From contig JAGRGH010000054.1 of NCBI GenBank assembly GCA_020445605.1, forward strand, positions 18,705 through 82,704: a stretch of 64,000 nt of DNA, in the 5' to 3' direction. Shown one piece after another: positions 1-64,000 of this stretch; within the stretch, counting starts at the first letter, position 1; the number at the start of each line of letters is the position of its first letter. The position numbers were made by a program, and so were the translations under genes. The DNA is from Chromatiales bacterium. Its GTDB lineage: Bacteria > Pseudomonadota > Gammaproteobacteria > JAGRGH01. Below the pieces are notes generated by a model. The model was not told the origin of the DNA, searched no databases, and saw only the letters and a list, made by a program, of their open reading frames with translations.

Positions 1-627
1 ATCATCGGCGGTGAACGCCGCGATCTGCCGGTAGCTCGTGATGCCCATCTCCTTGAGCATGGCCTCGATCTTGGGCCCGATGCCGTTGATGAGTTTCAGG
101 TCGTCGTTGCTGGTCGGCGCGTCGCCGGCCGTGCGTGTGGCGATTTCCGCAACGCGCTTGCGCGCCTCCGCGGCGGACGCCGGTGGTTTTGATGCCGGGG
201 CTGCGGCGGGTTTCGCGGCGGCCTTTGGACGCGGGGCGGCACGCTTTGGTTTCGGGGCGGGATTCGCGGCCGCGGACCGGGCCGCTTTCAGCTGCTTGTC
301 CAGATCCCCGGCTCTTGCTTCGCAGTCGTCCGCGCGTTGTTCGGCGGCCTGCAGCGCGGCGGTCGCGGCAGTGTGATCCGCGCGGAGCTTCGCGCTGTCC
401 TTCTCGGCCTTCGCGAGTGCGGCGCGGGCCGTGTTCGCTTGGGCGGTTTCATCGGCCAGGCCTTTGCGCAGGGCCTCGTTGCGGTCGCGTTCATCCTCGA
501 ACCGCGGCCCCCATTCGGCGACCAGCGCGCTGCGCACGCCGCGGCCGCGGCTGAACCAGCCAATGCCGATGCCGATGGCCAGTGCGATCAGCAGGAATAC
601 GACGATCTCGGTGATGGCGTAGAGCAT
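1..627 (-). CDS. Membrane-anchored coiled-coil protein with C-terminal helix-hairpin-helix motif (partial; C-terminus beyond window start)
   Basis: Reverse-complement translation from ATG at 627: MLYAITEIVVFLLIALAIGIGIGWF (one TM), Ala/Lys/Pro-rich coiled region, then DDLKLINGIGPKIEAMLKEMGITSYRQIAAF (HhH). Frame is open to coordinate 1. ATG overlaps the stop of the upstream OmpA-family gene (ATGA). Confidence 0.5.
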   Translation of the reverse strand, partial: MLYAITEIVVFLLIALAIGIGIGWFSRGRGVRSALVAEWGPRFEDERDRNEALRKGLADETAQANTARAALAKAEKDSAKLRADHTAATAALQAAEQRADDCEARAGDLDKQLKAARSAAANPAPKPKRAAPRPKAAAKPAAAPASKPPASAAEARKRVAEIATRTAGDAPTSNDDLKLINGIGPKIEAMLKEMGITSYRQIAAFTADD

Positions 628-2249
628 CAGGGCGTCTCCGATACCAGCAGTTGTACGTAACGTTCGGCGTGGCGCGCGGCGACCGGTTCGGGCGCGGCCG
701 TGGCCCTGAGGCCGATGCGCGTGCCGTCGATCCCGGTCGCGGTCAGTGCCGTCTGCACGGCCTCGGCGCGGGCGCGCGCGCGCCGGGCGCCGTCGGCGCT
801 CGGTGCGTCGATGTATTCCAGCGTCACCGTCAGGCCCGGGTAGCTCGCGAGGATGTCGGTGATCCACTCGATCTGATGGCCCATGCCGGCGCCGATCTCG
901 GTCGAGTACTCGGGGAACAGCAGCACCGAGCCGATGCGTTCGTCGATCAGGCTCTGCACCTCTTCGGCACTACGAGCGCGCGGCTTCAGGTCGACGCGCG
1001 TGGTCCCCGGCGCGAGCACCTGGGTCAGCAGGCGGCTCAGCGAGTCGGCCTCCGCCAGCGTGTCCACGCTGCCTTCGACGAGGGTCTCATCGCCGATCAT
1101 GTACAGCGCGAAGTCCGACAGGAACTGCAAACGTGACAGCGCGGCGGCGAACCGCACGTTGGCGTCCAGCGCCGCGATGTCGCGATCGACATCGACCTGC
1201 GACTGCACCCTTGTGGCGCCCAGCACGGCACGCGCGACGGTTTCGGTCACCTGTCGATCACGCTGGCTGCCGACCGTGCCGTTCAGCGTGAGTTGTCCGC
1301 CTGCGACGGTCGCTGCGATCTGCGCGGGCAGCAGTGGTTTGACCGAGATGTCGGTCGTGATCAGAAAGCCGCGGGCCAGTCGGCCGAGGCGCGCCAGCGC
1401 GGCCTCGCGGGCGGCCGTTTCCGCTGCACGGCCACGCAGCTCGACCGTATCGCCGCGCAGTACCAGCGAACCGGTATGCAGTTCGCGCAGCGCGCGGAGC
1501 AGCACGGAAATCGCGCCCTCCCAGCCGCTCGCGGCGGAGTCCGACACGCTGATGCTCGGGTCCACGGCGTCCGTGCCGAAGATCGCGCGCGCGGGGCTCA
1601 GCACGCGGTTGGCCAGCGCCGGGTGCGCCAAAGTCGCACGCAGGGCCAGGCGGTCGCCGTCCCAGCGCATCGCGAGCGCAGCGTCGGCGGGCAGCGTCGT
1701 CGAGTCGGTGTTCTGTGTCCCGGCCTTTGCCGGCGGTGCGGGCGACTGTGCTGCAGGCCTCGTGGTCTCGGTGCTGACTGCCGGAGCCGGAGCCGGAGCC
1801 GGGGTCGGTTTGACGGTCGCAGGGGCGGGCTCGGGTTTCGCGGCAGCCACGGGTGCTGGCGCAACCGGCACGGGCGCTGCCGCGGGCGGTGCGGCAGTCG
1901 GGGCCGGCGTTGCGATCACCGGCGCGTCGGCCGGGCGCGATGCGATGAATCGCGCGACGCGCACGCCGTCGACAGCCTCGGCGACCTGCTCGATCGTCCA
2001 GCGGCGGTCCGGCGACAGCGACGGGCCGCGCAGGGTGCCGTCACGGCCGTCGAAAGTGATCTCATCGACGAGTTCGCGCAGACCCGCATGGTCGAGGGCC
2101 GCGCTGGTGCGCTCGTTGAGATCGCGCTGTTCGCGCGGGATCGCCCAGAGCACGCTCACGACGACCAGCACGACGAATGCGAACCACAGCAGGTTCAGCC
2201 TGGTGCGTTCGCGTGCCTGGATGGCAGCGACTTCTTCGCTGGGGGTCAT
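627..2249 (-). CDS. OmpA-family envelope protein: N-terminal TM anchor, Pro/Ala-rich linker, BON-like repeats, C-terminal OmpA-like peptidoglycan-binding domain
   Basis: 540-aa ORF. N-terminal hydrophobic segment LLWFAFVVLVVVSVLWAI. Linker PAPTAAPPAAAPVPVAPAPVAAAKPEPAPATVKPTPAPAPAP. C-terminal LTVTLEYIDAPSADGARRARARAEAVQTALTATGIDGTRIG resembles the OmpA_C motif. Confidence 0.6.
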   Translation of the reverse strand: MTPSEEVAAIQARERTRLNLLWFAFVVLVVVSVLWAIPREQRDLNERTSAALDHAGLRELVDEITFDGRDGTLRGPSLSPDRRWTIEQVAEAVDGVRVARFIASRPADAPVIATPAPTAAPPAAAPVPVAPAPVAAAKPEPAPATVKPTPAPAPAPAVSTETTRPAAQSPAPPAKAGTQNTDSTTLPADAALAMRWDGDRLALRATLAHPALANRVLSPARAIFGTDAVDPSISVSDSAASGWEGAISVLLRALRELHTGSLVLRGDTVELRGRAAETAAREAALARLGRLARGFLITTDISVKPLLPAQIAATVAGGQLTLNGTVGSQRDRQVTETVARAVLGATRVQSQVDVDRDIAALDANVRFAAALSRLQFLSDFALYMIGDETLVEGSVDTLAEADSLSRLLTQVLAPGTTRVDLKPRARSAEEVQSLIDERIGSVLLFPEYSTEIGAGMGHQIEWITDILASYPGLTVTLEYIDAPSADGARRARARAEAVQTALTATGIDGTRIGLRATAAPEPVAARHAERYVQLLVSETP

Positions 2250-2394
2250 ACGCGGGTTCCGGGTTGTTATGCGTCACGATGGCCGTCACGGGGGTGCCGA
2301 CCGTGGCCCGCTGCTTCTGACGGGCTGTCCGGCGATTTTAGCAGCACGGCGCGAGAGTGCATGGCCAAGGCAACGCCGTGCCGGCCGGGGTGGG

Positions 2395-3456
2395 TCAGAA
2401 CGCGTCCGCGGGCAGAAGCTCGACCGGCAGGCGATACCTGGATGCACTGCGCATGATCGCTCCGTCGATGCGCTCGCGCGCTTGGTCATCGAGTTCGTCG
2501 CGCCAGCGTTCGTCGCAGCGCACATCACCCGCGCCGCCCAGCCGCATGGCATTGCCGAGGATGTGGTGTTCCACACCGCGAAAATCGGCGGGCAGCGTGT
2601 GACGCTCGAGTCCCAGCGCATCGGTGAGCCGGTCAACGGCCGTTTGTGGCTGGCTGCAGAGCGTTTCGTAGTGCAGCACCGAGCGCCGCTCGAAACGACG
2701 GAGTACGCGCTCGATCTGCGCCTGTTCGCGCGCCCAGCGGGCGACGGACGCCTCCAGCGGCATGCCCCATTTGCGCCGCACCGATGCCGCGAACGCGCGC
2801 GGGTCGCGCACGAGATGCACGGCCGTCAGCTGCAGACGCGGGTCGCGCGCCAGGTGATTCAGTCGATGCGGCGACTTGGCGGCATCGACAAATGCCTGGG
2901 CGCCGAAATGGGCCAGGGCCGTGTCGACCAGCACGCGGTTTGCGGCCAGCGCACGGCGCAGCTCTCCACTGGTTCCGGGCAGGCGCCACAGCAGGGCGTC
3001 ACGCAGCGGTTCGACCTTGCCCAGTGCCCCCGGCAGCGGCCCGGTCAGCAGGCGATTGCGCCGGCCGTCGGCACTGAGCGCAAAGCGGGTGCCGAAGTTG
3101 CGGAAGTCAAATGGCAGCTTCGCCACCGCGAACGCCGCGGCGAGTTCACGAAAAAACACGCAGTCCGGCACGCGCGCCCCGCACGAGCAGCGATAGTCCT
3201 CGCCGTCGTTCCATGACCAGCCCTCCGCCTCGCTGATCGTTGCGATCCGCGGGTGGGTATTCAGCAGGAACGCGAGCAGCGTCGAGCCCGAATATGAGGA
3301 GGCGCTGATGTAGAGGTACGGGATCACGCCCGCGCTCGCAGTGGCTCGAATCGCTTCGCCTCGATCCGCCAGGCGCGGGCGGATGCCGTGAGCACCAGAC
3401 AGGATGGCCCGCCATGGGTCCGCGCGCGACCGGCCGCGCCCGGGTTCAGAATCCAC
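2395..3456 (-). CDS. Sulfotransferase-family protein (start uncertain)
   Basis: PAPS-binding P-loop-like motif VIPYLYISASSYSGSTLLAFLL in the N-terminal region. The ORF as tracked overlaps the upstream metallophosphoesterase gene by ~130 bp, so the true start is probably internal, near 3330-3360. Confidence 0.5.
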   Translation of the reverse strand: MDSEPGRGRSRADPWRAILSGAHGIRPRLADRGEAIRATASAGVIPYLYISASSYSGSTLLAFLLNTHPRIATISEAEGWSWNDGEDYRCSCGARVPDCVFFRELAAAFAVAKLPFDFRNFGTRFALSADGRRNRLLTGPLPGALGKVEPLRDALLWRLPGTSGELRRALAANRVLVDTALAHFGAQAFVDAAKSPHRLNHLARDPRLQLTAVHLVRDPRAFAASVRRKWGMPLEASVARWAREQAQIERVLRRFERRSVLHYETLCSQPQTAVDRLTDALGLERHTLPADFRGVEHHILGNAMRLGGAGDVRCDERWRDELDDQARERIDGAIMRSASRYRLPVELLPADAF

Positions 3457-3854
3457 GGCCGTGCATCGCGGTCGATGACCAGCCGGTGGCTGTGTCCGTA
3501 GACCACGGCACGTGCGCCCGCGTGCTTGTCGCGCAGTCTTGCGTGACGCTGCGCGACCGTGCCGGCACGGTGGCCGTGTTCAACGGCGAGTCGCCCGCCC
3601 GGCAGCTCGATGTCGGTTTCCCATGGCAGGGTCGCAAGCGCCGTGTGATCGATTGCGGGCCAGCCGCGCGGTTCGTCATTGTTGCCGCGCACCGCGATGA
3701 CGTTTCCGCTGCGCGGACGGAGTTCGCGCAGCACCTCGAGCGCGCCGATGTCGCCGGCGTGGACCGCAATGTCGCAGTCAGCGACCAGCGCCGCGATGCG
3801 CGGGTCGAGCATGGCGTGGGTGTCGGAAACGATCGCCACGCGAACGGGCGGCAT
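3324..3854 (-). CDS. YfcE-like metallophosphoesterase (MPP superfamily phosphodiesterase)
   Basis: MPPVRVAIVSDTHAM...VHAGDIG...VRGNNDE...GHSH: canonical metallophosphatase D-x-H / GD / GNHD-like / GH motifs. Start taken at the second Met (3854), which gives a 19-bp gap to the SDR gene. Confidence 0.7.
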   Translation of the reverse strand: MPPVRVAIVSDTHAMLDPRIAALVADCDIAVHAGDIGALEVLRELRPRSGNVIAVRGNNDEPRGWPAIDHTALATLPWETDIELPGGRLAVEHGHRAGTVAQRHARLRDKHAGARAVVYGHSHRLVIDRDARPWILNPGAAGRARTHGGPSCLVLTASARAWRIEAKRFEPLRARA

Positions 3855-3873
3855 GGGGGTGCCTGCGTGTGGT

Positions 3874-4620
3874 TCAGCCAGCGGACGGGGCGAGCCGCAG
3901 ACCATGACTCGCCGTGGCCGGTTCCAGCAGCTGGATGAACGCCGGTGCGATCATGGCGGGGTCGGTCGTCGCGTCGGCTGGCTCGGCCGGGAACGCCTGC
4001 AGGCGCAGGCGCGTGCGCATCGGCGGCGGCACGACGGCCGCCACGCGCACCGGCGTGTCGTTCATTTCATCGGTCAGCACCTCGCGCAGGGCGATGCGAC
4101 CGGCGTTCGCTGCGGCGTAGGCGCCCCAGTACGCGCGGTGCGTGCGCGCCGGCTCGTCCTCGGTGAACACGATCGTGGCCGTATCGCGTTCGAGCAGCAG
4201 TGGCAGGCAGGCACGCACGAGCAGAAATTCCGCGGTCAGATTCAGCTGAACGGTGCGTTCCCACACGCCCGCATCGAAATGCCGCACTGGCGAGAGCATG
4301 CCGAGTTGGGCGGCACACAGCACCAGCCCGTCGAGGCGGCCGATCTGCTCGCGCACGACGGCGGCGGCACGTTCGAAATCCGCTTCGGTGGCGGTGGCCA
4401 GATCCAGCGGCAGCAATGCCGGTTCGGCGCCGTTGCCAGCCGTGATTGCGTCGTAGGTGTCTTCGAGCTTGCGCAGCACCCGCCCGACCAGGACCACGGT
4501 GGCGCCATGCGCGGCGCAGGCCAGTGCCACGGCGCGGCCGAGGCCGTCACCGGCGCCGGTGACCAGAATCGTCTGGCCGGTCAGCACATCGGCCCGTGGC
4601 TGCGAATCGTTGGTGTTCAT
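3874..4620 (-). CDS. Short-chain dehydrogenase/reductase (YciK-like SDR)
   Basis: ILVTGAGDGLGRAVALACAAHGATVVLVGR Rossmann TGxxxGxG motif and SDR architecture. The start overlaps the rmuC stop by 4 nt. Confidence 0.75.
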   Translation of the reverse strand: MNTNDSQPRADVLTGQTILVTGAGDGLGRAVALACAAHGATVVLVGRVLRKLEDTYDAITAGNGAEPALLPLDLATATEADFERAAAVVREQIGRLDGLVLCAAQLGMLSPVRHFDAGVWERTVQLNLTAEFLLVRACLPLLLERDTATIVFTEDEPARTHRAYWGAYAAANAGRIALREVLTDEMNDTPVRVAAVVPPPMRTRLRLQAFPAEPADATTDPAMIAPAFIQLLEPATASHGLRLAPSAG

Positions 4621-5963
4621 TCGCCGTCGGCCTCGGAACCGTCGGCGGGCAGCGGGGCATCGGCAGCGGTTTCCCCACCCGGATCCAGGGTGCGCGTGCG
4701 CGCATCGATCGGCTCGGGTTCCTCGAGTTCGCGCGTCGCCTGGATGCCCATCTCCGGAAAGCGCCGCAGGCTCGGCAATACCTGCCGGTTCAGCGAACCG
4801 ACCGCACGGTTGAACTGTTCGACCGAGCCGTTGAGGCTCTTGCCGAGACGACCGAGATGTTCGGTCAGGGTCGCCACGCGCTTGTAGAGTTCCTGGCCCA
4901 GATCGCGGATCTGTTCGGCGTTTTCACTGATGGCCTGCTGCTGCCAGCCGTAGGCGATCGCGCGCAGCAGCCCGATCAGGCTGGTCGGTGTGGCGAGCAC
5001 GACGCGCTGCGCCATCGCGTCCTCGAGCAGGCTCGCGTCATGATCCAGCGCTGCGCTCAGGAACTGGTCGCCGGGCACGAACAGCACGACGAATTCCGGC
5101 GAGCGCTCGAACTGCGCCCAGTAACTCTTGGCGGCCAGTTCGCGCACCCGCGCGCGCATGCCGCGGGCATGCCGGGTAAGGTGCTGGGCCGTCTCTTCCG
5201 GCGGCGACTCGATCGCACTCAGATACGCGTCCAGCGGCGTTTTCGCGTCGACGATGACTTCGCGTCGGTTCGGTAGCCGGACGATCATGTCCGGACGGGA
5301 CTGTCGGCCGTCGACGTTGGCAGTTTCCTGTTCCACGAAGTCACAGTGCTGCACCATGCCAGCGAGCTCGACTAGGCGTTTGAGCGTCAGCTCGCCCCAG
5401 CGCCCGCGCACCTCCGGCCGGCGCAGTGCCTGCACGAGATTGCGGGTCTCGCTCTGCAGCTCGCGCTGGGTTTCGGCCATCGCGCTCAAGTGCTGCGTCA
5501 CCGCGCCGTAGGCCTGCTGGCGGGCGTTCTCGATGCGCGCGAGTTCGCGCTCGGTCTTCGAGAGCGCCTCGGCGACCGGCTTCACCAGTCCCTGCAGGGC
5601 CTGGTCACGACGCTCGAAGTCGGACTTCGCACGGGCCTGGATCTGTTCGAAGCGCTCGCCGGCCAGTTGCAGGAACAGTTCGTTGTTGACCTTCAGCGCA
5701 CTGGAGGAGAGCTGCGCAAAGGCGCGCGCCAGATCCTCGCGGGTACCGCGCAACAGCGCCATTTTCTGCTGCTCGGCCTGTTCCTCGGCGGCGAGTCGCG
5801 CCTCGAGCGCGCGCTTTTCCTCGCCCAGCGCACGCAGCTCGCGCGACATGCGTTCGATGCGCCGCTGCTCGAAGATGAACACGGCCAGCGCGCCGACCAG
5901 AAGCGCGATGACCACGGCCATCCAGAAGCTCAGCAGATCGGGCTGCCAGGTCTCTACACCCAT
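4617..5963 (-). CDS. rmuC: DNA recombination protein RmuC
   Basis: 448 aa with N-terminal TM segment, long coiled-coil, and conserved RmuC C-terminal region (FVVLFVPGDQFLSAALDHD...). Follows gph/ubiG as in many gammaproteobacteria. Confidence 0.85.
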   Translation of the reverse strand: MGVETWQPDLLSFWMAVVIALLVGALAVFIFEQRRIERMSRELRALGEEKRALEARLAAEEQAEQQKMALLRGTREDLARAFAQLSSSALKVNNELFLQLAGERFEQIQARAKSDFERRDQALQGLVKPVAEALSKTERELARIENARQQAYGAVTQHLSAMAETQRELQSETRNLVQALRRPEVRGRWGELTLKRLVELAGMVQHCDFVEQETANVDGRQSRPDMIVRLPNRREVIVDAKTPLDAYLSAIESPPEETAQHLTRHARGMRARVRELAAKSYWAQFERSPEFVVLFVPGDQFLSAALDHDASLLEDAMAQRVVLATPTSLIGLLRAIAYGWQQQAISENAEQIRDLGQELYKRVATLTEHLGRLGKSLNGSVEQFNRAVGSLNRQVLPSLRRFPEMGIQATRELEEPEPIDARTRTLDPGGETAADAPLPADGSEADGE

Positions 5964-6619
5964 GCCAGCACCTCGTGCGGGTGATCGATGATGCCGTCCG
6001 CACCCCAGGTCTCGGGCCGGTCGTCGGGGCCGATGTAGCCGAAGCGCGCGACCAGCGTGCGCGCGCCGGCGCGCCGGCCGGCCTCGATGTCGCGCTCGGC
6101 ATCGCCCACATACAGGCTCGTGTGCGGCGCACAGCCGGCCCGGGCGCAGGCGGCGAGGATCGGGTCCGGATGCGGCTTGGCCCGCGGCAGGGTGTCGCCA
6201 CTGATCGCGCAGCAGGCGCGCGTGTGCAGGCCCAGTGCCACGAGCAGCGGATCGGTCAGCCGGCCGGGCTTGTTGGTGACCACGCCCCAGCCGGTGCCAC
6301 GCCGTTCCAATGTTTCCAGCAATTCGGGCATGCCTTCGAACAGCGTCGATTCGGATGTGATGTCCGCGCGGTACAGATCCAGCAGTTGCAGGCGCAGGGC
6401 ATCGAAGGCGGGGTCGTCGCGACCGACCCCGAGACCATGTTCGATCATTGCGCCGGCACCGTGCGAGACGTGCGGTCGCAGCGCGGCGAGCGACAGGGCC
6501 GGCTCGTCGCGGTCGGCGCGCAGCCGGTTCACGGCGCGCAGCAGGTCCGGTGCGGTGTCGACCAGCGTGCCGTCGAGGTCGAACAACACCAGCCCGATGG
6601 GTCCATTTGGGCCGCTCAC
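5954..6619 (-). CDS. gph: Phosphoglycolate phosphatase (HAD superfamily)
   Basis: [12 protein letters not shown] (HAD motif I), VVTNKP (motif II), [12 protein letters not shown] (motif IV). GTG start at 6619 overlaps the ubiG stop (GTGA); classic ubiG-gph arrangement. Confidence 0.75.
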
Positions 6620-7329
6620 GCGTCCTCGCGCCGATACCACGCGAGGTAGTTCACGTCGACGCCGGGTCCGAGCCGATAGTTTCGTGTCAGCGGGTTGTAG
6701 TGCATGCCGGTGATTTCGCGCAGCGTGAGGCCGGCCGTGCGGGACGCCTGATCGAGTTCGGACGGGCGCAGGAGTTTCGCGTAGTCGTGCGTGCCGCGGG
6801 GCAGGAGCTTCAGGACATACTCGGCGCCGACGATCGCCATCAGCCATGCCTTCGGCGTGCGGTTGATGGTCGAGAAGAACACCGATCCGCCGGGACGCAC
6901 GAGCGTCGCGCAGGCGCGCACGACCGAGGCCGGGTCCGGCACGTGTTCGAGCATCTCCAGACAGGTCACCACGTCGAATCCCGCCGGCTCCGCGGCCGCG
7001 AGGGTCTCGGCGCTGGTGTGCCGATAGTCGACGCGGGTGCCGGATTCGATTGCATGCAGGCGCGCAACGGACAGCGGCGCCTCGCCCAGATCAATGCCGA
7101 CGACGCTGGCGCCACGCGCGGCCATGGATTCGGCGAGAATGCCTCCGCCGCAGCCGATGTCGACGACCCGCAGGCCGTCGAGATCGACGCGTGCGTCGAT
7201 GAAGTTCAGCCGCAGCGGGTTGATGTCATGCAGGGGTTTGAATTCGGAGTCCGGGTCCCACCAGCGACTGGCGAGCGCCTCGAATTTGGCGAGTTCGGCG
7301 GCGTCGGCGTTCAATGGCGTCGCGGTCAT
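6616..7329 (-). CDS. ubiG: Ubiquinone biosynthesis O-methyltransferase UbiG
   Basis: [22 protein letters not shown]...[13 protein letters not shown] (SAM-binding) ...[13 protein letters not shown]. Near full-length match to the UbiG family. Confidence 0.9.
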
Positions 7330-7388
7330 GTTCGTTTGCTGCCCCATGTCTGCATGTCAGTGTACCGGCCACGTGGGAACGCCGCGAG

Positions 7389-7589
7389 ATGAATGCCGGC
7401 TGGGTCGCCGCCTTTGCGCTCTGGCCACTGGCGGGCGTTGTCGTGACCGCCCTGGTCAATCAGTTCTACCGGCGACGGCATGGTTGCGAACTGGTTGGTC
7501 CGCCGCCGGCGCCGATCGACATCCTGATCCGGATGTACCTGTGGCCGCTGTTGATCATCGCGGCCTGGTGGGTGCGCCGTGGCCGGTGA
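7389..7589 (+). CDS. Small hypothetical two-TM membrane protein (66 aa)
   Basis: MNAGWVAAFALWPLAGVVVTALVNQFYRRRHG...LWPLLIIAAWWVRRGR: two hydrophobic helices. Sits between divergent ubiG and convergent anmK. Coding status uncertain. Confidence 0.3.
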   Translation: MNAGWVAAFALWPLAGVVVTALVNQFYRRRHGCELVGPPPAPIDILIRMYLWPLLIIAAWWVRRGR

Positions 7590-7594
7590 CGCGA

Positions 7595-8704
7595 TCAGAG
7601 TTCCAGAAGCCGGCCCGGATAGATCGCTCCGCTGATGGTGTTTTCGCTCGCGCCCGTGATCGATGCCAGCGCCAGCGGTCGTCCGGCCAGGCGCTCGCGG
7701 GCGAACCACGCGAATGCCGCAGCCTCGACCCAGTCCGGCCCGATGCCGAGCGCCAAGGTCGTGTCCACGGCGCATCCTGAACGGCTCGCGATGCGTTCGA
7801 GCACGAAGCGGTTGTGCGCACCGCCGCCACAGGCATGGATCGTCTGCGCCGGCGCGCAGGCACGCGCGACCGTAATGGCGGTCAGTTCCGCCAGCGTGCG
7901 CTGGATGTCGGCCGGCGGCAGTTCCAGCCCGGCCGTGCGTGCATTGAGCCAGCCGCGACTGAACAGTTCCGGACCCGTGCTTTTCGGCGCGCGCCGCGCG
8001 AAGTAGGGCTCGTCGAGCAGCCGTGCCAGCAGTTCCTCGCTGAGCCGGCCGCTGGCCGCCCACGCGCCCTGGTCGTCATAGGCGAGCCCGGCGTGGTGGG
8101 CGCGAAACCAGAGGTCCAGCAGCGTGTTGGCGGGGCCGCAGTCCGAACCCGTCGGCAGGGTGTTTTCGCCGATCGGCAGCAGCGTGACGTTCGCGATGCC
8201 GCCCAGATTCACGATGGCGCGTGACTGCGAGCGGTGCGCGAACATGCGCTGGTGGAAGGCCGGCGCGAACGGCGCGCCCTGGCCGCCGGCGGCCATGTCG
8301 CGGCGACGGAAGTCGGCGACCACCGTGATGCCGGTGCGCTGCGCGAGGCGATGCGGATCGCCGATCTGGAGCGTGAATGGTCGCGCGCCGTCCGGGCGGT
8401 GGCGAACGGTCTGGCCGTGGCTGCCGATGGCGGCAATCCGGCGCGGTTCGATTCGCAGCGCTGCGAGCAGCCCCAGCGCGGCCGCGGCGAGTTCCTCGCC
8501 GAGCCAGTGATCGGTCGCGCCGAGCAGGTCGAGTCCGTCCTCGCCTGGCTGTTGCAGCCGACGGATGTCGGCCTGCAATTCGGGCGGCAGCGCATGGCTG
8601 TGGGTCCCGACCAGCGCGGGCCGAGTGCCGGCGCAGTCGAGCAGCGCGCAGTCGATCGCGTCGACGCTGGTGCCGGTGATCAGGCCGAGGAAGAGGTCGG
8701 ACAT
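7595..8704 (-). CDS. anmK: Anhydro-N-acetylmuramic acid kinase
   Basis: MSDLFLGLITGTSVDAIDCALLD...GGGAHNRFVL: full-length AnmK signature. The anmK / M23 peptidase / tyrS neighbourhood matches Pseudomonas. Confidence 0.9.
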   Translation of the reverse strand: MSDLFLGLITGTSVDAIDCALLDCAGTRPALVGTHSHALPPELQADIRRLQQPGEDGLDLLGATDHWLGEELAAAALGLLAALRIEPRRIAAIGSHGQTVRHRPDGARPFTLQIGDPHRLAQRTGITVVADFRRRDMAAGGQGAPFAPAFHQRMFAHRSQSRAIVNLGGIANVTLLPIGENTLPTGSDCGPANTLLDLWFRAHHAGLAYDDQGAWAASGRLSEELLARLLDEPYFARRAPKSTGPELFSRGWLNARTAGLELPPADIQRTLAELTAITVARACAPAQTIHACGGGAHNRFVLERIASRSGCAVDTTLALGIGPDWVEAAAFAWFARERLAGRPLALASITGASENTISGAIYPGRLLEL

Positions 8705-8752
8705 GGGGTGGCGCGAGTAGCGGAGCAGTACCCCGGGCGGCGCGCAGACGGA

Positions 8753-10087
8753 CTAGGGCGCGGCGCTCGCGAACAGGGTGCGGCCGAGCAGATCGAGCTG
8801 GGCCAGCAGCGGTGCGGACTCGGCCTCGAACGCCTCGCGGTATTCCGGCGCGATCGGCTCGGCGCTCGGCAGTTTCACGCGCTGCGGATTGACGTGACTG
8901 CCGTTGACGCGGAACTCGTAATGCAGGTGTGGCCCGGTGGCGAGCCCGGATTGGCCGACATGGCCGATGATCTGACCCTGGCGGACCCGCTCGCCTTTAG
9001 CTGAACCCTTGCCGTAACGCGACAGGTGCGCATACAGCGTCGAGCGGCCGTTCGCATGCTTGATCTCGACCGTGCGACCGTAACCGCCCTTGGTGCCGCG
9101 GAACTCGATCGTGCCATCGCCCGCGGCGCGCACCGGGGTGCCGGTTGCGGCCGCGTAGTCGACGCCCTTGTGCGCACGGATCTTGTTGAGGATCGGATGC
9201 TTGCGCCCGAGGCTGAAGCCCGAGGTGATGCGCACGATGTCGATCGGGTTGCGCAGGAAGGCCTTCTGCATGCGCTTGCCGTCGGGCTGGTAGTAGCTGC
9301 TGCGTCCGCGTGAGTCGGTAAAGCGCAGGGCGCGCAGGACGCGGCCCTGATTGACGAACTCCGCGGCGATCAGGTCGCCTTCGCGCAGCCGTTCGCCGTC
9401 CATGTAGAGTTCGTCGTAGACGACCGTGAAGGTGTCGCCGGCGCGCAGCTCCTGCGCGAAGTCGATATCCCAGCCGAACACATCGGCGAGCTGCATGATC
9501 AGGCCGTCGCTGAGTCCCGCGCGCTGGCCGGCGTCGAACAGCGAGGAGTCGATGGTCTCGGACACCCAGGTCCGGCGGCGCTCCACGTCCTGCTCGATGC
9601 GCTCGAAGCGCCAGCCGTCGTCGGCACGCTGGGCGGCGAGCGTGATGATCGGATCCGGGAGGACTTCCAGACGCTCCAGCCGGCCGTCCTCGACCGTCCC
9701 CAGCCGCACGGTCTGGCCCGGGTGCAGATTGGCCATCTCGCGGGTTTCGCGGCCCAGTTCCATGATCTCGTGCAGGGTCCGGGCGCTGACCCCGGCGCGC
9801 TGGAACAATGCGGCAAGGTTGTCACCGCTGGCGACCGTGAATTCGGTCCATTGCCGGGCATCGGCAACCGGGGCGGGATCGCCGGGCGCGGCGCTGCTGG
9901 TGGCCGGCGGCAGTTGCAGCGGGATGACGATGCGCCCGGTTGCCGGGGCCGTTGTGCCGGAGTCGTCGCCGCCGATCAGATACCAGCCGGCCGCACCGAG
10001 GGCCACGACCACAACCAGCGCGGCGATCAGGCCGCCGCGTGAGCGCTTGGGGGGTGTCGGGTCCAGTCGGGCGCTGTAGTCTCGCAT
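8753..10087 (-). CDS. M23-family peptidoglycan DD-metalloendopeptidase with OapA/LysM-like N-domain
   Basis: HKGVDYAAATGTPVRAAGDGTI...YGRTVEIKHANGRSTLYAHLS...GPHLHYEF (M23 zinc ligands HxxxD and HxH). N-terminal TM plus LysM/OapA-like segment. Start at MRDYSARLD (10087). Confidence 0.85.
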   Translation of the reverse strand: MRDYSARLDPTPPKRSRGGLIAALVVVVALGAAGWYLIGGDDSGTTAPATGRIVIPLQLPPATSSAAPGDPAPVADARQWTEFTVASGDNLAALFQRAGVSARTLHEIMELGRETREMANLHPGQTVRLGTVEDGRLERLEVLPDPIITLAAQRADDGWRFERIEQDVERRRTWVSETIDSSLFDAGQRAGLSDGLIMQLADVFGWDIDFAQELRAGDTFTVVYDELYMDGERLREGDLIAAEFVNQGRVLRALRFTDSRGRSSYYQPDGKRMQKAFLRNPIDIVRITSGFSLGRKHPILNKIRAHKGVDYAAATGTPVRAAGDGTIEFRGTKGGYGRTVEIKHANGRSTLYAHLSRYGKGSAKGERVRQGQIIGHVGQSGLATGPHLHYEFRVNGSHVNPQRVKLPSAEPIAPEYREAFEAESAPLLAQLDLLGRTLFASAAP

Positions 10088-10245
10088 GATCAGATCGTCG
10101 CAAGCTGCTGGACGAAAAAGGTTTTTACGACCGCGGCCGTTCTGGGCGGGCACGGTACCTGATTCGCCCGCGCACCCGCAAGCGGCATGACGGCGTGGCC
10201 GCGTTGCGGTAGAGTCGCTGCGCCCGCGCACGACCCCGGCGATCC

Positions 10246-11439
<1,194 letters not shown>

Positions 11440-11470
11440 ACGTCAGAACGAGGCCGAGGTCGGAGGGCGT

Positions 11471-13195
<1,725 letters not shown>

Positions 13196-13217
13196 GCGGC
13201 CGCGCCAGCAGCAGTTC

Positions 13218-14444
13218 GTGCCGAACTTCCGCTACAAGGCCGCGACCGCGGGTGGTGAAACCGTAGACGGCGAGATCGATGCCGACTCGCGTGCGCGTGC
13301 GGTCGCACAGTTGCAGTCGCAGGGCTACATCCCGATCCGTATCGACGAAGTCCGCGCGCAGTCCACCAGCGGACGTCTGCTGTCGCTGCGGCTCGGCGAG
13401 GGTGGTCGGCGGGTGTCGGCGAAGGAAATCACGCTCATCACCAGCGAACTCGCAACGCTGTTGCGCGCCGGTCTGCCGCTGGATCGTGCGCTGACGATCC
13501 TCATCGAGATCAGCGACACGCCGCGTGTCGTCGAACTGCTCCAGCGCATTCAGAAACAGGTGCGCGGCGGCACTGGACTCGCCGATGCCCTCGAGGCACA
13601 GAGCGGCGTGTTTTCGCGGCTCTATGTGAGCATGGTGCGCGCCGGCGAGGCCGGCGGTGCGCTGGAGACCATTCTCGACCGGCTGTCGAAATATCTCGAA
13701 CGCGCCCGCGAGCTGCGCGCGACGGTGACCAATGCGCTGATCTACCCGACGATTCTTGCGGTCGTCGCGGGGCTGTCGGTCGTGTTTCTGCTGACCTTCG
13801 TCGTGCCGAAGTTCGAACAGCTGTTTCAGGACGCGGGCAAGGCCCTGCCGTTTGCGACCGAGATTGTGATCGCCGCGGGCCGGATCCTGCGGGAATGGTG
13901 GTGGGCGCTGCTGCTCGCGATCGTACTGGGCTGGGCGGCGTTGCGCACGCAGCTCGCAAATCCGGAATTCCGGCGCAGTTGGGACGCGTTCTGGCTCAGG
14001 CGCTGGGTGATTGGCGACCTCATCCGCAAGGTCGAGACCGCGCGCTTCGCCAGGACGCTCGCAACGCTGCTGAACAACGGCGTGCCTTTGCTGTCTGCGC
14101 TTGAGATCGTGCGCGAGACCATCGGCAACCGCGTGCTGGTCGTCGCAATCGCCGACATCACCAAGGGGTTGCGCGAAGGCCAGCGCATCGCCGATCCGCT
14201 GCTTGCGACCGGACTGTTTCCGCCGCTGGCGATCCAGATGCTGAAGGTCGGCGAGGAGACCGGGCAGATGGAAGGCATGCTCGAACAGGTCGCCGAAACG
14301 TATGATGTCGAGGTTCGCAACGCCGTAACGCGGGCCGTTGCGCTGCTCGAGCCCGTGATCATCATCGTGCTCGGACTGCTGGTGCTCGGCATCATCGTCT
14401 CGATCATGGTGGCGATCCTGAGCATCAACGACTTGGCTTTTTGA
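13218..14444 (+). CDS. gspF: Type II secretion system inner-membrane platform protein GspF
   Basis: 408 aa with two GspF/PilC repeats (...LLRAGLPLDRALTIL... / ...LLNNGVPLLSALEIV...). GTG start 22 nt after gspE. Confidence 0.9.
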   Translation: MPNFRYKAATAGGETVDGEIDADSRARAVAQLQSQGYIPIRIDEVRAQSTSGRLLSLRLGEGGRRVSAKEITLITSELATLLRAGLPLDRALTILIEISDTPRVVELLQRIQKQVRGGTGLADALEAQSGVFSRLYVSMVRAGEAGGALETILDRLSKYLERARELRATVTNALIYPTILAVVAGLSVVFLLTFVVPKFEQLFQDAGKALPFATEIVIAAGRILREWWWALLLAIVLGWAALRTQLANPEFRRSWDAFWLRRWVIGDLIRKVETARFARTLATLLNNGVPLLSALEIVRETIGNRVLVVAIADITKGLREGQRIADPLLATGLFPPLAIQMLKVGEETGQMEGMLEQVAETYDVEVRNAVTRAVALLEPVIIIVLGLLVLGIIVSIMVAILSINDLAF

Positions 14445-14478
14445 ACCGCGTAGCGGCGGAACGAACCGGAGATCTGTC

Positions 14479-14916
14479 ATGCAACATCGATCCTGCAATG
14501 CGCCACGCCGGGCGCGCGGTTTCACGCTCATCGAGTTGATGGTGGTCATTGCCATCCTCGCGCTGCTCGCCGGGCTGGTCGGTCCGGCCGTCATGAAGAA
14601 GCTCGGCAAGGCCGAATCCGATGCGGCGCGCCTGCAGATCGAGGATCTGGCCGCCTCGCTGGATCTGTACCGACTGGAGAACGGGCGTTATCCGACGACC
14701 GCGCAGGGTCTGGGCGCGCTGATCGAGGCGCCGGGCGATGCGCCGAACTGGAACGGGCCGTACCTGCGCAAACAGAAGGTGCCGAACGATCCCTGGGGTC
14801 GTGAGTATCAGTACCGCTCGCCGAGCGACCACGGCGACTACGAGATCGTCTCGCTCGGTTCGGACGGCAACGAAGGCGGCGACGGCGACGCGCGCGATAT
14901 CCGCAGCTGGGAGTAG
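14479..14916 (+). CDS. gspG: Type II secretion major pseudopilin GspG
   Basis: Prepilin signature RG|FTLIELMVVIAIL and the conserved GspG C-terminus SLGSDGNEGGDGDARDI. Confidence 0.9.
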   Translation: MQHRSCNAPRRARGFTLIELMVVIAILALLAGLVGPAVMKKLGKAESDAARLQIEDLAASLDLYRLENGRYPTTAQGLGALIEAPGDAPNWNGPYLRKQKVPNDPWGREYQYRSPSDHGDYEIVSLGSDGNEGGDGDARDIRSWE

Positions 14917-14923
14917 CGCCGCC

Positions 14924-15382
14924 ATGGCCGGGCGCCGGACGCCGGCGGGCGGGTTCACAATCCTCGAACTCGTGGTCGTGCTGGCCGTGCTGGCTCTGGT
15001 CGTGGCGCTCGCGGCACCGCGCTTCGCCCGCGGCATCCAGGCCGCGGCGCTCGATTCCACGGCCCGCGAGCTGCTCGCGGGGCTCAAATACACCCGCAGC
15101 CACGCCGTGTCCGAGCACGACGAGGCGGTCTTCTATCTGAACCTCGAGGACCGCTGGTTCCGTCTGCCCGGTTCGGATCGGCGCCACGGTGTTCCGGAGA
15201 ATCTGGATATGGAACTCGTCACCGTCGAATCCGAACGCGACGGCGAGGTCGGCGGCGCGATCCGCTTCTTTCCCGACGGCAGTTCGACCGGCGGACGGGT
15301 GTCACTCGTCGTCGGCGAGCGCAAGCGTCATGTGGACGTGGACTGGATGGGCGGCCGTGTGCGGATCCTCGACGAGTCCTGA
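14924..15382 (+). CDS. gspH: Type II secretion minor pseudopilin GspH
   Basis: MAGRRTPAGG|FTILELVVVLAVLALV prepilin N-terminus; size and position after gspG. Confidence 0.7.
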   Translation: MAGRRTPAGGFTILELVVVLAVLALVVALAAPRFARGIQAAALDSTARELLAGLKYTRSHAVSEHDEAVFYLNLEDRWFRLPGSDRRHGVPENLDMELVTVESERDGEVGGAIRFFPDGSSTGGRVSLVVGERKRHVDVDWMGGRVRILDES

Positions 15383-15794
15383 GCGCTCGCTGCGCGGCGC
15401 GCGCGAGGGCGGATTCACGCTGCTCGAGGTGGTCGTCGCGTTCGCGGTCGCGGCCCTTTCGATCGGCATCATCTACCAGATCTACGCCAGCGGGCTGCGC
15501 GCCACCGCGATGGCCGAAGAGTACACCCGCGCCGCCATGCTGGCCGAGGCCGCACTGGCGCAGACGGGCATCGAGGAGCCGCTCGTCGAGGGCGATCTGG
15601 AGCTGGAGTCTCCCGATGAGGCCTTTCGGCTGGAGCGGAGTATCGAGGCGGTCGAGATCGAGGAACCCGACGGACTCGCCGGCGTGGAGCTGCAGCAGAT
15701 GTATCGCGTCGTAGTGACCGCCCGCTGGGAGGCCGGCGGCAAACCGCGCGAGGTGCGGCTCGAGACACTCCGGCTCGCGAACGTCGAGCCGTAG
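15357..15794 (+). CDS. gspI: Type II secretion minor pseudopilin GspI (start uncertain; overlaps gspH 3' end)
   Basis: GG|FTLLEVVVAFAVAALSIGIIYQ prepilin N-terminus and GspI-like size. Earliest in-frame GTG is at 15357; the leader would be unusually long (~19 aa). Confidence 0.6.
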   Translation: MCGSSTSPERSLRGAREGGFTLLEVVVAFAVAALSIGIIYQIYASGLRATAMAEEYTRAAMLAEAALAQTGIEEPLVEGDLELESPDEAFRLERSIEAVEIEEPDGLAGVELQQMYRVVVTARWEAGGKPREVRLETLRLANVEP

Positions 15795-16015
15795 CGCCGG
15801 TGTTCAGACCGATCCGGTCCGTGCCGAAAGGGCCGCGGGTACGCTGGTCCGCAGGCAGCAGCGACCGGCTTGCGTGGTATTTCAGCTTTCCGTAATATTC
15901 CCGGTTTCGTTGTGTCTGGGCGAACGCGTCGATGGTGCTCAGCGATCCAGAGGCCGGCGACGGCTTTGCCCGGGTCATTTCGCGCCCGAACTGTTCGCTG
16001 AACTGGCGTCAGACC

Positions 16016-16438
16016 ATGCGGTTCTACGCGTGGATGTGCGTGGTGTCGATCGGCATCGCGCTGGTCTTCGCGGTCCAGGGGATATGGATGATCCTGCCGT
16101 TCGCCGGCGCGGAACTGCTGGCGCTCGGTGTGGCGCTGTACTGGGTGGCCTGTCGCACCCACGAGTGCGAGGTCGTCAGCGTCGGGCCGCAGAGCATCGT
16201 CGTCGAGCGCGGGCGCACGGCGCCACGGGTGCACCTGGAATTTCCGCGGGCCTGGACCCGGCTGGAACTCGAGCCGCGGGTCAATGCGTCGCGCTCGCAT
16301 CGCCTGCTGCTGCGGGCGTCGGGACGCAGCACCGAACTCGGCGCGTTTCTGACCAACGCCGAGCGTGAGGAACTTGCCGGCGTGCTGCGAACTGCGATGT
16401 TGCGACCGGCACTGCGTGATGGCGCGCAACGAACATAA
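16016..16438 (+). CDS. DUF2244-like two-TM membrane protein typically found upstream of coxB
   Basis: MRFYAWMCVVSIGIALVFAVQGIWMILPFAGAELLALGVALYWV...; conserved position immediately 5' of coxB in gammaproteobacteria. Confidence 0.5.
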   Translation: MRFYAWMCVVSIGIALVFAVQGIWMILPFAGAELLALGVALYWVACRTHECEVVSVGPQSIVVERGRTAPRVHLEFPRAWTRLELEPRVNASRSHRLLLRASGRSTELGAFLTNAEREELAGVLRTAMLRPALRDGAQRT

Positions 16439-16444
16439 AGACGA

Positions 16445-17299
16445 ATGATTCCTGAAATTGGGAGACCCAAGGCCGTGATTTCGAGCAAAATCGTATTGCG
16501 CACGCTGGTCGCCATGGCGCTGACCATGGTCGGCACGGCGCGTGCCGAATGGGCGCTGAATCTGCCGAAAGGCGTGACGCAGATCAGCCACGAGGTCTAC
16601 GACCTGCACATGATCGTGATGTGGATCTGTGTGGTGATCGGCATCGGCGTGTTCGGCGTGATGTTTTACAGCATTGCCAAGCACCGCAAGTCCAAGGGCG
16701 TGGTTCCGGCGCACTTCCACGAGAGCACGGCGGTCGAGGTGGCCTGGACCGTGATCCCGTTCGTGATCCTGATTGCGATTGCCATCCCCGCGACCAAGAC
16801 CCTGGTCAACCTCTACAACAGCGATGACGCCGACATGACCATCAAGGTCACCGGCTACCAGTGGAAGTGGCATTACGAATACCTCGATGGCAACGTGGCC
16901 TTCTACAGCCAGCTCGACAGCGCGAGCAATGCCGCACGCCAGCTGGGTTCGGGCATCGACCCGAAAACGGTTGAAAACTACCTGCTGAATGTCGACAAGC
17001 CGCTGGTCATCCCGGCCGGCAAGAAAGTGCGTTTCCTGGTCACCGCGAATGACGTGATCCACGCCTGGTGGGTGCCTGCGATCGGCTGGAAGATCGACGC
17101 GGTTCCAGGCTTCGTCAACGAGATGTGGACGAAGGTCGACCAGCCCGGCACCTATCGCGGCCAGTGCGCTGAACTCTGCGGCAAGGATCACGGCTTCATG
17201 CCGGTCGTCGTGGAGGTCAAACCCGAGGCTGAATACCACACTTGGCTGGCCGCCCAGCAGGGCGAGGGCGCGAACACCCGCGTCGCCGTTGCCAACTGA
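16445..17299 (+). CDS. coxB: Cytochrome c oxidase subunit II
   Basis: CuA-centre ligands in HAWWVPAIGWKIDAVPG...GQCAELCGKDHGFM; two N-terminal TM helices. Confidence 0.9.
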   Translation: MIPEIGRPKAVISSKIVLRTLVAMALTMVGTARAEWALNLPKGVTQISHEVYDLHMIVMWICVVIGIGVFGVMFYSIAKHRKSKGVVPAHFHESTAVEVAWTVIPFVILIAIAIPATKTLVNLYNSDDADMTIKVTGYQWKWHYEYLDGNVAFYSQLDSASNAARQLGSGIDPKTVENYLLNVDKPLVIPAGKKVRFLVTANDVIHAWWVPAIGWKIDAVPGFVNEMWTKVDQPGTYRGQCAELCGKDHGFMPVVVEVKPEAEYHTWLAAQQGEGANTRVAVAN

Positions 17300-17322
17300 T
17301 TACGAGACTGGAGAACCGAACG

Positions 17323-18906
17323 ATGAGCACTGCGACTGCAACGCACGACGACGCGCATCATGATCACGGCCCGGCCTCGGGGCTGTGGCGCTGGGTCACG
17401 ACGACCAACCACAAGGACATCGGTACGCTGTACCTGATCTTCGCCATGGTGATGTTCTTCATCGGTGGCGCGATGGCGATGGTGATCCGCGCCGAGCTGT
17501 TCCAGCCCGGACTGCAGGTCGTCGATCCGCATTTCTTCAACCAGATGACCACGCTGCATGCGCTGGTCATGATCTTCGGCGTGGTCATGCCGGGTTTCAC
17601 CGGGCTTGCCAACTGGCAGATTCCGATGATGATCGGCGCGCCGGACATGGCGCTGCCGCGCATGAACAACTGGAGCTTCTGGCTGCTGCCGTTTGCGTTC
17701 AGCCTGCTGCTGCTGACGCTGTTCATGAATGGCGGTGGGCCGGCTGCCGGCTGGACTATGTACCCGCCGCTGGTGCTGCAGGGTGGTGACGGATTCCCCT
17801 TCATGGTGTTCGCGATTCACCTGGCCGGCATGTCGTCGATTATGGGTGCGATCAACATCATCGTCACGATCCTGAACATGCGCGCGCCCGGCATGTCGCT
17901 GATGAAGATGCCGCTTTTCGTCTGGGCCTGGCTGATTACCGCCTACCTGCTGATCGCGGTGATGCCGGTACTGGCCGGTGCCGTGACGATGCTCCTGACC
18001 GACCGCTTCTTCGAGACCAGCTTCTTCACGGCCGGCGGTGGCGGTGACCCGGTGATGTTCCAGCACATCTTCTGGTTCTTCGGGCATCCCGAGGTCTACA
18101 TCCTGATTCTGCCGGCGTTCGGCGTGGTCTCGCAGATCATCCCGACGTTCGCGCGCAAGACGCTGTTCGGCTACAGCTCCATGGTCTACGCCATGGCATC
18201 GATCGCGTTCCTGTCGTTCATCGTCTGGGCGCACCACATGTTCACGGTCGGCATGCCGCTGATCGGCGAGCTGTTCTTCATGTATGCGACGGTGCTGATC
18301 GCCGTGCCGACCGGTGTGAAGGTGTTCAACTGGGTCGCGACCATGTGGAAAGGCGCGATGACCTTCGAGACCCCGATGCTGTTCGCGCTCGGTTTCGTGG
18401 TGCTGTTCACGATCGGCGGTTTCTCCGGGCTCATGCTCGGCGTGGCGCCGGTGGACTTCCAGTACCACGACACCTATTTCGTCGTGGCTCACTTCCACTA
18501 TGTGCTGGTGTCCGGCGCCATCTTCTCTCTCATCGCCGCGACGTATTACTGGCTGCCGAAGTGGACCGGCAACATGTACGACGAAAAGCTCGGCAAGATC
18601 CACTTCTGGTTGTCGATGATTTCAATGAACGTGCTGTTCTTCCCGCAGCACTTCCTTGGTCTCGCCGGCATGCCGCGCCGCATTCCGGACTATGCCGTGC
18701 AGTTCACCGAGTGGAACGTGATCTCGTCGATCGGTGGTTTCGCCTTCGGTCTCAGCCAGCTGCTGTTCCTTTGGATCGTCATCAAGGCGATCCGCGGCGG
18801 TACGAAAGCGACCGGCCAGGTCTGGGATGGGGCGCATGGTCTGGAGTGGACGCTCCCGTCGCCGCCGCCCTACCACAGCTTCACGGAAGCCCCCGAGGTC
18901 AAGTAA
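17323..18906 (+). CDS. coxA: Cytochrome c oxidase subunit I
   Basis: WVTTTNHKDIGTLYLIFA..., 12-TM haem-copper oxidase signature, HPEVYILILP. ATG at 17323 preceded by GGAGAA. Confidence 0.95.
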   Translation: MSTATATHDDAHHDHGPASGLWRWVTTTNHKDIGTLYLIFAMVMFFIGGAMAMVIRAELFQPGLQVVDPHFFNQMTTLHALVMIFGVVMPGFTGLANWQIPMMIGAPDMALPRMNNWSFWLLPFAFSLLLLTLFMNGGGPAAGWTMYPPLVLQGGDGFPFMVFAIHLAGMSSIMGAINIIVTILNMRAPGMSLMKMPLFVWAWLITAYLLIAVMPVLAGAVTMLLTDRFFETSFFTAGGGGDPVMFQHIFWFFGHPEVYILILPAFGVVSQIIPTFARKTLFGYSSMVYAMASIAFLSFIVWAHHMFTVGMPLIGELFFMYATVLIAVPTGVKVFNWVATMWKGAMTFETPMLFALGFVVLFTIGGFSGLMLGVAPVDFQYHDTYFVVAHFHYVLVSGAIFSLIAATYYWLPKWTGNMYDEKLGKIHFWLSMISMNVLFFPQHFLGLAGMPRRIPDYAVQFTEWNVISSIGGFAFGLSQLLFLWIVIKAIRGGTKATGQVWDGAHGLEWTLPSPPPYHSFTEAPEVK

Positions 18907-18961
18907 CCCGTTCGGCCCGTACGCCCCTTTCCGGGGCGTGCGGCGCGGTTAGCTAAAGCGA

Positions 18962-19090
18962 CATGCAACTGACGATGAAAGACCCAGCCGATCCGGCACT
19001 GCGTCGATCCAATGTGCGGCTCGCCATCATTCTGGCTGCGGTCGCGCTTGTGGTGTTTGTCGGCTTCATCGCGTACACGGGGACGGCGTG
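18962..19090 (+). CDS. Small single-TM protein (42 aa) translationally coupled to ctaG
   Basis: MQLTMKDPADPALRRSNVRLAIILAAVALVVFVGFIAYTGTA. Its stop overlaps the GTG start of ctaG (GTGA). Not in the ORF track because it is under 60 aa. Confidence 0.4.
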
Positions 19091-19642
19091 AGCGACAACG
19101 AGCTCAAGCGTCGTAACCGTCGGCTGGTCACCCGCAGCTGGGCGGTGGTCGTGCTGAGTTTCGCGTTCGGATTCGCGCTGATTCCGCTCTACGACGTGAT
19201 CTGCGAAGTCACGGGACTGAACGGCAAGTCGGCGACCCTGCAGGCCGCGCAGCTGCCACCGAGCTTCGAGCCGGACCCGAGCCGCACGATCACGGTCGAA
19301 TTCGCCGGCTCGCTGAACGAGTACATGCCGTGGGAGTTCCGCCCGACGCACACGACCATGCAGGTGCATCCGGGCGAGATCTACGACGCCGCGTTCATCG
19401 CGCGCAATCGCACGGACCGCGCGATGGTCGGTCAGGCGACGCCGAGCGTGGCGCCTTCCGAGGCCGCGACCTATTTCGTGAAGACGGAGTGTTTCTGCTT
19501 CACGAACCAGCCGCTCGCGGCCGGCGAGGAAAAGACCATGCCGCTGCGCTTTGTGATCGACCCGCGGCTGCCGAAGAACGTCAAGCGACTGACCCTGCAT
19601 TACACATTTTTCGACATGACCGACAAGGCCACGAAAGGCTGA
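19088..19642 (+). CDS. ctaG: Cytochrome c oxidase assembly protein CtaG/Cox11
   Basis: YDVICEVTGLNGK...CFCFTNQ: Cox11 copper-chaperone signature with the CFCF motif. Confidence 0.9.
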   Translation: MSDNELKRRNRRLVTRSWAVVVLSFAFGFALIPLYDVICEVTGLNGKSATLQAAQLPPSFEPDPSRTITVEFAGSLNEYMPWEFRPTHTTMQVHPGEIYDAAFIARNRTDRAMVGQATPSVAPSEAATYFVKTECFCFTNQPLAAGEEKTMPLRFVIDPRLPKNVKRLTLHYTFFDMTDKATKG

Positions 19643-19689
19643 GTGGGTCGACTACATGACAAACTGATTTTCAGGTGAGGATCTGAGAG

Positions 19690-20553
19690 ATGGCACATCA
19701 CGATACCGGACACTATTACGTGCCCCACGGCAGTCACTGGCCGATCCTGGGCTCAATTGGACTGACCGCGCTTGTTTCGGGCGCGGCCATCCTGATGAAT
19801 GGCTATGGCAGTGGCCCGGTTGTGCTGGGCGTTGGCGCCGTCATCGTACTGATCATGCTGTTTGGCTGGTTCGGCACGGTGATCCGCGAAAGCGAAGGCG
19901 GCATCTACAACATGCACGTGGACCGTTCGTTCCGCATGGGCATGGGCTGGTTCATTTTCTCCGAAGTCATGTTCTTCGCGGCATTTTTCGGCGCGCTGTT
20001 TTACGCGCGCGTATTGTCTGTGCCGTGGCTGGGCGGCGATGATGCAGTCACCCATCAGACCCTGTGGGGCGCCTTCCAGGCCATGTGGCCGACCAACGGT
20101 CCGGCGAACATCGGCGGCACCTTCGAGCCGATGGGGGCGTGGGGCCTTCCGGCGCTCAACACGCTGATCCTGTTGACCTCTGGCGTTACCGTGACTTGGG
20201 CGCATCATGCGCTGAAGGCCGACAAGCGCGGTCAGCTCGTGCTGGGTCTGCTGGCCACGGTTGCGCTGGGCTTCCTGTTCGTTGCCTTGCAGGCGTTTGA
20301 ATACCACCACGCCTACAGCGAACTCGGCCTGACGCTGGGCAGCGGTATCTACGGTTCGACGTTCTTCATGCTGACCGGTTTCCACGGCATGCATGTGACC
20401 ATCGGCGCGATCATCCTGACGGTCGTGCTGCTGCGCGCGATGCGCGGCCATTTCACGCCGGATCGGCACTTCGCGTTCGAAGCCGCGGCGTGGTACTGGC
20501 ACTTCGTCGACGTCGTCTGGCTCGGTCTGTTCATCTTCGTTTACTGGCTGTAA
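19690..20553 (+). CDS. coxC: Cytochrome c oxidase subunit III
   Basis: 7-TM subunit III; conserved FMLTGFHGMHVTIG and WYWHFVDVVWLGLFI. Confidence 0.9.
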   Translation: MAHHDTGHYYVPHGSHWPILGSIGLTALVSGAAILMNGYGSGPVVLGVGAVIVLIMLFGWFGTVIRESEGGIYNMHVDRSFRMGMGWFIFSEVMFFAAFFGALFYARVLSVPWLGGDDAVTHQTLWGAFQAMWPTNGPANIGGTFEPMGAWGLPALNTLILLTSGVTVTWAHHALKADKRGQLVLGLLATVALGFLFVALQAFEYHHAYSELGLTLGSGIYGSTFFMLTGFHGMHVTIGAIILTVVLLRAMRGHFTPDRHFAFEAAAWYWHFVDVVWLGLFIFVYWL

Positions 20554-20565
20554 CACAGACCAACG

Positions 20566-20601
20566 AACCGGGGCATGCGCCGAGCGGTGCATGCCCCGGT
20601 T
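20566..20601. terminator. 13-bp-stem hairpin after coxC (putative intrinsic terminator)
   Basis: aaccggggcatgc-gccgagcggt-gcatgccccggtt is a perfect 13-bp inverted repeat, 13 nt after the coxC stop. The following T-tract is weak (tcgcgtattgatt). Confidence 0.45.
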
Positions 20602-20705
20602 CGCGTATTGATTCGGGGGTGTTGCGCGTGCGCGGGGGCACTGTCCGGATGGATCTGCCGCCACCGAACCGGCGCCCGCCGACTGGGCTCAGTCGGTAGC
20701 GGGCA

Positions 20706-20918
20706 TTACTGGCGCAGTCCGTGCGGCTGAATCCAGCCCAGTCCCCAGGCCACGAACAAAAGCAGGAACAGCGCTACGGACAGCCCGATCCGCACGGTCA
20801 GTGCCCTTACGGTGCGGTTGCCCTGGCCGCGGTCGGTCAGCATGAAGCGCATCGCCGAGGCCAGGCTCGCGACGATGGCGATCAGCACGATGACGATGAC
20901 AATCTTCGTGAAATTCAT
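20706..20918 (-). CDS. Twin-transmembrane-helix small protein (DUF2909-like), cox-cluster associated
   Basis: MNFTKIVIVIVLIAIVASLASAMRFMLTD...LSVALFLLLFVAWGLGW, 70 aa. Only this C-terminal part of the 336-aa tracked ORF looks real. Confidence 0.6.
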   Translation of the reverse strand: MNFTKIVIVIVLIAIVASLASAMRFMLTDRGQGNRTVRALTVRIGLSVALFLLLFVAWGLGWIQPHGLRQ

Positions 20919-20972
20919 GTTCGCGGGCCTTGAAGCGGGCAGGAATTGTAGCATCGCCCGGGGGTTGTCCCG

Positions 20973-21695
20973 TTGAGCCCCGGGCGCTGTCGGTGGTCGC
21001 CCGCGGCCGTTGTACTGTTGCTTTGCGGTACCGCAGTCCTCGCGGGGCTGAGCCTGTGGCAATGGTCGCGCTCCGGCGAGAAGCAGCGGCTGATCGATGA
21101 ACGTGTGGCCGCCGAGGCGCATGGACAGTTCGCCACCCCGGAGTCGATTCGCGCTGATCCGGGCCGATTCCGGTACTGGCAGTTCGATGCGGACGGACGG
21201 TATCTCGCCGGGGCGAACTGGTTGATCGACAATCAGGTGCGCGACGGACGGCTCGGCTACTCGGTGCTGAGCCTGTTTCGGACCAGCGACAGCGAACTTG
21301 CACTGATCGTCGATCGGGGCTGGATTCCGGCCGATGCGGCGGGAGTCGCGGACGGGCTGGATGGCCCGGGTGCATCCAGCCGGATACGCGGCCGGCTCGT
21401 CGATGCGCCGGATGTCGGTCTGCGACTGGGTAGCGCGGCGGAAATGGCCGTTCCCGGCATCGTGCAGTACCTGGATATCGATGCCGTTTCGGCGCGACTT
21501 GGAAGGCCGCTGCTGCCGCTGGTGCTGGAACTCGATGCGGACGCACCGGGCGCATTCGAGCGCAGGCGGGTCAGTGCGGACCCATTCGGTCCGGACAAGC
21601 ATCGCGCGTACTCTGTTCAGTGGGCCCTGCTCGCGGTCGTGTACGTCATCGTATTCACGCTCGCGCGCTGTGCACGTCGTGGAGAAGGCAAATGA
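20973..21695 (+). CDS. SURF1-family cytochrome oxidase assembly protein
   Basis: N- and C-terminal TM helices, central periplasmic domain, C-terminal YSVQWALLAVVYVIVF typical of SURF1. TTG start per ORF track; true start uncertain. Confidence 0.8.
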   Translation: MSPGRCRWSPAAVVLLLCGTAVLAGLSLWQWSRSGEKQRLIDERVAAEAHGQFATPESIRADPGRFRYWQFDADGRYLAGANWLIDNQVRDGRLGYSVLSLFRTSDSELALIVDRGWIPADAAGVADGLDGPGASSRIRGRLVDAPDVGLRLGSAAEMAVPGIVQYLDIDAVSARLGRPLLPLVLELDADAPGAFERRRVSADPFGPDKHRAYSVQWALLAVVYVIVFTLARCARRGEGK

Positions 21696-22306
21696 ACACA
21701 TCGCAATCTGCTTCACAGCGCCCCGCCGCGTCCGGGAGCGGGCGGCGTACGCTCGTGCTCGTGTTTCTGCTCGGCGCGGCGCCGGTCGTCGGCGCGTACC
21801 TGCTGTTCTATTTTTTTCCGGACTGGATACCGCGTTCGACCATCAACCACGGCACGCTGGTGTCGCCGGCCCGGCCGCTTTCCGTTGAGAAGATCGTCGA
21901 TGCCGATGGCAAGCCGCACGGCATCGAATTTCTGCGCGGACACTGGACCTATGTGCATTTCGTCGATGGCGGCTGCGACGACGACTGCGCGAATGACCTC
22001 GTCGCCACGCGCCAAGTGCGCCTGACCACCGGCAAGGATATACAGCGCGTGCGCAGGGTCCTGGTTGCGTCCGGCAGTGCGGTTGCGGGCCTGCGCTCGC
22101 AGCTGCTCGCGGCGCATCCCGATCTCATGATCGTGTCGCTTTCGGGCGATGCGGTCGCCTTCCGTGGACAGTTCGAGTCGGCGACCGGTGCGCGCATGTT
22201 CCTGGTCGACCCAATCGGCAACTTCATGATGTATTACGTCGACCGTGATCCAAGCGCCATGCGCAAGGATCTGGCTCGCCTGCTGAAGGTCTCGACCGTT
22301 GGCTGA
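21692..22306 (+). CDS. Cox-cluster membrane protein with SCO1/SenC-like thioredoxin-fold motif (variant CxxxC = CDDDC)
   Basis: N-terminal TM (LVLVFLLGAAPVVGAYLLFYFF). GHWTYVHFVDGGCDDDCAN resembles the SCO motif GHW..L.FFG.T.CPDVCP. ATG overlaps the SURF1 stop (ATGA). Confidence 0.5.
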   Translation: MNTSQSASQRPAASGSGRRTLVLVFLLGAAPVVGAYLLFYFFPDWIPRSTINHGTLVSPARPLSVEKIVDADGKPHGIEFLRGHWTYVHFVDGGCDDDCANDLVATRQVRLTTGKDIQRVRRVLVASGSAVAGLRSQLLAAHPDLMIVSLSGDAVAFRGQFESATGARMFLVDPIGNFMMYYVDRDPSAMRKDLARLLKVSTVG

Positions 22307-23297
22307 CGGGGGACGCCGGTTTGCGCTGATCGTGTTTGCGGCGCTGGCGCTCGCGGCCATCGTCGTACCGCTCGGTGCGTATGTGCGTCTGTCCGACGCG
22401 GGGCTGGGCTGTCCGGACTGGCCGGGCTGTTATGGACAGATTGGTGTTCCGGAAGCGGCCCATCACATCGAACAGGCGAATCTCGCCTATCCCGAACGCC
22501 CGGTCGAGGCCGCGAAGGCGTGGAAGGAAATGATCCATCGCTACTTCGCTGGGGCGCTGGGACTGCTGATCCTCGTCGCCGCGATCGTGGCGATCGTTCG
22601 GCGCCGGCTGCCGGATCAGCCGGTCGCACTGCCGGTGTTTCTGCTCCTGCTTGTCATCTTTCAGGCCGCGCTCGGCATGTGGACCGTGACCTGGCTGCTG
22701 AAACCGGCCGTTGTGACCGCCCACCTGATCGGCGGCATGGCGACACTCGGGCTGCTCGCGTGGCTGGCGCTGCGGGTCGGTCGCCCAGCGCGGTTGGAAG
22801 TGAGTGCCGGCACGCGCTGGCTGGCGCGCGCCGCACTGGTCGTTGTCATCGCGCAGATCACGCTCGGCGGCTGGGTCAGCACGAACTATGCGGCGATCAT
22901 CTGTGATGACTTCCCGACCTGTCAGGGCCGGTGGTGGCCGCCGATGGACTTCGCCGACGCCTTTCATATCTGGCGCGGGCTGGGGATCGACTACGAGGGC
23001 GGGGTGCTCGGCAACGACGCGCGCGTCGCCGTGCAGATGACCCACCGGATCGGCGCGCTCGTCACCCTGCTGTTCGCCGGACTCGCCGCGGTCGGCGCGC
23101 TGCGCGCACGCAGTGCCGCGGTGCGCGGTCTGGGCGTGCTGGTGGGAGTCGCGCTGGGCGCGCAGATTGCGCTTGGCATCGGCAACGTCCTGCTCGATCT
23201 GCCGCTCAGTGTCGCCGTCGCCCACAATGCCGTTGCAGCCGCGTTGCTGCTGTCGCTGATCTGGCTAAACTACGTCTATGTCCGCGCACCTGAGTGA
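22299..23297 (+). CDS. ctaA: Heme A synthase (COX15/CtaA)
   Basis: Multi-TM protein with conserved His-containing helices ([36 protein letters not shown]). Confidence 0.85.
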
Positions 23298-24171
23298 CAC
23301 CGGCGAAACGCCCCTGTGGCGCGAGTATCTGGAGCTGACCAAGCCCCGGGTCGTCGCGCTGCTCGTGTTCACGGCCCTGGTCGGGATGCTGCTGGCCGTT
23401 CCCGGCGCCGTGCCGTTTCGCGTGCTGTTCTACGGCAACCTGGGCATTGCGCTCGCCGCCGCCGGGGCCGCGGCGATCAACCATGTGGTCGACCGGCGGA
23501 TCGATGCCGTCATGGCGCGTACCCATGCTCGGCCGGTGCCGACCGGGCAGATCGAGTCGCGCGACGCCCTGATGTTTGCGTTCGGGCTGTCGGCCGCGTC
23601 GATGCTCGTGCTGGTGGTGTTCATCAACGTGCTGACCGCGGTGCTGACTTTCGTGTCGCTGATCGGCTACGCGGTCATCTACACGATGTACCTCAAGCAT
23701 GCGACGCCACAGAACATTGTGATCGGCGGTGCCGCGGGCGCCGCGCCGCCGCTGCTCGGCTGGACGGCAGCAACCGGCTCGGTCGATCCGGGCGCCCTGA
23801 TGCTGTTCCTGATCATCTTCATCTGGACGCCACCGCATTTCTGGGCGCTGGCCATCGCCCGGAAGGACGACTATGCGAACGCGCGCGTGCCGATGCTCCC
23901 CGTCACCCATGGTGACGCGTTCACCCGCACGCACGTGCTGCTCTATACGCTGCTGCTGCTGGCCGCGACCCTGCTGCCGTTTGCGACCGGCATGTCCGGC
24001 GGGTTCTATCTCGGCGGTGCGCTGGCGCTCAATGCCGGTTTCCTCTACTACGCCTGGAAGCTCAAGTTCGATTCCGATCCGAAACTGCCGATGCAGACCT
24101 TCGGCTACTCGATCATCTATCTCACGGCCCTTTTTGCATACCTGCTGATCGATCACTACTTGGCCCACTAG
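23278..24171 (+). CDS. cyoE: Protoheme IX farnesyltransferase (heme O synthase)
   Basis: [24 protein letters not shown]..., UbiA-family Asp-rich motifs ([19 protein letters not shown]). Start overlaps the ctaA 3' end. Confidence 0.9.
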
Positions 24172-24565
24172 CCGGGACTTGATCCGTAGCCGAAGCTTTC
24201 GGCCGGGTCGCGCTTCGATCGATCCAATCAATATCGGGTGATCTGACGCGTCGGACGCTGGTCCGACGCCGGTCGTGGCGTGCCTGATCGATGGAATGCG
24301 CGACTGGCATTGGTGTTGAGTTGGTCGGACTCGGCGGACGCGCGGCGGCCCGCGGTAGGCTTTTGCGCGAGCTTGTTTGACGACGTTCTCGGACGGTTGA
24401 TCAGTCCCGCTGATATTTTTCGCCCATCGAAAAACAATGCCGCCGACGGGTCCATGGCGGTTTGCTGGATGCAAAGTGTGATTCCGGTTCCGGGCGTGCG
24501 CAACGCCTGGCGGGCGTGGCGAACGGCAAAGGCAATCAACCACTCGGTCATGGGGGCGGGCGACG

Positions 24566-26893
24566 ATGGATGTCAGTCAAGGGGGTTTGTGCGCGCTGGG
24601 CGCGCGGTTGGGGCGAGGCATTGGACGCATAATCGTCTGCTTCGGTGCGGTCGGGCTGTTCGCATCGGGACAGGTACTTGCCGCCTCCGGCGGGCTGCTG
24701 TCGCTGCAGATCCCCGGGATGGTGCCGGCATACGCCCCCGGCGTCACCAGCTACACCATTCCGGACGACGGAACATGCTCGATCCCCGTCACGGCCACGC
24801 TGAACGATCTCTCGCTCAGTCTTTACGTGCAGAGCAATCCGACGGTGAGCGGCGCGACCGCCAACGCGTGGGTCTGCGGGAGCCACAGCACGCTGTCGGT
24901 CGTTGTCTACAGGAACTGGAGCGAGGTCGAGCGTCTCAGCATCACCAAGGGTGATACCGCGTCGCTGCCGGTAACGCCACCCCCCGAACCAACGCCGCCG
25001 GACGAGCCGGAGGAGACCGCCGCGGGCAGCGGTGGCGCACTGGCTTCCCTTGTCGTTGCCGGCCTGAGCCCGGCATTCTCCGGCGCGACGCACCACTACA
25101 CGATGCCGGACCCTCCGAGCTGTTCGGTGCAGGTCAAGGCGACGCTCGCCAATCCGCAGCATCAACTCCAGGTGCAGGGCAATCCCACCACGAGCGGCAG
25201 CACCGTCAGCGCATGGGTCTGCGACGGCCACCCCAAACTGAGCATCGTCGTCTACTCGAACTGGACCGAGGTCGGCCGTTACACGGTGTACAAGGCGTCC
25301 GAAGGTCTGCCGCCCGATCTGCCGGTCGACGATGGCGGTGGCACTCCATCACCCGGCGGCTCCGAACCCACGATTGGCGACGGTGGCGCAGACAGCGGCA
25401 GCGGTGGCGGTGATGCCGGCGGTTCGCCCGGCAGCGACTATGAGCCCAGCCCGACCGGGTATGCCGAGGCGGCGCGGATGCTGTCATACGCAAGCTTCGG
25501 GCCCGACCCCGAATCACTCAATGATTTTGTCGATCTGGGTGCAGACGCGTGGCTGGATGCGCAGTTCGCCATGCCGGCGAGCCTGATCCCGAACACCGGT
25601 GACATGAACGGCTTGCGCGCGCAGGTCTTCGCGAACATGGCGACCGGTGAGGGTCAGCTGCGCCAGCGCGTGATCTTCGCGCTGGGGCAGATTCTCGTCG
25701 TGTCCGCTAACAAGAACGTCAACGCCTACGAGATGGCGCCATGGGTGCAGTTGCTGTCGGACAACGCCTTCGGGAACTACCGAACCCTGCTGCGTCAGGT
25801 GTCGATCAGCCCATCAATGGGCAAGTACCTTGATCACGCCAACAGCCGCAAGGCCTCGGCCACGACGGCGCCAAACGAGAACTACCCGCGCGAGCTCATG
25901 CAGCTGTTCAGCATCGGGCTGTGGCAGCTGAAGCAGGACGGCAGCCAGGAGCTGGACGGCACAGATCAGCCGATCCCGACCTATACCCAGAACGAGCTGC
26001 GCGAAGTCGCCCGGGCCCTGACCGGATGGACCTATCCGACCGCACCGGGGGCGCAGCCGGGCAATACCAACTGGGAGTATTTCGTCGGTGATATGGAACC
26101 GCGGGTCGCCAATCATGACGCGGGGGCCAAGACCCTGCCGGGCGGCTACGTGATTCCCGCCGGGCAGACGCCGGATCAGGATCTCGACAGTGTCCTCGAC
26201 TTTCTGTTCCATCATCAGAACGTCGCGCCGTTCGTCGCCACGCGCCTGATCCGCCTGCTGGTTACGAGCAACCCCTCGCCGGAGTACATCGCGCGCGTCG
26301 CGGATGCGTTCGATGACAACGGAACTGGCGTGCGCGGAGATCTGAAGGCGGTTATTCGCGCGGTGCTGACCGACGTCGAGGCCACCGATGCGGAGGTTGC
26401 CGGACGTGCGCGACTCAAGGACCCGATCGTGTACTTCATCGGTCTGGCTCGGGCACTGTCCGCGACCTTCAATGATCCATCCGGCTATCAGTACGTCTTC
26501 GCGAATCTGTCCGAGCATCTGCTGACGCCGCCGTCGGTTTTCAGCTTCTACTCACTGATGGCGACGTTGCCCGGTGATGCCCAGCAGTTTGGCCCGGAGT
26601 TCCAGATCTATCCGCCCTCGCTTGCGATTCAGCGCGCGAACCTGGTCTATCAACTGCTGACCAATCAGTTCGGCTCCGCGCTGCAAGTAGACCTTTCACC
26701 CTATCTCGCCCTGGGCGGGAACGTGTCGGATCTGCTCGACAAGATCAACGCGGATCTGTTGCAGGGCCGGATGTCGACCGAGTTGCGGACCATCATCGAG
26801 ACGGCGACGAACGCCGCATACGACGACACCCAGCGCGTGATCGGCGCGCTCTATCTGACGGCCGTTTCCGGCGAATATCAGGTGCAGCAATGA
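24566..26893 (+). CDS. Secreted protein: signal peptide, two tandem cadherin-like beta-sandwich domains, Gly/Ser/Asp-rich linker, C-terminal DUF1800 domain
   Basis: Two ~100-aa repeats, LLSLQIPGMVPAYAPGVTSYTIP...VTATL... and LASLVVAGLSPAFSGATHHYTMP...VKATL... (the L.sL.vs.G.LsPaF....YtV signature of the Pfam cadherin-like domain). C-terminal 470 aa with DUF1800 hallmarks (MAPWVQLLSDNAFGNYRTLLRQVSISPSMGKYLDHANSRK...LMQLFSIGL...TGWTY). Confidence 0.75.
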   Translation: MDVSQGGLCALGARLGRGIGRIIVCFGAVGLFASGQVLAASGGLLSLQIPGMVPAYAPGVTSYTIPDDGTCSIPVTATLNDLSLSLYVQSNPTVSGATANAWVCGSHSTLSVVVYRNWSEVERLSITKGDTASLPVTPPPEPTPPDEPEETAAGSGGALASLVVAGLSPAFSGATHHYTMPDPPSCSVQVKATLANPQHQLQVQGNPTTSGSTVSAWVCDGHPKLSIVVYSNWTEVGRYTVYKASEGLPPDLPVDDGGGTPSPGGSEPTIGDGGADSGSGGGDAGGSPGSDYEPSPTGYAEAARMLSYASFGPDPESLNDFVDLGADAWLDAQFAMPASLIPNTGDMNGLRAQVFANMATGEGQLRQRVIFALGQILVVSANKNVNAYEMAPWVQLLSDNAFGNYRTLLRQVSISPSMGKYLDHANSRKASATTAPNENYPRELMQLFSIGLWQLKQDGSQELDGTDQPIPTYTQNELREVARALTGWTYPTAPGAQPGNTNWEYFVGDMEPRVANHDAGAKTLPGGYVIPAGQTPDQDLDSVLDFLFHHQNVAPFVATRLIRLLVTSNPSPEYIARVADAFDDNGTGVRGDLKAVIRAVLTDVEATDAEVAGRARLKDPIVYFIGLARALSATFNDPSGYQYVFANLSEHLLTPPSVFSFYSLMATLPGDAQQFGPEFQIYPPSLAIQRANLVYQLLTNQFGSALQVDLSPYLALGGNVSDLLDKINADLLQGRMSTELRTIIETATNAAYDDTQRVIGALYLTAVSGEYQVQQ

Positions 26894-26916
26894 GCGGTCA
26901 AGGGAGGAAGTCAGCC

Positions 26917-28263
26917 ATGCGCAAGACCAATCGCTCACGTCGGATGTTCCTGTCCCGCTGCGCGGGTCTCGGCGCCGCCGCGGCGGGATTCGGATGGGGT
27001 GGGTTTCCGCGCGCGGCCCGCGCCGCCGTGAGTGACTACAAGGCACTCGTGTGCGTGCAGCTGCTCGGCGGCAATGACGGCAACAACGTCATCGTGCCGG
27101 TGGACTCCGGTCGATACAGTGCGTATCAGGCGATGCGCGGCGGATTGACGCTGTCGGGCAGCGAGTTGCTCGATCCGATTGCCGACGCGCTCGGCAATCC
27201 ATATGCGCTGCACTACGGGCTGACCGAAATCCACGATCTCTACGAGAGCGGCCGCGTGGCGTTTGTCCTGAATACCGGAATGCTGCACGGGCCGCTGACG
27301 CGCGCCCAGTATCTCGCGGGACAGAATTCGCCAAGCAACCTGTTCTCGCACTCCGATCAGACCGTGCAGATCCAGACCGGCACGCCGGTCCCCGACGGCA
27401 GGGGCTGGGGCGGTAGGCTGCTGGACCTGTTTGCGGTCGGCGACAGTCTCGCGGCGGTCTCGGTCTCCTCGCCCAGCCTGCTGTTGCAGGGGGCCAATAT
27501 CGCCCCGAACATCGTGCCGCCCGGTTCGGACCTTGGCATCTGGGGCATGGGCTTGTGGCCGCAGTCCGCGGCCGCGGCACGACGCAGCGCGCTCGAACAG
27601 ATCGCCTCGATGGGCTCGTCTGACCCCATCGTGGCGCGCGCGAACGCAACGCTGGCAGACGGCGTTGCGCTTTCCGATACCCTGACCTCAGGCGCTGCGC
27701 TGCCGGCCCTGTCGACGGACTTGCCGGCAACGTCGATCGGTAATCAGCTGAAGGAGGTTCTGCGGCTGATCCGCTCGCGCTCGGCGGCCGGGCCGGGCCG
27801 CCAAGTGTTCTACTGTACCTTGGAAGGTTTCGATACCCATGGCGGGCAGGACTGGCAGCACTGGTCGCTGCTTTCGCAGCTGTCACAGGCGGTTGCGGCC
27901 TTCCATGAATCAACGGTGGAGGCGGGGCTGTCCGACCAGGTCGTACTGTTTACGCAATCGGAGTTCGGTCGCACCCTGCAGCCCAGCGGATCGGGCTGTG
28001 ATCACGGCTGGGGCAGCCATCATTTCGTGGTCGGTGATGCGGTACAGGGCGGAATCTACGGCCAGATGCCGACCTTCGCGCTGGGTGGCCCGGACGATGC
28101 CAACAACCGCGGCGTATGGATACCGACGATCGGCACCGCGCAGTACGGTGCGACGCTGGGCCGCTGGTTCGGCGCCAGCGATCTGGCTCTGGAATCGGTG
28201 TTTCCGAATCTGTCAGCGTTCCATGCCAGCACCTACGGTACTGATGTCGGATTCATGGGATAG
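26917..28263 (+). CDS. DUF1501 domain protein with Tat signal peptide (sulfatase/alkaline-phosphatase-like fold), partner of the DUF1800 protein
   Basis: SRRMFLSRCAGLGAAAAGF (twin-arginine motif); DUF1501 core (ALVCVQLLGGNDGNN...TLEGFDTHGGQ...GCDHGWGSHHFVVG). RBS GGGAGGA before the ATG at 26917. Confidence 0.8.
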   Translation: MRKTNRSRRMFLSRCAGLGAAAAGFGWGGFPRAARAAVSDYKALVCVQLLGGNDGNNVIVPVDSGRYSAYQAMRGGLTLSGSELLDPIADALGNPYALHYGLTEIHDLYESGRVAFVLNTGMLHGPLTRAQYLAGQNSPSNLFSHSDQTVQIQTGTPVPDGRGWGGRLLDLFAVGDSLAAVSVSSPSLLLQGANIAPNIVPPGSDLGIWGMGLWPQSAAAARRSALEQIASMGSSDPIVARANATLADGVALSDTLTSGAALPALSTDLPATSIGNQLKEVLRLIRSRSAAGPGRQVFYCTLEGFDTHGGQDWQHWSLLSQLSQAVAAFHESTVEAGLSDQVVLFTQSEFGRTLQPSGSGCDHGWGSHHFVVGDAVQGGIYGQMPTFALGGPDDANNRGVWIPTIGTAQYGATLGRWFGASDLALESVFPNLSAFHASTYGTDVGFMG

Positions 28264-28301
28264 GAGAGGCCGGCGAACGCGTGCGGGGATTGCCGAAAAG
28301 A

Positions 28302-28321
28302 AAGGGGCCTGCCGGCCCCTT
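28302..28321. terminator. Bidirectional intrinsic terminator between the DUF1501 gene and rpoH
   Basis: aaggggcc-tgcc-ggcccctt is a perfect 8-bp GC-rich stem, with T-rich flanks on both strands (cttgtt on +, tcttttcgg on -). Confidence 0.55.
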
Positions 28322-28347
28322 CTTGTTGAGGTCTGATTCCGGTTCGA

Positions 28348-29205
<858 letters not shown>

Positions 29206-29303
29206 TTGGTTGACCCCTCGTGGATTAGCACTCGGTCAGTTGGAGTGCCAAAGCGTATAAGAGTTCAACGATATTCTCAACTGCCACGGTCGGAAATTTC
29301 GGC

Positions 29304-30254
29304 TCAGGCCGGCTGGATGCGCCGCAGATGCCGGGCGACCGACAGCCAGGCCCCGCCCAGTCCCAGTGCCACGCCGACGCCGAGTACCGCGGCCGTGGTC
29401 TGGAGCCCCGGAAAGCCGACTGTGACACTGCCCTCGTACAGGGTCGCCAGACGTTGCACCGGGCCGGCCAGGGCCAGCAATGCGGCGCTGCACAAAATCC
29501 AGCCGAGCAGGGCACCGAGCAGGCCGTACCAGAGCCCGGCGTAGAGAAACGGCCGGCGAATGAACGCATCGTCCGCGCCGATGAGCTTTTCGACCTCGAT
29601 TTCCCGCCGGCGGTGCTGGATCTCCAGCCGGATGGTGTTGCCGACGATCATCACCACGGCCAACGCCAGCAGCACCCCGATCACGATGGCCCCGCGCCGT
29701 CCGGCGGCGAGCAGGGCGTCGGCGCGCTCGATCCAGCCACGATCGAGGCTCAGCGCGTCCACCCGCGCGTCGGTCCGCAGGGTCGCCGCGAGCGCGGGGG
29801 CGTCGACACTGGCCGGCAGGGTCAGCAGGATCGTCGCCGGCAGCGGCGAAACCTCGAGCAGGTCGAGCGCATCGCCGAGCCCGCTGTACTCGCGGAACTC
29901 GGCGGTTGCCGCCGCCTTGTCGACGTAGTGCGCGGAACTGATTTCCGGGCGCGTGGCCAGTTCCGTGGCGAGTGCCTGGCCGGCGGTGTCGTCGACGGCC
30001 GCGGCCAAAAACAGCGAGATATCCGCCTCCGTATAGGCCTTCGCGGTGACGGCCTGCGCGCCGCTGGCGAGTTCCACCAGCGCGGCCGGCAGAGCCAGCG
30101 CGACGGCAATCACCCCCATCGTCAACACGCTGGCGAGTGGCGCGCGCAGCAGCCGGCCGAGGCTCGAGACCGCCGCCTCGCCATGCCGTGTGGCCCAAGC
30201 GCTGATGCGCCAGCCGCGGGATCGCGCGCGGCGCGCGCCCGTTCGCGGGCTCAT
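29304..30254 (-). CDS. ftsX: Cell-division ABC transporter permease FtsX
   Basis: 4-TM FtsX architecture (LGRLLRAPLASVLTMGVIAVALALPAAL...). The tracked 506-aa ORF is over-extended; the real ATG at 30254 overlaps the ftsE stop (ATGA). Confidence 0.9.
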   Translation of the reverse strand: MSPRTGARRARSRGWRISAWATRHGEAAVSSLGRLLRAPLASVLTMGVIAVALALPAALVELASGAQAVTAKAYTEADISLFLAAAVDDTAGQALATELATRPEISSAHYVDKAAATAEFREYSGLGDALDLLEVSPLPATILLTLPASVDAPALAATLRTDARVDALSLDRGWIERADALLAAGRRGAIVIGVLLALAVVMIVGNTIRLEIQHRRREIEVEKLIGADDAFIRRPFLYAGLWYGLLGALLGWILCSAALLALAGPVQRLATLYEGSVTVGFPGLQTTAAVLGVGVALGLGGAWLSVARHLRRIQPA

Positions 30255-30913
30255 CCGGAGTCCCCGACCAGCCGTCCGCCGCGCAGCGTCAGGCGCCGAT
30301 GCCCCATGCGCTCGACCAGCGCCAGATCGTGGGTCGCGATCAGCACCGTCACGCCGACGTGGTTGAACAGTTCGAACAGCCGCATGATCTCGGCGGAGAG
30401 TTCCGGGTCCAGGTTTCCGGTGGGCTCGTCGGCGAGCACCAGCGCCGGACGATGCACGATTGCTCGTGCGATGCCGACGCGCTGCTGTTCGCCGCCGGAC
30501 AGCTCGATCGGGAAGCGTTCGCGGTGGCTCAGCAGGCCGACCTTGTCGAGCGCCGCATGCGTGCGTTTGAGAATGTCGCGATGCGCAATGCCGCGTACCA
30601 CGAGCGGCAGCGCGACGTTGTCGAACACTGTGCGGTCGAACAGCAGGTGATGGTCCTGAAACACGATGCCGAGCTGCCGGCGGTGGTCGGCGATGCGCCG
30701 GTAGGGCGTGCGGTTCAGGTGCCGGCCGTTGACATGCAGCTGACCACGGGTCGGGCGTTCGATCAACGCCAACAGTTTCAGCAGGGTGCTCTTGCCGGCG
30801 CCGGAGTGCCCGGTCAGAAAACACATCTCGCCGGGATCGACATGCAGGTCAATGTCGACCAGCGCGTCGTGCGGGCCCGGGTAGCGTTTGGAAACGCCCT
30901 CGAAGTGGATCAC
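30251..30913 (-). CDS. ftsE: Cell-division ABC transporter ATP-binding protein FtsE
   Basis: Walker A GHSGAGKST, ABC signature LSGGEQQRV, Walker B LVLADEPTGNLD; 220 aa. Confidence 0.95.
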   Translation of the reverse strand: MIHFEGVSKRYPGPHDALVDIDLHVDPGEMCFLTGHSGAGKSTLLKLLALIERPTRGQLHVNGRHLNRTPYRRIADHRRQLGIVFQDHHLLFDRTVFDNVALPLVVRGIAHRDILKRTHAALDKVGLLSHRERFPIELSGGEQQRVGIARAIVHRPALVLADEPTGNLDPELSAEIMRLFELFNHVGVTVLIATHDLALVERMGHRRLTLRGGRLVGDSG

Positions 30914-30921
30914 GGGCGGCG

Positions 30922-31911
30922 CTAGCGTCCCAGCAGTGCGTCGACAAACGCCGCGGCGTCGAAGTCGCGCAGGTCGTCCTCGCCCTCGCCGACACCGATC
31001 AGGCGGATCGGCAGCCCGAGTCGCCCGGCGATCGCGAACGCCACACCGCCGCGCGCCGTGCCGTCGAGCTTGGTCAGCGCAAGGCCCGTGACGCCGACCG
31101 CCGCGCGGAACTGCTCGGCCTGGGCGATGGCGTTCTGTCCGGTGCCGGCGTCGATGACCAGCAGCACCTCGTGGGGTGCCTCCGGGTCGAGCTTGGTGAG
31201 CACGCGCCGGACCTTCTTGAGTTCGTCGATGAGGTTCGACTGGGTGTGCAGCCGTCCGGCCGTGTCGGCGATCAGCACGTCGACGTCACGCGCCCGGGCG
31301 CGCTCCAGGGCGTCGTAGATCACCGCAGCCGAGTCCGCACCGTGTGCCTGCGCGACGACCGCGGCGCCGACACGCTCGCCCCAGCGTTGCAGCTGGTCGA
31401 TCGCGGCGGCGCGGAAGGTGTCACCGGCGGCGAGCAGTACCGAGTGACCCGCGTGCCGGAAACGCGCGGCGAGCTTGCCGATCGTGGTGGTCTTGCCGGC
31501 GCCGTTCACGCCGACGGTCAGAATCACATAGGGGCGTCGGGCCGGGTCGATTTCCAGAGGCGCGCTGACCGGTTCAAGCAACTCGATCATCGCCTCGCGC
31601 AGCGCATTCCATAGCTGTTCGGGTTCGCCCGGGCGTTGCCGCGCGACGCGTGCCTTCAGCGTCCCGATGATGCGTTCGCTGGCCTCGACGCCGACATCGG
31701 CGCCGAGCAGCACGGTTTCGATCTCGTCGAGCAACGCCGCGTCGAGTTCGCGTCGACCCGCGAACAGCGCCGCGAGCCCGTCGCCGAGCCGCGCGCGGGT
31801 CTTGCCGAGGCCGGTGCGCAGCCGCGCAAACCAGCCGCGCGGCGCATCTTCGGGAACCGATGCGCTGTCCGCCGGGTCAGAAACCGGCGTCTTTTTGCCA
31901 AATCCAAACAT
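30922..31911 (-). CDS. ftsY: Signal recognition particle receptor FtsY
   Basis: SRP GTPase NG domain: GVNGAGKTTTIGKLA, DTFRAAA, IADTAGR, LTKLDGTA. Confidence 0.95.
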   Translation of the reverse strand: MFGFGKKTPVSDPADSASVPEDAPRGWFARLRTGLGKTRARLGDGLAALFAGRRELDAALLDEIETVLLGADVGVEASERIIGTLKARVARQRPGEPEQLWNALREAMIELLEPVSAPLEIDPARRPYVILTVGVNGAGKTTTIGKLAARFRHAGHSVLLAAGDTFRAAAIDQLQRWGERVGAAVVAQAHGADSAAVIYDALERARARDVDVLIADTAGRLHTQSNLIDELKKVRRVLTKLDPEAPHEVLLVIDAGTGQNAIAQAEQFRAAVGVTGLALTKLDGTARGGVAFAIAGRLGLPIRLIGVGEGEDDLRDFDAAAFVDALLGR

Positions 31912-31984
31912 GCTATAGCATGGCCGTTCAGGGTACGGCGCATCCTAGCACCTCCCAATTGCAATCACGGTAAGGAACTTCCCG

Positions 31985-33370
31985 ATGCGATCAACTGACT
32001 CGGGCGCGCTGGCGCTCGTGGCCGCCGTCACGCTGGGCTGCGGGGTCACCGCACATGCCCGCACCAGTGAATTCATGCTCGACAACGGAATGAAGGTCGT
32101 TGTCGTCGAAGACCACCGGGCGCCCGTTGCGACCGCGCAGGTCTGGTACCGCGTGGGTTCCTCCTACGAAATCGATGGCGTGACCGGCGTGTCGCACGCG
32201 CTCGAGCACATGATGTTCAAGGGCACCGAGTCGGTTCCGCCCGGCGAGTTCTCGCGCATCATCTCGGAGAACGGCGGCACCGAGAACGCGTTCACGAGCC
32301 GTGACTACACGGCCTATTTTCAGACGCTTTCGGCCGATCGCCTGGAAACCGCGTTCCGGCTCGAATCCGACCGCATGCGCAACCTGACCCTGCCGCCGGA
32401 GGAGTTCGCCAAGGAACTCGAAGTCGTCAAGGAAGAGCGGCGCCTGCGCACCGAGGACCGGCCCACGTCGCTGACCTATGAACGCTTCAACGCCGTGGCG
32501 TTTCTCTCCAGCCCGTACCGCACGCCGGTGATCGGCTGGATGGACGACCTCGATCACATGACGGTCGATGATCTGCGCGACTGGTACGCGCGCTGGTACG
32601 CACCGAACAACGCCACACTCGTGGTCGCCGGGGATGTCGACCCGCAGGAAATTCTCGCGCTCGCGCGCAATTACTACGGGGTGCTGCCGCGCGCTGAGAT
32701 TACGCCGCCCAAGCCGCGCGCGGAGATTGCCCAGGCGGGCGAACGGCGGGTCGTCGTCAAGGCGCCGGCCAAGCTGCCGTACCTGCTCATGGGCTACAAG
32801 GCGCCGATTCTGGGAACGGCGGAAGCCGACTGGGAGCCGTACGCCCTGATGGTCGCCGCCGAGGTGCTCGGTGGCACTTCGGGTTCGCGGCTACAGCGTG
32901 ATCTCGTGCGCGGGCGCGAGATCGCGGCCTCCGTGGATGCCGATTACGACTACATGGATCGCCTGCCGGGGCTGTTCCTGCTCGACGGCGTACCGGCGCC
33001 CGGCAGCGATGTCGCCATCCTCGAAGCCGCCCTGCGCGAGCAGGTGCGTCAGCTGCGCGACGAACCGGTCACCCGGGACGAACTGGATCGCGTCGTTGCC
33101 CGCGCCGTGGCCGCGAACATCTTCGAACGCGACTCGGTGTTCTATCAGGCCATGCGCGTGGGTTCGGCCGATGTCGTCGGTGTGGACTGGCGCGTGCTCG
33201 ATGAGCTCCCGGACCGGCTGCGCGCGGTGACCCCCGAGCAGGTGCAGGCCGTCGCGCGCAAGTATCTGGTCGATGATCGGCTGACCGTCGGCGTGCTAGA
33301 CCCGCTACCGATCGATGCCGCCCAGACGCGCAAGCCGCTGAACCTGAAGGGGGCGCGCAATGATGTTTGA
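31985..33370 (+). CDS. M16-family zinc peptidase (active, HxxEH)
   Basis: HALEHMMFKGTE inverted zinc-binding motif with downstream E; signal peptide. Divergent from ftsY, as at the Pseudomonas PA0371/0372 locus. Confidence 0.85.
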   Translation: MRSTDSGALALVAAVTLGCGVTAHARTSEFMLDNGMKVVVVEDHRAPVATAQVWYRVGSSYEIDGVTGVSHALEHMMFKGTESVPPGEFSRIISENGGTENAFTSRDYTAYFQTLSADRLETAFRLESDRMRNLTLPPEEFAKELEVVKEERRLRTEDRPTSLTYERFNAVAFLSSPYRTPVIGWMDDLDHMTVDDLRDWYARWYAPNNATLVVAGDVDPQEILALARNYYGVLPRAEITPPKPRAEIAQAGERRVVVKAPAKLPYLLMGYKAPILGTAEADWEPYALMVAAEVLGGTSGSRLQRDLVRGREIAASVDADYDYMDRLPGLFLLDGVPAPGSDVAILEAALREQVRQLRDEPVTRDELDRVVARAVAANIFERDSVFYQAMRVGSADVVGVDWRVLDELPDRLRAVTPEQVQAVARKYLVDDRLTVGVLDPLPIDAAQTRKPLNLKGARNDV

Positions 33371-34682
33371 TCTCGCCACCCTGCGTGCGCCGGCCGGCGC
33401 GCTGGTTCTGCTGATTGCCGGGCTTGCGCACGCGGGCACTCCGATCGAGTCGTGGACGACCGTCAATGGCGCACGCGTGCTGTTCAGTCCGGCGCCGGAC
33501 CTCCCGATGATCGATGCCCGCGTGGTGTTCTCTGCCGGCAGTTCGCGCGACAGTACGCTGGCCGGCCTCGCGGCGCTGACCAACGGTCTGCTGAGCGAGG
33601 GCGCGGCTTCCTGGAGCGCCGATGAACTGGCGGAACGCCTCGATCGCGTCGGTGCGCAGTTCTCCAGCGGTTCACTGCGCGACATGGCCTGGGTGTCGAT
33701 TCGTTCGCTGGCCGAGCCGCGCTATCTCGACGTGGCCGTCGAGAATGTCTCAGCGGTACTGAGCGCGCCGCGTTTTGAGGCAGCGGCGGTCGAGCGCGAT
33801 CGCAATCGCATGCTCAGCGTGCTGAAATCCGAGGCGCAGTCGCCGGGGAAGATCGCCGAAAAGGCGTTCTATCACGTGGTCTACGGCGACCATCCCTACG
33901 GTTCGCCGTCGAACGGCACCGAGCAGTCGCTCGCGGCCATCACCCGTGATGACATCAAGGACTTCCACAGTCGCTACTACGTGGCCCGCAATGCCGTGAT
34001 CGCCATCGTCGGTGCGCTCGACCGCAGCCAGGCCGAGGCACTCGCCGAGCGCATGATTGCCGGTCTTCCGGCGGGCGAACCCGCGCCGGAGATCGCGCCG
34101 GTGCCTGCTGCGGCGGCAGGGCGCACCGAGATCTCGCATCCGTCCACCCAGAGCCACCTGTATCTCGGGCAGACCGGTATGCGTCGCGGCGATCCCGACT
34201 ATTTCGCGCTGTTCGTCGGTAACCATGTGCTTGGCGGCAGTGGGCTCGTGTCATTGCTCGCCGAGGAAGTGCGTGAAAAGCGCGGACTTTCCTACAGCGT
34301 GTCGAGCGATTTTTCGCCGATGCAGGTCGAAGGGCCGTTCGAGACCGTGTTGCAGACCAAGAACGAGCAGATCGGCGAGGCCGAGCAGGTCGCGCGCGAA
34401 ACCATCCGCGCGTTCATTGCGAACGGGCCGTCCGCCGCGATGCTGGAGCGTTCGAAGAAAAACATCACGGGCGGATTTCCGTTGCGCATCGACAGCAATG
34501 CCAAGAAGGTCCAGTACCTCGCGATGATCGGCTTCTACCGGCTACCGCTCGATTGGCTCGACCGGTTCAACGAGCGCGTGGACGCGGTGACGGCCGAACA
34601 GATTCGCGATGCCTTCCGCCGCCGTGTGGATCCCGACCGGTTCGCGACCGTCGTGGTCGGCGGGGCGGCGGGCGGCGGTTGA
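33360..34682 (+). CDS. M16-family peptidase paralog lacking the HxxEH motif (probable non-catalytic partner subunit)
   Basis: M16 fold (signal peptide, two-domain architecture, FSAGSSRDSTLAGLAALTNGLL in place of HxxEH). Overlaps the upstream M16 gene by 11 nt. Confidence 0.8.
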   Translation: MMFDLATLRAPAGALVLLIAGLAHAGTPIESWTTVNGARVLFSPAPDLPMIDARVVFSAGSSRDSTLAGLAALTNGLLSEGAASWSADELAERLDRVGAQFSSGSLRDMAWVSIRSLAEPRYLDVAVENVSAVLSAPRFEAAAVERDRNRMLSVLKSEAQSPGKIAEKAFYHVVYGDHPYGSPSNGTEQSLAAITRDDIKDFHSRYYVARNAVIAIVGALDRSQAEALAERMIAGLPAGEPAPEIAPVPAAAAGRTEISHPSTQSHLYLGQTGMRRGDPDYFALFVGNHVLGGSGLVSLLAEEVREKRGLSYSVSSDFSPMQVEGPFETVLQTKNEQIGEAEQVARETIRAFIANGPSAAMLERSKKNITGGFPLRIDSNAKKVQYLAMIGFYRLPLDWLDRFNERVDAVTAEQIRDAFRRRVDPDRFATVVVGGAAGGG

Positions 34683-35262
34683 GCCAGCCCCGCGCACCGG
34701 CATCGTCGGTCCGTATCGTCGGCGGGCGCTTTCGCAGCCGGCGCGTTCCGTTCGAGCCGGGACCGGGGCTGCGGCCGACTCCCGATCGAGTGCGCGAAAC
34801 CCTGTTCAACTGGCTCGTGCCGGTCGTCACCGGGGCGCGCTGTGTTGACCTCTACGCGGGCACCGGCGCGCTTGGCATCGAAGCGGTCTCGCGCGGCGCC
34901 TCAAGCTCGCTGCTGATTGAATCCGACCGCCGGCGCGCCGGCGCGCTGACCGCAACCTGTGCGCAGTTCGATGTCGATCGTCTGCGCGTCGTCCATGCCG
35001 ACGCGCTCGCGTGGCTCGATGCGGCCGCGCCGGGATCGATCGACATCGCCTTCGTCGATCCGCCGTTTGCCGATCGGCTGCATGCGCGGACCGTGGAGCG
35101 GCTCGCCAGTACCTGCGTGCTTGCGCCCGGCGCGCATGTCTATATCGAATATCCGCTAACCGGCCCCGCGCCGGATTGTCCGGCCGGCTGGCGACGCCAT
35201 CGTTCGCAGCACGCCGGCGACGTCGCGTATGATCTGTGGATCACCCCGCCCGGCGATCCGGC

Positions 35263-35266
<4 letters not shown>
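34679..35266 (+). CDS. rsmD: 16S rRNA (guanine966-N2)-methyltransferase RsmD
   Basis: [12 protein letters not shown]...[19 protein letters not shown]...FVDPPF: RsmD signature. TTG start overlaps the M16 stop. Confidence 0.8.
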
Positions 35267-36004
<738 letters not shown>

Positions 36005-36005
<1 letters not shown>

Positions 36006-37690
36006 TGGCCGGGTTGCGCGCGATCGTTTTTCTGCTGGCGTTCGGCTGGCTTGCCGTTGGTCAGGCAGCGGGTCCGCGCGAGGCCGGCATCGCCACGGCC
36101 CATCCGGCCGCCACGGCCGCCGGGCGCGCCGTACTCGAACGGGGCGGCAATGCGTTCGATGCGGCGGTCACGATCGCCGCGGTTCTGGCGGTGGTTGAAC
36201 CGTATTCCAGCGGCCTTGGAGGCGGCGGATTCTTTCTGCTGCATCGCGCCAGCGACGGCCACGAGACCATGCTCGATGCCCGCGAACGGGCACCGCTGGC
36301 CGCCACGCGCGATATGTACCTGGACGTTGACGGCCGCCCGTGGCCCGGGCTGTCCATCGACGGTCCGCTGGCGGCGGGCATTCCCGGTCTGCCCGCCGCG
36401 CTGGTGGACCTCGCCGCACGCTATGGCACGCGCCCGCTCGCCGAGCTGCTGGCGCCGGCGATCGCCGTGGCCCGCGACGGCTTCGAGGTCGATGAGATCT
36501 ATCGCAGTCTCGCCGCGCTGCGTTTGCAGGCACTGCGTGCATCCAAGGTCGCCGCGCGCGTGTTTCTCGATGACAACGCTGTTCCGGCGGCAGGCACCGT
36601 GATCCGCCAGGCGGAGCTGGCCGAGACGCTCGGGCGCATTGCCAGCGAGGGCCGGGCGGGCTTCTACGCCGGTGTTCTCGCGCAGCGGCTGGTCGACGGC
36701 GTGCACGCGGCCGGCGGCGTGTGGACCCTCGACGATCTCGATAGCTACCGCACCGTGGAGCGCGAGCCGGTACGCTTCGAGTACCGCGGATTTCGCGTCA
36801 GCTCGGCCGCACCACCATCGTCGGGTGGCGTGGTGCTCGCCGAGATTCTCAACCAGCTCGCCGCCGTGGATCTGCATGCGCTCGATCCCGCCGCGCGCAT
36901 GCACCGGATCGTCGAGGCCATGCGCAGGGCCTATCGCGATCGTGCGGAATACCTCGGCGATCCGGATTTCGTCACGATGCCGCTGCAACGGCTGCTGTCG
37001 ACCGACTACGCGCGCGGGCTCGCGGCTTCGATCGATCCGGCGCGCGCGACGCCGAGCGATTCGCTGGCGAAGCTCGCCGAACCGGCCGGGGCGGGCCGCG
37101 ACACCACGCACTTTTCGGTGCTCGATTTCGACGGCAATCGGGTTGCCGCGACCCTGAGCATCAACTATCCGTTTGGCAGCGGGTTCATGCCGGCCGGCAC
37201 GGGCGTGCTGCTCAACGACGAGATGGACGACTTCGCCGTCGCCGCCGGCGTGCCGAACGTGTACGGCCTGATCGGCGCATCCGCGAATGCCATCGCACCC
37301 GGCAAGCGCATGCTGTCGAGCATGAGCCCGAGCTTTGTCGATGACGGCCATCGGCTCGCGATCCTCGGCACGCCGGGCGGCAGCCGCATCATCACGATGG
37401 TGCTGCTGGCGATCCTGGAGTTCGAGCGCGGGGTGGCGGTCGACGACTGGGTCGCGGCGCCGCGCTTCCATCACCAGTACCGACCCGACGAGATCCAAGT
37501 CGAGCCGGAATTCGCCGTCGATTTTGCGCTCGATACATTGCGGGAGCGCGGCCATCAGGTGCGCGTGCTGGAGGAGCGATACGGCAACCTGCAGGCCGTC
37601 ACCTGGGATCGGGGCGCGGACCGCACGGCGGCCGCCAGCGACCCGCGCGGCGTCGGTGCCGCCGCGGTGTTCTCCCCAAGGAAGCGCTGA
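36005..37690 (+). CDS. ggt: Gamma-glutamyltranspeptidase
   Basis: Signal peptide; conserved GGT motifs incl. the autoprocessing threonine region (AGRDTTHFSVLD) and TPGGSRII. ATG overlaps the ferredoxin stop by 1 nt. Confidence 0.9.
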
Positions 37691-37893
37691 TCGATCCACC
37701 CGCGTCGCCAGCGCCACGGAACCGAAAAAGCGTCGTTTTTCGGCCCGCCCGGCCCTGAAAAACCGCTCCGAATTTGGGGCAACGGCCCCAGCGCAACCCC
37801 CTTGCGCTTCTCTGAGGATGTTCTATACAGAAGTAGAAGCGAACACCAAAGTCACTGCTTTTTTTGCCCGACAGCTGATGTAGAGGTTTGATC

Positions 37894-38190
37894 ATGCGGC
37901 GTCCAACCCATCCCGAAATCGGCGGGTGGTTCACTGATGTGGACGGCTCCCTGTTTGAGGTCGTAGCCACGGACGCCGATCGCGCGACGATTGAAGTCCA
38001 GTATTTCGACGGCGCGGTCGAGGAATTCGATTTCGACACCTGGGAAGCGATGGAACTGCGCCATGCCGAACCGCCCGACGACTGGTCCGGGGCGCTGGAG
38101 CTGGATCGTGACGATTACGGCGTCGATCTCGACAATCCGATGGAAGCGGAACCGATGAACGTGCTGGACGTTATAGATCGCGACTATTGA
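37894..38190 (+). CDS. Small acidic hypothetical protein (conserved gammaproteobacterial family of unknown function)
   Basis: MRRPTHPEIGGWFTDVDGSLFEVVATDADRATIEVQYFDGAVEEFDFDTWEAMEL...; very acidic. RBS-like tagagg upstream. Confidence 0.5.
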   Translation: MRRPTHPEIGGWFTDVDGSLFEVVATDADRATIEVQYFDGAVEEFDFDTWEAMELRHAEPPDDWSGALELDRDDYGVDLDNPMEAEPMNVLDVIDRDY

Positions 38191-38400
38191 ATCGGCCCAG
38201 TCGCGCAATCCGGGCGCGGTCGGGGTCGGCATGGCACAGGTGGACGTTCCGGACCGTGACCCCGCCGGGAGCGGGGTGGTCAAAGCCACGCAGCGCATTG
38301 ACGCTGCGCGACGCATGCCAGGGTCGGACTGCTTGGGTCGCCCGCGACACCGCGTCAGCGGGATGGCGTGGGACGGCCTACAACAACAGGAGATCGGCTT

Positions 38401-38910
38401 ATGAGGCGTCTGTACTTTCTCTTGCCGAACACCGGCACCGCGCGCCAGGTCGTGCGCGAATTGTTGCTCGCCCGGGTTGAGGAGCGGCACATCCATGTCG
38501 TGGCCCGCGATGGCACCGCGATGGAAGACCTGCCCGAGGCGAACCTGCTGCAGAAGAGCGATTTCATCCATGGAGTCGAGCAGGGTCTGGCCGTGGGCGG
38601 CGCGACCGGCGTTCTGGCCGGATTGATTGCCGTCACGTTTCCACCCGCAGGTCTCGCGCTGGGCGGCGGTGCCGTATTGGCGACCGCGCTTGCCGGTGCG
38701 GGGATCGGTGCGTGGGTGTCCGGCATGATCGGCACGGATATTCCCAACTCGCGCCTGCGTGAATTCGAATCGGCGATCGAGGATGGGCACATCCTGATGA
38801 TGGTCGACATCCCGAAGGCTCGTGTCGACGAGGTATCGAGAATGGTCCGCGAACACCACCCTGAAGCGGACGTTCATGGTACCGAGCCGGCGATTCCGGC
38901 CTTTCCGTAG
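38401..38910 (+). CDS. Hypothetical membrane protein with glycine-zipper TM segments
   Basis: AGGAG RBS 8 nt upstream of the ATG at 38401. GVEQGLAVGGATGVLAGLIAVTFPPAGLALGGGAVLATALAGAGIGAWVSGMIG: GxxxG-rich helices. Confidence 0.45.
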   Translation: MRRLYFLLPNTGTARQVVRELLLARVEERHIHVVARDGTAMEDLPEANLLQKSDFIHGVEQGLAVGGATGVLAGLIAVTFPPAGLALGGGAVLATALAGAGIGAWVSGMIGTDIPNSRLREFESAIEDGHILMMVDIPKARVDEVSRMVREHHPEADVHGTEPAIPAFP

Positions 38911-39079
38911 CGACCCAATCGGGATCACGGGCGGCGGCTGCGCAACGAGTCGTCTCCGCGAATCTTGCAGGCGCGGCGCGAGCCGTGGCAGGCAAGCAAG
39001 TGCCGTGGCCACGCCGCGCGTGTGTTTTGGAGTCCCGGTCGATCCGGGGCGAAAACGGCGTTCTCGATCTTGCGATGAC

Positions 39080-39120
39080 GGGTCCGGCATCACCTCGGCC
39101 GGGCCCGATTTTTTTGCGTT
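39080..39120 (+). terminator. Rho-independent terminator (+ strand)
   Basis: gggtccggc-atcacctcg-gccgggccc forms a 9-bp stem (one G-U pair), followed by gaTTTTTTTgcgTTTTTcc. Confidence 0.55.
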
Positions 39121-39182
39121 TTTCCTGCGGCTGCGAATTGGCTCTGGTGCACGCGCTCAGCCCGCAATGCGGCTGTAGAAAT

Positions 39183-39566
39183 TCAGCCAGCCAGCACGAC
39201 CCAGTCAGCCTCGATCCTCACCGGTACGGACTTGAGCCTTTGCCCCGCGCAGGGGCCGTGCACGCAGCGTCCGGTCTCGATCTCGAACAGGGCGCCGTGC
39301 ATCGCGCACTGGATGAACTCCCGCTCGTGATCCAGGAACCGGTGTGGTGCCCAGTCGAGCGGGGCACCGGTATGAGGGCAGCGGTTTTCGTAGGCGAACA
39401 CCGCGGCGTCACGACGCACGACGAACAGGTCCGCCGTCGAGCCGGCACGATGGCTGAAACGGGTCGCTTCGGGCCAGCGCAGCCCGCGGCTGTCGATCGG
39501 GTCCAGTGCCGTCCATTCACACAGGCGCACGCATGGTCTGCGCGGCGCCTGCATAGGATCGGTCAC
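39183..39566 (-). CDS. Rieske (2Fe-2S) domain protein
   Basis: CPHTGAPLD...CAMHGALFEIETGRCVHGPC: both Rieske CxH boxes present. Confidence 0.8.
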   Translation of the reverse strand: MTDPMQAPRRPCVRLCEWTALDPIDSRGLRWPEATRFSHRAGSTADLFVVRRDAAVFAYENRCPHTGAPLDWAPHRFLDHEREFIQCAMHGALFEIETGRCVHGPCAGQRLKSVPVRIEADWVVLAG

Positions 39567-41740
39567 GAGGCCAGCCAGCGCGACGGTTCGGAGGCCAGGC
39601 GCGCGTTGGTCAACTGACGGCGCAGTGCCTCGATCTCTTCGCGCGCCTCGTCGCGCACGAGCTTGAGTTCGGCTCGCAGGGCCTTGACGAGATCGCCGTC
39701 GGAGTTGGCCTGTGCTGCGCGGATTGCATCGACATGCGACTCGACCACGGCGGTGAGTTCAGCGACCCGCCACTCGTTTTCCGTTGCGCGCTTTGCTGCC
39801 TCCTGTTCGGCAGACTTCGCCTTCGCGAGCTGCGCATCGAACTGTGCCATGCGTTGCTCGGCTTCCGCGGCCTGCTTGTTCGCCGCGGCGCGCTGACGCT
39901 CGGCCTCGTCGAGCTTGCGTTGCATGGTTTCGTGATCGAGCTTTGCAGCGGTGAGTTCCTCGCTGCGCTGTTCCAGCTGTCGTTTGAGTTCAGTGAGCTT
40001 TGCGTCGAACTGGGTCGCACGCTCCGCGTTCGCCTTGTTGCGCTCGCCGTTGGCCTCGAGTTCGCGTGCGACATCCTCGAGTTCGTGCTCCAGGGCTTCG
40101 CGATCCAGCTTCGCCGCGTTGAGTTCGTCGGCGCGCTGCTCCAGTTCGCGTTGCGCCTGTGAATATTGCTCGCGAAGTTCGGCGGTCACGCTTTCGATCA
40201 GGCGATCGCGTTCCGATTCCAGTGCGGCAATGGCGGCCGCATGCGATTCGCCGGCCTGTACACTTTGTGCGCGCAGTGTCTCGATTTCCGCACGCAGGGC
40301 CGCCGCTTCGCGACCGGCCGTGGTATTGAGTTCATCGAGTGTTTCGGCGCGGGCCGCGATCTCTTCGCGCTCGTTCTTGAGCGTTTCATACTCCGAGCGC
40401 AGGGCCTCCAGCGCGATGCGCGCCTGATCTTCGCGGGCACGTGAGACCGTTGTGGCGCGGGCCTGCTCGGTGAACTTGAACAGGCGGCTGCGAAGTTCCG
40501 TCACCTGTGCCTCGGCCTTGCGTCGCGCGGTTTCGCTGTCGTCCAGCCGGGCCTCGATCAGCGCATAGATCTCGTCGGCACCTGCTTCGATCACGTCGGA
40601 GTCGCCTGCGGCTGCTGGCGAGGAAGCTGTGGTTTGCCCGTCGGGCTTCGAACGCTGGCCCGAGGATTTGCTGTCGGCAATGGGCACGGACATCTGCACG
40701 GCTTCTTCCTTGAAGGCCCTGAGTGCCGGAATACCCCCGCGCAGCACGAACGCTTCAAGCCCGCGTTCGACCAGCAGGTAGGCCGCGGTGGTTGAATTCG
40801 CGCCGTCCTCGCAGATCGTGATGTAGGGCGTGTCGCGCTTGAGTTCGTTCGCGCGCGCGCGGATTTCGCGTACCGGCAGATGGGCGACCGGTTCGGTTCC
40901 TTCGGGCAGCGGCTCATCGGTCTCGCGGACATCCAGCCAGTGCGCGCCCTTGTGCGTGCGCTGAATGGCCTCGGCGGCATCCACGAAGCGCACGATCGGT
41001 TTCTTGATCAGCTCGACGAAATCGTCCTTGCTCAGGCGCAGCAGTGTGACCGGCCCATCGGCGGTGACACTCGTGGAACGCCTTGCGCCAGACAACAACG
41101 CCTCTTCGCCAAAGCTGTCGCCCTCGGAAAGCGTTGCGAGCAACATGGGCCGGTCGTCGCGCGAACGCCGCTCCACCGTGCAGCGCCCGGTCTTGATGAC
41201 GTAGTAGTAATCGCCGGTGTCGCCCTGGCGGATGATGCGGTCGCCGTCGGCGACCTCGAATTCCTGCATGCGCATGAGGACCGACTCGATGTTCGCCGGC
41301 GAAATGCGATGGAACAGTGGCGAACGCAGGGTCTTGGACATCCAGTCGTCGGCGCCGTCCGGATCGACCTCGCTGACCTTGTGGTCGGCCAGGCGTTCCT
41401 CCTCAAGCACCTTGTTGAGCTTGCCGGTATTGACCGATGCATAGCGCAGCGTGGTGAGTGCCTTCGCCGTAAGTTCGCGCGGAATGCGGTGCGCCAGCGG
41501 AAAGCGTGCGGTCGGTGATCCGGCGGCGACGGCATCCACTTCGGTGCCGCCGGAATAGAAGCCGACATAGCCCCGAAGCAGGTAGATCGACACGGGCGCG
41601 GCATCGCCGCGGTTGAACAGCACCGAGCGCGGTGGCGCGGTCTGCACCGTGACCGCGTCGCCCAGGCGTGCGAACGCTTCGTCGGACAGCGTATTGAACG
41701 GCACGAAGCCGCGCAGGGTGTCGAGGTCGGGGTTGTCCAT
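39563..41740 (-). CDS. Multidomain protein: two cyclic-nucleotide-binding domains, a rhodanese-like domain, and a ~350-aa C-terminal coiled-coil
   Basis: cNMP domain 2 has FGEEALL...RRSTSV (CAP-family phosphate-binding cassette). Rhodanese-like loop YITICEDGANSTTAAYLL. C-terminal heptad-rich Ala/Glu/Arg/Leu region (AELREQYSQAQRELEQRADELNAAKLDREALEHELE...). Stop overlaps the Rieske gene start by 4 nt. Confidence 0.75.
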   Translation of the reverse strand: MDNPDLDTLRGFVPFNTLSDEAFARLGDAVTVQTAPPRSVLFNRGDAAPVSIYLLRGYVGFYSGGTEVDAVAAGSPTARFPLAHRIPRELTAKALTTLRYASVNTGKLNKVLEEERLADHKVSEVDPDGADDWMSKTLRSPLFHRISPANIESVLMRMQEFEVADGDRIIRQGDTGDYYYVIKTGRCTVERRSRDDRPMLLATLSEGDSFGEEALLSGARRSTSVTADGPVTLLRLSKDDFVELIKKPIVRFVDAAEAIQRTHKGAHWLDVRETDEPLPEGTEPVAHLPVREIRARANELKRDTPYITICEDGANSTTAAYLLVERGLEAFVLRGGIPALRAFKEEAVQMSVPIADSKSSGQRSKPDGQTTASSPAAAGDSDVIEAGADEIYALIEARLDDSETARRKAEAQVTELRSRLFKFTEQARATTVSRAREDQARIALEALRSEYETLKNEREEIAARAETLDELNTTAGREAAALRAEIETLRAQSVQAGESHAAAIAALESERDRLIESVTAELREQYSQAQRELEQRADELNAAKLDREALEHELEDVARELEANGERNKANAERATQFDAKLTELKRQLEQRSEELTAAKLDHETMQRKLDEAERQRAAANKQAAEAEQRMAQFDAQLAKAKSAEQEAAKRATENEWRVAELTAVVESHVDAIRAAQANSDGDLVKALRAELKLVRDEAREEIEALRRQLTNARLASEPSRWLAS

Positions 41741-41946
41741 CTGCTGGATACCGGGGTTGTCTCGAGCGCGGGTGCGCGCACGCGTTGCGGGAAGTGTAGC
41801 TTTTTCGCGCGTCGCGGTTCATGACGGAATTGGCAGATTGACGAACGGTCCCCAGGTCGCGGTCGTCGGCTCGGACGAGAACCGGCCCGCGTGGCCCGCC
41901 CTGCTAGAATCGCGCCCCGCCTCTCCCACACCCAGTGCGTTTCCAA

Positions 41947-43779
41947 ATGACCGCGTCCGCGCGTCCCGGCAGTCTGGTCCTGTACAAGTCCGCACCCGCG
42001 CGGGTGGTCTCGATCACCGACAAGATCGAGATCGTGCCCGCCGACGGCCGTCTGCGGCGGGTGCGCGACAAGGACATCGTGGTGCTGCATCCCGGCCCGG
42101 TCGGTGACCTGAATGCGCTCGGCAGCCCGAGTGGCGAGATCGAGGCCGCACACGAATTGCTCGGCGACGAGACCATGAGCCTCGCCGAACTCGCTGAGCT
42201 GATCTACGGCGAGTTTCGGCCCGACACGGCCTGGGCGACCTGGCAACTCATCGACGACGGGCTGTGGTTTGCCGGCTCCGTGGAGCGCGTGACAGCACGA
42301 CCGGCCGTCGAGGTCGCCGAGCTGCGCGCCGAGCGCGAGCGCAAGGCGCTGGAGAAGGCCGCCTGGGAGGGCTTTCTCGAACGCGCCCGCGCACGCAGAC
42401 CGCTGACCGACGCCGAGGACCGGCGCTACACGGTCGAGGTCGAGGCCGTGGCGCTGGGCAGGAGCGAGTCGTCTCGTGTGCTGAAGGCGCTCGATCTCGC
42501 GCAGACGCCTGAAACCGCGCACGCCTTCCTGCTCGAAGCCGGGGTCTGGCAGCCGCGTCGCAATCCGTACCCCGAGCGCTTCGGTCTGCCGGTCGACGAT
42601 GCCGACGGAACGGTCGGCGAGCTGCCGGACGAATCGCGCAGCGATTTGACCGGGACGCCTGCCTACGCGATCGACGACGCCGACAACACCGACCCGGACG
42701 ATGCCATCGCGCTCGACGGCGACCGTTGCTGGGTGCATGTCGCGGATGTCGCCGCGCTCGTGGCGCCGGAAAGTGAACTGGACATTGCCGCCCGCGAACG
42801 AGCTTCGAATCAATACCTGCCGGAGCGCACGGTGCACATGCTGCCGCGCGCCATCACCGAACGACTCGGCGTTGGCCTCGCGGCGGAATCCCCGGCCCTG
42901 TCCATCGGCTTCGTGCTGGATGCCGACGGCGCGCCCGGCGACGTGCAGATCGAAACCGCCCGCGTGCGGGTCGCGCGCATGAGCTACGAGCAGGCCGAGA
43001 CCAGACTCGATGCCGATCTGGCGCCGTTGTGGGCGATTGCCGAACGTCTGCAACAGCGGCGGCTCGCGGCCGGCGCCGTGCGGGTGCGACTGCCCGAAGC
43101 GCGCGTGCGTGTACTGCCAGACGGCGCGATCGACATCCGCGAACTGCCGCCGCTGCGCGCGCGCGATCTCGTCACCGAGTGGATGCTGGCGGCCGGTGAG
43201 GCGGTCGCGATCTGGCTGGAAGAACGGAGCATCGCCGCGCCGTTCGTGACACAGGGTCCGCCCGATGAGCGCGTGCCGCGACCCGGCGACGCGATGTCCG
43301 GGCAGTACGCGTTCCGGCGGGCGTTTCAGCGCGCGGTCATCCGCACTGGCGCGGCGCCGCATGCGGGGCTGGGGATCACGCGCTATGTCCGTGCGACCAG
43401 CCCGCTACGGCGTTACGCGGACCTAGTCGTGCACCAGCAACTGCGCGCGGCGTTGGCCGGTGCTACGCCGCTGGACCACGAGGCGATGCTCGAGCGCATC
43501 GCTGCCATGGACAACCTCGCTGGTGCCATCGCGCGGTCCGAGCGATTTTCCAACCTGCACTGGAAACTCGTGTGGCTCGGCGAGCAGCAGGGCTGGAAGG
43601 GCGAGGCGGTCGTGGTGGAACTCGGCGAGCGCGGCCGGGGCACCGTCATCGTGCCGTCGCTGGCGCTGGAGACGAAGGTGCGGCTGCCGGACGGCGCGCG
43701 ACTCGACGACCGCATCGAACTGAGCCTGGACCGCGTGGATCTTCCCGCACAGATCGCCTACTTCCACACGAAGCGCTAG
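41947..43779 (+). CDS. RNB-domain exoribonuclease (RNase II/R family)
   Basis: AIDDADNTDPDDAIALD and ATSPLRRYADLVVHQQL RNB catalytic motifs; S1-like C-terminal segment. Confidence 0.85.
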   Translation: MTASARPGSLVLYKSAPARVVSITDKIEIVPADGRLRRVRDKDIVVLHPGPVGDLNALGSPSGEIEAAHELLGDETMSLAELAELIYGEFRPDTAWATWQLIDDGLWFAGSVERVTARPAVEVAELRAERERKALEKAAWEGFLERARARRPLTDAEDRRYTVEVEAVALGRSESSRVLKALDLAQTPETAHAFLLEAGVWQPRRNPYPERFGLPVDDADGTVGELPDESRSDLTGTPAYAIDDADNTDPDDAIALDGDRCWVHVADVAALVAPESELDIAARERASNQYLPERTVHMLPRAITERLGVGLAAESPALSIGFVLDADGAPGDVQIETARVRVARMSYEQAETRLDADLAPLWAIAERLQQRRLAAGAVRVRLPEARVRVLPDGAIDIRELPPLRARDLVTEWMLAAGEAVAIWLEERSIAAPFVTQGPPDERVPRPGDAMSGQYAFRRAFQRAVIRTGAAPHAGLGITRYVRATSPLRRYADLVVHQQLRAALAGATPLDHEAMLERIAAMDNLAGAIARSERFSNLHWKLVWLGEQQGWKGEAVVVELGERGRGTVIVPSLALETKVRLPDGARLDDRIELSLDRVDLPAQIAYFHTKR

Positions 43780-43849
43780 AGGTCCTGAAGCCGGGCATGT
43801 CCCGACTGCACGACGAAGCTGAAGCCTTCGAACTACGCTGGTGGGGCTG

Positions 43850-44482
43850 TCATTCTTGAACTGGAATCCTTCCGAGCACTTCAATCTCGCCGTCGTCAAG
43901 GATCTTGCCGACCAGCAGCTCGCCGATGCCGATCAGCTCCAGCGTCAGCGCATCGATGTTCGGGCGATGATTCACGAAGACGATTGGCGACGTTCCGCGA
44001 TGCTTCGCGAGCAGGGCGCCTGCCGCAGCCAGGAATGCTTCCTGCCCCGTGGTGTCCTCGACCGGCCGTTGTCGCAGGTCCGGATCGGCGATGAACTTCC
44101 CGAATGCGATCTGCGCGGTCTGTGTACAGCGGCACATGGGCGAGCTGATCACGACCGGGTTGATATCGTGTGCCGAGAATGCCGCGCCAACCGCGCGTGC
44201 CTGGGCGCGGCCTTCCTCCGTCAGGATGCTTTCGCCCACACAGTTGCCGCTTGAATCCCACACCAGCATGTTCGTGCCGTCGCGGTTTCCGCCGGATTCC
44301 GCGTTGCGCATCAAAACGACCATGTTCGGGTCGTGGCGCAGTTTCTCCCAGAGACCAACGTCTGCTGTTGCGGTTGATGACAGCAGCACGAGCACGATCA
44401 TCCAGTTCAGTGTAGCTGTTGATTCGCGCCGCTGGGGTGAGCAATCGATCTGCCCGAACCGGCCGCATGGCAGCCGTGCCAT
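43850..44482 (-). CDS. Histidine-phosphatase-superfamily (phosphoglycerate-mutase-like) protein with RHG changed to RNA; probable signal peptide
   Basis: VVLMRNAESGGN aligns to the branch-1 RHGES motif with Asn (AAC) in place of the phospho-acceptor His. VISSPMCRCTQTAQIA and VNHRPNI match the family. An internal Met at 44404 would start with a signal-peptide-like MIVLVLLSSTATA. Confidence 0.55.
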   Translation of the reverse strand: MARLPCGRFGQIDCSPQRRESTATLNWMIVLVLLSSTATADVGLWEKLRHDPNMVVLMRNAESGGNRDGTNMLVWDSSGNCVGESILTEEGRAQARAVGAAFSAHDINPVVISSPMCRCTQTAQIAFGKFIADPDLRQRPVEDTTGQEAFLAAAGALLAKHRGTSPIVFVNHRPNIDALTLELIGIGELLVGKILDDGEIEVLGRIPVQE

Positions 44483-44486
44483 CGGC

Positions 44487-45119
44487 TTAGCAGGTGTGTT
44501 GGGGCTTGTTTCGCGTCAGGCCCATCCCGGCGAGTCCGAGGCCGAACAATGCCAGGATGCCGGGTTCAGGGACTGCGACGCGGACCAGCCAGTTACCCCA
44601 GGCCGCATTGGTCCAGTCGGATGCGTCCGAATTGAGGATGACGCGGGATCTGTCCGAATTCGAGCCAGGGGGCGCGGTGTAGAAGCTATACCGCAGGGTG
44701 GCGCCACCAACGCCGTCCAGTGCATTGCCATCATCAAACAGCCCCTGGGCGGAGAAGGTTCCGCCATCTGCGATGGACTGGGAAAATGTCCGCCCCAGCA
44801 GATCGATCAACGACAGCATCGGCGCCGAGGCCGCGCCGTCATACGGGGGGGCGAAGCCTGCGTTGGTGAACAGCGTGGTGACTTCCGAGATCGTCGCATG
44901 GCGCCACCCCTGGAAATCGCCACCGACACCAAAATGACTGGAAACATCGTCGAAAGAACGGCCCTGTGAGCTCGTAAGATCCAACCACAGAAGGTTCTGA
45001 TCTGTATCGGTCGTGGTCATGCCGTTGTCGATCAGGACCGCAGATGCGGGGCTCGCCAGCAGGCCAATTGCGGCGAACGTCAGGCAGCGGGCCGTGGTAA
45101 GCGCTCTGATTTTCGTCAT
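44487..45119 (-). CDS. Secreted DUF1566 (Lcl C-terminal-like) domain protein with PEP-CTERM sorting signal
   Basis: Signal peptide MTKIRALTTARCLTFAAIGLLASPASA. LIDNGMTTTDTDQNLLWL...GGDFQGWRHATISEVTTLF (DUF1566 pattern). C-terminal VPEPGILALFGLGLAGMGLTRNK is canonical PEP-CTERM (PEP + TM + basic tail). Confidence 0.75.
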   Translation of the reverse strand: MTKIRALTTARCLTFAAIGLLASPASAVLIDNGMTTTDTDQNLLWLDLTSSQGRSFDDVSSHFGVGGDFQGWRHATISEVTTLFTNAGFAPPYDGAASAPMLSLIDLLGRTFSQSIADGGTFSAQGLFDDGNALDGVGGATLRYSFYTAPPGSNSDRSRVILNSDASDWTNAAWGNWLVRVAVPEPGILALFGLGLAGMGLTRNKPQHTC

Positions 45120-45195
45120 GATTCGGTCACCCTCATGAAGTGTCAGCAGGTCCGGCGCAGCGCCAGACGCAACACGACCCTAACATGATCGGACT

Positions 45196-47241
45196 TCAGT
45201 CGTCCTGGCGCGGGCGGTGCGCGGCGGTCAGCGACTGCTGCACCTTCGGCGGTGCCGGTTCGTAGCGTGCGAACTGCATGGTGTAGGCGCCGGCGCCGGC
45301 CGTGAGTGAACGCAGGCGCGTTGCGTAGTCGTCGAGTTCGGCCAGCGGTGCCTCCGCCGTAATGGTCAGCGTGCCGTCGTCGGACGCATCCGTGCCAAGA
45401 ATGCGCGCACGGCGCGAGGCCAGATCGCCGCTGATGTCGCCGATGGAGGCCGCGGGTGCGCGCACCTGCAGGGCTGCAATCGGTTCAAGCACGATCGCCC
45501 CGGCGTTGCCGACCGCATCGATGAATGCCTTGCGTCCGGCCGTCACGAACGCGACTTCCTTCGAATCCACCGAATGGGTCTTGCCATCCGTGACGGTCAC
45601 GCGCACGTCCACGACCGGAAAGCCCGCGATCGCGCCGCCTTCGATGACCTGCCGCACGCCTTTTTCGACGGCCAGGATCAGCGACGCCGGGATCGCGCCG
45701 CCCGTGACCCTGTCGACGAATTCGAATCCCGCACCGCGTTCCAGCGGCTCGACTTCGAGCATCACCTCGCCGAACTGACCGGCCCCGCCGGTCTGCTTCT
45801 TGTGCCGGTGATGGCCGGATGCCGAGCGCGTAATCGTCTCGCGATACGGCACGCTCGGTGGCCGTGTGGCGACGCGCACGTGATAGCGGTCGTCCATCTT
45901 CTCGAGCGCGACGCGCAGGTGATATTCGCCGAGCCCGCGCAGCACGGTCTCGTTGGCCGAGATGTCGTGCTCGATGCTCAGGCACGGGTCCTCGGCGACG
46001 ATGCGGTGCAGAACGTCTGAAACCTTCTGTTCGTCACCGTGGCTCTCGGGCGTCAGCGCCAGCCTGACCACGGGCGCGGGCAGGTCCCAAGGCTCCGCAT
46101 GCAGGTCATCGAACTCGTGCGTGCCGTGCAGGATCGCGTCCAGGTGCAGGTCGTCGACCTTGGCCACGGCACAGATCGCGCCGGGACCTGCGCGTGGAAT
46201 CTCCAGGTGTTCCTTGCCGTGCATGCGAAACAGATGACCGACCTTGAACGAATGGTTGCCGTCGTCGATCAGCAGCGTGTCGCCCCGACTGATCACACCT
46301 TGGTGCACGCGCAGGGTGCCGAGCTTGCCCAGGAACGGGTCGTAGTCGATCTTGAACACATGCGCGAGCACGGGCCGGTCGGCGTTCGGGCGCGCGAGCA
46401 GGCGTTTGGCCTTGTCGCCGTGGCCGGCGATGAAGAAATGCGGCGTGCCCTCGAGCGGGTTCGGCGCGAGTCGTTCGACGACATCGAGCAGTTCCGCGAT
46501 GCCGGCGCTGCTGCGCGTCGACGTGAAACACACGGGGATCAGGTGCCCCTCTCGTAGCGCCTGCTCGAACGGGTCGTGCAGGGTCGCGGGGTCCACGTCG
46601 CCTTCTTCCAGATAGCGCTCGGTCAGTGCATCGTCGACCTCTACGACCTGTTCCATCAGCGCCTGGTGCGCCTCGGCGACCGAAGAGAAATCCGCCTGCC
46701 CAGCGGCATGGTCGAAGCAGTCGACCACCCGGCTTGCCCCGCCGGCCGGCAGGTTCACCGGCAGCACCTCGGGACCGAAGGCCTCACGCAGCTCGGCGAT
46801 GCGCGCGGCCAGCTCGCCTTCGCCGGCGGCGTCGATCTTGCTGATGACGATCATCGCGGCCATGCCGTGCGCGCGGAGCTGTTCCATGACACGGCGGGTG
46901 ACCGGCTCGATTCCGGCGGTGGCGCTGACGACCAGCACGGCGCATTCGACGGCGGGCAGGGCGCTCAGGCTGCGGCCGATCAGGTCCGGGTCGCCGGGGG
47001 TGTCGAGGATGTTCACGCGCACCCCGGCGTGGCTGAAGCCGAGGATCGTGGTGTTCAGCGAGTGGTGATGGCGCTGTTCGAGCGGGTCGAAGTCCGACAC
47101 CGTCGTGCCGCGCTCGATCGAGCCCGGCTCGTTCAGCACGCCCGCCGCGACCAGCAGCGCCTCGGCCAGCGAGGTCTTGCCGCAGGCGGCGTGGCCGACC
47201 AGGGCCAGGTTGCGTCGCTGTTCGAGTCGGGTATCGGCCAT
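45196..47241 (-). CDS. Elongation factor G paralog (EF-G-like translational GTPase, divergent G1 motif)
   Basis: 681 aa with five EF-G domains. G1 is VGHAACGKTS instead of AHIDAGKTT; DTPGDPD (G3), SKID (G4). Confidence 0.85.
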   Translation of the reverse strand: MADTRLEQRRNLALVGHAACGKTSLAEALLVAAGVLNEPGSIERGTTVSDFDPLEQRHHHSLNTTILGFSHAGVRVNILDTPGDPDLIGRSLSALPAVECAVLVVSATAGIEPVTRRVMEQLRAHGMAAMIVISKIDAAGEGELAARIAELREAFGPEVLPVNLPAGGASRVVDCFDHAAGQADFSSVAEAHQALMEQVVEVDDALTERYLEEGDVDPATLHDPFEQALREGHLIPVCFTSTRSSAGIAELLDVVERLAPNPLEGTPHFFIAGHGDKAKRLLARPNADRPVLAHVFKIDYDPFLGKLGTLRVHQGVISRGDTLLIDDGNHSFKVGHLFRMHGKEHLEIPRAGPGAICAVAKVDDLHLDAILHGTHEFDDLHAEPWDLPAPVVRLALTPESHGDEQKVSDVLHRIVAEDPCLSIEHDISANETVLRGLGEYHLRVALEKMDDRYHVRVATRPPSVPYRETITRSASGHHRHKKQTGGAGQFGEVMLEVEPLERGAGFEFVDRVTGGAIPASLILAVEKGVRQVIEGGAIAGFPVVDVRVTVTDGKTHSVDSKEVAFVTAGRKAFIDAVGNAGAIVLEPIAALQVRAPAASIGDISGDLASRRARILGTDASDDGTLTITAEAPLAELDDYATRLRSLTAGAGAYTMQFARYEPAPPKVQQSLTAAHRPRQDD

Positions 47242-47367
47242 TGGAGGGAAGTCTAGCCGATTGCGGTTGGCGGCAACGCGTCCCCCTCCGCCGCCACGCT
47301 TGCCGCCGGGCCGGTTACGGCCTCAGACTTCCGCTTCAATAACAATTCAGCGATTCGGGGAACGTCC

Positions 47368-48066
47368 ATGAGAGCATTACCGCTGCAACGCGGAGCGGCT
47401 ATTGGCCTGCTGATCCTTGCGCTGTCCGCCACACCCGCCCGGGCGACTTTGATCGACAACCTCGACGGTACGGTGTTGGACGACGTAAGTGGATTGGTTT
47501 GGACGAAGAACGCGAATCTCGCGGCGAGCAACACCTTCGGTGTGGGCGGCATCGCTGCTACCGGGAGGATGACCTGGGACACCGCCCAGGCGTGGATCGC
47601 GGCGATGAACGCGGCGAACTATCTGGGCTTCAACGACTGGCGACTGCATACGATCACCGACACCGGCGCGCCGGGCTGTGACTTTGCCTTCACGGGTACG
47701 GATTGCGGCTACAACGTGGATCTGGGCACGGGAGAACTCGCGGACCTGTGGTACCGGGCCCTGGGTAACATCCCTTACTACGACACCAGCGGTAACGGAC
47801 CCCAGGCCGGCTGGGGCCTGACCAACACCGGCCCGTTCGACAATATGCAGTCCGACTACTATTGGTCGGGTACCGAGTACGCACCCAGTACCGTTAACGC
47901 GTGGACCTTCCACACGGACCGCGGCTACCAGGACCTCAACCTTAAGACCAATCTCTTCTATGGTTGGGCGGTTCGTACCGGCAATGCCGGCGTACCGCTG
48001 CCGGGAACGGCACTGCTGCTGGGGCTGGGGTTGCTCGGCCTGACGGCACGTCGCCGTCTTGCGTGA
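47368..48066 (+). CDS. Secreted DUF1566 domain protein with PEP-CTERM-like C-terminus (VPLP variant)
   Basis: Signal peptide. LIDNLDGTVLDDVSGLVWTKNA...FNDWRLHTI...YYWSGTEYAPSTVNAWTFHTDRGYQD...YGWAVR (strong DUF1566 pattern). C-terminal GVPLPGTALLLGLGLLGLTARRRLA. Confidence 0.7.
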   Translation: MRALPLQRGAAIGLLILALSATPARATLIDNLDGTVLDDVSGLVWTKNANLAASNTFGVGGIAATGRMTWDTAQAWIAAMNAANYLGFNDWRLHTITDTGAPGCDFAFTGTDCGYNVDLGTGELADLWYRALGNIPYYDTSGNGPQAGWGLTNTGPFDNMQSDYYWSGTEYAPSTVNAWTFHTDRGYQDLNLKTNLFYGWAVRTGNAGVPLPGTALLLGLGLLGLTARRRLA

Positions 48067-48076
48067 CCCCGGCGCC

Positions 48077-48345
48077 GTAGGGTGCGTACCACGCACCATT
48101 TTCGGCGCATGATCACTCCATACGGTGCGCCGTGCGCACCCTACTCACACCGCACATGTAGGGTGCGTACCACGCACCGCATACGGCATTTCAGACTTCC
48201 GGTGCGCCGTGCGCACGCTGCCCACACCGCACATGTAGGGTGCGTACCACGCACCATATCCGGCGCGTGATGATTCGACTCGGTGCGCCGTGCGCACCCT
48301 ACTCACTGGCGGCTGGCTCCGCTGCGCCGTTCGCACCCTGCCCAC
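48077..48345. repeat. Three and a partial fourth tandem copies of an ~80-bp REP-like element, each with imperfect inverted repeats
   Basis: gtagggtgcgtaccacgcacc at 48077, 48158 and 48235. Its imperfect reverse complement cggtgcgccgtgcgcaccctac(tcac) at 48123, 48200 and 48281, with a degenerate copy at 48319. Period 77-81 bp. Intergenic between the PEP-CTERM gene and cinA. Confidence 0.7.
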
Positions 48346-48508
48346 AGTGCACACCTGCGCAATGCGCGCCGTTTGCGCGGCGCCTGGCCGGCGGGTCGGA
48401 ATACTCGGACACGACTCCGTCAAATCAGCCGACAAGCGGTCCGTGCCGGCCTGCTAGACTTCCGGCGGTGCGATTTGCAGTCTGGCCCCGCTGCCCCCGG
48501 AGCGTGTC

Positions 48509-48994
48509 TTGAGCGACCTTCTCAACCTGCTGGTGAGTTTCGCCGGAGAGCGGCTGGTCGCGCGCGGCTGGAAGCTGGCCGTGGCCGAATCCTGCACCGG
48601 CGGGTGGATCGGCAAGGCCATCACGGATGTCTCGGGCTCCTCGGCCTGGTTCGAGCGCGGCTTCGTGGTCTACAGCAATCAGGCGAAGGTCGACCTGCTC
48701 GGGGTGAAGCCGGCGACGCTGGAGGCCTATGGCGCCGTCAGCGAGCCCACCGCCCGCGAGATGGCGGACGGCGCGCTGGCGCGCTCGCGCGCGCAACTCG
48801 CCGTGGCGGTCACCGGCATTGCCGGCCCGGACGGCGGCAGCCGCGAGAAGCCCGTCGGCACGGTGTTTCTGGCCTGGGCCGCGCGCGACGAGGAGACCCG
48901 CGTGCAGCGCATGCGCTTTCTCGGCGATCGTGCCGAGGTGCGGCTGCAATCGGTGCAATCCGCGCTGCAGGGGGTCGTGGACCTGCTGTCCTGA
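48509..48994 (+). CDS. CinA C-terminal-domain protein (PncC-like NMN deamidase)
   Basis: [39 protein letters not shown]...[12 protein letters not shown]: CinA_C signature. Short form upstream of recA, as in Pseudomonas. TTG start. Confidence 0.8.
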
Positions 48995-49042
48995 TCCGGC
49001 CCGCGGCCGGCCGTCCTGCCGCCGTTGCGTCGCGACGCCCGG

Positions 49043-49062
49043 TTACTGTATGTTTAACCAGT
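49043..49062 (+). promoter_or_regulatory. Putative LexA (SOS) box upstream of recA
   Basis: TACTGTATGTTTAACCAGTA is a palindromic CTGT-N8-CCAG, one mismatch from the gammaproteobacterial CTGT-N8-ACAG consensus. It lies 58-77 nt upstream of the recA ATG. Confidence 0.55.
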
Positions 49063-49119
49063 ATCGGCCTGCGAGCGAACGGGCCACCCGAAAACAAGCT
49101 GCCAAAGAGAGTTTCAACG

Positions 49120-50160
<1,041 letters not shown>

Positions 50161-50205
50161 CGGTGTGCTGAAACTCTGCCGAATCGGCGCTAAGAGGTTG
50201 TTGAA

Positions 50206-50226
50206 AAAGGCCCATCCATGGCCTTT
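50206..50226 (+). terminator. recA intrinsic terminator
   Basis: aaaggcc-catccat-ggccttt is a 7-bp stem followed by tcc, 46 nt after the recA stop. A second 11-bp-stem hairpin follows at 50235-50262 (gcaaccgaaaa-gcgcgg-ttttcggttgc). Confidence 0.55.
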
Positions 50227-50483
50227 CCAACCTCGCAACCGAAAAGCGCGGTTTTCGGTTGCTCACGAAAATCAAACACTTGGGTGTTCGATTTTCGGGC
50301 GAGACGTTCATGTCTCGCGATAGCAGGCTGTTGAAAAGAGAATTTCAACAGCCTGCTAAAGTCGGCGTGTGAATGCCCGTTACTCCGTGTAGAGATCGCT
50401 GGTTCGGTCGCCTCCGCCGTGTCGTGTTCCTGCCATAGCCAATTTCTCGATCCAGCCGCTGAACGCCGGGGGCGACGCGCGGC

Positions 50484-51092
50484 ATGACCGGTGCGCGCCG
50501 CGAAGTCCCGGGCGAGGCCCGCCGCCGACTCGATGACTGGCACGGCCGGCTGGTCAGTCGCCGGCGGTTTCTGATCTCGGCCGCGGGCGGCTCGCTCGCG
50601 CTGGTGTTTGGCCTGCCCGCCGCACCCGCCGTCGCGGTCGCCACGGAACCGGTCGCGATTGCGCCCACGGCCGCGCAATGGAGCCTGCTCCACGCCGTGC
50701 AGAATCACCTTTTCCCGTCGGAACCGGATGCACCGGGCGCGCGCGAGATCCGCGCGCTTGCCTATCTGCGCGGCGTGCTGGCCGACCGCGGCGTGGATCG
50801 TGAGGAACGCGAGTTCCTGGTGCGCGGCACCACCTGGCTGGACGAAATTGCCCGGGAGCGCGAGAAGGGACTGTTCGTGAATCTCGATGCCGAGGCGCGC
50901 GAGCGCGTGCTGCGCCAGGTCGCGCAATCCGATGCCGGCGAAAACTGGCTGTCGACGCTCCTGTACTACATTTTCGAGGCCCTGCTCCAAGATCCGATCT
51001 ACGGCGGCAACCCGCGCGGCGCGGGCTGGCAGTGGCTCGAGCATGATCCCGGCCAACCAAGGCCGAACCCGCGCAACCGCTATCGCTCATGA
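50484..51092 (+). CDS. Gluconate 2-dehydrogenase subunit-3-family small subunit (Tat signal) of a GMC dehydrogenase complex
   Basis: VSRRRFLISAAGGSLALVFG twin-arginine signal; WSLLHAVQNHLFPSEPDAPGAREIRALAYL family motif. Confidence 0.75.
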   Translation: MTGARREVPGEARRRLDDWHGRLVSRRRFLISAAGGSLALVFGLPAAPAVAVATEPVAIAPTAAQWSLLHAVQNHLFPSEPDAPGAREIRALAYLRGVLADRGVDREEREFLVRGTTWLDEIAREREKGLFVNLDAEARERVLRQVAQSDAGENWLSTLLYYIFEALLQDPIYGGNPRGAGWQWLEHDPGQPRPNPRNRYRS

Positions 51093-52780
51093 GCCAGGAC
51101 TTCGACGTCTGCGTGATCGGCTCCGGCGCGGGCGCGGGGCCGGTCGTCTGGTCGCTGGTGCAGGCCGGCTATTCCGTCGTTGTGCTGGAGAAGGGGCGCT
51201 GGCTGCGCGACGCCGACTTCGCCAAGGACGAGCTCGCTTGCTCGCTGCGAAAGTTCTACACGCCGAAGCTCGCCGACGAGCAGCACGTGATCGAGGACTA
51301 CGACGGGCAGGGCGGCTTCAACGCCGTGCCGACCTCGGTGTCCGGCTGGGATTTCTGGAACGGCAATATCGTCGGCGGCGCGACGAATTTCATGAGCGGC
51401 TTCTTTCATCGAATGAGGCCGGTGGATTTTCGCCTGCTCAGCGAGTTCGGCCCGATCGACGGTGCGAACATGGTCGACTGGCCGATCGACTACACAGCGC
51501 TGGCACCGTATTACGACCGGGTTGAAAGCGCCGTCGGCGTATCCGGTCGCGCCGAGGACGCGCCACATGCGGCTCCGCGCGCGCATGCCGAATACCCCTA
51601 TCCGCCGACACGCGAACACCCGATCGCGGGCTGGATCGATGCGGCCGGAAAAAATCTCGGCTGGCAACCGATGACCGTGCCGCGGGCGGTGCTGTCACGC
51701 CCGGCGAACGAACGCGGCGGTTGTTCGTACTCAGGTTACTGCGGCAGCTACGGCTGCGCGACCGGGGCGAAGGGGAGTTCACGCGTCGCCCTGATCGAAC
51801 CCGCGGTGCGCACCGGGCGCTGCAAGCTGATCCCCGAAGCGAAGGCCTATCGGCTGATTTCCGACGATCAGGGGCGCGTCACGGGTGTGGACTACTACGA
51901 CCGTGCCGGACAGGCCAAGCGCATCGGCGCGAAGCTCTATGTCGTCGCCTGCCAGGCGATCGAAACCGCCCGACTGTTGCTGTCCTCGCCGGGGCCGCGT
52001 CACGCCGACGGGCTTGGCAACAACACGGGCCAAGTGGGGCGCAACCTGCTGTTCTCCGCCGGTGGCTCGGGCAGCGGAACGTTCTACTACGCCGATCTCT
52101 CTGAAGATCGCGCAAAAGAGCTGCGCGAATTCGGCAGTTTCGTCAATCGGGCGCTCAGCGACTGGTATGTGATCGACGACCCGGATTTCGGTCGCGCGAA
52201 AGGCGGCACGATCGAATTCCTGTTCAGCCATCCGAACCCGGTCGCACGCGCGAATCGGTTGAAATGGGGCGAGGACGGACTGGTCTGGGGCCGACCCCTG
52301 AAACGGCGCTTGGAAGAAGGTTTTCGCGGCGAGCGCACGCTGCGATTTGAAGTCTTCTGCGACTGGCTGCCGACGGACAACTGCTTTGTCTCGCTCGACC
52401 CGCAGGTGCGCGACAGGTGGGGCTCGCCGGTCGCGCGGGTGCGCGTGGGTTACCACCGCCACGACCTTCGCGTCGGACAGTTCCTATCCGAACGCGGTGA
52501 ACGATTGCTTACGGAACTCGGCGCGAGTGGCGTGAACTCCAGCGTTTCCGGTGCGCCACCGGCGAACCTCGTTGCCGGCGGCTGCCGGTTCGGGACCGAT
52601 CCCGCGACCAGCGTGCTCGACCCCGACTGCCGCATCCACGACGCGGACAACGTCTATGTCACGGACGGTTCGTTCATGCCCACGGGCGGCAGCGTGCCCT
52701 ACACCTGGACGATCTACGCGAACGCCTTCCGCGTCGCCGACCGCATCATCGAGCGCCTCGGCGGAAAGCGTTCGGCCTGA
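51089..52780 (+). CDS. GMC-family FAD-dependent oxidoreductase (large dehydrogenase subunit)
   Basis: DVCVIGSGAGAGPVVWSL (GxGxxG FAD-binding); GMC C-terminal domain with GGCRFGTD...HDADNVYVTDGS. ATG overlaps the small-subunit stop. Confidence 0.85.
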   Translation: MSQDFDVCVIGSGAGAGPVVWSLVQAGYSVVVLEKGRWLRDADFAKDELACSLRKFYTPKLADEQHVIEDYDGQGGFNAVPTSVSGWDFWNGNIVGGATNFMSGFFHRMRPVDFRLLSEFGPIDGANMVDWPIDYTALAPYYDRVESAVGVSGRAEDAPHAAPRAHAEYPYPPTREHPIAGWIDAAGKNLGWQPMTVPRAVLSRPANERGGCSYSGYCGSYGCATGAKGSSRVALIEPAVRTGRCKLIPEAKAYRLISDDQGRVTGVDYYDRAGQAKRIGAKLYVVACQAIETARLLLSSPGPRHADGLGNNTGQVGRNLLFSAGGSGSGTFYYADLSEDRAKELREFGSFVNRALSDWYVIDDPDFGRAKGGTIEFLFSHPNPVARANRLKWGEDGLVWGRPLKRRLEEGFRGERTLRFEVFCDWLPTDNCFVSLDPQVRDRWGSPVARVRVGYHRHDLRVGQFLSERGERLLTELGASGVNSSVSGAPPANLVAGGCRFGTDPATSVLDPDCRIHDADNVYVTDGSFMPTGGSVPYTWTIYANAFRVADRIIERLGGKRSA

Positions 52781-52843
52781 CGCCGTCACGCGATCCGCGC
52801 GGGCATAATCCCCGGCCAGTCATTCCGGATTGGCGAGCGACTC

Positions 52844-54106
52844 GTGCAAATCACACAACCCCTGATGGGTCTGGCCGGGCTCGTGCTGCTTGCGTGGCTG
52901 CTCGGGCCGCGTCGTGAGGCGCCGGGCTGGCGCCTGCTTGCCGCAGGCATTGGCATGCAGTTCGTGCTGGCACTCCTGCTGTTGAAGGTGCCGGCCTTTC
53001 AGTCGGCCCTCGGTTCGATCAACAGGCTCGTCCAAGACGTCGTGGATGCGACACAGGCCGGCGTGCGATTCGTGTTTGGTTATCTCGGCGGCGGTACGCA
53101 GCCGTTCGAGCTGTCGAACGTCGGTTCGACCTTCATCCTCGCGATCCAGGCAATGCCGCTGATCCTGGTCATGAGTGCGCTCTCGGCGCTGCTGTTTCAC
53201 TGGCGGGTGTTGCCGGTGATCGTGCGTGGATTTGCATGGATGCTGCGGCGGTTGATGCGTGTAGACGGCCCGCTCGGGCTCGGCACCGCCGCGAATGTCT
53301 TCGTCGGAATGGTCGAAGCGCCGCTGCTGGTGCGTCCGCATCTGCGCACGATGAGCCGCGCCGATCTGTTCGCGCTCATGGTTGCCGGCATGGCGACCAT
53401 CGCGGGTACCGTGATGGCGCTGTATGCGAGCGTGCTGAATCCCGTTTTGCCGGGCGCGCTCGGACACCTGCTGACTGCTTCGCTGATTTCCGCGCCCGCG
53501 GCGATCCTGATCGCGCGGATTATGCAACCGCCGTCGCTGGCCGCGGGTGAACACCCTGTCACCGTTGCCGACGACGCACCGGGCGACGACTCACCGCGCA
53601 GCGCCATGGACGCGATCGCGCGCGGCACGGTCGACGGCCTGCGTCTGCTTGCGCATGTCGTGGCCATGCTGTTGGTGCTGGTTGCGCTGGTGACACTGGC
53701 CAACCAGCTGCTCGGCTGGCTGCCGGAGGTCGGTGGCGCCCGGTTGAGCCTGGAGCGAATGCTCGGCTGGCTCATGGCGCCGCTGGCGTGGATGATCGGC
53801 ATTCCCTGGGCCGAGGCCCAGGCCGCCGGCAGCCTGCTGGGTATCAAGACGGTGTTGAATGAATTGCTGGCCTACCTGCAGCTGGCGGGGGAGGGCGGGG
53901 CGGGTCTATCCGGGCGCAGCCGGCTGATCCTGACCTATGCGCTGAGCGGATTCGCGAACCTCGGCAGCCTCGGCATCATGCTCGGCGGGCTGGGCGCAAT
54001 GGTGCCCGAACGCCGCGCGGAGATCGTTGCGCTGGGCATGCGCTCGGTCGCGGCCGGCACGCTGGCGAGCCTCTGCACCGGGGCGGTTGTGGCCGTGTTG
54101 GCCTGA
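52844..54106 (+). CDS. nupC: NupC/CNT-family concentrative nucleoside transporter
   Basis: CNT family features (N-terminal Nucleos_tra2_N-like helices, FVFGYLGG, C-terminal GFANLGSLGIMLGGL). GTG start. Confidence 0.8.
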   Translation: MQITQPLMGLAGLVLLAWLLGPRREAPGWRLLAAGIGMQFVLALLLLKVPAFQSALGSINRLVQDVVDATQAGVRFVFGYLGGGTQPFELSNVGSTFILAIQAMPLILVMSALSALLFHWRVLPVIVRGFAWMLRRLMRVDGPLGLGTAANVFVGMVEAPLLVRPHLRTMSRADLFALMVAGMATIAGTVMALYASVLNPVLPGALGHLLTASLISAPAAILIARIMQPPSLAAGEHPVTVADDAPGDDSPRSAMDAIARGTVDGLRLLAHVVAMLLVLVALVTLANQLLGWLPEVGGARLSLERMLGWLMAPLAWMIGIPWAEAQAAGSLLGIKTVLNELLAYLQLAGEGGAGLSGRSRLILTYALSGFANLGSLGIMLGGLGAMVPERRAEIVALGMRSVAAGTLASLCTGAVVAVLA

Positions 54107-54228
54107 GGCCGAATCAGGGAGTCGACGTTCGTCCGGGGGGGGGCGGAACTGGCAATTTCTGTAATTATGGATTATGAATATACCTCCAGAGCGCGGTTGA
54201 GCCCGGCCCCGCGACTGCACCGGAACCG

Positions 54229-54906
54229 ATGATCGAACCCCTTGCCCAGCGCCCGTTGTATCTCGATGTCGCCGACCGCGTGCGCGAGCTCATCTATCGC
54301 GCGGAACTCAAGCCGGGCGACTGGATCGACGAGCCGGTCCTGTGCGCGCAGCTCGGTATCAGCCGCACGCCGTTGCGCGAGGCGCTGAAGGTGCTGCATG
54401 CGGAGAACCTCGTGGAACTCGTGCCGCGCCGCGGCTGCCGCGTGAATGCGCTCGACGACGAGGCCCTGCTGGAGCTGTTTCCGGTCATGGCGAGTCTCGA
54501 GGCCCTGTGTGCCCGATTCGCCACGCAAAAGCTGCGACCCGCGGAGCTGAAGCGCCTCGAGCGCATCCATGCCCGCCTGGAGGAGTTCGCCGAGGCCCAG
54601 GATGTCGATCGTTACTACGAGGCCAATCGCGAGTTCCATCGGGCGATTCAGGATCTCGCCGCGAACCGCTGGCTGCATCGCATCACCGGCGAACTGCGCA
54701 ACGTGCTGGTGTTGGCACGGCATCGGCAGCTGACCATGCCCGGTCGGCTGAACGCCTCGCTTGCCGAACATCGCGAACTGATGCGCGCGCTGCGGATCGG
54801 CGATGCCGATGCCGCCTACCGTGCCATGCATGAGCATCTGTGTCGTCAGGAACGCGCCCTGCGGGCCGCACCGGATGACAGTCCGCGCACGGTGGCGCGG
54901 GCCTGA
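54229..54906 (+). CDS. GntR-family (FadR/FCD subfamily) transcriptional regulator, probable malonate-cluster regulator
   Basis: N-terminal wHTH (EPVLCAQLGISRTPLREALKVL) plus FCD C-terminal domain. Lies at the head of the TRAP/matA/matB cluster; MatR in Rhizobium is a GntR regulator. Confidence 0.85.
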   Translation: MIEPLAQRPLYLDVADRVRELIYRAELKPGDWIDEPVLCAQLGISRTPLREALKVLHAENLVELVPRRGCRVNALDDEALLELFPVMASLEALCARFATQKLRPAELKRLERIHARLEEFAEAQDVDRYYEANREFHRAIQDLAANRWLHRITGELRNVLVLARHRQLTMPGRLNASLAEHRELMRALRIGDADAAYRAMHEHLCRQERALRAAPDDSPRTVARA

Positions 54907-54996
54907 GGCAGCGGAGACGTTCCGTGACGAATTGATTGTCGACCACCAATAATCGTGACGATGCCAATCGTCGCGCACAACCCCGAGGAGTGAATC

Positions 54997-55995
54997 ATGA
55001 TCAAGCTGAAGAAACTGGCCGTTGCGGCGGCCACGGTCGTGGTGCTGGGTAGTTCCGGTTCGGCGAACGCCCTTGAACTGCGTGCCTCGCATCAATGGCC
55101 GGGCGGTACCGGCGATATCCGCGACGAGATGGTCCAGATCATCGCGCGGCACATGTCGGCCAACAGCACCGGCGTTGACATCAAGGTGTACCCCGGCGCC
55201 AGTCTGTTCAAACCGAAGGAGCAATGGGGCGCGATGACCAAGGGTCAGCTCGACATCACCGCCTTTCCGCTGGACTATGCCGGCGGCCGACACCCCGAGT
55301 TCAACCTGACGCTGATGCCTGGTCTGGTCAAGAACCACGACCACGCAGCGCGCCTGAACAGCTCGGCGTTCATGCGCAAGATCAAGGCGATCATGGAAGA
55401 GCAGGGCGTCATGGTGCTGGCCGACACCTGGCTCGCCGGTGGTTTCGTGTCGAAGAAGAACTGCATTCTCGAACCGGACGACGTCAAGGGGCAGAAGTTC
55501 CGCGCCGCCGGCAAGGCCTTTGACCAGATGCTCGCCGCAGCCGGCGCGACCATCTCGTCGATGCCGTCGTCGGAAATCTACACCGGCCTGCAGACCGGGG
55601 TGCTCGATGGCGCCAATACTTCGTCCGAATCGCTCGTTTCCTACCGGCTGTACGAGCAGGTCTCGTGCCTGACCGCACCCGGCTCAAGCGCACTGTGGGT
55701 CATGTACGAGCCGATCCTGATGGCGAAGAGCAGCTTCGCAAAGCTCTCCCCCGCGCAGCAGCTCGAGCTGATGAAGGCTGCCGGCAAGGCCGAGCAATAC
55801 GCCCTGGAACAGGCCAAGCATGCCGATACGCAATTGGTGGAGACCTTCAAGAAGGCGGGCGTGAAGGTGGTCGAGATGACCGACGAGCAGGCTGCCAAGT
55901 GGCGCAAGATCGCTGATACCTCGAGCTACAAGGCGTTTGCCGACAACGTGAAAGGCGGTCGCGAACTGCTCGACATGGCGCTGTCGGTGGAATAG
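54997..55995 (+). CDS. dctP: TRAP transporter solute-binding protein DctP family
   Basis: Signal peptide and DctP fold (ELRASHQWP...); GAGGAG RBS upstream. Confidence 0.9.
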   Translation: MIKLKKLAVAAATVVVLGSSGSANALELRASHQWPGGTGDIRDEMVQIIARHMSANSTGVDIKVYPGASLFKPKEQWGAMTKGQLDITAFPLDYAGGRHPEFNLTLMPGLVKNHDHAARLNSSAFMRKIKAIMEEQGVMVLADTWLAGGFVSKKNCILEPDDVKGQKFRAAGKAFDQMLAAAGATISSMPSSEIYTGLQTGVLDGANTSSESLVSYRLYEQVSCLTAPGSSALWVMYEPILMAKSSFAKLSPAQQLELMKAAGKAEQYALEQAKHADTQLVETFKKAGVKVVEMTDEQAAKWRKIADTSSYKAFADNVKGGRELLDMALSVE

Positions 55996-56069
55996 CCGTC
56001 TGCGAGGGATGCCGCTCTGCCACGCGAGCGGCATCCCGGCTGTTCAATCGAACCGCTGGATACCCGACA

Positions 56070-56609
56070 ATGAACTTCTGCATCGATGTTTACCTGAAAG
56101 CGGTTGAGGGGCTGTCGCGTCTGCTCGGTTATATCGCCGCGCTGCTCCTGATCGTTTCCGTGGTCGTCGTCTGCCAGATGGTGTTCGTACGCTTCGTGCT
56201 GAACGAGCCAACGCAGTGGCAGACCGAATTCGTGACCTACGCATTGCTGGCGTCAACCTTTATTGGCGCGCCGTGGGTGCTGCTGAAACGGGGCCATGTG
56301 TTTGTCGAGCTGGTGCCGATGATGCTTGGCGCGCGCGGACGATTCCTGATGGCCTTGCTTGCCTACGTCGTCTCCGCCGCGTTGTGCATCATGCTGACGT
56401 GGTACGGGTTCGAGTTCTGGAAAGAGGCGTGGGATGGCGGCTGGACATCGGAGAGTATCTGGGCGCCCAAGCTGTGGAAGGCCTATGCGGCGATGCCAAT
56501 TGGATTTTTCGCCATCAGCCTGCAATACATTGCGGACGTGATCTGCCTGCTGAACGGGCGCGATCACCCGTTTGGACTTGAACCCGCCACGCCCCCGGAG
56601 GTGTCCTGA
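56070..56609 (+). CDS. dctQ: TRAP transporter small permease DctQ family
   Basis: 4-TM, 179-aa protein located between dctP and dctM. Confidence 0.8.
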   Translation: MNFCIDVYLKAVEGLSRLLGYIAALLLIVSVVVVCQMVFVRFVLNEPTQWQTEFVTYALLASTFIGAPWVLLKRGHVFVELVPMMLGARGRFLMALLAYVVSAALCIMLTWYGFEFWKEAWDGGWTSESIWAPKLWKAYAAMPIGFFAISLQYIADVICLLNGRDHPFGLEPATPPEVS

Positions 56610-57925
56610 TGGACCCGTTGAGCATGGGCGGGATCGCCGCGCTGACCCTGATCGTGATGCTGTTGATCGGCATGCCGGTCGCCTTCGCGCTGGGTGCGAC
56701 GGCGGTTGTGTTTCTGCTGATCGAGAGCGGGCCCGGGAGTTTCTCGGTGCTCGCCGAGACCCTGTTCGGATCGCTCAATGAGTTTGCATTGCTGTCGATC
56801 CCGATGTTTCTGGTCATGGGTGCGGCGATCGCGGCGTCACGCGCGGGAGCTGATCTCTATGAGGCGATCGACCGCTGGCTGTACAAGGTGCCCGGTGGTC
56901 TGCTGATCTCGAACATCGGCGCCTGCGGTATCTTCGCCGCGCTGACCGGCTCGTCGCCGGCGACCTGTGCCGCGATCGGCAAGATGGGCATCCCGGAGAT
57001 GCGCAAGCGTGGCTATCCGGCGAGCCTTGCGACCGGTTCGATCGCCGCCGGCGGCACGCTGGGCATCCTCATTCCGCCGTCGATCACGATGATCGTCTAT
57101 GGCATTTCCACCGAAACCTCGATCGGCCGCCTGTTCGCGGCCGGCCTCGTGCCGGGCCTGATGTTGATCGCCCTGTTCATGGCCTGGTCACTGTTCTACG
57201 CCTACAGCAAGGGCTACCGGTTCACCGAGGCGGACAAGCATTTTTCGCTGCGTGACAAGCTGGTCATCCTGCCCAAGGTGCTGCCGTTTCTGACCATCAT
57301 CGTGCTCGTGCTGTGGGCGCTGTACGGGGGGGTCGCGACGCCGTCGGAGGCCTCGGGCGTCGGCGCCATGGTGTGCCTGTTGTTGGTCATCATCATCTAC
57401 CGCGTGTGGCAGCCGAGAAAGCTGTGGGAGATCGTCAGTTCGGCGACGCGCGAGTCTGTGATGCTGATGATGATCATCGGCATGGCGGGCCTGTTCAGCT
57501 ACATGATGTCGAGCCTGTACATCACACAGGGCATCGCGGAATACATCGCTGGGCAGGATCTGGACCCTTGGCTTCTGATGCTGTATGTGAACCTGTTTTT
57601 GCTGGTGGCCGGGTTCTTTCTACCGCCGGTCGCCGTCATTCTCATGACGGCACCAACCCTGGTGCCGATCGTGATCGCGGCCGGGTTTGATCCGATCTGG
57701 TTCGGCGTGATCCTGACGCTGAACATGGAGATCGGGCTGATCACCCCGCCGGTCGGCCTGAACCTCTATGTGATCAACGGCATCGTGCCGGATGTCAGCC
57801 TGAAGACGATTCTCATCGGCGCATTACCGTTCATGCTGTGCATGGTGCTGGGCATCGTGTTGCTGATCCTGTTCCCGAAGATTGCGCTGTGGCTGCCGGA
57901 CGTGCTGATGGGTCCGGTGCGTTAG
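56609..57925 (+). CDS. dctM: TRAP transporter large permease DctM family
   Basis: 438-aa 12-TM DctM signature (LSIPMFLVMGA..., GSIAAGGTLGILIPPS). ATG overlaps the dctQ stop. Confidence 0.9.
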   Translation: MDPLSMGGIAALTLIVMLLIGMPVAFALGATAVVFLLIESGPGSFSVLAETLFGSLNEFALLSIPMFLVMGAAIAASRAGADLYEAIDRWLYKVPGGLLISNIGACGIFAALTGSSPATCAAIGKMGIPEMRKRGYPASLATGSIAAGGTLGILIPPSITMIVYGISTETSIGRLFAAGLVPGLMLIALFMAWSLFYAYSKGYRFTEADKHFSLRDKLVILPKVLPFLTIIVLVLWALYGGVATPSEASGVGAMVCLLLVIIIYRVWQPRKLWEIVSSATRESVMLMMIIGMAGLFSYMMSSLYITQGIAEYIAGQDLDPWLLMLYVNLFLLVAGFFLPPVAVILMTAPTLVPIVIAAGFDPIWFGVILTLNMEIGLITPPVGLNLYVINGIVPDVSLKTILIGALPFMLCMVLGIVLLILFPKIALWLPDVLMGPVR

Positions 57926-57946
57926 TTGCGCGATGCGCCCAAGTCC

Positions 57947-58657
57947 ATGTCGCCACGGGCATTGCTCTTCGATGTGTTCGGCACCTGTGTGGACTGGTAC
58001 GGCGGCGTGTCACGCGCGGTTGCTGCTGCGTTCGCCGCAGATGGCCTTGTCGCGGATGCGGCGAGCTTCACGCTGGCCTGGCGCAGGGCGTATTTCGACG
58101 GCATGGCCGAGGTGCGCGCCGGCCGCGCACCGTGGCGCCGCATCGACTCGATTCACCGCGATGCGCTTGATGCACTCATCGCGGAGAACCGTCTGGATGC
58201 GCTCTCCGCAGGTGATCGTGAGCGGCTTGCCCGCGCGTGGCACGCACTGGACCCGTGGCCGGACGTCGGTGAAGGGCTTGCGCGAGTCCGCGCACACCGA
58301 TGGGTTGCGACCCTGTCGAACGGCAACCTGGATCTGCTCATCGACCTCGCGCGGCACGGTGGGCTTGCCTGGGATGCGCTGTTCTGCTCCGACCTGTTCG
58401 GCTGTTTCAAGCCCGATCCGCGAACCTATCTCGGCGCGTGCCGGCTCATGGGGCTTGAGCCCGGGCAGGTCATGATGGTGGCCTGCCATCGTTCGGATCT
58501 CGACGCCGCGGCGCGATCCGGTCTGCGTACGGTATTCGTTGCGCGACCCATGGAATACGGCGGTAAAACCCAGGCCGATTGCGCGAACGAAGGTGAATTC
58601 GATCTCGTCGTGGCTGGGTTCACGGAACTTGCCGCGCGTCTGGAGACGATGCAGTGA
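57947..58657 (+). CDS. HAD-superfamily hydrolase, (S)-2-haloacid-dehalogenase-like
   Basis: ALLFDVFGTCVDW (motif I, nucleophile Asp), SNGN, and C-terminal D-containing motifs. Confidence 0.65.
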   Translation: MSPRALLFDVFGTCVDWYGGVSRAVAAAFAADGLVADAASFTLAWRRAYFDGMAEVRAGRAPWRRIDSIHRDALDALIAENRLDALSAGDRERLARAWHALDPWPDVGEGLARVRAHRWVATLSNGNLDLLIDLARHGGLAWDALFCSDLFGCFKPDPRTYLGACRLMGLEPGQVMMVACHRSDLDAAARSGLRTVFVARPMEYGGKTQADCANEGEFDLVVAGFTELAARLETMQ

Positions 58658-60060
58658 GTGCGCGTGGCTGGTTCGAGCGCCTGCTCGACACCGTGGCCGA
58701 TCATGGCCGCGATCTGATTGGCCTGCGCGATCCTGACGAACGCGATGCGCCGTCGAATGCCGAGCTGTGCCACCGACTGGTCGACGGTGTGGGCGAGGCA
58801 TCGAATATCGCGCTGGCGCGCGAAATCCTTCAGCGCTGGACGGGCATGGACGAGGTCGGGCGGCGTGAGTTCGTCAATCTGCTCGCGGTCGAGTTCGATC
58901 CGGATCCGGACGCCATCGTCCGCGCGGCGGGTGCGTACCGTGCGCGCGATCCCGAGCGCCTGCGCGAGCTGCTCGAAGCGACCGAGCCACCGCGCCAGGA
59001 ACTGTTCCGGCGCCTGAACATGGCGCCGGGCGGCACCAAGGTTCTCGTCGACATGCGATCCTTCCTGCTGGGTGAACTGCGCGAACATCCGGAGTTCCGC
59101 AACGTCGATGCCGATCTTCAGCATCTGCTGGGATCGTGGTTCAACCGTGGCTTTCTGCGTCTAGAGCGCATCGACTGGAATTCGCCTGCGGAGATACTGG
59201 AGCAGCTCATTCGCTACGAGGCCGTGCACCCGATGCGCGGCTGGGACGACCTGCGTCGCCGGCTCGCTGCGGACCGCAGGTGTTTCGCATTTTTTCACCC
59301 CGCGCTCGCGCAGACACCGCTGATCTTCGTCGAGGTTGCGCTGACCAGGGGCGTCAGTGCTTCGATCGCGCCGCTGATCGATCCGCAGGCGCCGATTGCC
59401 GATCCCGCGATTGCCGACACCGCCGTGTTCTATTCCATCAACAACGCGCTGACGGGCCTGCGCGGCGTGAGCTTCGGCAACTTCCTGATCAAGCAGGTCG
59501 TCACGGAACTCGGCGCCGAGTTTCCGGACATCGATACATTCGTGACCCTGTCACCGGTCCCCCGCATGCGCAGCGCGCTCGGCGAGTTGCTTGGACAGGA
59601 CTCTGCCACCGCGGATGAATTGCGCCTGCTGCTGGCCCGGCACCAGGCGGCGCTCCGGGAAGCCAGCGCCTGTGACCAGCCGCTCGCGGCGCTGGACCGG
59701 TTGCTGGAGCGAGACCTGCCAAGGGAATTGACCGGATTCGTCGGCGCGGTGCTGCGCGAGCTTGCGCTGTTCTACCTCCTGCGCATGAAGCGCCGCGCTC
59801 ATGCCGTGGACCCGGTGGCGAATTTTCACCTCTCCAACGGCGCGCGACTGGAACGCATCAATACCGTCGCGAACCCCTCTGAACGCGGCCGGCGCGAGTC
59901 CTGGGGCTGCATGGTCAATTACCGTTACGACGGCGCCACTGTGGTCGAGAATCACGAGGCCTACGTCGGCGAAGGAAAGATCGCGCTGTCAAAGGAACTG
60001 GATCGCCTGAATCGACAGCTCGCAAGTGTCCTGACACGTGAAGCCTCGGAGGTGCACTGA
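58654..60060 (+). CDS. matA: Malonyl-CoA decarboxylase
   Basis: VFYSINNALTGLRGVSFGNFLIKQVVTELGAEFPDIDTFVTLSPVP closely matches the MCD catalytic region (compare human MLYCD [29 protein letters not shown]...LSPIP). GTG start overlaps the HAD stop. Confidence 0.85.
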   Translation: MSARGWFERLLDTVADHGRDLIGLRDPDERDAPSNAELCHRLVDGVGEASNIALAREILQRWTGMDEVGRREFVNLLAVEFDPDPDAIVRAAGAYRARDPERLRELLEATEPPRQELFRRLNMAPGGTKVLVDMRSFLLGELREHPEFRNVDADLQHLLGSWFNRGFLRLERIDWNSPAEILEQLIRYEAVHPMRGWDDLRRRLAADRRCFAFFHPALAQTPLIFVEVALTRGVSASIAPLIDPQAPIADPAIADTAVFYSINNALTGLRGVSFGNFLIKQVVTELGAEFPDIDTFVTLSPVPRMRSALGELLGQDSATADELRLLLARHQAALREASACDQPLAALDRLLERDLPRELTGFVGAVLRELALFYLLRMKRRAHAVDPVANFHLSNGARLERINTVANPSERGRRESWGCMVNYRYDGATVVENHEAYVGEGKIALSKELDRLNRQLASVLTREASEVH

Positions 60061-60081
60061 CATGGGCCCCTGGCAACCGAC

Positions 60082-60879
60082 ATGCAACTGCTGACGCTGT
60101 TGGCAGCGGGCGCGGCGGCTGGCACCGCGGCAGGCCTGCTCGGCATCGGTGGCGGGGTCATCATCGTGCCCGTGCTGTCGCTGGTGTTTGCGGCCGAGGG
60201 CGTCGATCCGGCGATCCTCATCAAGGTCGCCGTCGGTACTTCGCTGGCGACCATCGTCGTCACGGCCATTTCATCGGTGTGGGCGCACCACCGCCGCGGC
60301 GCCGTGCGCTGGAACCTGGTCAGGGTCATGACGCCGGGCGTGGTCGTCGGTTCGCTGTTCGGTGCCTGGCTCGCCGACCTTGTTCCCGCCTACTGGCTGA
60401 CCATTGCGTTCATCGTTTTTCTCGTCGGCGTTGCGCTGCAGATGGCCTGGGGACCGGTCCGCGCGCACGGCGAACTGCCCGGGCCGATGCGCCTGCGTGG
60501 CGTGTCCGCCGTCGTCGGTTCGATCTCCGCGTTGATGGGTATCGGCGGCGGCGCCCTGCATGTGCCATACCTGAGCTGGCATGGCGTGCCGGTCAAACAG
60601 GCGATCGCGACCGCCGCATCCATCGGCTTTCCGCTGGCGCTGGCCTCGAGCATCGGCTTCGTGCTGACCGGACTAGACGAACCAAACCTGCCGCCGCACA
60701 GTCTCGGCTACATCAACCTGCCGGCGTTTGCCGGCGTGGTGACCGCGAGCATTCTGTTCGCGCCGCTCGGTGCGCGACTGGCGCATCGCTTGCCGGACAA
60801 GGTGCTGAAGCGCTCGTTTGCGGTGTTCCTGTTCATTCTGGCCATGCGCATGGCCTACGACTTCGTGCTCAAACCATGA
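60082..60879 (+). CDS. TauE/SafE-family anion exporter-like membrane protein
   Basis: LGIGGGVIIVPVL ... MGIGGGALHVPYL: duplicated 4-TM TauE/SafE signature. Confidence 0.8.
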   Translation: MQLLTLLAAGAAAGTAAGLLGIGGGVIIVPVLSLVFAAEGVDPAILIKVAVGTSLATIVVTAISSVWAHHRRGAVRWNLVRVMTPGVVVGSLFGAWLADLVPAYWLTIAFIVFLVGVALQMAWGPVRAHGELPGPMRLRGVSAVVGSISALMGIGGGALHVPYLSWHGVPVKQAIATAASIGFPLALASSIGFVLTGLDEPNLPPHSLGYINLPAFAGVVTASILFAPLGARLAHRLPDKVLKRSFAVFLFILAMRMAYDFVLKP

Positions 60880-62399
60880 ACGACGAAAACCTTTACCTGC
60901 GTTTTGCGCGCGAGCGCTTCGCGCATGGCGGCGACCGCGACTTTCTGATGTCGCCCGGTCGCAGCGCGCTGCGCTATGCCGAACTCGATGCGGTGACCGG
61001 CCGCATGCAAAGCCGTCTATGCGATCTCGGTGTGCTGCCCGGTGACCGGGTGATGGTGCAGGCCGGAAAGTCCGCCGAGGCCGTGGTGTTGTATCTCGCC
61101 TGTCTGCGCGCCGGGGCGATCTACATTCCGCTGAACACGGCGTATACCGCGGCGGAGATCGAATATTTCATGGCCGACGCCGAACCACGGCTGTTCGTAT
61201 GCCAGCCAGAGACCGAACCCGGACTCGCAGCCGTGGCGAAACGCGTCGGCGTGCCGCATCTGCGCACGCTCGGCATGGCCGGTGACGGCAGCCTGCTGAA
61301 CGCGCTGGATGCGCTCGATCCGCAACCTGCCGTGGTGCCGCGCGCTGGCGATGATCTGGCCGCGATTCTCTATACGTCGGGCACGACCGGTCGATCCAAG
61401 GGCGCGATGCTCAGTCACGCAAATCTGCAGTCGAACGCCGAGGCGCTGTACGAGTACTGGCAATGGCGCGATGACGATGTGCTGCTGCACGCATTGCCGA
61501 TCTTCCACGTGCACGGGCTGTTCGTCGCCCTGCACTGCGCGCTGCTGGGTGCCTCGCCGGTACATTTTCTGCCGCGGTTCGATCCGGCCGAAGTCATCGC
61601 GCGGTTGCCACGCAGCACGGTGATGATGGGCGTGCCGACGTTCTACACACGATTGCTCGCAACGTCGGCGTTCACCGCCGATGTGTGTGCAGGCATGCGC
61701 CTTTTCATCGCGGGTTCCGCGCCGCTGCTTGCCGAGACCCACCGTGAGTTCGAGGCACGCACCGGCCATCGCATCCTCGAACGTTACGGCATGACCGAGG
61801 CGGGCATGATCACCTCGAACCCGTACGCCGGCGAGCGGCTGGCCGGCACGGTTGGTTTCGCGTTGCCGGGCGTGAGCGTGCGCATTGCCGACGAACAGGG
61901 ACGTGAAGTGCCGCGCGGGGAGACCGGTGTGCTGGAACTCACCGGTCCGAATGTATTCAAGGGCTACTGGCGCATGCCGGAGAAGACCGCCGCGGAGTTT
62001 CGCGCGGACGGCTGGTTCATCTCCGGCGATCTCGCGACCATGGATGAGTCCGGGCGGGTCAGTATCGTCGGCCGCGCGAAGGACCTGATCATCTCCGGCG
62101 GTTACAACATCTATCCGAAAGAAATCGAGGGCGAGATCGACGCGGTCCCCGGCGTGCGCGAGTCTGCCGTGGTCGGTGTGCCGCATCCGGATTTCGGTGA
62201 GGGCGTGGTGGCGGTGGTCGTGGCCGATGGCAGCCGGTCGCTTTCCGAAGCCGATATTCTCGCCCCGTTGCAGGGCCGGCTCGCGCGTTTCAAGCAGCCC
62301 AAGCGTGTGTTTCTCGTCGACGAACTGCCGCGCAACACCATGGGCAAGGTACAGAAGGCCCGGCTTCGCGAAACCTACAGGAATCTTTTCCCGTCATGA
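60876..62399 (+). CDS. matB: Malonate--CoA ligase (malonyl-CoA synthetase)
   Basis: Near co-linear with Rhizobium MatB: AILYTSGTTGRSKGAMLSHANL (AMP-binding), HALPIFHVHGLFVA, YGMTE, GPNVFKGYWRMPEKTAAEF, GYNIYPKEIE, PRNTMGKVQK. ATG overlaps the TauE stop. Confidence 0.9.
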   Translation: MNDENLYLRFARERFAHGGDRDFLMSPGRSALRYAELDAVTGRMQSRLCDLGVLPGDRVMVQAGKSAEAVVLYLACLRAGAIYIPLNTAYTAAEIEYFMADAEPRLFVCQPETEPGLAAVAKRVGVPHLRTLGMAGDGSLLNALDALDPQPAVVPRAGDDLAAILYTSGTTGRSKGAMLSHANLQSNAEALYEYWQWRDDDVLLHALPIFHVHGLFVALHCALLGASPVHFLPRFDPAEVIARLPRSTVMMGVPTFYTRLLATSAFTADVCAGMRLFIAGSAPLLAETHREFEARTGHRILERYGMTEAGMITSNPYAGERLAGTVGFALPGVSVRIADEQGREVPRGETGVLELTGPNVFKGYWRMPEKTAAEFRADGWFISGDLATMDESGRVSIVGRAKDLIISGGYNIYPKEIEGEIDAVPGVRESAVVGVPHPDFGEGVVAVVVADGSRSLSEADILAPLQGRLARFKQPKRVFLVDELPRNTMGKVQKARLRETYRNLFPS

Positions 62400-62866
62400 G
62401 CGAACATTCCGGTGAGCAGGCCGGGCCCGGCCTCATGCCGCGCGCGGTGCTCGAACAACGCATCCTGGAGGGCATTCCGCTGGCGACGGCGATGAACTTT
62501 CGCGTCATGGAACTGGACGACACTTCGATCACGGTCTGTGGCGGCGGCAACCAGAACATCAACGTACATGGCACGGCATTTGCGGGTTCGCTGTATGCCG
62601 TCTGCACGCTAGCGGCCTGGGGGCTGGTCACGGCGCGATTGCCGGAAGGCGCCAGCGTCGTCATGCAGGAAGGTGCGATCCGCTATCGCAGACCGGTGAT
62701 CGGTGACATCGTCGCGCGCTGTGAACTCGATGCCCAGACGCTCGACTCATTCGTGGATACGGTCGCCCGCACGGGTCGCGGTCGCATTCAGGCCGAGATC
62801 ATCGTGCCCGCTGAAAAAGGTCCGGCCGTTGAGTTCATGGCGACTGTCCATGCGCGCATGCCGTAA
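62396..62866 (+). CDS. Hotdog-fold thioesterase-like protein (YiiD C-terminal domain family)
   Basis: 156 aa with central GTAFAGSLYAVCTLAAWGLV typical of YiiD_C/PaaI-like hotdog domains. ATG overlaps the matB stop. Confidence 0.55.
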   Translation: MSEHSGEQAGPGLMPRAVLEQRILEGIPLATAMNFRVMELDDTSITVCGGGNQNINVHGTAFAGSLYAVCTLAAWGLVTARLPEGASVVMQEGAIRYRRPVIGDIVARCELDAQTLDSFVDTVARTGRGRIQAEIIVPAEKGPAVEFMATVHARMP

Positions 62867-62884
62867 CGTACAGGAACGCAGAAC

Positions 62885-63865
62885 ATGCAGATCAAGGCCA
62901 TTCGCATGCACGCCCACGGCGGACCAGAGGTACTGCGCTGGGAAGAGGTCGAACTCGTCGAGCCTGGCCCGGGCAGCGTGCGGGTGCGTCACCATGCGGT
63001 GGGCCTGAACTACATCGACGTCTATCACCGCACGGGGCAGTACCCGACGCCGTCTCTGCCCTGCACGATCGGGATGGAGGCCGCCGGGGTCGTCGAGGCC
63101 CTCGGGGATGGTGTCGGCACGCTCGCCGTGGGCGATCGTGTGGCCTACGCCACACCGCCGCTCGGTGCCTATGCCGAGGCGCGCAATCTGGCCGCGGACC
63201 GGCTCGTGAGACTGCCCGATTGCATATCGTTCGAAACGGGCGCGGCCATGATGCTCCAGGGCATGACGGTGGAATATCTGCTGCGCCGAACGTATCCGTT
63301 GCAGGCCGGGCAGACCGTACTGTTCCATGCCGCGGCCGGCGGCGTGGGTCTGATCTTCTGTCAGTGGGCGCGACAGATCGGCGCGACGGTGATCGGCACG
63401 GTCGGCAGCGCGCAGAAGGCCGACCTCGCGCGGGCGCATGGTTGTACGCACACCATTCTCTATCGCGAAGAGAACGTGGTGGAGCGCGTACGCGAATTGA
63501 CCGGTGGCAAGGGTGTCGACGTGGTCTACGACGGTGTCGGCAAGGATACCTGGATCACCTCGCTCGACAGCCTGCGCGTGCGCGGGATGATGGTGAGTTT
63601 CGGTAGTTCCTCGGGCAAGGTGCCGCCGCTGGAACTGGCCGACCTCACCTCGCGCGGCTCGCTGTACCTGACCCGCCCGACCCTGATGACCTATACCGCG
63701 GCGCCGGATGAGTTGCAGGCCAGCGCGGCCGCGCTGTTCGGCATGGTCGATCGTGGCATCGTTTCCATTCCGGTGAACCAGCGTTATCCTCTGGCGCAGG
63801 CCTCCGACGCCCACCGGGCGCTGGAGGCGCGCGAGACCGTTGGTTCCAGCGTGCTGGTGGTCTGA
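62885..63865 (+). CDS. qor: NADPH:quinone oxidoreductase (zinc-independent MDR family)
   Basis: MQIKAIRMHAHGGPEVLRWEEVE..., GxGxxG-like AAGGVGL, and size (326 aa) typical of Qor. Confidence 0.85.
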   Translation: MQIKAIRMHAHGGPEVLRWEEVELVEPGPGSVRVRHHAVGLNYIDVYHRTGQYPTPSLPCTIGMEAAGVVEALGDGVGTLAVGDRVAYATPPLGAYAEARNLAADRLVRLPDCISFETGAAMMLQGMTVEYLLRRTYPLQAGQTVLFHAAAGGVGLIFCQWARQIGATVIGTVGSAQKADLARAHGCTHTILYREENVVERVRELTGGKGVDVVYDGVGKDTWITSLDSLRVRGMMVSFGSSSGKVPPLELADLTSRGSLYLTRPTLMTYTAAPDELQASAAALFGMVDRGIVSIPVNQRYPLAQASDAHRALEARETVGSSVLVV

Positions 63866-63872
63866 GATCGAG

Positions 63873-63935
63873 AGCAGCCAGCAGCCAGCAGCCAGCAGCC
63901 AGCGGCCAGCAGCCAGCAGCCAGCAGCCAGCAGCG
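63873..63935. repeat. Heptanucleotide tandem repeat (AGCAGCC)x9 with two single-base variants
   Basis: 4x agcagcc, 1x agcggcc, 3x agcagcc, 1x agcagcg, read directly from the sequence. Lies between the qor stop (63865) and the next ATG (63970). Confidence 0.85.
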
Positions 63936-63969
63936 AGCCTAAGGTAAACCAGACTCTGGGGGAGGACCC

Positions 63970-64000
63970 ATGATTCAGAAACTTGGCGCCTGCATGCTCG
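63970..64000 (+). CDS. Start of an unidentified gene (MIQKLGACML..., partial)
   Basis: ATG at 63970 preceded by GGGGGAGGA. Only 10 codons are inside the window. Confidence 0.35.
   Translation, partial: MIQKLGACML

Follow-up and report, generated by a model that had tools for sequence, protein, structure and literature searches.

Why two genes encoding DUF1800 and DUF1501 domain proteins should directly follow a cytochrome oxidase gene cluster is the question raised by a 64-kb stretch of DNA (the window, here meaning the whole stretch analyzed) from a Chromatiales MAG. The pair (Table 1) is preceded, in order, by DUF2244, coxB, coxA, ctaG, coxC, SURF1, a PA0111-like gene, ctaA, and ctaB, and its 3' neighbor is the convergent rpoH-ftsXEY operon. 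A preliminary description assigned the pair to the slot in which senC would be expected; in Pseudomonas, a SCO1/SenC copper chaperone gene (PA0114) lies 3' of ctaB. We conclude that the pair lies beside cytochrome oxidase genes by local accident, with no functional link, and that it typifies an exported two-gene unit of uncharacterized function that is very widespread.

Table 1. Coordinates of the DUF1800-DUF1501 locus and its features within the window
Feature	Position	Strand	Basis or detail
Intergenic gap, ctaB to DUF1800 gene, 394 nt	24172-24565	+	
DUF1800 gene (predicted exported protein, two cadherin-like modules and DUF1800, 775 aa)	24566-26893	+	ORF list, Pfam, homologues
Sec-type signal peptide, residues 1-40	24566-24685	+	Core IIVCFGAVGLFA, VLA/AS; by sequence reading
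Cadherin-like beta-sandwich module 1, residues 43-129, Cys71/Cys104	24692-24952	+	Identity to module 2
Pro/Glu-rich linker between modules, residues 130-157	24953-25036	+	pLDDT < 50 at 135-155
Cadherin-like beta-sandwich module 2, residues 158-243, Cys186/Cys219	25037-25294	+	Pfam PF12733
Gly/Ser/Asp/Pro-rich disordered linker, residues 244-297	25295-25456	+	Composition; pLDDT < 50 at 251-286
DUF1800 domain, residues 298-775, mostly helical	25457-26890	+	Pfam, model
Shine-Dalgarno-like GGGAGGA	26902-26908	+	8 nt 5' of ATG 26917
DUF1501 gene (predicted Tat-exported protein, 448 aa, alkaline-phosphatase-superfamily fold)	26917-28263	+	
Twin-arginine signal peptide, residues 1-36	26917-27024	+	SRRMFLS ... 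ARA/AV
Terminator-like hairpin, bidirectional	28296-28327	.	Between convergent DUF1501 and rpoH genes

Both open reading frames lie where they were first described, and so does their tight junction, in which the TGA of the DUF1800 gene (26891-26893), GGGAGGA, and the ATG at 26917 follow one another with a spacer of 23 nt between stop and start. An alternative DUF1501 start, ATG 26890, overlaps the DUF1800 stop (ATGA), and the ORF, which ends at 28263, accordingly encodes 457 or 448 aa; for DUF1800, NCBI places the start at TTG 24608, yielding a 761-aa form. Both proteins are 100% identical to Chromatiales MAG entries that NCBI already labels as DUF1800 and DUF1501 domain-containing. The Rfam scan of the whole window, including the gap 3' of ctaB, gave zero matches, the promoter and terminator scan of positions 24100-28420 detected none on the + strand, and a hairpin 3' of ctaB (24248-24269) was not stronger than shuffled sequence (z -0.9). 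The interval from ctaB to the DUF1800 gene thus yielded no intrinsic terminator, and read-through co-transcription from ctaB into the pair may therefore take place in the source organism. The hairpin at the far end of the pair folds at -20.6 kcal/mol (z -2.9) and has a T-rich tail on each strand. A 440-aa ORF farther downstream (29328-30650, + strand) was rejected as a gene: it is a shadow ORF opposite ftsX and ftsE, which are encoded on the - strand.

A role as a cytochrome c oxidase biogenesis factor in the SenC/SCO slot, delivering or processing periplasmic copper or haem, would fit the placement of the pair directly 3' of ctaA-ctaB, on the same strand and with no terminator detected, as well as the lack of any SCO1/SenC in the 64-kb window (tblastn with the SCO1 of locus L096 gives E of at least 0.3). 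Among 80 related ctaB loci (ctaB identity, 59-71%), SCO1/SenC follows ctaB in two (L096 and L085), in L096 directly and on the same strand as the pair does here, and Cu-ATPases take the same slot in two others (L100 and L113). Nevertheless, the pair is found at none of these 80 loci, and none of the 46 other DUF1800/DUF1501 loci compared (37 genome loci and 9 further homologue loci) has cox, ctaA, or ctaB within 8-10 kb, so that the proposed link to the oxidase genes failed on comparison of neighborhoods from both sides. The 394-nt gap after ctaB also speaks against such a role, as does the presence in the cluster of a PA0111-like redox-active disulfide protein. Neither protein of the pair has a thioredoxin fold or a CxxxC motif, neither matches SCO1/SenC (PF02630) in Pfam, and the pair has no sequence or fold similarity to SCO1/SenC and no conserved linkage to the cox genes. 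We therefore regard a function in oxidase biogenesis as extremely unlikely.

The same comparison shows how this junction is built in relatives. Because SCO1/SenC follows ctaB in so few of the loci, senC is not the regular occupant of that position in this lineage. Elsewhere the junction is filled by unrelated genes, including those for an aspartyl protease, Sel1, MsrA/B, SCO1, GcvP, and Cu-ATPase. In several relatives (L044, L056, L058, L060, L070, and L122), ctaB is followed by rpoH on the - strand at a distance of 113-1,200 nt, that is, directly by the convergent rpoH-ftsXEY operon, and the pair is thus best viewed as cargo in a variable junction. Among the pair loci, ftsY lies near the pair in 0 of 46, and the window rpoH is matched in 0 of 37 genome loci. 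In one metagenome locus (L038), an unrelated sigma-70 gene lies 3' of the pair. The surroundings of the pair showed neither an integrase nor a tRNA gene nor a flanking repeat, and its GC3 (0.79-0.80, against 0.81-0.87 in the flanking genes) differs too little to call a recent transfer.

What is conserved is the pair itself. Of the 37 genome loci, 35 have DUF1501 directly 3' of DUF1800 and the remaining 2 stop at a contig edge; all 9 further homologue loci share this arrangement. The pairwise identities of the two proteins correlate closely (r = 0.98, 15 loci). Clustering of the neighbors across the 46 loci revealed no recurrent partner beyond this strict pairing. The neighborhoods offer no clue to the substrate. 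Pairs of DUF1800 (PF08811, COG5267) and DUF1501 (PF07394, COG4102), in the same order and as closely spaced as here, have moved together with chitin synthase operons between bacteria (PMC5122149); they share with the window pair the twin-arginine signal of DUF1501 and transfer or inheritance as a unit. In contrast to these island pairs, the window pair occurs by itself, neither a chitin synthase nor a sugar epimerase lying in its vicinity, and its DUF1800 protein bears two cadherin-like modules.

All of the domains assigned in the preliminary description (DUF1800, DUF1501, and cadherin-like) were recovered by Pfam HMM search; NCBIfam, searched with both proteins, contains no model matching either. 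The DUF1501 protein matches PF07394 over residues 42-390 (E 5.5e-30, 105.2 bits; cut-off, 27) and carries a twin-arginine signal, as had been noted (in the 448-aa form, SRRMFLS occupies residues 7-13); it is predicted to be exported through Tat. This signal had been considered unusual, but RRxFL is universal among the homologues (47/47), of which 27 also match the Pfam TAT_signal model. The structural model (mean pLDDT 69.6, with the loops bearing S144-H145 and D362-H363 below 50) displays the core alpha/beta fold of the alkaline-phosphatase superfamily and is matched best by NPP enzymes and PafA, and the nearest solved relatives are hydrolases of this superfamily, such as ENPP6 (5ege), Xac NPP (7mw8), PafA (5too), and type I sulfatases. 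Sequence identity to the solved enzymes is only about 10%, without similarity at the HMM level: the DUF1501 profile had no match among PDB sequences up to E 10, and a permissive Pfam scan of the 47 homologues returned only TAT_signal and low-complexity matches.

Across 22 DUF1501 homologues (32-65% identity), the conserved positions are D54, T/S128 (located where a helix begins), H145, D306-x-H308, and D362-H363. As in the NPP/alkaline-phosphatase hydrolases, the Asp that follows strand 1, the Thr/Ser at the helix N-terminus, D-x-H, and D-H occur in this order, and we infer that these residues form a candidate active site with a catalytic role, putatively a bimetal site with a Ser/Thr nucleophile. 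Unlike those hydrolases, DUF1501 has an additional conserved region, S-H-x-D-Q plus GWGGR (residues 144-170), and an obligate partner gene. It also departs from type I sulfatases, which have a C/S-x-P-x-R motif; the formylglycine motif C/S-x-P/A-x-R is absent from the window protein, and scattered, unaligned matches occur in 7 of the 47 homologues. The fold and its best matches, the predicted Tat export, and the missing formylglycine motif would all suit a phosphate-scavenging function, with DUF1501, induced under phosphate limitation, acting as a PhoX/PhoD-like exported phosphatase or phosphodiesterase and DUF1800 as a substrate-capturing helper. We consider this unlikely, given that no pst, pho, or phn genes occur in the Pfam-labelled neighborhoods and that lectin-type modules on the partner proteins favor targeting of a polymer over that of soluble esters.

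The DUF1800 domain matches PF08811 at residues 305-773 (E 3e-80, 270.9 bits; cut-off, 26.1), spanning profile positions 2-419 of 419, and is modeled with pLDDT mostly above 90. Homologues at 33-60% identity share 52 invariant residues, including E438, N439, R442, E443, D545, N552, D603, and E678, and the invariant motif P436-x-E-N-x-x-R-E-x-x-Q-L-F448. Neither a profile search of PDB to E 10 nor a structure search found a solved structure or structural analogue of the domain, and a permissive Pfam scan of 54 homologues gave only low-complexity or TAT_signal matches, revealing no remote family. Such a confidently modeled domain with no solved analogue and many polar residues among its invariant ones, placed as a C-terminal core behind variable CBM/Ig modules in the layout typical of carbohydrate-active enzymes, could itself be an enzyme with a new helical fold. 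DUF1501 would then serve as an accessory or maturation factor; alternatively, the two proteins would catalyze consecutive steps. This appears improbable: no catalytic signature was recognized in DUF1800, and the full Asp/His motif set of DUF1501 argues that DUF1501 is itself active. For want of a structural analogue, casting the DUF1800 domain as a partner rather than an enzyme is a guess.

The N-terminal part of the DUF1800 protein has a Sec-type signal peptide and cleavage site, predicted by reading of the sequence, and is thus expected to direct export by Sec; a hydrophobic N-terminus with an AxA-like site precedes module 1 in all 54 aligned homologues. The two tandem cadherin-like repeats and the Gly/Ser/Asp-rich linker noted at the outset were borne out. 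Module 2 matches PF12733, a family that is no more than cadherin-like, at residues 159-241 (E 2.8e-6, 28.1 bits; cut-off, 24.2). Module 1 matches this HMM only as a weak second stretch, in a search relaxed to admit such stretches; it is 44% identical to module 2 (E 1e-28) and is modeled as all-beta with pLDDT 89-96. The Cys71/Cys104 pair is kept wherever module 1 occurs in the homologue alignment; in module 2, Cys219 is invariant and Cys186 is present in 52 of 54 homologues. Residues 245-297 comprise 16 G, 9 P, 8 S, and 7 D among 53 residues.

This extension, too, had been regarded as unusual, but it is the norm for the family: among the 120 best homologue clusters, 91 show the cadherin-like plus DUF1800 layout, and an N-terminal extension of some kind is present in about 80% of the top 150 representatives of the family. 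In other DUF1800 members, the N-terminal modules (lectin and Ig-like) reach 1,350 residues, with Laminin_G_3, PA14, NPCBM, PKD, NHL, TIG, and Big_2 modules at the same position (for instance, four Laminin_G_3 with PKD, or PA14 with two NPCBM and fn3), and the earlier suggestion that the extension binds carbohydrates or surfaces fits this family-wide occurrence of lectin-type modules. By Foldseek, the window modules match Ig modules that occur in tandem in S-layer and grappling-hook proteins, which, along with the Pfam Cadherin-like match, might point to a protein that is mainly a surface adhesin attaching cells to each other or to surfaces. That is very unlikely, however, for just two small modules are present; lipobox, sortase, PEP-CTERM, and autotransporter anchors are all absent; conservation resides in the helical domain of 480 residues, with the modules being swappable; and the obligate pairing with an enzyme-like protein would be left unexplained.

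A further parallel comes from Planctomycetes and Verrucomicrobia, in which DUF1501 proteins with a Tat or other signal peptide accompany large exported PSCyt/PSD1 partners that often bear carbohydrate-binding or Ig-like modules (PMC3542564), an arrangement resembling that in the window. The partner here differs in being a DUF1800 protein, devoid of cytochrome c motifs and with no PSD1 match even up to E 10.

Overall, we favor, as the probable explanation of the whole, a self-contained, mobile module of the cell envelope or exterior that combines a metallo-esterase with a glycan-targeting partner and is unrelated to oxidase assembly. In this scheme, a horizontally mobile two-gene unit would have been inserted at the variable junction that separates the cox-ctaA-ctaB operon from the convergent rpoH-ftsXEY operon. 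DUF1501, a putative divergent metallo-esterase of the alkaline-phosphatase superfamily, of the NPP/phosphatase type rather than a formylglycine sulfatase, would fold in the cytoplasm, probably be loaded with metal there, and then be exported by Tat. The DUF1800 protein would leave via Sec, and its conserved helical domain would work with DUF1501, probably as a 1:1 partner, while the two Ig-like modules, presumably stabilized by disulfides and borne on flexible linkers, would direct the complex to a polymeric substrate or space it there, the likeliest substrate being a glycan or glycoconjugate with phospho- or sulfo-ester groups. More tentatively, DUF1800 and DUF1501 could constitute an obligate extracytoplasmic two-subunit enzyme, in which the helical subunit, of a new fold and with swappable lectin or Ig modules, presents a glycoconjugate to the esterase.

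By itself, the window pair matters little, being a standard copy of a catalogued family. The real question is the DUF1800 family, which, clustered at 50% identity, forms over 10,000 groups, has no solved structure, and is partnered with an alkaline-phosphatase-superfamily enzyme; our literature search found no experimental work on any DUF1800 or DUF1501 member. The map of conserved residues and the domain boundaries can be used to pick a model member for biochemistry, for which cultured carriers (Massilia, Pelomonas, Methylomagnum, and Dickeya) offer a better starting point than the source MAG. The accessory modules across the family point to glycans and, given the number of clusters, the two-subunit reading, if true, would define a large unrecognized class of envelope or extracellular polymer-modifying enzymes, of which the window locus would be one ordinary example.

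Profile searches against Pfam recovered DUF1800 (residues 305-773 of the first protein; E = 3e-80), Cadherin-like (residues 159-241; E = 2.8e-6) and, in the second protein, DUF1501 (E = 5.5e-30). Of the two beta-sandwich modules of the DUF1800 protein, the first was below threshold by itself and surfaced in a permissive scan as a second matching stretch; its sequence is 44% identical to that of the second (E = 1e-28), and each has a conserved Cys pair spaced by 33 positions (C71/C104 and C186/C219, respectively). A G/P/S/D-rich linker (residues 245-297), disordered in the structural model, follows. The preliminary description of two cadherin-like repeats plus DUF1800 paired with DUF1501 was borne out in every detail, including the ORFs, ribosome-binding site and stop and start positions. 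A second ATG at 26890 overlaps the DUF1800 stop codon; the 448-aa form of DUF1501 is the one carried by public databases and has its RR motif positioned as in aligned homologues. Both proteins are exported, one via a Sec-type and the other via a Tat signal.

Features of the gene pair and of the rest of the window (window positions)
Feature	Position	Strand	Remarks
777-aa ORF	883-3216	+	Coding-like GC3 (0.79); no Pfam or NCBIfam family
GspE, GspF, GspG, one further N-methyl pseudopilin	11354-15794	+	Partial type II secretion set directly upstream of DUF2244/cox operon
DUF2244, coxB, coxA, ctaG, coxC	upstream of pair	+	
Small DUF2909 gene	upstream	-	Listed between coxC and SURF1
SURF1	upstream of pair	+	
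PA0111-family thioredoxin-like redox protein gene	21620-22306	+	Between SURF1 and ctaA; public gene call about 204 aa
ctaA	22299-23297	+	
ctaB	23278-24171	+	
Gap, ctaB to DUF1800 gene			394 nt
DUF1800 ORF	24566-26893	+	775 aa, ATG start (ORF list)
DUF1501 ORF, long form	26890-28263	+	457 aa; internal ATG at 26917 (ORF list)
DUF1800 stop codon, TGA	26891-26893	+	Junction sequence
GGGAGGA	26902-26908	+	Junction sequence
DUF1501 start, 448-aa form	ATG 26917	+	Junction sequence
Hairpin, T-rich tails on both strands	28296-28327		-20.6 kcal/mol, z -2.9; between DUF1501 and rpoH
rpoH	28348-29205	-	Downstream, convergent to pair
ftsX, ftsE, ftsY	ftsE 30251-30913	-	Beyond rpoH
Small PEP-CTERM-type protein	44487-45119	-	One of the two has an Lcl_C domain
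Small PEP-CTERM-type protein	47368-48066	+	
Longest ORF with RecA match	48283-50160	+	625 aa; match limited to residues 286-605

A 440-codon ORF at 29328-30650 (+), with high GC3 and no family match, was rejected as a gene: it is a shadow of ftsX and ftsE on the minus strand, and its apparent tblastn conservation is the antisense of ftsE. Further downstream, either recA truly starts near 49100 or its ORF has an unexplained 285-codon N-terminal extension, and the two PEP-CTERM-type sorting signals imply an exosortase system in the source organism. The window derives from a MAG labeled Chromatiales bacterium. An identical DUF1501 protein was found on 23 contigs drawn from several samples; all those with flanks shown share the window's arrangement.

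A functional link to the cox cluster, as initially proposed, did not survive comparison of neighborhoods. A DUF1800 relative was found at 37 loci when one genome per species was scanned; in 35 of these DUF1501 comes immediately next (the other two stop at a contig edge), and none of the 37 has, within 10 kb, a homolog of coxA, coxB, coxC, ctaG, SURF1, ctaA, ctaB, rpoH or ftsY. The genes flanking the pair in nine more loci, whose DUF1800 proteins are close homologs with two cadherin-like modules, are unrelated (CRISPR-Cas, sulfite reductase, Lon protease, PQQ dehydrogenases and others; in L038 a sigma-70 gene, likewise unrelated, lies downstream), and cox, ctaA and ctaB genes are absent from all nine. 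Conversely, none of the 80 loci retrieved by a metagenome scan with ctaB (59-71% identity) carries a DUF1800 or DUF1501 homolog. The pair has no tie to the cox cluster, its placement behind ctaB is incidental, and a role in cox assembly, contradicted by all three sets of loci, is extremely improbable.

Instead, the ctaB-rpoH junction is a recurrent insertion slot beside a conserved cox/rpoH-ftsXEY arrangement. At six of the ctaB loci (L044, L056, L058, L060, L070 and L122), convergent rpoH lies 113-1,200 nt beyond ctaB, with ftsY behind it; across relatives the interval spans 113 nt to about 5.8 kb, and in the window it measures 4.2 kb, occupied by the pair. Longer intervals in relatives carry other cargo: an aspartyl protease (L058, L070), a Sel1 protein (L070), MsrB and MsrA (L072), GcvP (L099), a CcoI-type copper ATPase (L100, L113) or SCO1/SenC (L096). 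Given these differences in cargo and length, the slot is variable, with the pair as one among many insertions. A senC slot after ctaB is atypical of this lineage, in which SCO1 follows ctaB in 2/80 loci (L096 and, by tblastn, L085). Although no SCO1 homolog occurs anywhere in the window, the cox cluster has a thiol-redox component, because it encodes the PA0111-like redox-active disulfide protein, a conserved protein whose gene most of the 80 related cox loci share. Its PA0111/PP_0108-family assignment comes from a precomputed PF26971 match and an NCBIfam NF058629 match (E = 2.5e-16), the latter below that model's curated cut-off. A second cox layout, with SURF1, a PA0111-like gene and ctaB first, then coxB-coxA-ctaG-coxC and, where the flank suffices, rpoH, was observed in loci L057, L062-L064, L066, L068, L069, L083, L084, L089, L105, L111, L112, L114, L115, L117 and L121, with no ctaA detected in them.

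The N-terminal extension and the Tat signal, both originally singled out as unusual, are commonplace: 91 of the 120 best homolog clusters are annotated PF12733 + PF08811, with lengths of about 740-775 aa (their labels cover Methylococcales, Alphaproteobacteria and Vicinamibacterales; Tectomicrobia and Acidimicrobiia contribute shorter forms that lack a PF12733 call), and RRxFL is present in 47/47 aligned DUF1501 homologs. An exhaustive search gave 10,348 representative DUF1800 clusters at an E cut-off of 0.001 (2,634 at 1e-30), in which the domain nearly always sits at the C-terminus; roughly four in five of the top 150 representatives have some N-terminal extension, in certain cases of up to 1,350 residues. 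Domain scans of seven long members identified four Laminin_G_3 with four PKD domains, PA14 with two NPCBM and fn3, an NHL propeller with Ig, TIG, Big_2 and I-set. The architecture of DUF1800 proteins is modular, a conserved core being preceded by lectin or Ig-type modules, and the window pair is an ordinary member of a known, uncharacterized gene-pair family. The two genes are tightly encoded and co-inherited; their pairwise identities correlate (r = 0.98, 105 locus pairs), as would those of any vertically co-inherited genes. There is no conserved third gene beside the pair. In three loci, one labeled Vicinamibacterales (Acidobacteriota), a gene of about 920 aa for a TPR + CHAT (caspase-like protease) protein lies 10-20 nt after DUF1501 on the same strand (L124, 11633-14386; L125, 11702-14458; L126, 11613-14387), which suggests a lineage-specific three-gene operon.

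In its confident structural model (mean pLDDT 83.8; domain residues 298-775 mostly above 90), the DUF1800 protein has a pair of beta-sandwiches, a mainly helical domain and two linkers that are disordered. Profile searches with it against PDB sequences gave no match. Across 20 homologs, 52 residues are invariant, including the motif P436-x-E438-N439-x-x-R442-E443-x-x-Q446-L-F; that this protein is the true enzyme of the pair seems unlikely, and that it is an adhesin considerably more so.

The fold of DUF1501 is that of the alkaline-phosphatase superfamily, and its Asp/His motifs are conserved. Its AlphaFold model (mean pLDDT 69.6, pTM 0.71) has a confident core and poorly predicted loops (144-154, 161-214 and 353-364). 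Conserved among 22 homologs (32-65% identity) are D54 (part of GG(N/A)D, following strand 1), residue 128 (T or S, where helix 129-133 starts), S144-H145-x-D147-Q148, GWGG (163-166), D306-x-H308, FGRT (350-353) and D362-H363. Compared by motif order, the succession D, T/S, D-x-H, D-H agrees with the bimetal site and the nucleophile in enzymes of the NPP type. The formylglycine sulfatase motif is absent. A phosphate-scavenging function would be in keeping with the fold, but no pho or pst genes turned up nearby; it is judged unlikely.

We favor a scheme in which DUF1501, exported folded by Tat, would be an active metallo-esterase for phospho- or sulfo-esters, the DUF1800 core may bind it or act jointly with it, and the beta-sandwich modules would direct the pair to a polymer substrate, probably one that bears glycans, located in the periplasm or on the surface. 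No functional study was found in the literature searched; the scheme fits the pair's reported co-transfer with bacterial chitin synthase operons (PMC5122149) and the analogous Planctomycetes DUF1501 + PSCyt/PSD1 modules, whose partners bear Laminin_G_3, F5/8-C or Big_2 domains (PMC3542564). The interest lies with the DUF1800/DUF1501 family as a whole rather than with the window locus.

Follow-up and report, generated by a model that had tools for sequence, protein, structure and literature searches.

A predicted cyclic-nucleotide receptor with a rhodanese domain and its occasional Rieske neighbour in a Chromatiales bacterium

The 725-aa open reading frame on the minus strand at 39563..41740 of the window (the whole 64,000-nt stretch of DNA analysed here) belongs, as a native and cytoplasmic protein, to a large and still uncharacterised family, found mainly in Gammaproteobacteria, in which two cyclic-nucleotide-binding (CNB) domains are followed by a rhodanese domain. 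Judged from its sequence, the protein is most likely a cyclic-nucleotide (cNMP) receptor that gives its output through the rhodanese domain, and the overall explanation that we favour, with about an even chance of being right, adds a coiled-coil rod and regards the downstream Rieske gene as an accessory. The frame runs from an ATG to the TGA at 39563-39565, exactly as originally predicted, with a 127-aa frame (39183..39566, minus strand) next to it, and its codon-position GC (0.71/0.46/0.77) resembles that of the neighbouring genes, a coding-type pattern. Domain and fold searches likewise support the expected domain set, i.e., two CNB folds, a rhodanese domain with its Cys and a long coiled coil, while no helix-turn-helix (HTH), kinase or transmembrane segment was seen in the protein by Pfam and NCBIfam scans and sequence composition. 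An identical protein (P0001) is present on 24 contigs from several samples. Note that a 776-aa frame at 41032..43362 (minus strand) was discarded as an antisense-frame artefact of high-GC DNA, and that an Rfam scan of 37500-44000 gave no match.

The N-terminal module of ~345 aa has 1,036 representatives at 50% identity (E<=1e-30), mostly in Gammaproteobacteria, and in ~143 of the top 150 it forms a single collinear unit at the extreme N-terminus. The domain combination had been called uncommon, a description that does not suit a module defining a family of ~1,000 clusters at this identity. The module alone makes up stand-alone proteins of ~353 aa (short forms), and long forms span 480-1,900 aa, often ending in an FGE-sulfatase/PvdO-like domain. 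The C-terminal parts thus vary between nothing, a coiled coil, and a coiled coil with an FGE/PvdO-like domain, the coiled coil itself ranging from 0 to ~1,500 aa. Tubeworm endosymbionts, Sedimenticolaceae, Thiohalomonadaceae and Steroidobacteraceae are among the hosts. Genome loci were found with a pattern derived from an 8-sequence alignment, and the full module was confirmed in the 80 loci listed; the 567 relatives matching the pattern were not taken as the family size, since the pattern is a generic CNB motif and the full module is shown only for those 80. Several large clusters of neighbouring genes were also discarded as antisense-frame artefacts of high-GC DNA.

The fusion had been called undescribed, which agrees with our searches: the literature searched (the survey of Burroughs & Aravind 2023 and the CbpA paper lay outside its scope) yielded no description of CNB and rhodanese domains fused in one protein, and no curated NCBIfam model covers the 725-aa protein or the Rieske protein.

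Cyclic-nucleotide-binding and rhodanese domains

The second CNB domain, CNB-B (residues ~131-250; 40991..41350, minus strand), is of the canonical type, an eight-stranded beta-barrel flanked by helices. Pfam PF00027 (cNMP_binding) matches residues 162-246 at 86.9 bits (cutoff 27.5), the AlphaFold2 (AF2) strands at 159-237 have pLDDT >90, and alignment of relatives places a canonical phosphate-binding cassette (G-E-x-A-L...R-[ST/A]-A) at F210-G211-E212-E213-A214-L215...R221-S222-T223 (~41060-41113, minus strand). Indeed, F210, G211 and E212 occur in 96/96 metagenomic relatives and R221 in 95/96, and E212 together with R221 in all 79 aligned genome loci. The residue after R221 is unusual: the family consensus has Asn here, the window protein Ser.

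CNB-A (residues ~10-120; 41381..41713, minus strand) is left uncalled by Pfam in the window protein; in relatives it is called, giving two cNMP_binding stretches. Its beta-barrel fold is apparent from AF2 strands 31-104 (pLDDT 94-98) followed by a helix at 105-122, in an AF2 model with pLDDT 91.1. In addition, Foldseek matched residues 1 to ~270 to the tandem CNB-A/B of PKG I-beta and PKA RI-alpha (E~1e-20), in alignments of 250-275 columns that cover both barrels. Its cassette departs from the canonical form, in which Glu follows Gly and Arg follows a short helix: G74-S75 lacks the Glu (Ser or Thr at 75 in 78/96 metagenomic relatives), and the loop joining helix 76-79 to R88 exceeds that of CNB-B by ~5 residues. 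The motif P87-R88-x-x-T91-A92 is conserved, with [ST] at 91, and in the same relatives G74 is found in 77/96, P87 in 88/96 and R88 in 89/96. Of the two cNMP modules originally predicted, both folds are therefore present and one cassette is canonical, but that of CNB-A is not.

Tandem CNB beta-barrels with a helical hinge between them are likewise found in PKA R subunits and PKG (PDB 1ne4, 4z07, 5dyk), and a sequence comparison places residues 15-282 over CNB domains three and four of Plasmodium PKG, a degenerate-plus-canonical pair as here. In contrast to these proteins, the present one is bacterial, its CNB module leads into a rhodanese domain and a coiled coil, and there is no kinase domain, inhibitor sequence or partner kinase gene. 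CRP/FNR regulators share a CNB-type effector domain, residues 1-90 matching FtrB (NF006901) at 32.5 bits against a cutoff of 211. A CRP/FNR identity was rejected, with no HTH family in Pfam or NCBIfam and a CRP score of 33 bits (cutoff 266); without a C-terminal HTH, the domain layout excludes a CRP-type regulator. Another bacterial likeness, by description, is CbpA of P. aeruginosa, a non-CRP cAMP-binding protein (Endoh & Engel 2009, cited in the review PMC11139211). This non-transcriptional cAMP receptor is reportedly polarly localised and has tandem CNB domains, one of them degenerate, but is not known to carry a rhodanese domain or a long coiled coil.

The rhodanese domain, a single one of the GlpE/PspE class (residues ~251-350; 40691..40990, minus strand), is joined directly to the C-helix of CNB-B, with no linker. 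Its Pfam score (PF00581, residues 257-339) is marginal at 23.4 bits against a cutoff of 22.2, but relatives score 37-52 bits and PDB rhodaneses (3gk5, 8a56, 6pfz, 5ve3, 2jtq, 1gmx) match with E from 9e-6 to 8e-2, so that the predicted rhodanese-like character of the middle region is upheld. The fold has its (L/W)-x-D-V-R and N-x-P motifs, and W268, D270, R272, N287 and P289 are conserved among the 96 metagenomic relatives. C310 lies at the position of the catalytic Cys, after the AF2 strand 306-309 and before helix 314-325, and in the three alignments inspected it is aligned with the loop Cys of 3gk5, of the CoA-persulfide reductase 8a56 and of 6pfz. The predicted loop, ICEDGANS with its Cys, is indeed present at residues 309-316 (active-site-type loop C310-E-D-G-A-N-S316 at 40793-40813, minus strand).

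This loop contains two acidic residues and no Arg, and is thus not of the neutral or cationic kind that suits anionic sulfur donors (e.g., C-x-x-G-x-R-[ST]); the family consensus is C-D-T-G-x-R-S, Arg included. A thiosulfate-type sulfurtransferase activity of the window protein is therefore doubtful. In the family, Cys310 is kept in 67/96 metagenomic relatives and replaced by Ser or Gly, within divergent loops, in the remaining 29/96; among genome loci it is kept in 73/79, and the 6/79 with Ser or Gly include the tubeworm-symbiont clade. Because 29 of the 96 lack the Cys, catalytic sulfur transfer is not a universal function of the family, and proteins that have lost it, in either set, must function independently of it. 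The textbook loop C-D-T-G-R-R-S is found in 43/43 stand-alone short forms, which argues that the ancestral module carried a working rhodanese site.

GlpE and PspE, which are single-domain sulfurtransferases, and the rhodanese domains at the C-termini of the CoA-persulfide reductase/Npsr and the PRF fusion (1gmx, 2jtq, 8a56, 3nta, 5ve3) have the same ~100-aa alpha/beta fold, with a Cys that starts a six-residue loop after the central strand and with the (W/L)-x-D-V-R and N-x-P motifs. Unlike these rhodaneses, the domain studied here shares a polypeptide with CNB sensors and is neither free-standing nor carried on a redox enzyme, its loop is acidic and without Arg, its Cys is dispensable in ~30% of metagenomic relatives, and its NCBIfam scores fall far below the cutoffs. 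The Cdc25/arsenate-reductase branch was considered and rejected: it has a seven-residue C-X5-R loop, with the Cdc25 motif C-E-[FY]-S-x-x-R (PMC2887360), whereas C-E-D-G-A-N-S-T is a six-residue rhodanese-type loop with no Arg at +6.

A disordered linker rich in Ser, Pro, Ala and Gly (residues 352-391; 40568..40687, minus strand; pLDDT <50 over 352-394) leads into an alpha-helical coiled-coil region (residues 392-716; 39593..40567, minus strand), for which DSSP on the full-length AF2 model gives helices at 392-565, 571-678 and 682-716. The composition is A/E/R/L/Q-rich (A 20%, E 17%, R 12%, L 11%), Pro and Gly are almost absent, and matches to SMC, tropomyosin and Rad50 coiled coils in Pfam/NCBIfam are all sub-threshold. 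The predicted long coiled coil is thus real, but measures ~325 aa and not ~350 aa. Within it, a 56-aa unit is duplicated in tandem (residues 531-586 and 587-642; 39815..40150, minus strand), the copies sharing 23/56 identical residues with a score of 116, compared with 35 +/- 6 for shuffled sequences (0/500 shuffles reach 116). A conserved C-terminal segment (residues ~659-713; 39602..39766, minus strand), in which E691 is conserved at >=90% in alignment A4, matches at 35-47% identity by BLASTP in P0033, P0029, L007, L012 and others, where its equivalent sits 130-560 aa before the C-terminus. Long relatives carry this segment internally, and neither an FGE nor a PfkB gene occurs in the window; the window protein is thus a long form that has been shortened and lacks the FGE-like domain found at the end of its relatives. 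The AF2 models, with pTM of 0.64 and 0.39, leave the inter-domain geometry uncertain.

The Rieske gene and its neighbourhood

Downstream on the same strand lies the gene for a small Rieske [2Fe-2S] protein of 123 aa (39183..39554), matched by Pfam PF00355 at 46.8 bits (cutoff 20.3). The cluster ligands of its conserved C-P-H and C-A-M-H motifs (~39297-39380, minus strand), i.e., C59, H61, C83 and H86, are kept in 120/120 homologues, and two additional Cys are invariant in these. Rieske ferredoxins (NirD-like, AndAb, HcaC) likewise have ~110-125 aa and C-x-H...C-x-x-H ligands; unlike in the NirD-like and dioxygenase ferredoxins, the two extra Cys are found, every NCBIfam score stays well under its cutoff (the best, NirD, at 28.3 bits with 74.65 required), and the surroundings contain neither an oxygenase nor a nitrite reductase gene.

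The two genes had been described as overlapping by 4 nt. Such an overlap (GTGA) does exist if the start is taken as the GTG at 39564-39566, giving 127 aa, but public gene calls use the ATG at 39552-39554 and the N-terminal lengths of homologues also favour it, so the start is likely this ATG, 8 nt after the stop (junction 39552..39566, minus strand). Either start leaves the two genes nearly contiguous on one strand, the next gene beyond the pair is convergent, and no terminator-like site was detected on the minus strand between them. From this arrangement, the predicted co-expression appears probable in this genome, the Rieske gene being almost certainly co-transcribed with the CNB-rhodanese gene. 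A scan of 38300-42100 gave no promoter-like sites and four terminator-like sites, all on the plus strand (3.5 expected), and is uninformative. A weak 24-nt x 2.3 repeat was seen at the junction by Tandem Repeats Finder, for which a possible deletion scar was considered.

Across genomes the pairing is much looser, and the two-gene unit originally proposed finds only partial support as a conserved pair. A Rieske orthologue lies downstream in 10/80 genome loci and is lacking in the other 70; when forms are separated, it is present in 8/26 long forms with >=1.5 kb of downstream sequence but in 0/38 short forms, so that synteny is borne out in part of the long forms only. Moreover, a PfkB kinase gene stands between the two in 8/10 loci and overlaps or abuts the Rieske gene. 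The Rieske gene adjoins the CNB-rhodanese gene without PfkB at L032 (gap 6 nt), at L033 (gap 140 nt) and in the window, and is also found downstream in P0012 and P0026. Orthologues of ~50% identity occur in unrelated contexts that lack a nearby CNB-rhodanese gene: one has an M48 peptidase gene and hslVU alongside, another SnoaL and SBF genes on either side. These distributions suggest that the Rieske gene is an occasional accessory neighbour and not an obligate partner. Being confined to certain lineages, the pairing is also the less important part of the observation. Note that the genomes bearing it are deeply diverged (modules 36-44% identical), and its retention downstream over this divergence could mean a tie closer than the word accessory implies. 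An association between the FGE domain and Rieske (p = 2e-4 over all loci) was set aside, as within long forms p = 0.19 and no independent signal is left.

Proposed mechanism and competing readings

In most bacteria, cAMP acts globally only via CRP (2024 review, PMC11139211). Few bacterial cAMP or cGMP effectors besides CRP-type regulators are known, which gives the present family its interest. In the mechanism that we propose, cAMP or cGMP would bind the predicted canonical cassette of CNB-B (E212, R221) and, by analogy with other CNB proteins, would reposition its C-terminal helix, which runs straight into the rhodanese domain. This movement might control how accessible or how reactive the Cys310 loop is, and the loop in turn would accept persulfide sulfur or hand it on, or dock a partner. 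CNB-A may act as an allosteric modulator or bind a second ligand, and the ~325-aa helical rod would dimerise or scaffold the protein. The Rieske gene would have been inherited from a CNB-rhodanese/PfkB/Rieske array of a subset of relatives. We infer the allosteric gating of the rhodanese domain by cNMP from such analogies. If cNMP controls the rhodanese Cys, this would provide a direct post-translational link from second-messenger signalling to sulfur trafficking, and if the domain merely docks partners, the family would still be an unstudied cNMP-dependent scaffold. The short forms, in which the CDTGRRS loop is perfect, are a better starting point than the window protein.

A more ambitious extension, which we regard as tentative, is that the module represents a widespread, unrecognised class of second-messenger effectors, in which cAMP or cGMP gates a persulfide carrier and thereby links to sulfane-sulfur trafficking or sensing. 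The hosts would then be sulfur-oxidising free-living and symbiotic Gammaproteobacteria as well as Steroidobacteraceae, with a PfkB kinase and a Rieske ferredoxin as operon partners in some lineages, where the coiled-coil rod would end in an FGE/PvdO-like oxidase domain. Held with similar reserve is the reading that the rhodanese domain has no catalytic role and serves in docking or regulation, and that the protein is a cNMP-regulated scaffold acting through its coiled coil, e.g., in localisation or partner assembly. Many rhodanese-homology domains are inactive and serve in docking or regulation, and the loss of Cys310 in 29/96 relatives while the rest of the domain is conserved fits this reading, as do the acidic, Arg-less loop of the window protein, a coiled coil that reaches great lengths and is still evolving through internal duplication, a sub-threshold crescentin-rod match in relatives and the polar localisation reported for the tandem-CNB protein CbpA. 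However, the core module works without a rod, as the 43/43 short forms without coiled coil retain CDTGRRS, the Cys is kept in most genome loci (73/79), and the closest relatives of known structure are persulfide carriers with catalytic activity.

The dedicated cyclic-nucleotide-responsive redox or sulfur signalling unit that had been proposed, in which the [2Fe-2S] Rieske protein would be the direct redox partner of the rhodanese Cys or of the sensor, seems to us unlikely. Its appeal comes from the contiguity of the two genes without an intervening terminator, the recurrence of the Rieske gene across deeply diverged modules, its adjacency even where PfkB is missing, and the retention of all cluster ligands with two extra Cys; it has to face the absence of the Rieske gene from 70/80 loci, from all short forms and from 18/26 long forms with enough flank, its coupling in 8/10 loci with PfkB and not with the CNB gene, and the orthologues far from any CNB-rhodanese gene. 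Furthermore, the whole block with HU, GGT and DUF6763 is syntenic around the loci, so the linkage may reflect inherited gene order. Least probable of all, and only slightly credible, is that the CNB domains bind another small molecule or serve only as dimerisation or allosteric folds. The PKA-R of trypanosomes binds nucleosides, its cAMP-independent structures are among the Foldseek matches, the cassette of CNB-A is without Glu and its loop is longer, the residue after R221 is atypical, and no nucleotide cyclase was found near the gene or among the 10 other large frames of the window scanned. Against this, every canonical cassette residue of CNB-B (G211, E212, A214, R221 and the [ST]/A after it) is kept at 95-100% across the family, a signature of binding to the phosphate and ribose of cNMP, and exactly these residues are lost in trypanosome PKA-R.

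With regard to the wider neighbourhoods, the conserved neighbour clusters included no sulfur-metabolism genes apart from GGT; as anecdotal cases, sulfur genes (cysE, metB-like and MTHFR) lie near P0023 and a two-domain rhodanese near P0046.

The CNB-CNB-rhodanese gene

The ORF at 39563-41740 (-) is present as originally predicted, encoding 725 aa from an ATG start, and a 127-aa ORF at 39183-39566 (-) directly follows it. Its codon-position GC (0.71/0.46/0.77) is like that of the adjoining genes, and the window, which carries recA, cytochrome oxidase subunit I, a type II/IV secretion-family ATPase, ftsY (SRP54 family) and an EF-G-like gene, is ordinary core chromosome. An identical public protein (P0001), found in public databases on 24 contigs from several samples, was deposited as 'MAG: cyclic nucleotide-binding domain-containing protein [Chromatiales bacterium]'. 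Note that a naive 'longest ORF' filter displaces the true gene in favor of a 776-aa ORF at 41032-43362 (-); because the latter overlaps two homology-supported genes, i.e., an RNase II-family gene (41935-43779, +) and the beginning of our gene, it was interpreted as a spurious antisense or off-frame ORF arising from the high GC content.

The AlphaFold2 model of residues 1-370 (72 homologues, mean pLDDT 91.1) displays a beta-barrel, a flexible hinge (122-128), a second beta-barrel and then an alpha/beta domain. Foldseek matched residues 1 to ~270 to the tandem cyclic nucleotide-binding (CNB) A/B modules of PKG I-beta (4z07) and PKA RI-alpha (1ne4) (E~1e-20 over 250-275 columns), and at the sequence level residues 15-282 span CNB domains three and four of Plasmodium PKG. 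The window protein therefore contains two CNB folds, in agreement with the dual cNMP-binding modules proposed for it; Pfam called the second one alone here (cNMP_binding, residues 162-246, 86.9 bits) and both in relatives. Across an alignment of 96 homologues, CNB-B retains a canonical cassette with hardly any variation (F210, G211 and E212 in 96/96, A214 and R221 in 95/96 each), while in CNB-A the Glu is lacking at G74-[ST]75, the loop is longer, and P87-R88-x-x-[ST]91-A92 is conserved. In the model, the CNB-B C-helix (238-249) continues straight into the rhodanese domain, which starts at ~251.

The rhodanese assignment with its loop Cys was likewise supported, by Pfam (Rhodanese, residues 257-339, 23.4 bits against a cutoff of 22.2) and by matches of this segment to solved 3gk5, the CoA-persulfide reductase 8a56 domain, the Npsr domain, the PRF fusion 5ve3, PspE and GlpE. 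C310 occupies the loop Cys position in all three printed alignments with solved rhodaneses and lies, in the model, between a strand (306-309) and a helix (314-325). The loop, of six residues (C-E-D-G-A-N-S), is of rhodanese type and not of Cdc25 type. The textbook loop C-D-T-G-R-R-S occurs in 43/43 short forms (the module alone), and the Cys is kept in 30/36 long forms (the module plus a C-terminal extension) at genome loci, being Gly in a tubeworm-symbiont clade; in a metagenomic set, 67 of 96 proteins have Cys, 16 Ser and 11 Gly, and the sub-clade of the window protein shows C-[DEN]-x-G-x-x-S without the Arg. As judged from these alignments, the catalytic-type site is ancestral and common, yet dispensable in some lineages and atypical in the window protein.

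Family size, short and long forms

A word-indexed search yielded 103 homologues (total lengths of about 400-1,266 aa) that share the first ~340 residues only (45-47% of the query), and an exhaustive HMMER search over 1.84 billion representatives returned 1,036 matches with E<=1e-30. About 143 of its top 150 matches cover residues ~5-340 in a single stretch at the extreme N-terminus of proteins of 340-1,870 aa. Also among the top matches were giant proteins (P0226-P0229, P0232, P0315; the largest of 3,779 aa) in which CNB-like stretches occur 6-16 times, and whose architecture is unrelated to that of this family. Scanning of GTDB species genomes gave at least 80 loci with the full module, and our locus counts refer to these 80 listed loci; the taxa represented are Sedimenticolaceae, Lamellibrachia and Escarpia tubeworm endosymbionts, Chromatiales, Thiohalomonadaceae, Thiohalobacter, Ectothiorhodospiraceae and many Steroidobacteraceae. 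About half are stand-alone proteins of ~353 aa consisting of the module alone. These short forms, mostly from Steroidobacteraceae (e.g., L028, L041-L044, L056 and L057, with the gene at about 9983-11047), have a distinct and conserved neighborhood, in which a FadB/FadJ-like gene precedes the module gene in the same orientation and a PilZ-domain gene follows it in the opposite one.

Most full-length long forms (1,100-1,900 aa; e.g., L012, L024, L032, L033, L037, L045, L059) terminate in an FGE-sulfatase/PvdO/EgtB-type domain (residues 942-1167 in the homologue P0003) with conserved ANCF-x-CGS-x-WD and RGG...GFR motifs, for which the best NCBIfam match was PvdO (156 bits against a cutoff of 500). 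The stretch after the RGG motif, where the FGE catalytic pair would be expected, holds no conserved Cys in the long relatives. Rhodanese and FGE-like domains at opposite ends of a rod make a striking arrangement, which is absent from the window protein. Two loci carry split forms that could be gene fissions or assembly frameshifts: in L086 (6001-10606), a 730-aa CNB-rhodanese-coiled-coil gene precedes a separate 710-aa FGE-sulfatase gene, and in L091 (6001-8777), a 403-aa module gene precedes, with an overlap of 4 nt, a 522-aa ORF without Pfam match.

In the full-length model of the window protein, a disordered linker (352-391) is followed by helices (392-565, 571-678 and 682-716) that are rich in A/E/R/L/Q, nearly devoid of Pro and Gly, and without any membrane segment; their coiled-coil matches in Pfam were sub-threshold. 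The rod is still evolving via internal duplication, since a 56-aa unit is tandemly duplicated (residues 531-586 and 587-642; 39815-40150, -) with 23/56 identical residues, 61% identity at the DNA level and a score of 116 against 35 +/- 6 for shuffles. The last ~55 residues correspond to a conserved segment that long relatives carry internally, 130-560 residues from their C-termini, and the protein has no FGE domain; sequence comparison thus indicates that it is a shortened long form. The 64-kb window holds neither an FGE nor a PfkB-family kinase gene. Across the gene end and stop codon runs an imperfect 24-nt direct repeat (39560-39612; 2.3 copies, 70% matches, TRF score 55), which could be due to chance or be the scar of a rearrangement by which the Rieske gene came to lie immediately behind a shortened gene.

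The downstream Rieske gene

The downstream ORF encodes a Rieske domain (Pfam, 46.8 bits). The 4-nt stop/start overlap on which the predicted coupling relied exists in the sequence, where the TGA stop is met either by an overlapping GTG (GTGA) or by an ATG 8 nt downstream, but public gene calls start at the ATG (39183-39554, -; 123 aa). The ATG start seems more likely because the first conserved Gly is preceded by 18-20 residues in Rieske homologues, nearer to the 23 obtained from the ATG than to the 27 from the GTG. Co-expression, which had been deduced from this overlap, is likely either way: co-transcription of both genes is very probable, since no terminator was found between them and the next gene is convergent. 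In the Rieske family (120 homologues, P0106-P0225), the four cluster ligands and two further Cys are invariant; the latter, C97 and C102 (123-aa numbering; motif G-x-C-x-x-G-P-C), might form a disulfide near the cluster.

Rieske orthologues were sought by a single-sequence search and by a profile HMM built from the 120 homologues, and both agreed. The picture for synteny was mixed: an orthologue lies downstream on the same strand in 10 of the 80 listed loci, including 8/26 long forms whose flank extends for 1.5 kb or more, but in 0/38 short forms, and a PfkB-family kinase gene intervenes in 8 of the 10. The CNB and Rieske genes are direct neighbors in just three cases, namely L032 (6 nt), L033 (140 nt) and the window. 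Where a PfkB gene lies downstream, its gap to the CNB gene is 17-91 nt in 10/12 loci, and it overlaps or abuts the Rieske gene wherever both are present, as in the pairs with 3-nt gaps or overlapping ORFs at L024 (15161-16423), L045 (13600-14862), L046 (12918-14158), L059 (8928-10185) and L087 (3347-4536). NCBIfam assigns no specificity to this ribokinase-like kinase, its best match there being ribose-1-phosphate kinase (65 bits against a cutoff of 330). Individual contexts vary, with the orders CNB-PfkB-Rieske (P0012) and CNB-separate FGE gene-Rieske (P0026), or no Rieske gene (P0015). In L007, L008 and L009 (tubeworm endosymbionts and a related Chromatiales MAG; 1,904-1,905 aa), the rhodanese Cys is replaced by Gly (loops such as VYGTEVGQAA), and a PfkB gene without any Rieske gene follows.

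The wider block common to long-form loci comprises an Asp-protease, HU (-), GGT (-), the CNB gene, optional PfkB and Rieske genes, and DUF6763 (-); the window retains Rieske, DUF6763 and GGT in a rearranged order. Many long-form loci have DUF6763 downstream of the CNB-rhodanese gene and on the other strand; the copy in the window (37888-38190, +) adjoins a 180-aa ORF (38368-38910, +) with a Gly-rich hydrophobic stretch, weak DUF1269/YflT matches only and no NCBIfam family. Rieske orthologues of ~50% identity also occur with no CNB-rhodanese gene nearby, in Porticoccus (after an M48 peptidase and beside hslVU) and, in another genome, between SnoaL and SBF genes. Rather than the cyclic-nucleotide-responsive redox or sulfur signalling unit initially proposed, the pairing is best seen as the remnant of a three-gene array (CNB-rhodanese-coiled-coil-FGE, PfkB and Rieske) in a subset of lineages, and a functional tie between the two proteins, while possible, would be neither general nor direct.

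Putative role of the module

Across architectures, the rhodanese is the sole constant partner of the CNB sensor module. By analogy with known systems, the protein is best read as a cytoplasmic cNMP receptor whose output is the rhodanese: ligand binding would gate the Cys310 loop, for the handling of persulfide or the docking of a partner, and the coiled coil would supply dimerisation or scaffolding; we infer this gating from the known allostery of CNB proteins and chemistry of rhodaneses. In the main alternative, the rhodanese would be non-catalytic and the protein a cNMP-regulated scaffold. The Cys losses in relatives and the acidic loop of the window protein support this alternative, and the short forms, which keep a perfect loop without having any rod, speak against it.

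The domains are well known and the protein was already deposited under a generic name; the fused output of the CNB sensor is uncharacterised. No curated NCBIfam model covers the family, and none of the papers searched in full text describes a CNB-rhodanese fusion. The family is of moderate interest mainly because it is large and the idea is easily tested, and the Rieske pairing adds little to this. Among its neighbors, a cysE-type serine acetyltransferase, a Cys/Met PLP enzyme and MTHFR lie near P0023 (L092), and a two-domain rhodanese and a PALP enzyme near P0046 (L091). Such sulfur amino-acid neighborhoods are anecdotal, apart from the glutathione-degrading enzyme GGT, which recurs as a divergent neighbor of long forms.

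Follow-up and report, generated by a model that had tools for sequence, protein, structure and literature searches.

The closest described relatives of the genes considered here belong to separate systems. EFG II proteins, one subfamily of elongation factor G (EF-G), carry a G1 motif of the form GhxxxGKT, with Gly16 in place of the Ala of EFG I and Leu25 in place of its Gly (PMC3150367). Their G2 motif is relaxed and contains Ser, reading xxHSL in gamma- and beta-proteobacteria (Margus et al. 2011, PMC3150367). As described, the subfamily always occurs beside another EF-G, usually EFG I, in the same genome. In M. smegmatis EF-G2 (PDB 9K0Z/9K10) a Tyr occupies the position of the catalytic His and the protein lacks ribosome-dependent GTPase activity; an H88Y change in EF-G1 nearly eliminates GTPase activity (bioRxiv 10.64898/2026.05.25.727771). 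PEP-CTERM proteins are usually present in several copies per genome, with a median of eight, and the related bacterium Nitrosococcus oceani has six of them together with EpsH (Haft et al. 2006, PMC1569441). The C-terminal domain of Lcl (PF07603; Legionella pneumophila, PDB 8Q4E) has a C-type-lectin-like fold.

Representatives of these families lie side by side in a 64-kb stretch of DNA (hereafter the window) from a Chromatiales metagenome-assembled genome (MAG). Four open reading frames are present at the coordinates given by the initial annotation and all are already covered by the NCBI annotation (MCB1866466-69): a phosphatase-like ORF (43850-44482 in its longest form), the ORF of a 210-aa PEP-CTERM protein (44487-45119) and an EF-G-like ORF (45196-47241), all on the minus strand, followed by the ORF of a 232-aa DUF1566 protein on the plus strand (47368-48066). 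The identities initially proposed, namely a non-housekeeping EF-G paralog, secreted proteins of the PEP-CTERM type and a His-to-Asn histidine-phosphatase homolog, proved mostly right. As detailed below, we favor, with a probability of about 0.8, the interpretation that these are four independently distributed genes, juxtaposed in a species-specific manner in the core chromosome of an uncultured Chromatiales bacterium and not forming a functional system.

An EF-G paralog of the EFG II type

The product of the EF-G-like gene (681 aa; 45196-47241, minus strand; elongation factor G in the PGAP annotation, MCB1866468.1) has the complete five-domain architecture, with GTP_EFTU, EF-G_D2, EFG_III, EFG_IV and EFG_C all scoring above the Pfam cutoffs. 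It matches NCBIfam model NF009891 with 897 bits (cutoff 597) and scores 433 bits against the canonical model TIGR00484, below the cutoff of 659.4, which sets it apart from housekeeping fusA. Consistent with this assignment, the best phmmer matches in the PDB are EF-G2 of M. smegmatis (9k0z, 413 bits) and EF-G-2 of T. thermophilus (1wdt, 397 bits), with canonical EF-Gs reaching at most 353 bits.

The P-loop GHAACGKTS, which had been singled out as an oddity, is indeed present in this full-length protein; it is what proteins of the published EFG II subfamily ordinarily carry. It lies in a G1 motif reading G16-HAACGKTS-L25, and the two diagnostic residues are found in 82 (Gly16) and 81 (Leu25) of 84 family members. 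The G2 motif, HHHSL (residues 58-62), is conserved to a similar degree (H60 in 79/84, S61 in 84/84, L62 in 79/84). In switch II, DTPGD replaces the canonical DTPGH. Absence of the DTPGH His is common to EFG II, and at the 84 loci His is not among the five commonest residues at this position, which are Tyr (30), Ala (17), Phe (17), Leu (8) and Asp (4); the present protein thus differs from the most frequent form, carrying Asp where Tyr prevails. The tip loops of domain IV are intact, and are invariant in 84/84 members of the family. The location of the gene outside the str operon is also shared with EFG II. Altogether, the protein is, judging from its sequence, an ordinary EFG II paralog of the beta/gamma-proteobacterial subgroup.

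Since the nucleotide-binding motifs and the invariant domain IV loops are retained, the protein would most likely still bind GTP and the ribosomal A site. With the switch II His missing throughout the family, one expects a slow or GTPase-poor factor, which may serve as an accessory or stress translation factor beside a canonical fusA presumably encoded elsewhere in the genome (there is no second EF-G in the 64-kb window). A GTPase-poor accessory role is likewise expected by analogy with EF-G2 of mycobacteria and Thermus. This beta/gamma-proteobacterial clade of EFG II is widespread and no experimental study of any of its members was found in the literature consulted; what we infer about activity here is drawn from its relatives. 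The combination seen in this clade, an invariant domain IV together with a residue at the catalytic-His position that varies freely, fits the emerging view of EF-G2 as a GTPase-poor accessory factor.

Two secreted proteins with PEP-CTERM-type tails

The initial annotation described the 210-aa and 232-aa proteins as DUF1566 paralogs. The domain assignment holds for the 232-aa protein (47368-48066, plus strand; named DUF1566 domain-containing protein by PGAP, MCB1866469.1), which matches the Pfam DUF1566/Lcl_C family (PF07603) with 66.3 bits (cutoff 34.9; E = 4e-18). It does not extend to the 210-aa protein (44487-45119, minus strand), in which no Lcl_C match was obtained at E < 0.01; the best result within its family was a match in one of 16 members, at E = 0.11. 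Structure prediction suggests for this protein a C-type-lectin-like fold that may resemble Lcl_C; a Foldseek search against the PDB returned nothing significant. Its family is small, with 18 hits. Nor are the two proteins closely related paralogs, as they resemble each other over no more than the first 55-70 residues or so (BLASTP E = 5e-4; 96% in hhalign over 54 columns).

The C-termini also differ from each other. The tail of the 210-aa protein (VPEPGILALFGLGLAGMGLTRNK) is canonical, with VPEP, a hydrophobic helix and then R-N-K, and it passes the PEP-CTERM models of both Pfam (26.5, cutoff 20.7) and TIGR02595 (23.7, cutoff 16). Together with the N-terminal signal peptide, the P-E-P motif, the hydrophobic helix of about 14 residues and the basic cluster are what this protein has in common with the substrates of the PEP-CTERM/exosortase system (TIGR02595, PF07589). 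In the tail of the 232-aa protein (VPLPGTALLLGLGLLGLTARRRLA), VPLP stands for VPEP, a Glu to Leu change that breaks the near-invariant Pro-Glu-Pro, and the scores fall 0.3-0.4 bits short of both curated cutoffs (20.4 against 20.7 in Pfam, 15.6 against 16 for TIGR02595). Several models of PEP-CTERM families still match it with their C-terminal portions, at E values from 6e-6 to 1e-3. Recognition by the TIGR02595 model, left as a check by the initial annotation, was obtained for the 210-aa protein and narrowly missed for the 232-aa protein. Both would be lectin-like proteins exported through Sec to the cell surface, and with their PEP-CTERM-type tails they may be cleaved and anchored by an exosortase whose gene lies elsewhere; neither an exosortase nor an EPS gene was found in the 64-kb window or within 10 kb. 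A 173-aa version (P0241) of the 210-aa protein, considered as a possible tail-less form, is most likely due to truncation of the gene close to the end of a contig.

Conservation and origin of the gene arrangement

The initial annotation had viewed the region as an accessory block that ties the EF-G paralog to exosortase cargo. The arrangement recurs in 24 contigs, all from the same species. A phmmer search extending 10 kb from the EF-G paralog at 84 loci of other species yielded no relative of the 210-aa, 232-aa or phosphatase-like proteins, and only one of these loci has any PEP-CTERM-like ORF nearby. At loci whose paralog is 65-69% identical to the present one (Nitrosococcus halophilus, a Chromatiales MAG and a JGI contig) the neighbors are different; the commonest neighbor family occurs at no more than 16 of the 84 loci, and the recurring families all exclude the present species. 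The other genes appear equally unattached. Relatives of the phosphatase-like protein are found in unrelated contexts (among 48 loci of its clade no neighbor is seen in more than four), those of the 210-aa protein are likewise isolated, and the EF-G paralog was never adjacent to relatives of either among the loci examined. One Chromatiales MAG, in which the paralog is followed by a gene for a cNMP-binding protein, raised the possibility that an EF-G2/cNMP-binding pair is an ancestral remnant; this was rejected because the cNMP proteins resemble each other at the domain level only (E = 1e-11) and differ in architecture.

The surroundings are those of a core chromosome, with genes for an RNase II-like protein, a cNMP-binding protein, CinA, RecA, a GMC oxidoreductase, the cox operon, T2SS E/F, RpoH and FtsYE. 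No integrase, transposase or flanking direct repeat was found around the block, and tRNA and Rfam scans of the whole window gave no matches. The claim that REP-like repeats border the block applies to its right side, where a REP/BIME-like array (48077-48353) lies between the DUF1566 gene and cinA; there is no such array on the left. The array consists of six to seven units of about 21 nt (GTAGGGTGCGYACNNCGCACC) in alternating orientation (inverted pairs I1-I7). All six unit matches in the window fall in this interval, with none expected by chance. Two short-read contigs of the same species terminate within it. The lower GC content noted by eye proved to be a genuine dip when windowed GC and GC3 were computed, but a small one: the block has values of 0.624 and 0.640, as compared to 0.609-0.721 across the 1-kb bins of the window. 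The three small genes have GC3 z-scores of -1.3, -1.7 and -0.8, values that stay inside the range of the other genes in the window, among which several show a GC3 as low or lower; the EF-G gene scores +1.0.

Two other explanations of the arrangement were weighed against incidental juxtaposition. The block, or at least its three small genes, could be an islet acquired by horizontal transfer, with the RNase II-like gene on one side of the insertion and cinA-recA on the other. The lower GC3 of these genes, combined with the one-sided REP array, does make a past local insertion possible, and the scarcity of close homologs of the 210-aa protein points in the same direction. However, the composition of the EF-G gene is native-like, the mobility marks that would accompany such an event are missing, and the drop in GC1 and GC3 fits the Asn/Thr/Ser/Asp-rich make-up of secreted proteins; REP arrays, for their part, are ordinary intergenic elements. 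A metagenome scan for close relatives of the RNase II-like gene yielded 74 pattern matches and no relative. On balance we regard acquisition as unlikely. The EF-G paralog, the 210-aa protein and the phosphatase-like gene might instead form a lineage-specific operon, in which an alternative translation factor would be coupled to the production of envelope or surface proteins under stress. The three genes share a strand, are separated by gaps of just 76 and 85 bp with no predicted terminator-like site in between, and keep their order in 24/24 contigs of the species, so that co-transcription in this species is possible. Against this stand a weak promoter-like site immediately upstream of the 210-aa gene and the dissociation of the three genes at the loci of other species described above; a gene order found in a single species is no evidence of function. 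The scan for promoters and terminators (43600-48600) is itself uninformative since its counts did not exceed those of shuffled sequence. We thus consider a functional operon quite improbable. Incidental juxtaposition remains the preferred reading: as far as sequence comparisons go, the adjacency of EF-G paralog and PEP-CTERM genes is confined to the present species and probably without functional meaning. In practical terms, an EF-G paralog beside exosortase cargo is not worth pursuing as a system.

A histidine-phosphatase fold with Asn in place of the nucleophile

The phosphatase-like gene can start at an upstream ATG (44482), yielding the 210-aa form called by PGAP. The start is probably at M28 (44401), in agreement with ENA/Logan gene calls and with the homologs, which gives a probably periplasmic protein of 183 aa (43850-44401, minus strand). 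The protein matches His_Phos_1 (PF00300) with 43.1 bits (cutoff 21.7). Its AF2 model (pLDDT 79) retrieves RosC, SixA, PGAM5 and the C-terminal domain of MutT1 in Foldseek with E values of about 5e-8; values for RosC, SixA, PGAM5 and PhoE range from 4e-8 to 1e-6 with a probability of 1.00, and SixA, RosC and PGAM5 are the nearest folds. By profile, all NCBIfam scores are far under cutoff (47 against 178-325), the nearest family being the uncharacterised PRK06193 (NF004841/NF004842) and the nearest characterised one PmrG, the LPS core heptose(II)-phosphate phosphatase (NF052369).

With histidine phosphatases of branch 1 (PF00300) the protein shares the fold, the first Arg (Arg32), the second Arg (Arg91, within the CRC of SSPMCRC) and the second His (His145, in the NHRPN of VFVNHRPN). 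It differs from them by the presence of three invariant Cys and by the residue at the phospho-accepting position. Where RHG or RHA is expected the sequence reads LMRNAES (R32-N33-A34), that is, the nucleophilic His is replaced by Asn. The AAC codon responsible, reported by the initial annotation, is real; it lies at 44303-44305 on the minus strand, not at 44296-44298, and specifies Asn33 (Asn60 in the numbering of the 210-aa form).

A sequencing or assembly error, or a decaying pseudogene, could have produced such a change, and the prior expectation of RHG is all that speaks for either. The identical protein is encoded in 24 or more independent contigs. Asn is invariant in 15/15 aligned homologs, and the motif RN[ASTV]ES occurs in 116 of 120 database homologs and in all 44 readable metagenome loci. 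The substitution is moreover accompanied by co-varying residues: members of the Asn clade have RNxESSGN[RK]D and VNHRPN, whereas the sister clade, which keeps RH, has RH[TA]QPAGGNP and VSHRPN. Identity among clade members is 58-70% and some 60 alignment columns do not vary at all, as under purifying selection rather than decay. Error in the sequence can thus be ruled out, and the chance that error or decay accounts for the Asn is negligible. Asn in place of His is fixed in the protein clade as a whole, and this is the one mildly new point to emerge from the locus. The clade was seen in Thiodiazotropha, Chromatiaceae and other sulfur-cycling gammaproteobacterial MAGs, as well as in metagenomes, mainly of sediments.

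R91 and H145 are invariant in the clade and align with the same motifs of His-containing relatives at the sequence level. It would appear that the nucleophilic His of an ancestor became Asn and that the new residue was then held under strong conservation, with the phosphate pocket (two Arg and the second His) kept. Without the His no phospho-histidine intermediate can form, so the protein would most likely bind a phosphorylated ligand without canonical turnover; missing its catalytic residue, it is most likely non-catalytic. A precedent is offered by the flea salivary acid-phosphatase-like proteins, which are reported to lack catalytic residues and to bind biogenic amines and leukotrienes (PMC10728186). 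They exemplify a fold retained as a ligand binder after loss of catalytic residues, but they are eukaryotic, belong to branch 2 and have no direct relationship to the Asn clade. We tentatively suggest that the clade might represent a neofunctionalised, nucleophile-less derivative of RH-type phosphatases, acting as a phospho-ligand binder or as an enzyme with another mechanism, and that it might constitute a bacterial pseudo-phosphatase family not described in the libraries searched. Were this true, the position of the gene beside those for the PEP-CTERM protein and EF-G2 would be incidental. In the Asn clade, nature provides a clear case of a histidine-phosphatase fold that has lost its nucleophile only and has kept the phosphate pocket.

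Gene content and setting of the block

The block comprises four ORFs, with coordinates exactly as placed in the initial annotation. Three genes on the minus strand share the same direction and encode the phosphatase-like protein (43850-44482), a 210-aa protein (44487-45119) and the EF-G paralog (45196-47241); the gene for a 232-aa protein (47368-48066, plus strand) is divergent from them. An RNase II-like gene lies on the left flank (41935-43779, plus strand), cinA (48509-48994) and recA (49120-50160) on the right. Identical proteins are listed in direct succession under an NCBI MAG called "Chromatiales bacterium", where PGAP describes them as histidine phosphatase family protein (MCB1866466), PEP-CTERM sorting domain-containing protein (MCB1866467), elongation factor G (MCB1866468) and DUF1566 domain-containing protein (MCB1866469), followed by CinA (MCB1866470) and RecA (MCB1866471). 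All four block genes are members of known families, already annotated as such. Their order is identical in 24 conspecific contigs from several metagenomes.

The rest of the window is core chromosome (cox operon, T2SS E/F, rpoH, ftsYE, anmK, coaD, recA, TRAP transporter); exosortase genes, EPS genes, tRNAs and Rfam matches were not found within it. Repeats had been said to border the block. This holds on the right side, where a REP/BIME-like array of alternating ~21-nt units occupies positions 48077-48353, between the DUF1566 gene and cinA, but not at the left border; the 64-kb window contains no such units elsewhere. Two conspecific short-read contigs end inside the array (L006, 10-32; L008, 10-30), which suggests that the genome of this species carries multiple copies of the unit. 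The lower GC content ascribed to the block is real but small: the three small genes have GC3 z-scores of -1.3, -1.7 and -0.8 and the EF-G gene one of +1.0, and several unrelated genes in the window match or undercut the small genes.

Elsewhere in the window, between a heme O synthase-like gene and rpoH, 24566-28263 contains a DUF1800 gene (775 aa), whose product includes a cadherin-like domain, next to a DUF1501 gene (457 aa); the two form a widespread combination without an assigned function. Three long minus-strand ORFs (627-2249, 29236-30198 and 61017-62186) have no Pfam match at E<=1e-5; GC3 is coding-like in the first two, while the third failed the coding filter. Judged from its position, 29236-30198 may be ftsX.

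The EF-G paralog and its neighbors

The EF-G paralog has a complete EF-G domain set. Among NCBIfam models it matches NF009891 best (897 bits, cutoff 597), whereas it falls below the cutoff of the canonical EF-G equivalog TIGR00484 (433 vs 659); in the same comparison it is also remote from the Tet ribosomal-protection models. The closest solved structures are those of Mycobacterium smegmatis EF-G2 (9k0z) and Thermus thermophilus EF-G-2 (1wdt), with all canonical EF-Gs behind. The P-loop GHAACGKTS, singled out earlier as differing from AHIDAGKTT, is present but fits the G1 signature of the EFG II subfamily, GhxxxGKT with Gly16 and Leu25; other EFG II traits are a relaxed G2 motif, xxHSL in beta/gamma-proteobacteria, and constant co-occurrence with another EF-G (Margus et al., PMC3150367).

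Among 84 aligned family members, Gly16 is found in 82, Leu25 in 81 and Ser61 (in HSL) in all. The position of the catalytic His of DTPGH varies freely (Tyr in 30, Ala in 17, Phe in 17, Leu in 8, Asp in 4; Asp in this species), while the tip loops of domain IV, RHKKQxGGAGQFGEV and DGKxHxVDSK, are invariant, a pattern suggesting that constraint has moved from GTP hydrolysis towards A-site contact. The G4 motif is often NKxD, and SKID in this species. M. smegmatis EF-G2, described as a stress-specific factor, has Tyr at the catalytic-His position and lacks ribosome-dependent GTPase activity; the H88Y change in EF-G1 nearly abolishes GTPase activity (bioRxiv 10.64898/2026.05.25.727771). From the motif counts and these data we infer that the paralog is probably an accessory factor that would bind the ribosome and GTP yet be GTPase-poor.

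The initial annotation had linked the paralog to exosortase cargo. In the three closest loci (Nitrosococcus halophilus, a Chromatiales MAG and a JGI contig; 65-69% identity) the neighbors are unrelated. A scan of species-representative genomes yielded 80 further loci with 10-kb flanks. Across 84 non-conspecific loci, phmmer found nothing in the flanks related to any of the other three block proteins, and the PEP-CTERM pattern occurs there in a single, unrelated ORF (locus L027). No neighbor family recurs in more than 16 of the 84 loci, and those that do recur reflect lineage synteny in Burkholderiales, this species never being among them. Conversely, relatives of the phosphatase-like and 210-aa proteins never adjoin an EF-G paralog in the loci examined. 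The association is therefore confined to one species and the proposed link is not supported, although the underlying observation was, with several corrections, largely real.

In the Chromatiales MAG GCA_020445565.1, a gene for a large cNMP-binding protein follows the EF-G paralog after a 12-nt gap (start 13 nt past the stop). The window encodes a 725-aa cNMP-binding, coiled-coil protein (39563-41740) on the paralog's strand, 3.4 kb downstream. In the comparison, which covered L002 (6001-10578) and L003 (2722-6459) beside the window, similarity was domain-level only (E 1e-11), and this neighbor was not treated as synteny.

Two PEP-CTERM-type secreted proteins

The 210-aa protein ends in a canonical PEP-CTERM tail, above cutoff in both curated models, whereas the 232-aa protein, with PLP in place of PEP, scores 0.3-0.4 bits below both cutoffs. 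Their description as two DUF1566 paralogs was overstated. The 232-aa protein is a clear DUF1566/Lcl_C member (E 4e-18), but neither the 210-aa protein nor its small family (18 homologs) matches this domain, and what the two have in common is only the signal peptide and first strand, (A/V)(T/V)LIDN...LW. The AF2 model of the 210-aa protein is confident (pLDDT 84.6) and gave no significant Foldseek match. "Two lectin-like, PEP-CTERM-type secreted proteins" is a fair description. PEP-CTERM genes are multi-copy (median eight per genome), and Nitrosococcus oceani, a relative, has six such proteins plus EpsH (Haft et al., PMC1569441); isolated copies away from an EPS locus, like those in this window, are thus unsurprising, on grounds of copy number rather than copy location.

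A histidine phosphatase-like clade with Asn in place of the nucleophilic His

The phosphatase-like protein has the histidine-phosphatase fold (PF00300, 43 bits), and its AF2 model matches RosC, SixA, PGAM5 and PhoE at E ~1e-7. Among named groups, profile comparison places it nearest to the uncharacterised PRK06193 family. The start codon of its gene is ambiguous: 44482 (PGAP, 210 aa) or 44401 (M28, 183 aa). With M28, the start favored by the ENA and Logan callers and by homolog alignment, the signal peptide lacks the basic N-region that is usual.

The nucleophilic His is replaced by Asn, as initially reported, through an AAC codon that lies at 44303-44305 and not at 44296-44298. A sequencing error is excluded, since Asn is invariant in 15/15 aligned homologs, RN[ASTV]ES occurs in 116 of 120 database homologs, and Asn is found in 44/44 readable metagenome loci (57-72% identity). 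An exhaustive profile search and metagenome loci revealed a sister clade at ~50-57% identity, whose contig names suggest mostly soil metagenomes. Motifs of the Asn clade are MRN[AS]ESSGN[RK]D at the nucleophile and VFVNHRPN at the second His; those of the sister clade (33/34 loci) are MRH[TA]QPAGGNP and VFVSHRPN. One sister-clade member, L172 (JGI contig Ga0233416_10004014, match 956-1492), reads MRNTRPAGGDT; this may be a second His-to-Asn change that arose separately, or a contig error. More distant relatives carry LMRHAxAPGxG.

Aligned Asn-clade homologs all keep the second Arg (in SSPMCRC), the second His and three Cys. This points to a single replacement of the nucleophile, in the common ancestor of a clade that has remained strongly conserved. 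Asn is unable to accept a phosphoryl group, which excludes the canonical mechanism. The most economical reading is a putative phospho-ligand-binding role; PMC10728186 offers a non-catalytic precedent within the superfamily. No conserved neighbor hinting at the ligand was found in the Asn-clade loci. Loss of the nucleophilic His throughout this clade is the block's only mildly new feature.

Follow-up and report, generated by a model that had tools for sequence, protein, structure and literature searches.

GTAG-tagged repeats in known systems

The REPs of E. coli come as y and z types arranged in BIMEs, among them the BIME-2 arrays (PMC3333891, PMC3479197), and the array described here shares much of their design: a GTAG tag lies 5' of the hairpin, each pair joins two REP subtypes in inverted orientation, the pairs stand in tandem within an intergenic gap, the inverted copy carries CC/TAC (slash, cut site), the motif cut by the E. 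coli enzyme, and in related loci RAYT genes lie between inverted REPs. The REP itself is of another build: it is 21 nt long, its 7-bp stem is perfect and its loop has 3 nt, unlike the 29–37-nt imperfect palindrome with an AA/GC bulge of E. coli. In Pseudomonas fluorescens SBW25 and its relatives, REPINs occur singly, as doublets or in clusters and go with RAYTs, of which a genome usually has one copy; there, as here, two inverted REPs and a short spacer form one long hairpin (PMC3116915, PMC3337134). Unlike the SBW25 REPINs, the present pairs are heterodimeric, the spacers at the two loci of the source genome are unrelated, and the exact pair is without a match in the JGI collection. The locus combines the alternating REP subtypes and short, reiterated linkers of a BIME with the inverted doublet of a REPIN that folds into one long hairpin.

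In the GTAG superfamily (Di Nocera et al. 2013, PMC3733652), GTAG abuts a 6–9-bp stem that begins GGTG and is closed by a short loop; many elements form heterodimers, chiefly of the 'HH' type with the tags outside, and most lie between same-direction or convergent ORFs, in hosts from the Proteobacteria, Cyanobacteria and Planctomycetes. Where dimers cluster in this superfamily, they are repeated in tandem and bring stretches of flanking DNA with them (PMC3733652; also PMC2817692), and a Haemophilus REP, GTAGGGTGGGCTTYAGCCCACC, is given in Table 1 of Nunvar et al. 2010 (PMC2817692). The present array shares the organization of the superfamily and of Haemophilus, namely an abutting GTAG, a GGTG stem, heterodimers, tags outside and same-direction ORFs. 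Its stem/loop sequence, GGTGCGY-NNN-RCGCACC, is absent from the searchable text and supplements of PMC3733652 and PMC2817692, although the element may yet be one of the 24 named families of PMC3733652. A literature search for the REP sequence returned unrelated primer matches only, none in a repeat context. The REP-Sm element of Stenotrophomonas maltophilia, part of a 'group 3' REPtron (PMC8266576), is likewise a short perfect palindrome with a 3-nt interruption and GTAG directly before it; unlike that group, the RAYTs found beside the present REP end in a G-E/D motif that may be 'group 2'-like.

Anatomy of the Chromatiales array

Seven copies of a 21-nt GTAG-tagged hairpin element (REP), five intact and two decayed, occupy positions 48077–48341 of the window, by which we mean the whole 64-kb stretch of DNA analysed (Table 1). 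They make up three inverted pairs and one orphan, in the orientation pattern + − + − + − −, and every + copy is of subtype 1 and every − copy of subtype 2. We are confident, short of certainty, that the GTAG-type REPs of this region form a BIME/REPIN-like cluster; their host, an uncultured gammaproteobacterium of the Chromatiales, thereby joins the bacteria that carry such repeats. Since this repeat stands beside its own domesticated transposase in other bacteria (see below), the feature is genuine and of a well-known, ordinary kind. It leaves current understanding unchallenged.

The sequence GTAGGGTGCGTACCACGCACC is present as exact + strand copies at 48077, 48158 and 48235; its near reverse complement, at 48124–48144 and 48282–48302, reads GTAGGGTGCGCACGGCGCACC on the − strand, and decayed − strand copies lie at 48201–48221 (GCAGCG...) and 48321–48341 (GCAGGGTGCGAACGGCGCAGC). 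The tag is GTAG in five of the seven copies and GCAG in the two decayed ones. The spacers within pairs A, B and C are 26, 22 and 26 nt long, a 13-nt linker, TCACACCGCACAT, is present twice between pairs, and the pairs start at periods of 81 and 77 bp. The right part of the pair B spacer, AGACTTCCGG, is found again at 48456–48465, upstream of cinA.

Table 1. REP copies, spacers, linkers and neighbouring genes, in window coordinates
Feature	Position	Strand	Evidence or remark
Upstream gene, Lcl_C-domain protein with PEP-CTERM sorting signal	47368..48066	+	Pfam PF07603 4e-18, PF07589; called in metagenome assemblies
Whole array, blocks (A B)(C D'), inter-block period 158 bp	48077..48353		Repeat family and AB-vs-CD alignment
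REP copy A+, subtype 1, GTAG + GGTGCGT/ACC/ACGCACC hairpin	48077..48097	+	Exact match; 35.0 bits, E = 3e-5 (covariance model)
Pair A spacer, 26 nt, GTAG tags outward	48098..48123		About two-thirds identity with pair C spacer
REP copy A−, subtype 2, GTAG + GGTGCGC/ACG/GCGCACC hairpin	48124..48144	−	35.2 bits
13-nt linker TCACACCGCACAT, pairs A to B, GTAG tags inward	48145..48157		Recurs at 48222–48234 minus first base
REP copy B+, subtype 1	48158..48178	+	Exact match; covariance model 35.0 bits
Pair B spacer, 22 nt	48179..48200		Unrelated to pair A and pair C spacers
REP copy B−, decayed subtype 2, tag GCAG, first stem base lost	48201..48221	−	2 mismatches; 27.7 bits, E = 1e-3
Second 13-nt linker copy, CCACACCGCACAT	48222..48234		Sequence comparison
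REP copy C+, subtype 1	48235..48255	+	Exact match; covariance model 35.0 bits
Pair C spacer, 26 nt	48256..48281		Sequence comparison with pair A
REP copy C−, subtype 2	48282..48302	−	Covariance model 35.2 bits
REP copy D−, decayed orphan, GCAGGGTGCGAACGGCGCAGC	48321..48341	−	2 mismatches; 24.3 bits, E = 6e-3
cinA, PncC-type CinA domain only	48509..48994	+	Pfam PF02464 8e-58
recA, 346-aa gene call	49120..50160	+	Pfam PF00154 1e-144; ORF scan start 49114, metagenome gene calls start 49120

The 21-mer matched the window five times against 0 expected from 100 dinucleotide shuffles, and a loop-free pattern nine times against 0.09 expected. A covariance model of the element recovered exactly the seven sites in the window (E from 3e-5 to 6e-3), the best other match outside shadows of the array having E = 0.18, and neither exact, mismatch nor covariance model scans gave a further REP copy elsewhere in the 64 kb; a generic scan of the window for GTAG plus a perfect hairpin gave no additional element. 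An Rfam scan of 47000–49500 at E ≤ 1 gave no match, as expected, because REPs are not curated in Rfam. The element can be searched for either with the covariance model (R1) or with the pattern GTAGGGTGCG-N5-CGCACC at two or fewer mismatches, and R1, being compact and supported by covariation, is suited to counting elements in complete genomes and to tracing the cognate RAYT there.

Every 21-mer forms a hairpin of its own, in which GTAG precedes a stem of 7 perfect base pairs and a loop of 3 nt, and folds as DNA at −7.9 kcal/mol (subtype 1) or −8.7 kcal/mol (subtype 2), values that none of 200 shuffles equalled; the hairpin of the decayed copy B− is no better than shuffles. The subtypes differ by a compensatory change from T-A to C-G at the top of the stem and by one loop base. 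Over 70 distinct variants, 93% of the stem cells are paired and compensatory changes occur at four of the seven stem pairs (24 cells); the observed covariation score was matched by 0 of 500 shuffles, and slid controls brought pairing down to 18–64%. This stem covariation supports the hairpin. In the tag, G1 and A3 are conserved in at least 90% of the same variants, G4 is invariant and T2 exceeds 70%. At the next level, the pairs are heterodimers of the two subtypes in inverted orientation, REPIN-like hairpins of 64–68 nt: the three pairs of the array fold as long interrupted hairpins at −31.6 to −35.3 kcal/mol and a pair at a second locus (below) at −36.0 kcal/mol, with z from −2.9 to −5.6 for these four, and the 301-nt region folds at −144.5 kcal/mol (z = −4.5).

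A sequence-only reading of this stretch had described three full units of ~80 bp and a degenerate fourth, each unit with internal inverted repeats, and had called them REP-like. The sequence is as described there, and the GTAG-tagged hairpins in inverted pairs bear out the name; the elementary REP is the 21-nt hairpin, not the ~80-bp unit. The placement between a PEP-CTERM gene and cinA-recA in that reading agrees with the Pfam matches: the array lies inside a 442-base gap between the PEP-CTERM surface-protein gene and cinA-recA, in the 3' flank of the Lcl_C/PEP-CTERM gene, where copy A+ begins 10 nt past the TGA stop. The cinA product has an exact protein match, 'CinA family protein [Chromatiales bacterium]'. 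Spurious ORFs had also been noted there, and three cover the array (48082–48270 and 48240–48512 on the + strand, 48145–48435 on the − strand), while the metagenome assemblies call no gene across it. The array explains the 442-nt gap and the spurious ORFs and is a likely cause of assembly trouble, so that its main value is for annotation: genes should not be called across it. One further suggestion, which placed the edge of an accessory block at the array, found no support, as there is no step in GC or skew at the array and no close relative to define such a block.

All six metagenome copies of the locus have an identical 442-nt gap, and no ongoing copy-number change is therefore visible. The nearest CinA relative is 65% identical and has a different synteny (mutS, TPR gene, cinA, recA, recX, alaS); its cinA-recA region contains no REPs and no such array.

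Dispersal of the repeat and its RAYT neighbours

The contig carries another pair of this family ~5.6 kb to the left of the window (17802–17866 of the locus designated L130), where the neighbouring genes on either side encode a PabC-like aminotransferase (Pfam Aminotran_4) and an MltG/YceG-family protein (Pfam YceG). Its copies score 36.1 and 30.4 bits with the covariance model, it has different spacer and loop variants, and its spacer is unrelated to those of the array. Both source loci are extragenic, each between called same-direction genes, and together they hold nine copies in ~83 kb of source sequence, a modest density. Because of this second pair we regard the family as dispersed rather than as a one-off duplication. 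L130 also contains two chance-like GTAG hairpins that are not members of the REP family, and one metagenome annotation calls a 51-aa ORF across its REP locus.

Among the matches listed, 66 other assemblies carry the identical 21-mer, in at least 120 stretches with 267 copies; none of these stretches is from the source genome, and the sole similarity is a recA homologue. By record titles, these matches cover six to seven phyla (Pseudomonadota, 'Deltaproteobacteria'/Thermodesulfobacteriota, Planctomycetota, Poribacteria, Cyanobacteriota and Acidobacteriota), with up to 12 separate 8-kb stretches per genome among those listed. Neighbouring copies elsewhere are mostly pairs with GTAG tags outward and spacers of 22–29 nt, single copies and same-orientation pairs are common in other loci, and a stem variant, GGTGGGC...GCCCACC, accounts for nine copies among the fetched loci. 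In viral contigs the 21-mer was seen in only 10 stretches among 2.9 million contigs. The exact pair, searched as subtype 1/N10–40/subtype 2, had no match in the JGI metagenome collection, which is also without this locus; because even this locus has no match there, we take the organism to be absent from that collection. That null result and the unrelated spacers at the two source loci leave no evidence for the whole pair as a replicating unit. The sequence-only reading had favoured a dispersed family and had named uniqueness to this locus as the finding that would speak for local duplication; the second pair and the copies in other assemblies settle this in favour of dispersal.

That reading had also raised a link with REP-associated transposases, which our data bear out in other genomes and not in the window, where tblastn found no RAYT gene (the flanks of the source contig were scanned for REPs alone). 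RAYT genes adjoin the same REP at five loci (L021, L032, L073, L082 and L091), all with matches to NCBIfam NF047646, "REP-associated tyrosine transposase", of 171–195 bits against a cutoff of 80; their identity is backed by BLAST, by Pfam Y1_Tnp and by conserved HUH and Tyr motifs. In L082 the gene occupies 4106–4681, and in L032 280–828. At the four loci with both flanks readable, a + copy lies to the left of the RAYT and a − copy to the right, while L091 starts at the RAYT gene and has the REP on its one readable (right) flank. These RAYTs are 43–63% identical to each other, no closer than to the E. coli enzyme. Their terminal G-E/D motif aligns with what we take to be G160-E161 of that 'group 2' enzyme, an alignment that serves only as a lead. 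The REP that belongs with the E. coli enzyme has a sequence quite different from this 21-mer.

By analogy with E. coli work (PMC3333891, PMC3479197, PMC8266576), a RAYT/TnpA-REP, a Y1 HUH enzyme, would use the GTAG tag and the stem to bind a REP folded on single-stranded DNA and would cut at C/T, including the CC/TAC of the inverted copy; such cutting would seed and amplify clusters of this kind. It is possible, although we think it rather unlikely, that GTAG-GGTGCGY-NNN-RCGCACC is one near-invariant REP lineage common to at least six phyla and accompanied by divergent RAYTs. Either REPtrons may move between phyla, or enzyme recognition may have frozen the DNA sequence for a very long time while the protein drifted; on this view the Chromatiales array would be the product of a recent amplification of heterodimers in that cross-phylum lineage. 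The identity of the REP across wide taxa beside divergent RAYTs offers a small testable point for REP-RAYT co-evolution.

Role, rival explanations and growth of the array

Should transcripts of the PEP-CTERM gene carry the array as their 3' tail, it might act as a series of stable stem-loops that shield the mRNA from 3' exonucleases and damp read-through into cinA, a role that we put forward tentatively, at somewhat under an even chance. REPs of E. coli affect mRNA stability, and it is from work on that species that the stabilising or insulating roles named in the sequence-only reading would derive. A scan of 47000–49300 gave no intrinsic terminator or sigma-70-like promoter, two terminator-like sites lying elsewhere on the − strand; the array itself was considered as an intrinsic terminator (GC-rich hairpin plus U tract) and rejected, there being no terminator-like site in 48067–48508. 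We also considered whether G-U pairs favour the fold of the sense transcript and rejected this, as antisense folds of the array are as stable or more so. With sense and antisense RNA of about equal folding stability, neither strand stands out as a candidate for an RNA role.

That equal stability of both strands agrees with the chief alternative, in which the REPs are real but without any role in expression, being commensal or selfish DNA tolerated in a permissive gap, where RAYT action and slippage would have produced the array in passing. Decay has reached two of the seven copies (GTAG to GCAG, stem mismatches), one partner REP has been deleted, and the nearest relative has cinA-recA without the array, all of which suits such a history. 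Against it, the upstream gene has no other terminator-like structure, the first hairpin begins 14 nt past its stop codon, and REPs are known to influence mRNA stability in E. coli. We regard an array without a role as a serious possibility, yet one well below an even chance.

An operator array, attenuator or leader RNA dedicated to cinA-recA is very improbable. In its favour, the array precedes cinA-recA on the coding strand and has a strong fold, but the same element stands between the PabC-like and MltG/YceG genes of the source genome and at unrelated loci in many phyla, its last REP ends 167 nt short of cinA, the nearest relative lacks it, and no Rfam family matches it. Moreover, recA appears to have its own LexA-type box, a candidate site separate from the array, in front of recA and further downstream.

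We give very little credence to the view that the array arose wholly by tandem duplication of a local palindromic segment of ~80 bp, with no tie to a dispersed family. The 64-kb window has no other copy, and there are signs of block duplication, with 12 of the 13 nt of the linker repeated; but the second pair outside the window, with its own spacer and loop variants, refutes local duplication as a complete explanation, and the copies in the 66 other assemblies, with RAYT genes flanked, also weigh against it. Local duplication survives only as the last step of expansion. The choice put by the sequence-only reading, dispersed REP or local duplication, thus dissolves: both are true at different levels, the last expansion being local and the family dispersed.

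A classical MITE array, in which a DDE transposase moves non-autonomous elements bounded by terminal inverted repeats, deserves just as little credence. The pairs of 64–68 bp with 21-bp inverted ends and no coding capacity resemble one, but neither source locus has a target-site duplication or direct repeat (flanks GGCGCC/GTAG...CTAC/TCACTG and CCAGCG/GTAG...CTAC/CCGGCG, slashes marking the element ends), each 'terminal repeat' is a GTAG-tagged hairpin with a covarying stem, single copies and same-orientation pairs are common elsewhere, and the gene adjoining the repeat encodes a Y1 HUH enzyme rather than a DDE transposase. A degenerate CRISPR-like array or attC cassette site, suggested by short palindromic repeats at regular spacing, can be set aside as next to impossible, since there is no Rfam match at E ≤ 1 and the anatomy excludes it, with alternating orientation and gaps of 13 and 22–26 nt that are partly repeated.

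For the BIME/REPIN-like cluster, the latest growth can be read from internal alignments. The array contains a repeat family of 72 nt at 89% identity with a spacing of 158, copy D− aligns with copy B− and the trailing CCCACA..GCACA, and the pair A and pair C spacers are related, a kinship that would reflect local duplication only. To judge from these alignments, the array grew partly by duplication of a 158-bp two-pair block, and the + partner of orphan D− was deleted. In the last growth step that block would have been duplicated; one REP would then have been lost, and two GTAG tags would have decayed to GCAG.

Anatomy of the array and of its hairpins

The upstream PEP-CTERM gene ends at 48066 with a TGA stop codon, cinA starts at 48509, and the 442-nt gap that separates them contains copies of a 21-mer in two versions, subtypes 1 and 2 (table). 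Comparing pattern matches in the window with those in shuffled sequence, five were found against 0 expected, and nine against 0.09 expected. Plus-strand copies are subtype 1 in every case and minus-strand copies subtype 2 in every case, and together they form three heterodimers (pairs A, B and C, left to right) with GTAG tags outward and spacers of 26, 22 and 26 nt, connected by a 13-nt linker (TCACACCGCACAT / CCACACCGCACAT) and followed, 18 nt beyond the third heterodimer, by an orphan minus copy (D-). The intact inverted copies have CCCTAC; the two decayed ones have GCTGC and CCTGC. The sequence-only reading had described tandem units of about 80 bp with internal inverted repeats and a degenerate fourth unit, and the pattern searches and array periods (81 and 77 bp) agree with it in all particulars; the ~80-bp repeat is real, but the elementary unit is smaller, each 21-mer being already a hairpin.

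Features of the array, its neighbourhood and related stretches (window coordinates unless an L-number, a DNA stretch fetched from outside the window, is given)
Feature	Position	Strand	Remarks
REP GTAGGGTGCGTACCACGCACC (A+, B+, C+)	48077, 48158, 48235	+	subtype 1
REP GTAGGGTGCGCACGGCGCACC (A-, C-)	48124-48144, 48282-48302	-	subtype 2, close variant
REP GCAGCGTGCGCACGGCGCACC (B-)	48201-48221	-	decayed
REP GCAGGGTGCGAACGGCGCAGC (D-)	48321-48341	-	decayed, orphan
AGACTTCCGG then GGTGCG	48456-48472		as right part of spacer B; a little upstream of cinA
CGGCCTGCTAGACTTCCGGCGGTGCG	48447-48472		similar to unit B at 48184-48208 (spacer and iREP start)
Second REP pair	L130 17802-17866		in the left flank, ~5.6 kb before window position 1 on the source contig
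51-aa ORF	L130 17738-17893		called across second REP pair
PEP-CTERM-tagged protein	44487-45119	-	within 43850-48066
EF-G paralogue	45196-47241	-	within 43850-48066
PEP-CTERM-tagged protein	47368-48066	+	within 43850-48066
LexA-like box CTGTATGTTTAACCAG	49046-49061		59 nt upstream of recA start (49120), after cinA
AGCAGCC heptamer tract	63873-63938		9.4 tandem copies, 94% matches
Zinc-type alcohol dehydrogenase gene	62885-63865		
Palindrome GTAGGGTGCGCACGGCGCACCCTAC	L018 886-910, L020 409-433, L043 1952-1976, L094 2054-2078, L106 884-908		perfect, 25 nt

In each 21-mer, GTAG stands before a perfect 7-bp stem that closes a 3-nt loop: GGTGCGT / ACC / ACGCACC in subtype 1 (DNA fold -7.9 kcal/mol) and GGTGCGC / ACG / GCGCACC in subtype 2 (-8.7 kcal/mol). 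What separates the two is one loop base and, at the stem top, a compensatory T-A to C-G change. Folded as RNA, each outward pair gives one long interrupted hairpin (-31.6 to -35.3 kcal/mol), as do the inward-facing pairs (-31.2 and -38.9 kcal/mol), and the entire 301 nt folds at -144.5 kcal/mol (z = -4.5). Across 70 distinct variants of the 21-mer, 93% of stem cells were paired and four of the seven stem pairs showed compensatory double changes, in a set where six of the seven pairs lie at specified pattern positions, the seventh is restricted to Y/R, and variation is held to two mismatches or fewer. Examples are C-G to G-C (GGTGGGC...GCCCACC), C-G to T-A (GGTGTGC...GCACACC), T-A to C-G, and G-C to A-T. 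None of 500 shuffles reached the observed covariation, and slid-register controls lowered pairing to 18-64%. Stem pairing, compensatory changes and both controls thus argue, from sequence variation, that the REP hairpin is under selection.

Growth of the array and dispersal in the source genome

Alignment of 48077-48234 with 48235-48365 shows pair C to be copied from pair A, with 89% identity over 72 nt that include the spacers; B- and the CCCACACCGCACA that trails it correspond to orphan D- and its trailing CCCACAGTGCACA. The fourth unit lacks about 38 nt, a plus-strand REP among them. These block matches point to duplication of a 158-bp two-pair block, then deletion, as the final growth step. 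Two tags would have decayed from GTAG to GCAG since that duplication. The spacer-like sequence before cinA may be flanking DNA copied into the array, or an eighth, nearly erased REP 23-40 nt before that gene.

Seven sites in the window, and no eighth, were recovered by pattern searches and by a covariance model of the 70 variants (E 3e-5 to 6e-3); outside the array's shadows, the model's best further match there had only E = 0.18. Metagenome contigs of the same organism, reached via the exact CinA protein, provided six copies of the locus, the 442-nt gap being identical in all. The source sequence was also extended by 10 kb per side via the proteins at the window ends. No REP of the array's family occurred in the right flank, while the left flank contained a second pair. 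It consists of GTAGGGTGCACATCGCGCACC, a 23-nt spacer and GTAGGGTGCGCACTGCGCACC in reverse complement, and the genes on either side of it encode a PabC-like aminotransferase (Pfam Aminotran_4) and an MltG/YceG-family protein (Pfam YceG). This pair scored 30.4 and 36.1 bits with the covariance model and folds at -36.0 kcal/mol; the ORF called across it in the metagenome annotation has no Pfam match and is evidently spurious, produced by the repeat. With its nine copies shared between two loci in about 83 kb, this is a dispersed family in the source genome. The second pair refutes the idea that the element might be unique to this locus and purely a local duplication.

The same REP and adjoining RAYT genes in other genomes

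A scan of 185,579 species genomes for GTAGGGTGCGYACSRCGCACC, a pattern matching both subtypes, returned at least 120 stretches from at least 66 assemblies; the source genome was not among the 120 matches listed. By record title the hosts include Beta- and Gammaproteobacteria (Alysiella, Kingella, Haliea, Microbulbifer, Methylobacter, Competibacteraceae and Achromatium, among others), 'Deltaproteobacteria' / Desulfobacterota, Planctomycetota, Poribacteria, Cyanobacteria (Microcoleus, Microcystis) and, among the matches listed, one Acidobacteriota MAG. Within the 120 stretches listed were at least 267 copies in 67 variants (at two mismatches or fewer), among them GTAGGGTGCGCACCGCGCACC (106 copies) and the window's subtypes 1 (23) and 2 (17). 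Adjacent copies in these stretches had tags outward in 46 cases (spacer mode 22-29 nt), versus 18 inward and 21 in direct orientation. Five stretches contain a perfect palindrome (table) that places a GTAG tag on both strands of one hairpin, and the exact 21-mer occurs in ten contigs of the IMG/VR viral collection (L135-L144), twice in one.

REP-associated tyrosine transposases (RAYTs, TnpA-REP) were sought by tblastn and blastp, with a query taken to be the E. coli RAYT and serving as a lead only. This search found no homologue in the 64-kb window, and among the stretches listed it found homologues adjoining REPs in at least five (L021, L032, L073, L082 and L091). All five score 171-195 bits (cutoff 80) with NCBIfam NF047646, "REP-associated tyrosine transposase", and have the catalytic-Tyr motif YIHYNPVKHG as well as an HUH motif; four of them pass the Pfam Y1_Tnp threshold. 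Irrespective of gene orientation, a plus copy lies left of the RAYT gene and a minus copy right of it in L021, L032, L073 and L082 (in L082, four plus copies on one side and five minus copies on the other); L091 begins at the RAYT gene, so that only its right flank is readable, and a minus copy is there. Such flanking is the published REPtron arrangement (PMC2817692, PMC3333891, PMC3733652). The RAYTs that accompany the identical 21-mer across several phyla share only 43-63% identity, the sole point that we rate as unusual, and mildly so. As a lead only, their C-termini carry a G-E/D motif aligning with G160-E161 of the E. coli enzyme, a 'group 2' trait, versus the published tie of perfect short palindromes to 'group 3' enzymes; the L032 protein is 52% identical to the E. 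coli protein versus 42-45% to the other RAYTs sharing its REP.

The analysis shows GTAG-tagged hairpins with covarying stems, heterodimers in inverted arrangement and their reiteration in tandem, dispersal over two loci in the source sequence and, in other genomes, neighbouring RAYT genes. Everything matches the GTAG-REP superfamily with BIME/REPIN organisation. The nearest published sequence found is the Haemophilus REP GTAGGGTGGGCTTYAGCCCACC (PMC2817692, Table 1), whose corresponding stem variant also occurs among the fetched loci; the exact stem and loop were not found in searchable literature text, as distinct from the figure that lists the 24 GTAG families. The array is a further member of a known superfamily, not a new kind of element. 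A classical MITE is unlikely, the "terminal repeats" being tagged hairpins, the loci showing no target duplications and the associated enzyme being a Y1 HUH protein. The copies alternate in orientation and the gaps are short and themselves repeated, which excludes a CRISPR-like array.

Putative function and setting of the locus

No terminator-like site was found for the upstream gene and no sigma-70-like promoter in the 442-nt gap, which suggests that the array is probably transcribed as the 3' tail of that gene. The first stem starts 14 nt past the upstream stop codon, a distance within the range at which stems in E. coli reportedly disturb the termination of translation. By a tentative analogy with E. 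coli REPs, the array might, in such a 3' tail, block exonucleases and partly damp read-through. On function only, the serious rival is that the cluster is neutral passenger DNA; its sense and antisense strands fold with equal stability, which leaves the sequence without a strand-specific hint of an RNA role. A dedicated cinA-recA regulator, as its position might suggest, is unlikely, since the same element is present at unrelated loci and a LexA-type box lies separately before recA. That box is one base off CTGT-N8-ACAG; LexA-like matches window-wide are at chance (13 found, 13.5 expected), and this one is favoured only by its position and AT-rich core.

The E. coli TnpA-REP binds folded REP on single-stranded DNA only, requires the GTAG tag and cuts between C and T (C^T), notably in the inverted copy's CC^TAC and at linker sites, and its strand exchange has led to models of BIME excision, insertion and unit-by-unit amplification (PMC3333891, PMC3479197, PMC8266576). 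By analogy with that biochemistry, the array would have spread and amplified via RAYT binding and C^T cutting, and the two decayed copies would no longer be binding sites on the opposite strand. The long hairpin of a heterodimer has three mismatches, which come from its two different subtypes; such mismatches have been proposed to protect these palindromes against SbcCD-type removal (PMC3733652).

NCBI lists the CinA protein as "CinA family protein [Chromatiales bacterium]", and identity drops to only 65% with the next best CinA; the locus of that relative (L133) has no REP and the order mutS, TPR gene, cinA, recA, recX, alaS, which is common in Gammaproteobacteria. In the source, cinA-recA is without these mutS and recX-alaS neighbours, being preceded by an EF-G paralogue that lies between two PEP-CTERM genes and followed by gluconate-dehydrogenase-like genes. 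The suggestion that the array marks the boundary of an accessory block gained no support, no compositional step being found at the array, though it is not strictly refuted. Near the window's right end, the AGCAGCC tract, in a gap of about 104 nt between the alcohol dehydrogenase gene and a rhodanese gene starting just past the window, is possibly slippage-prone.
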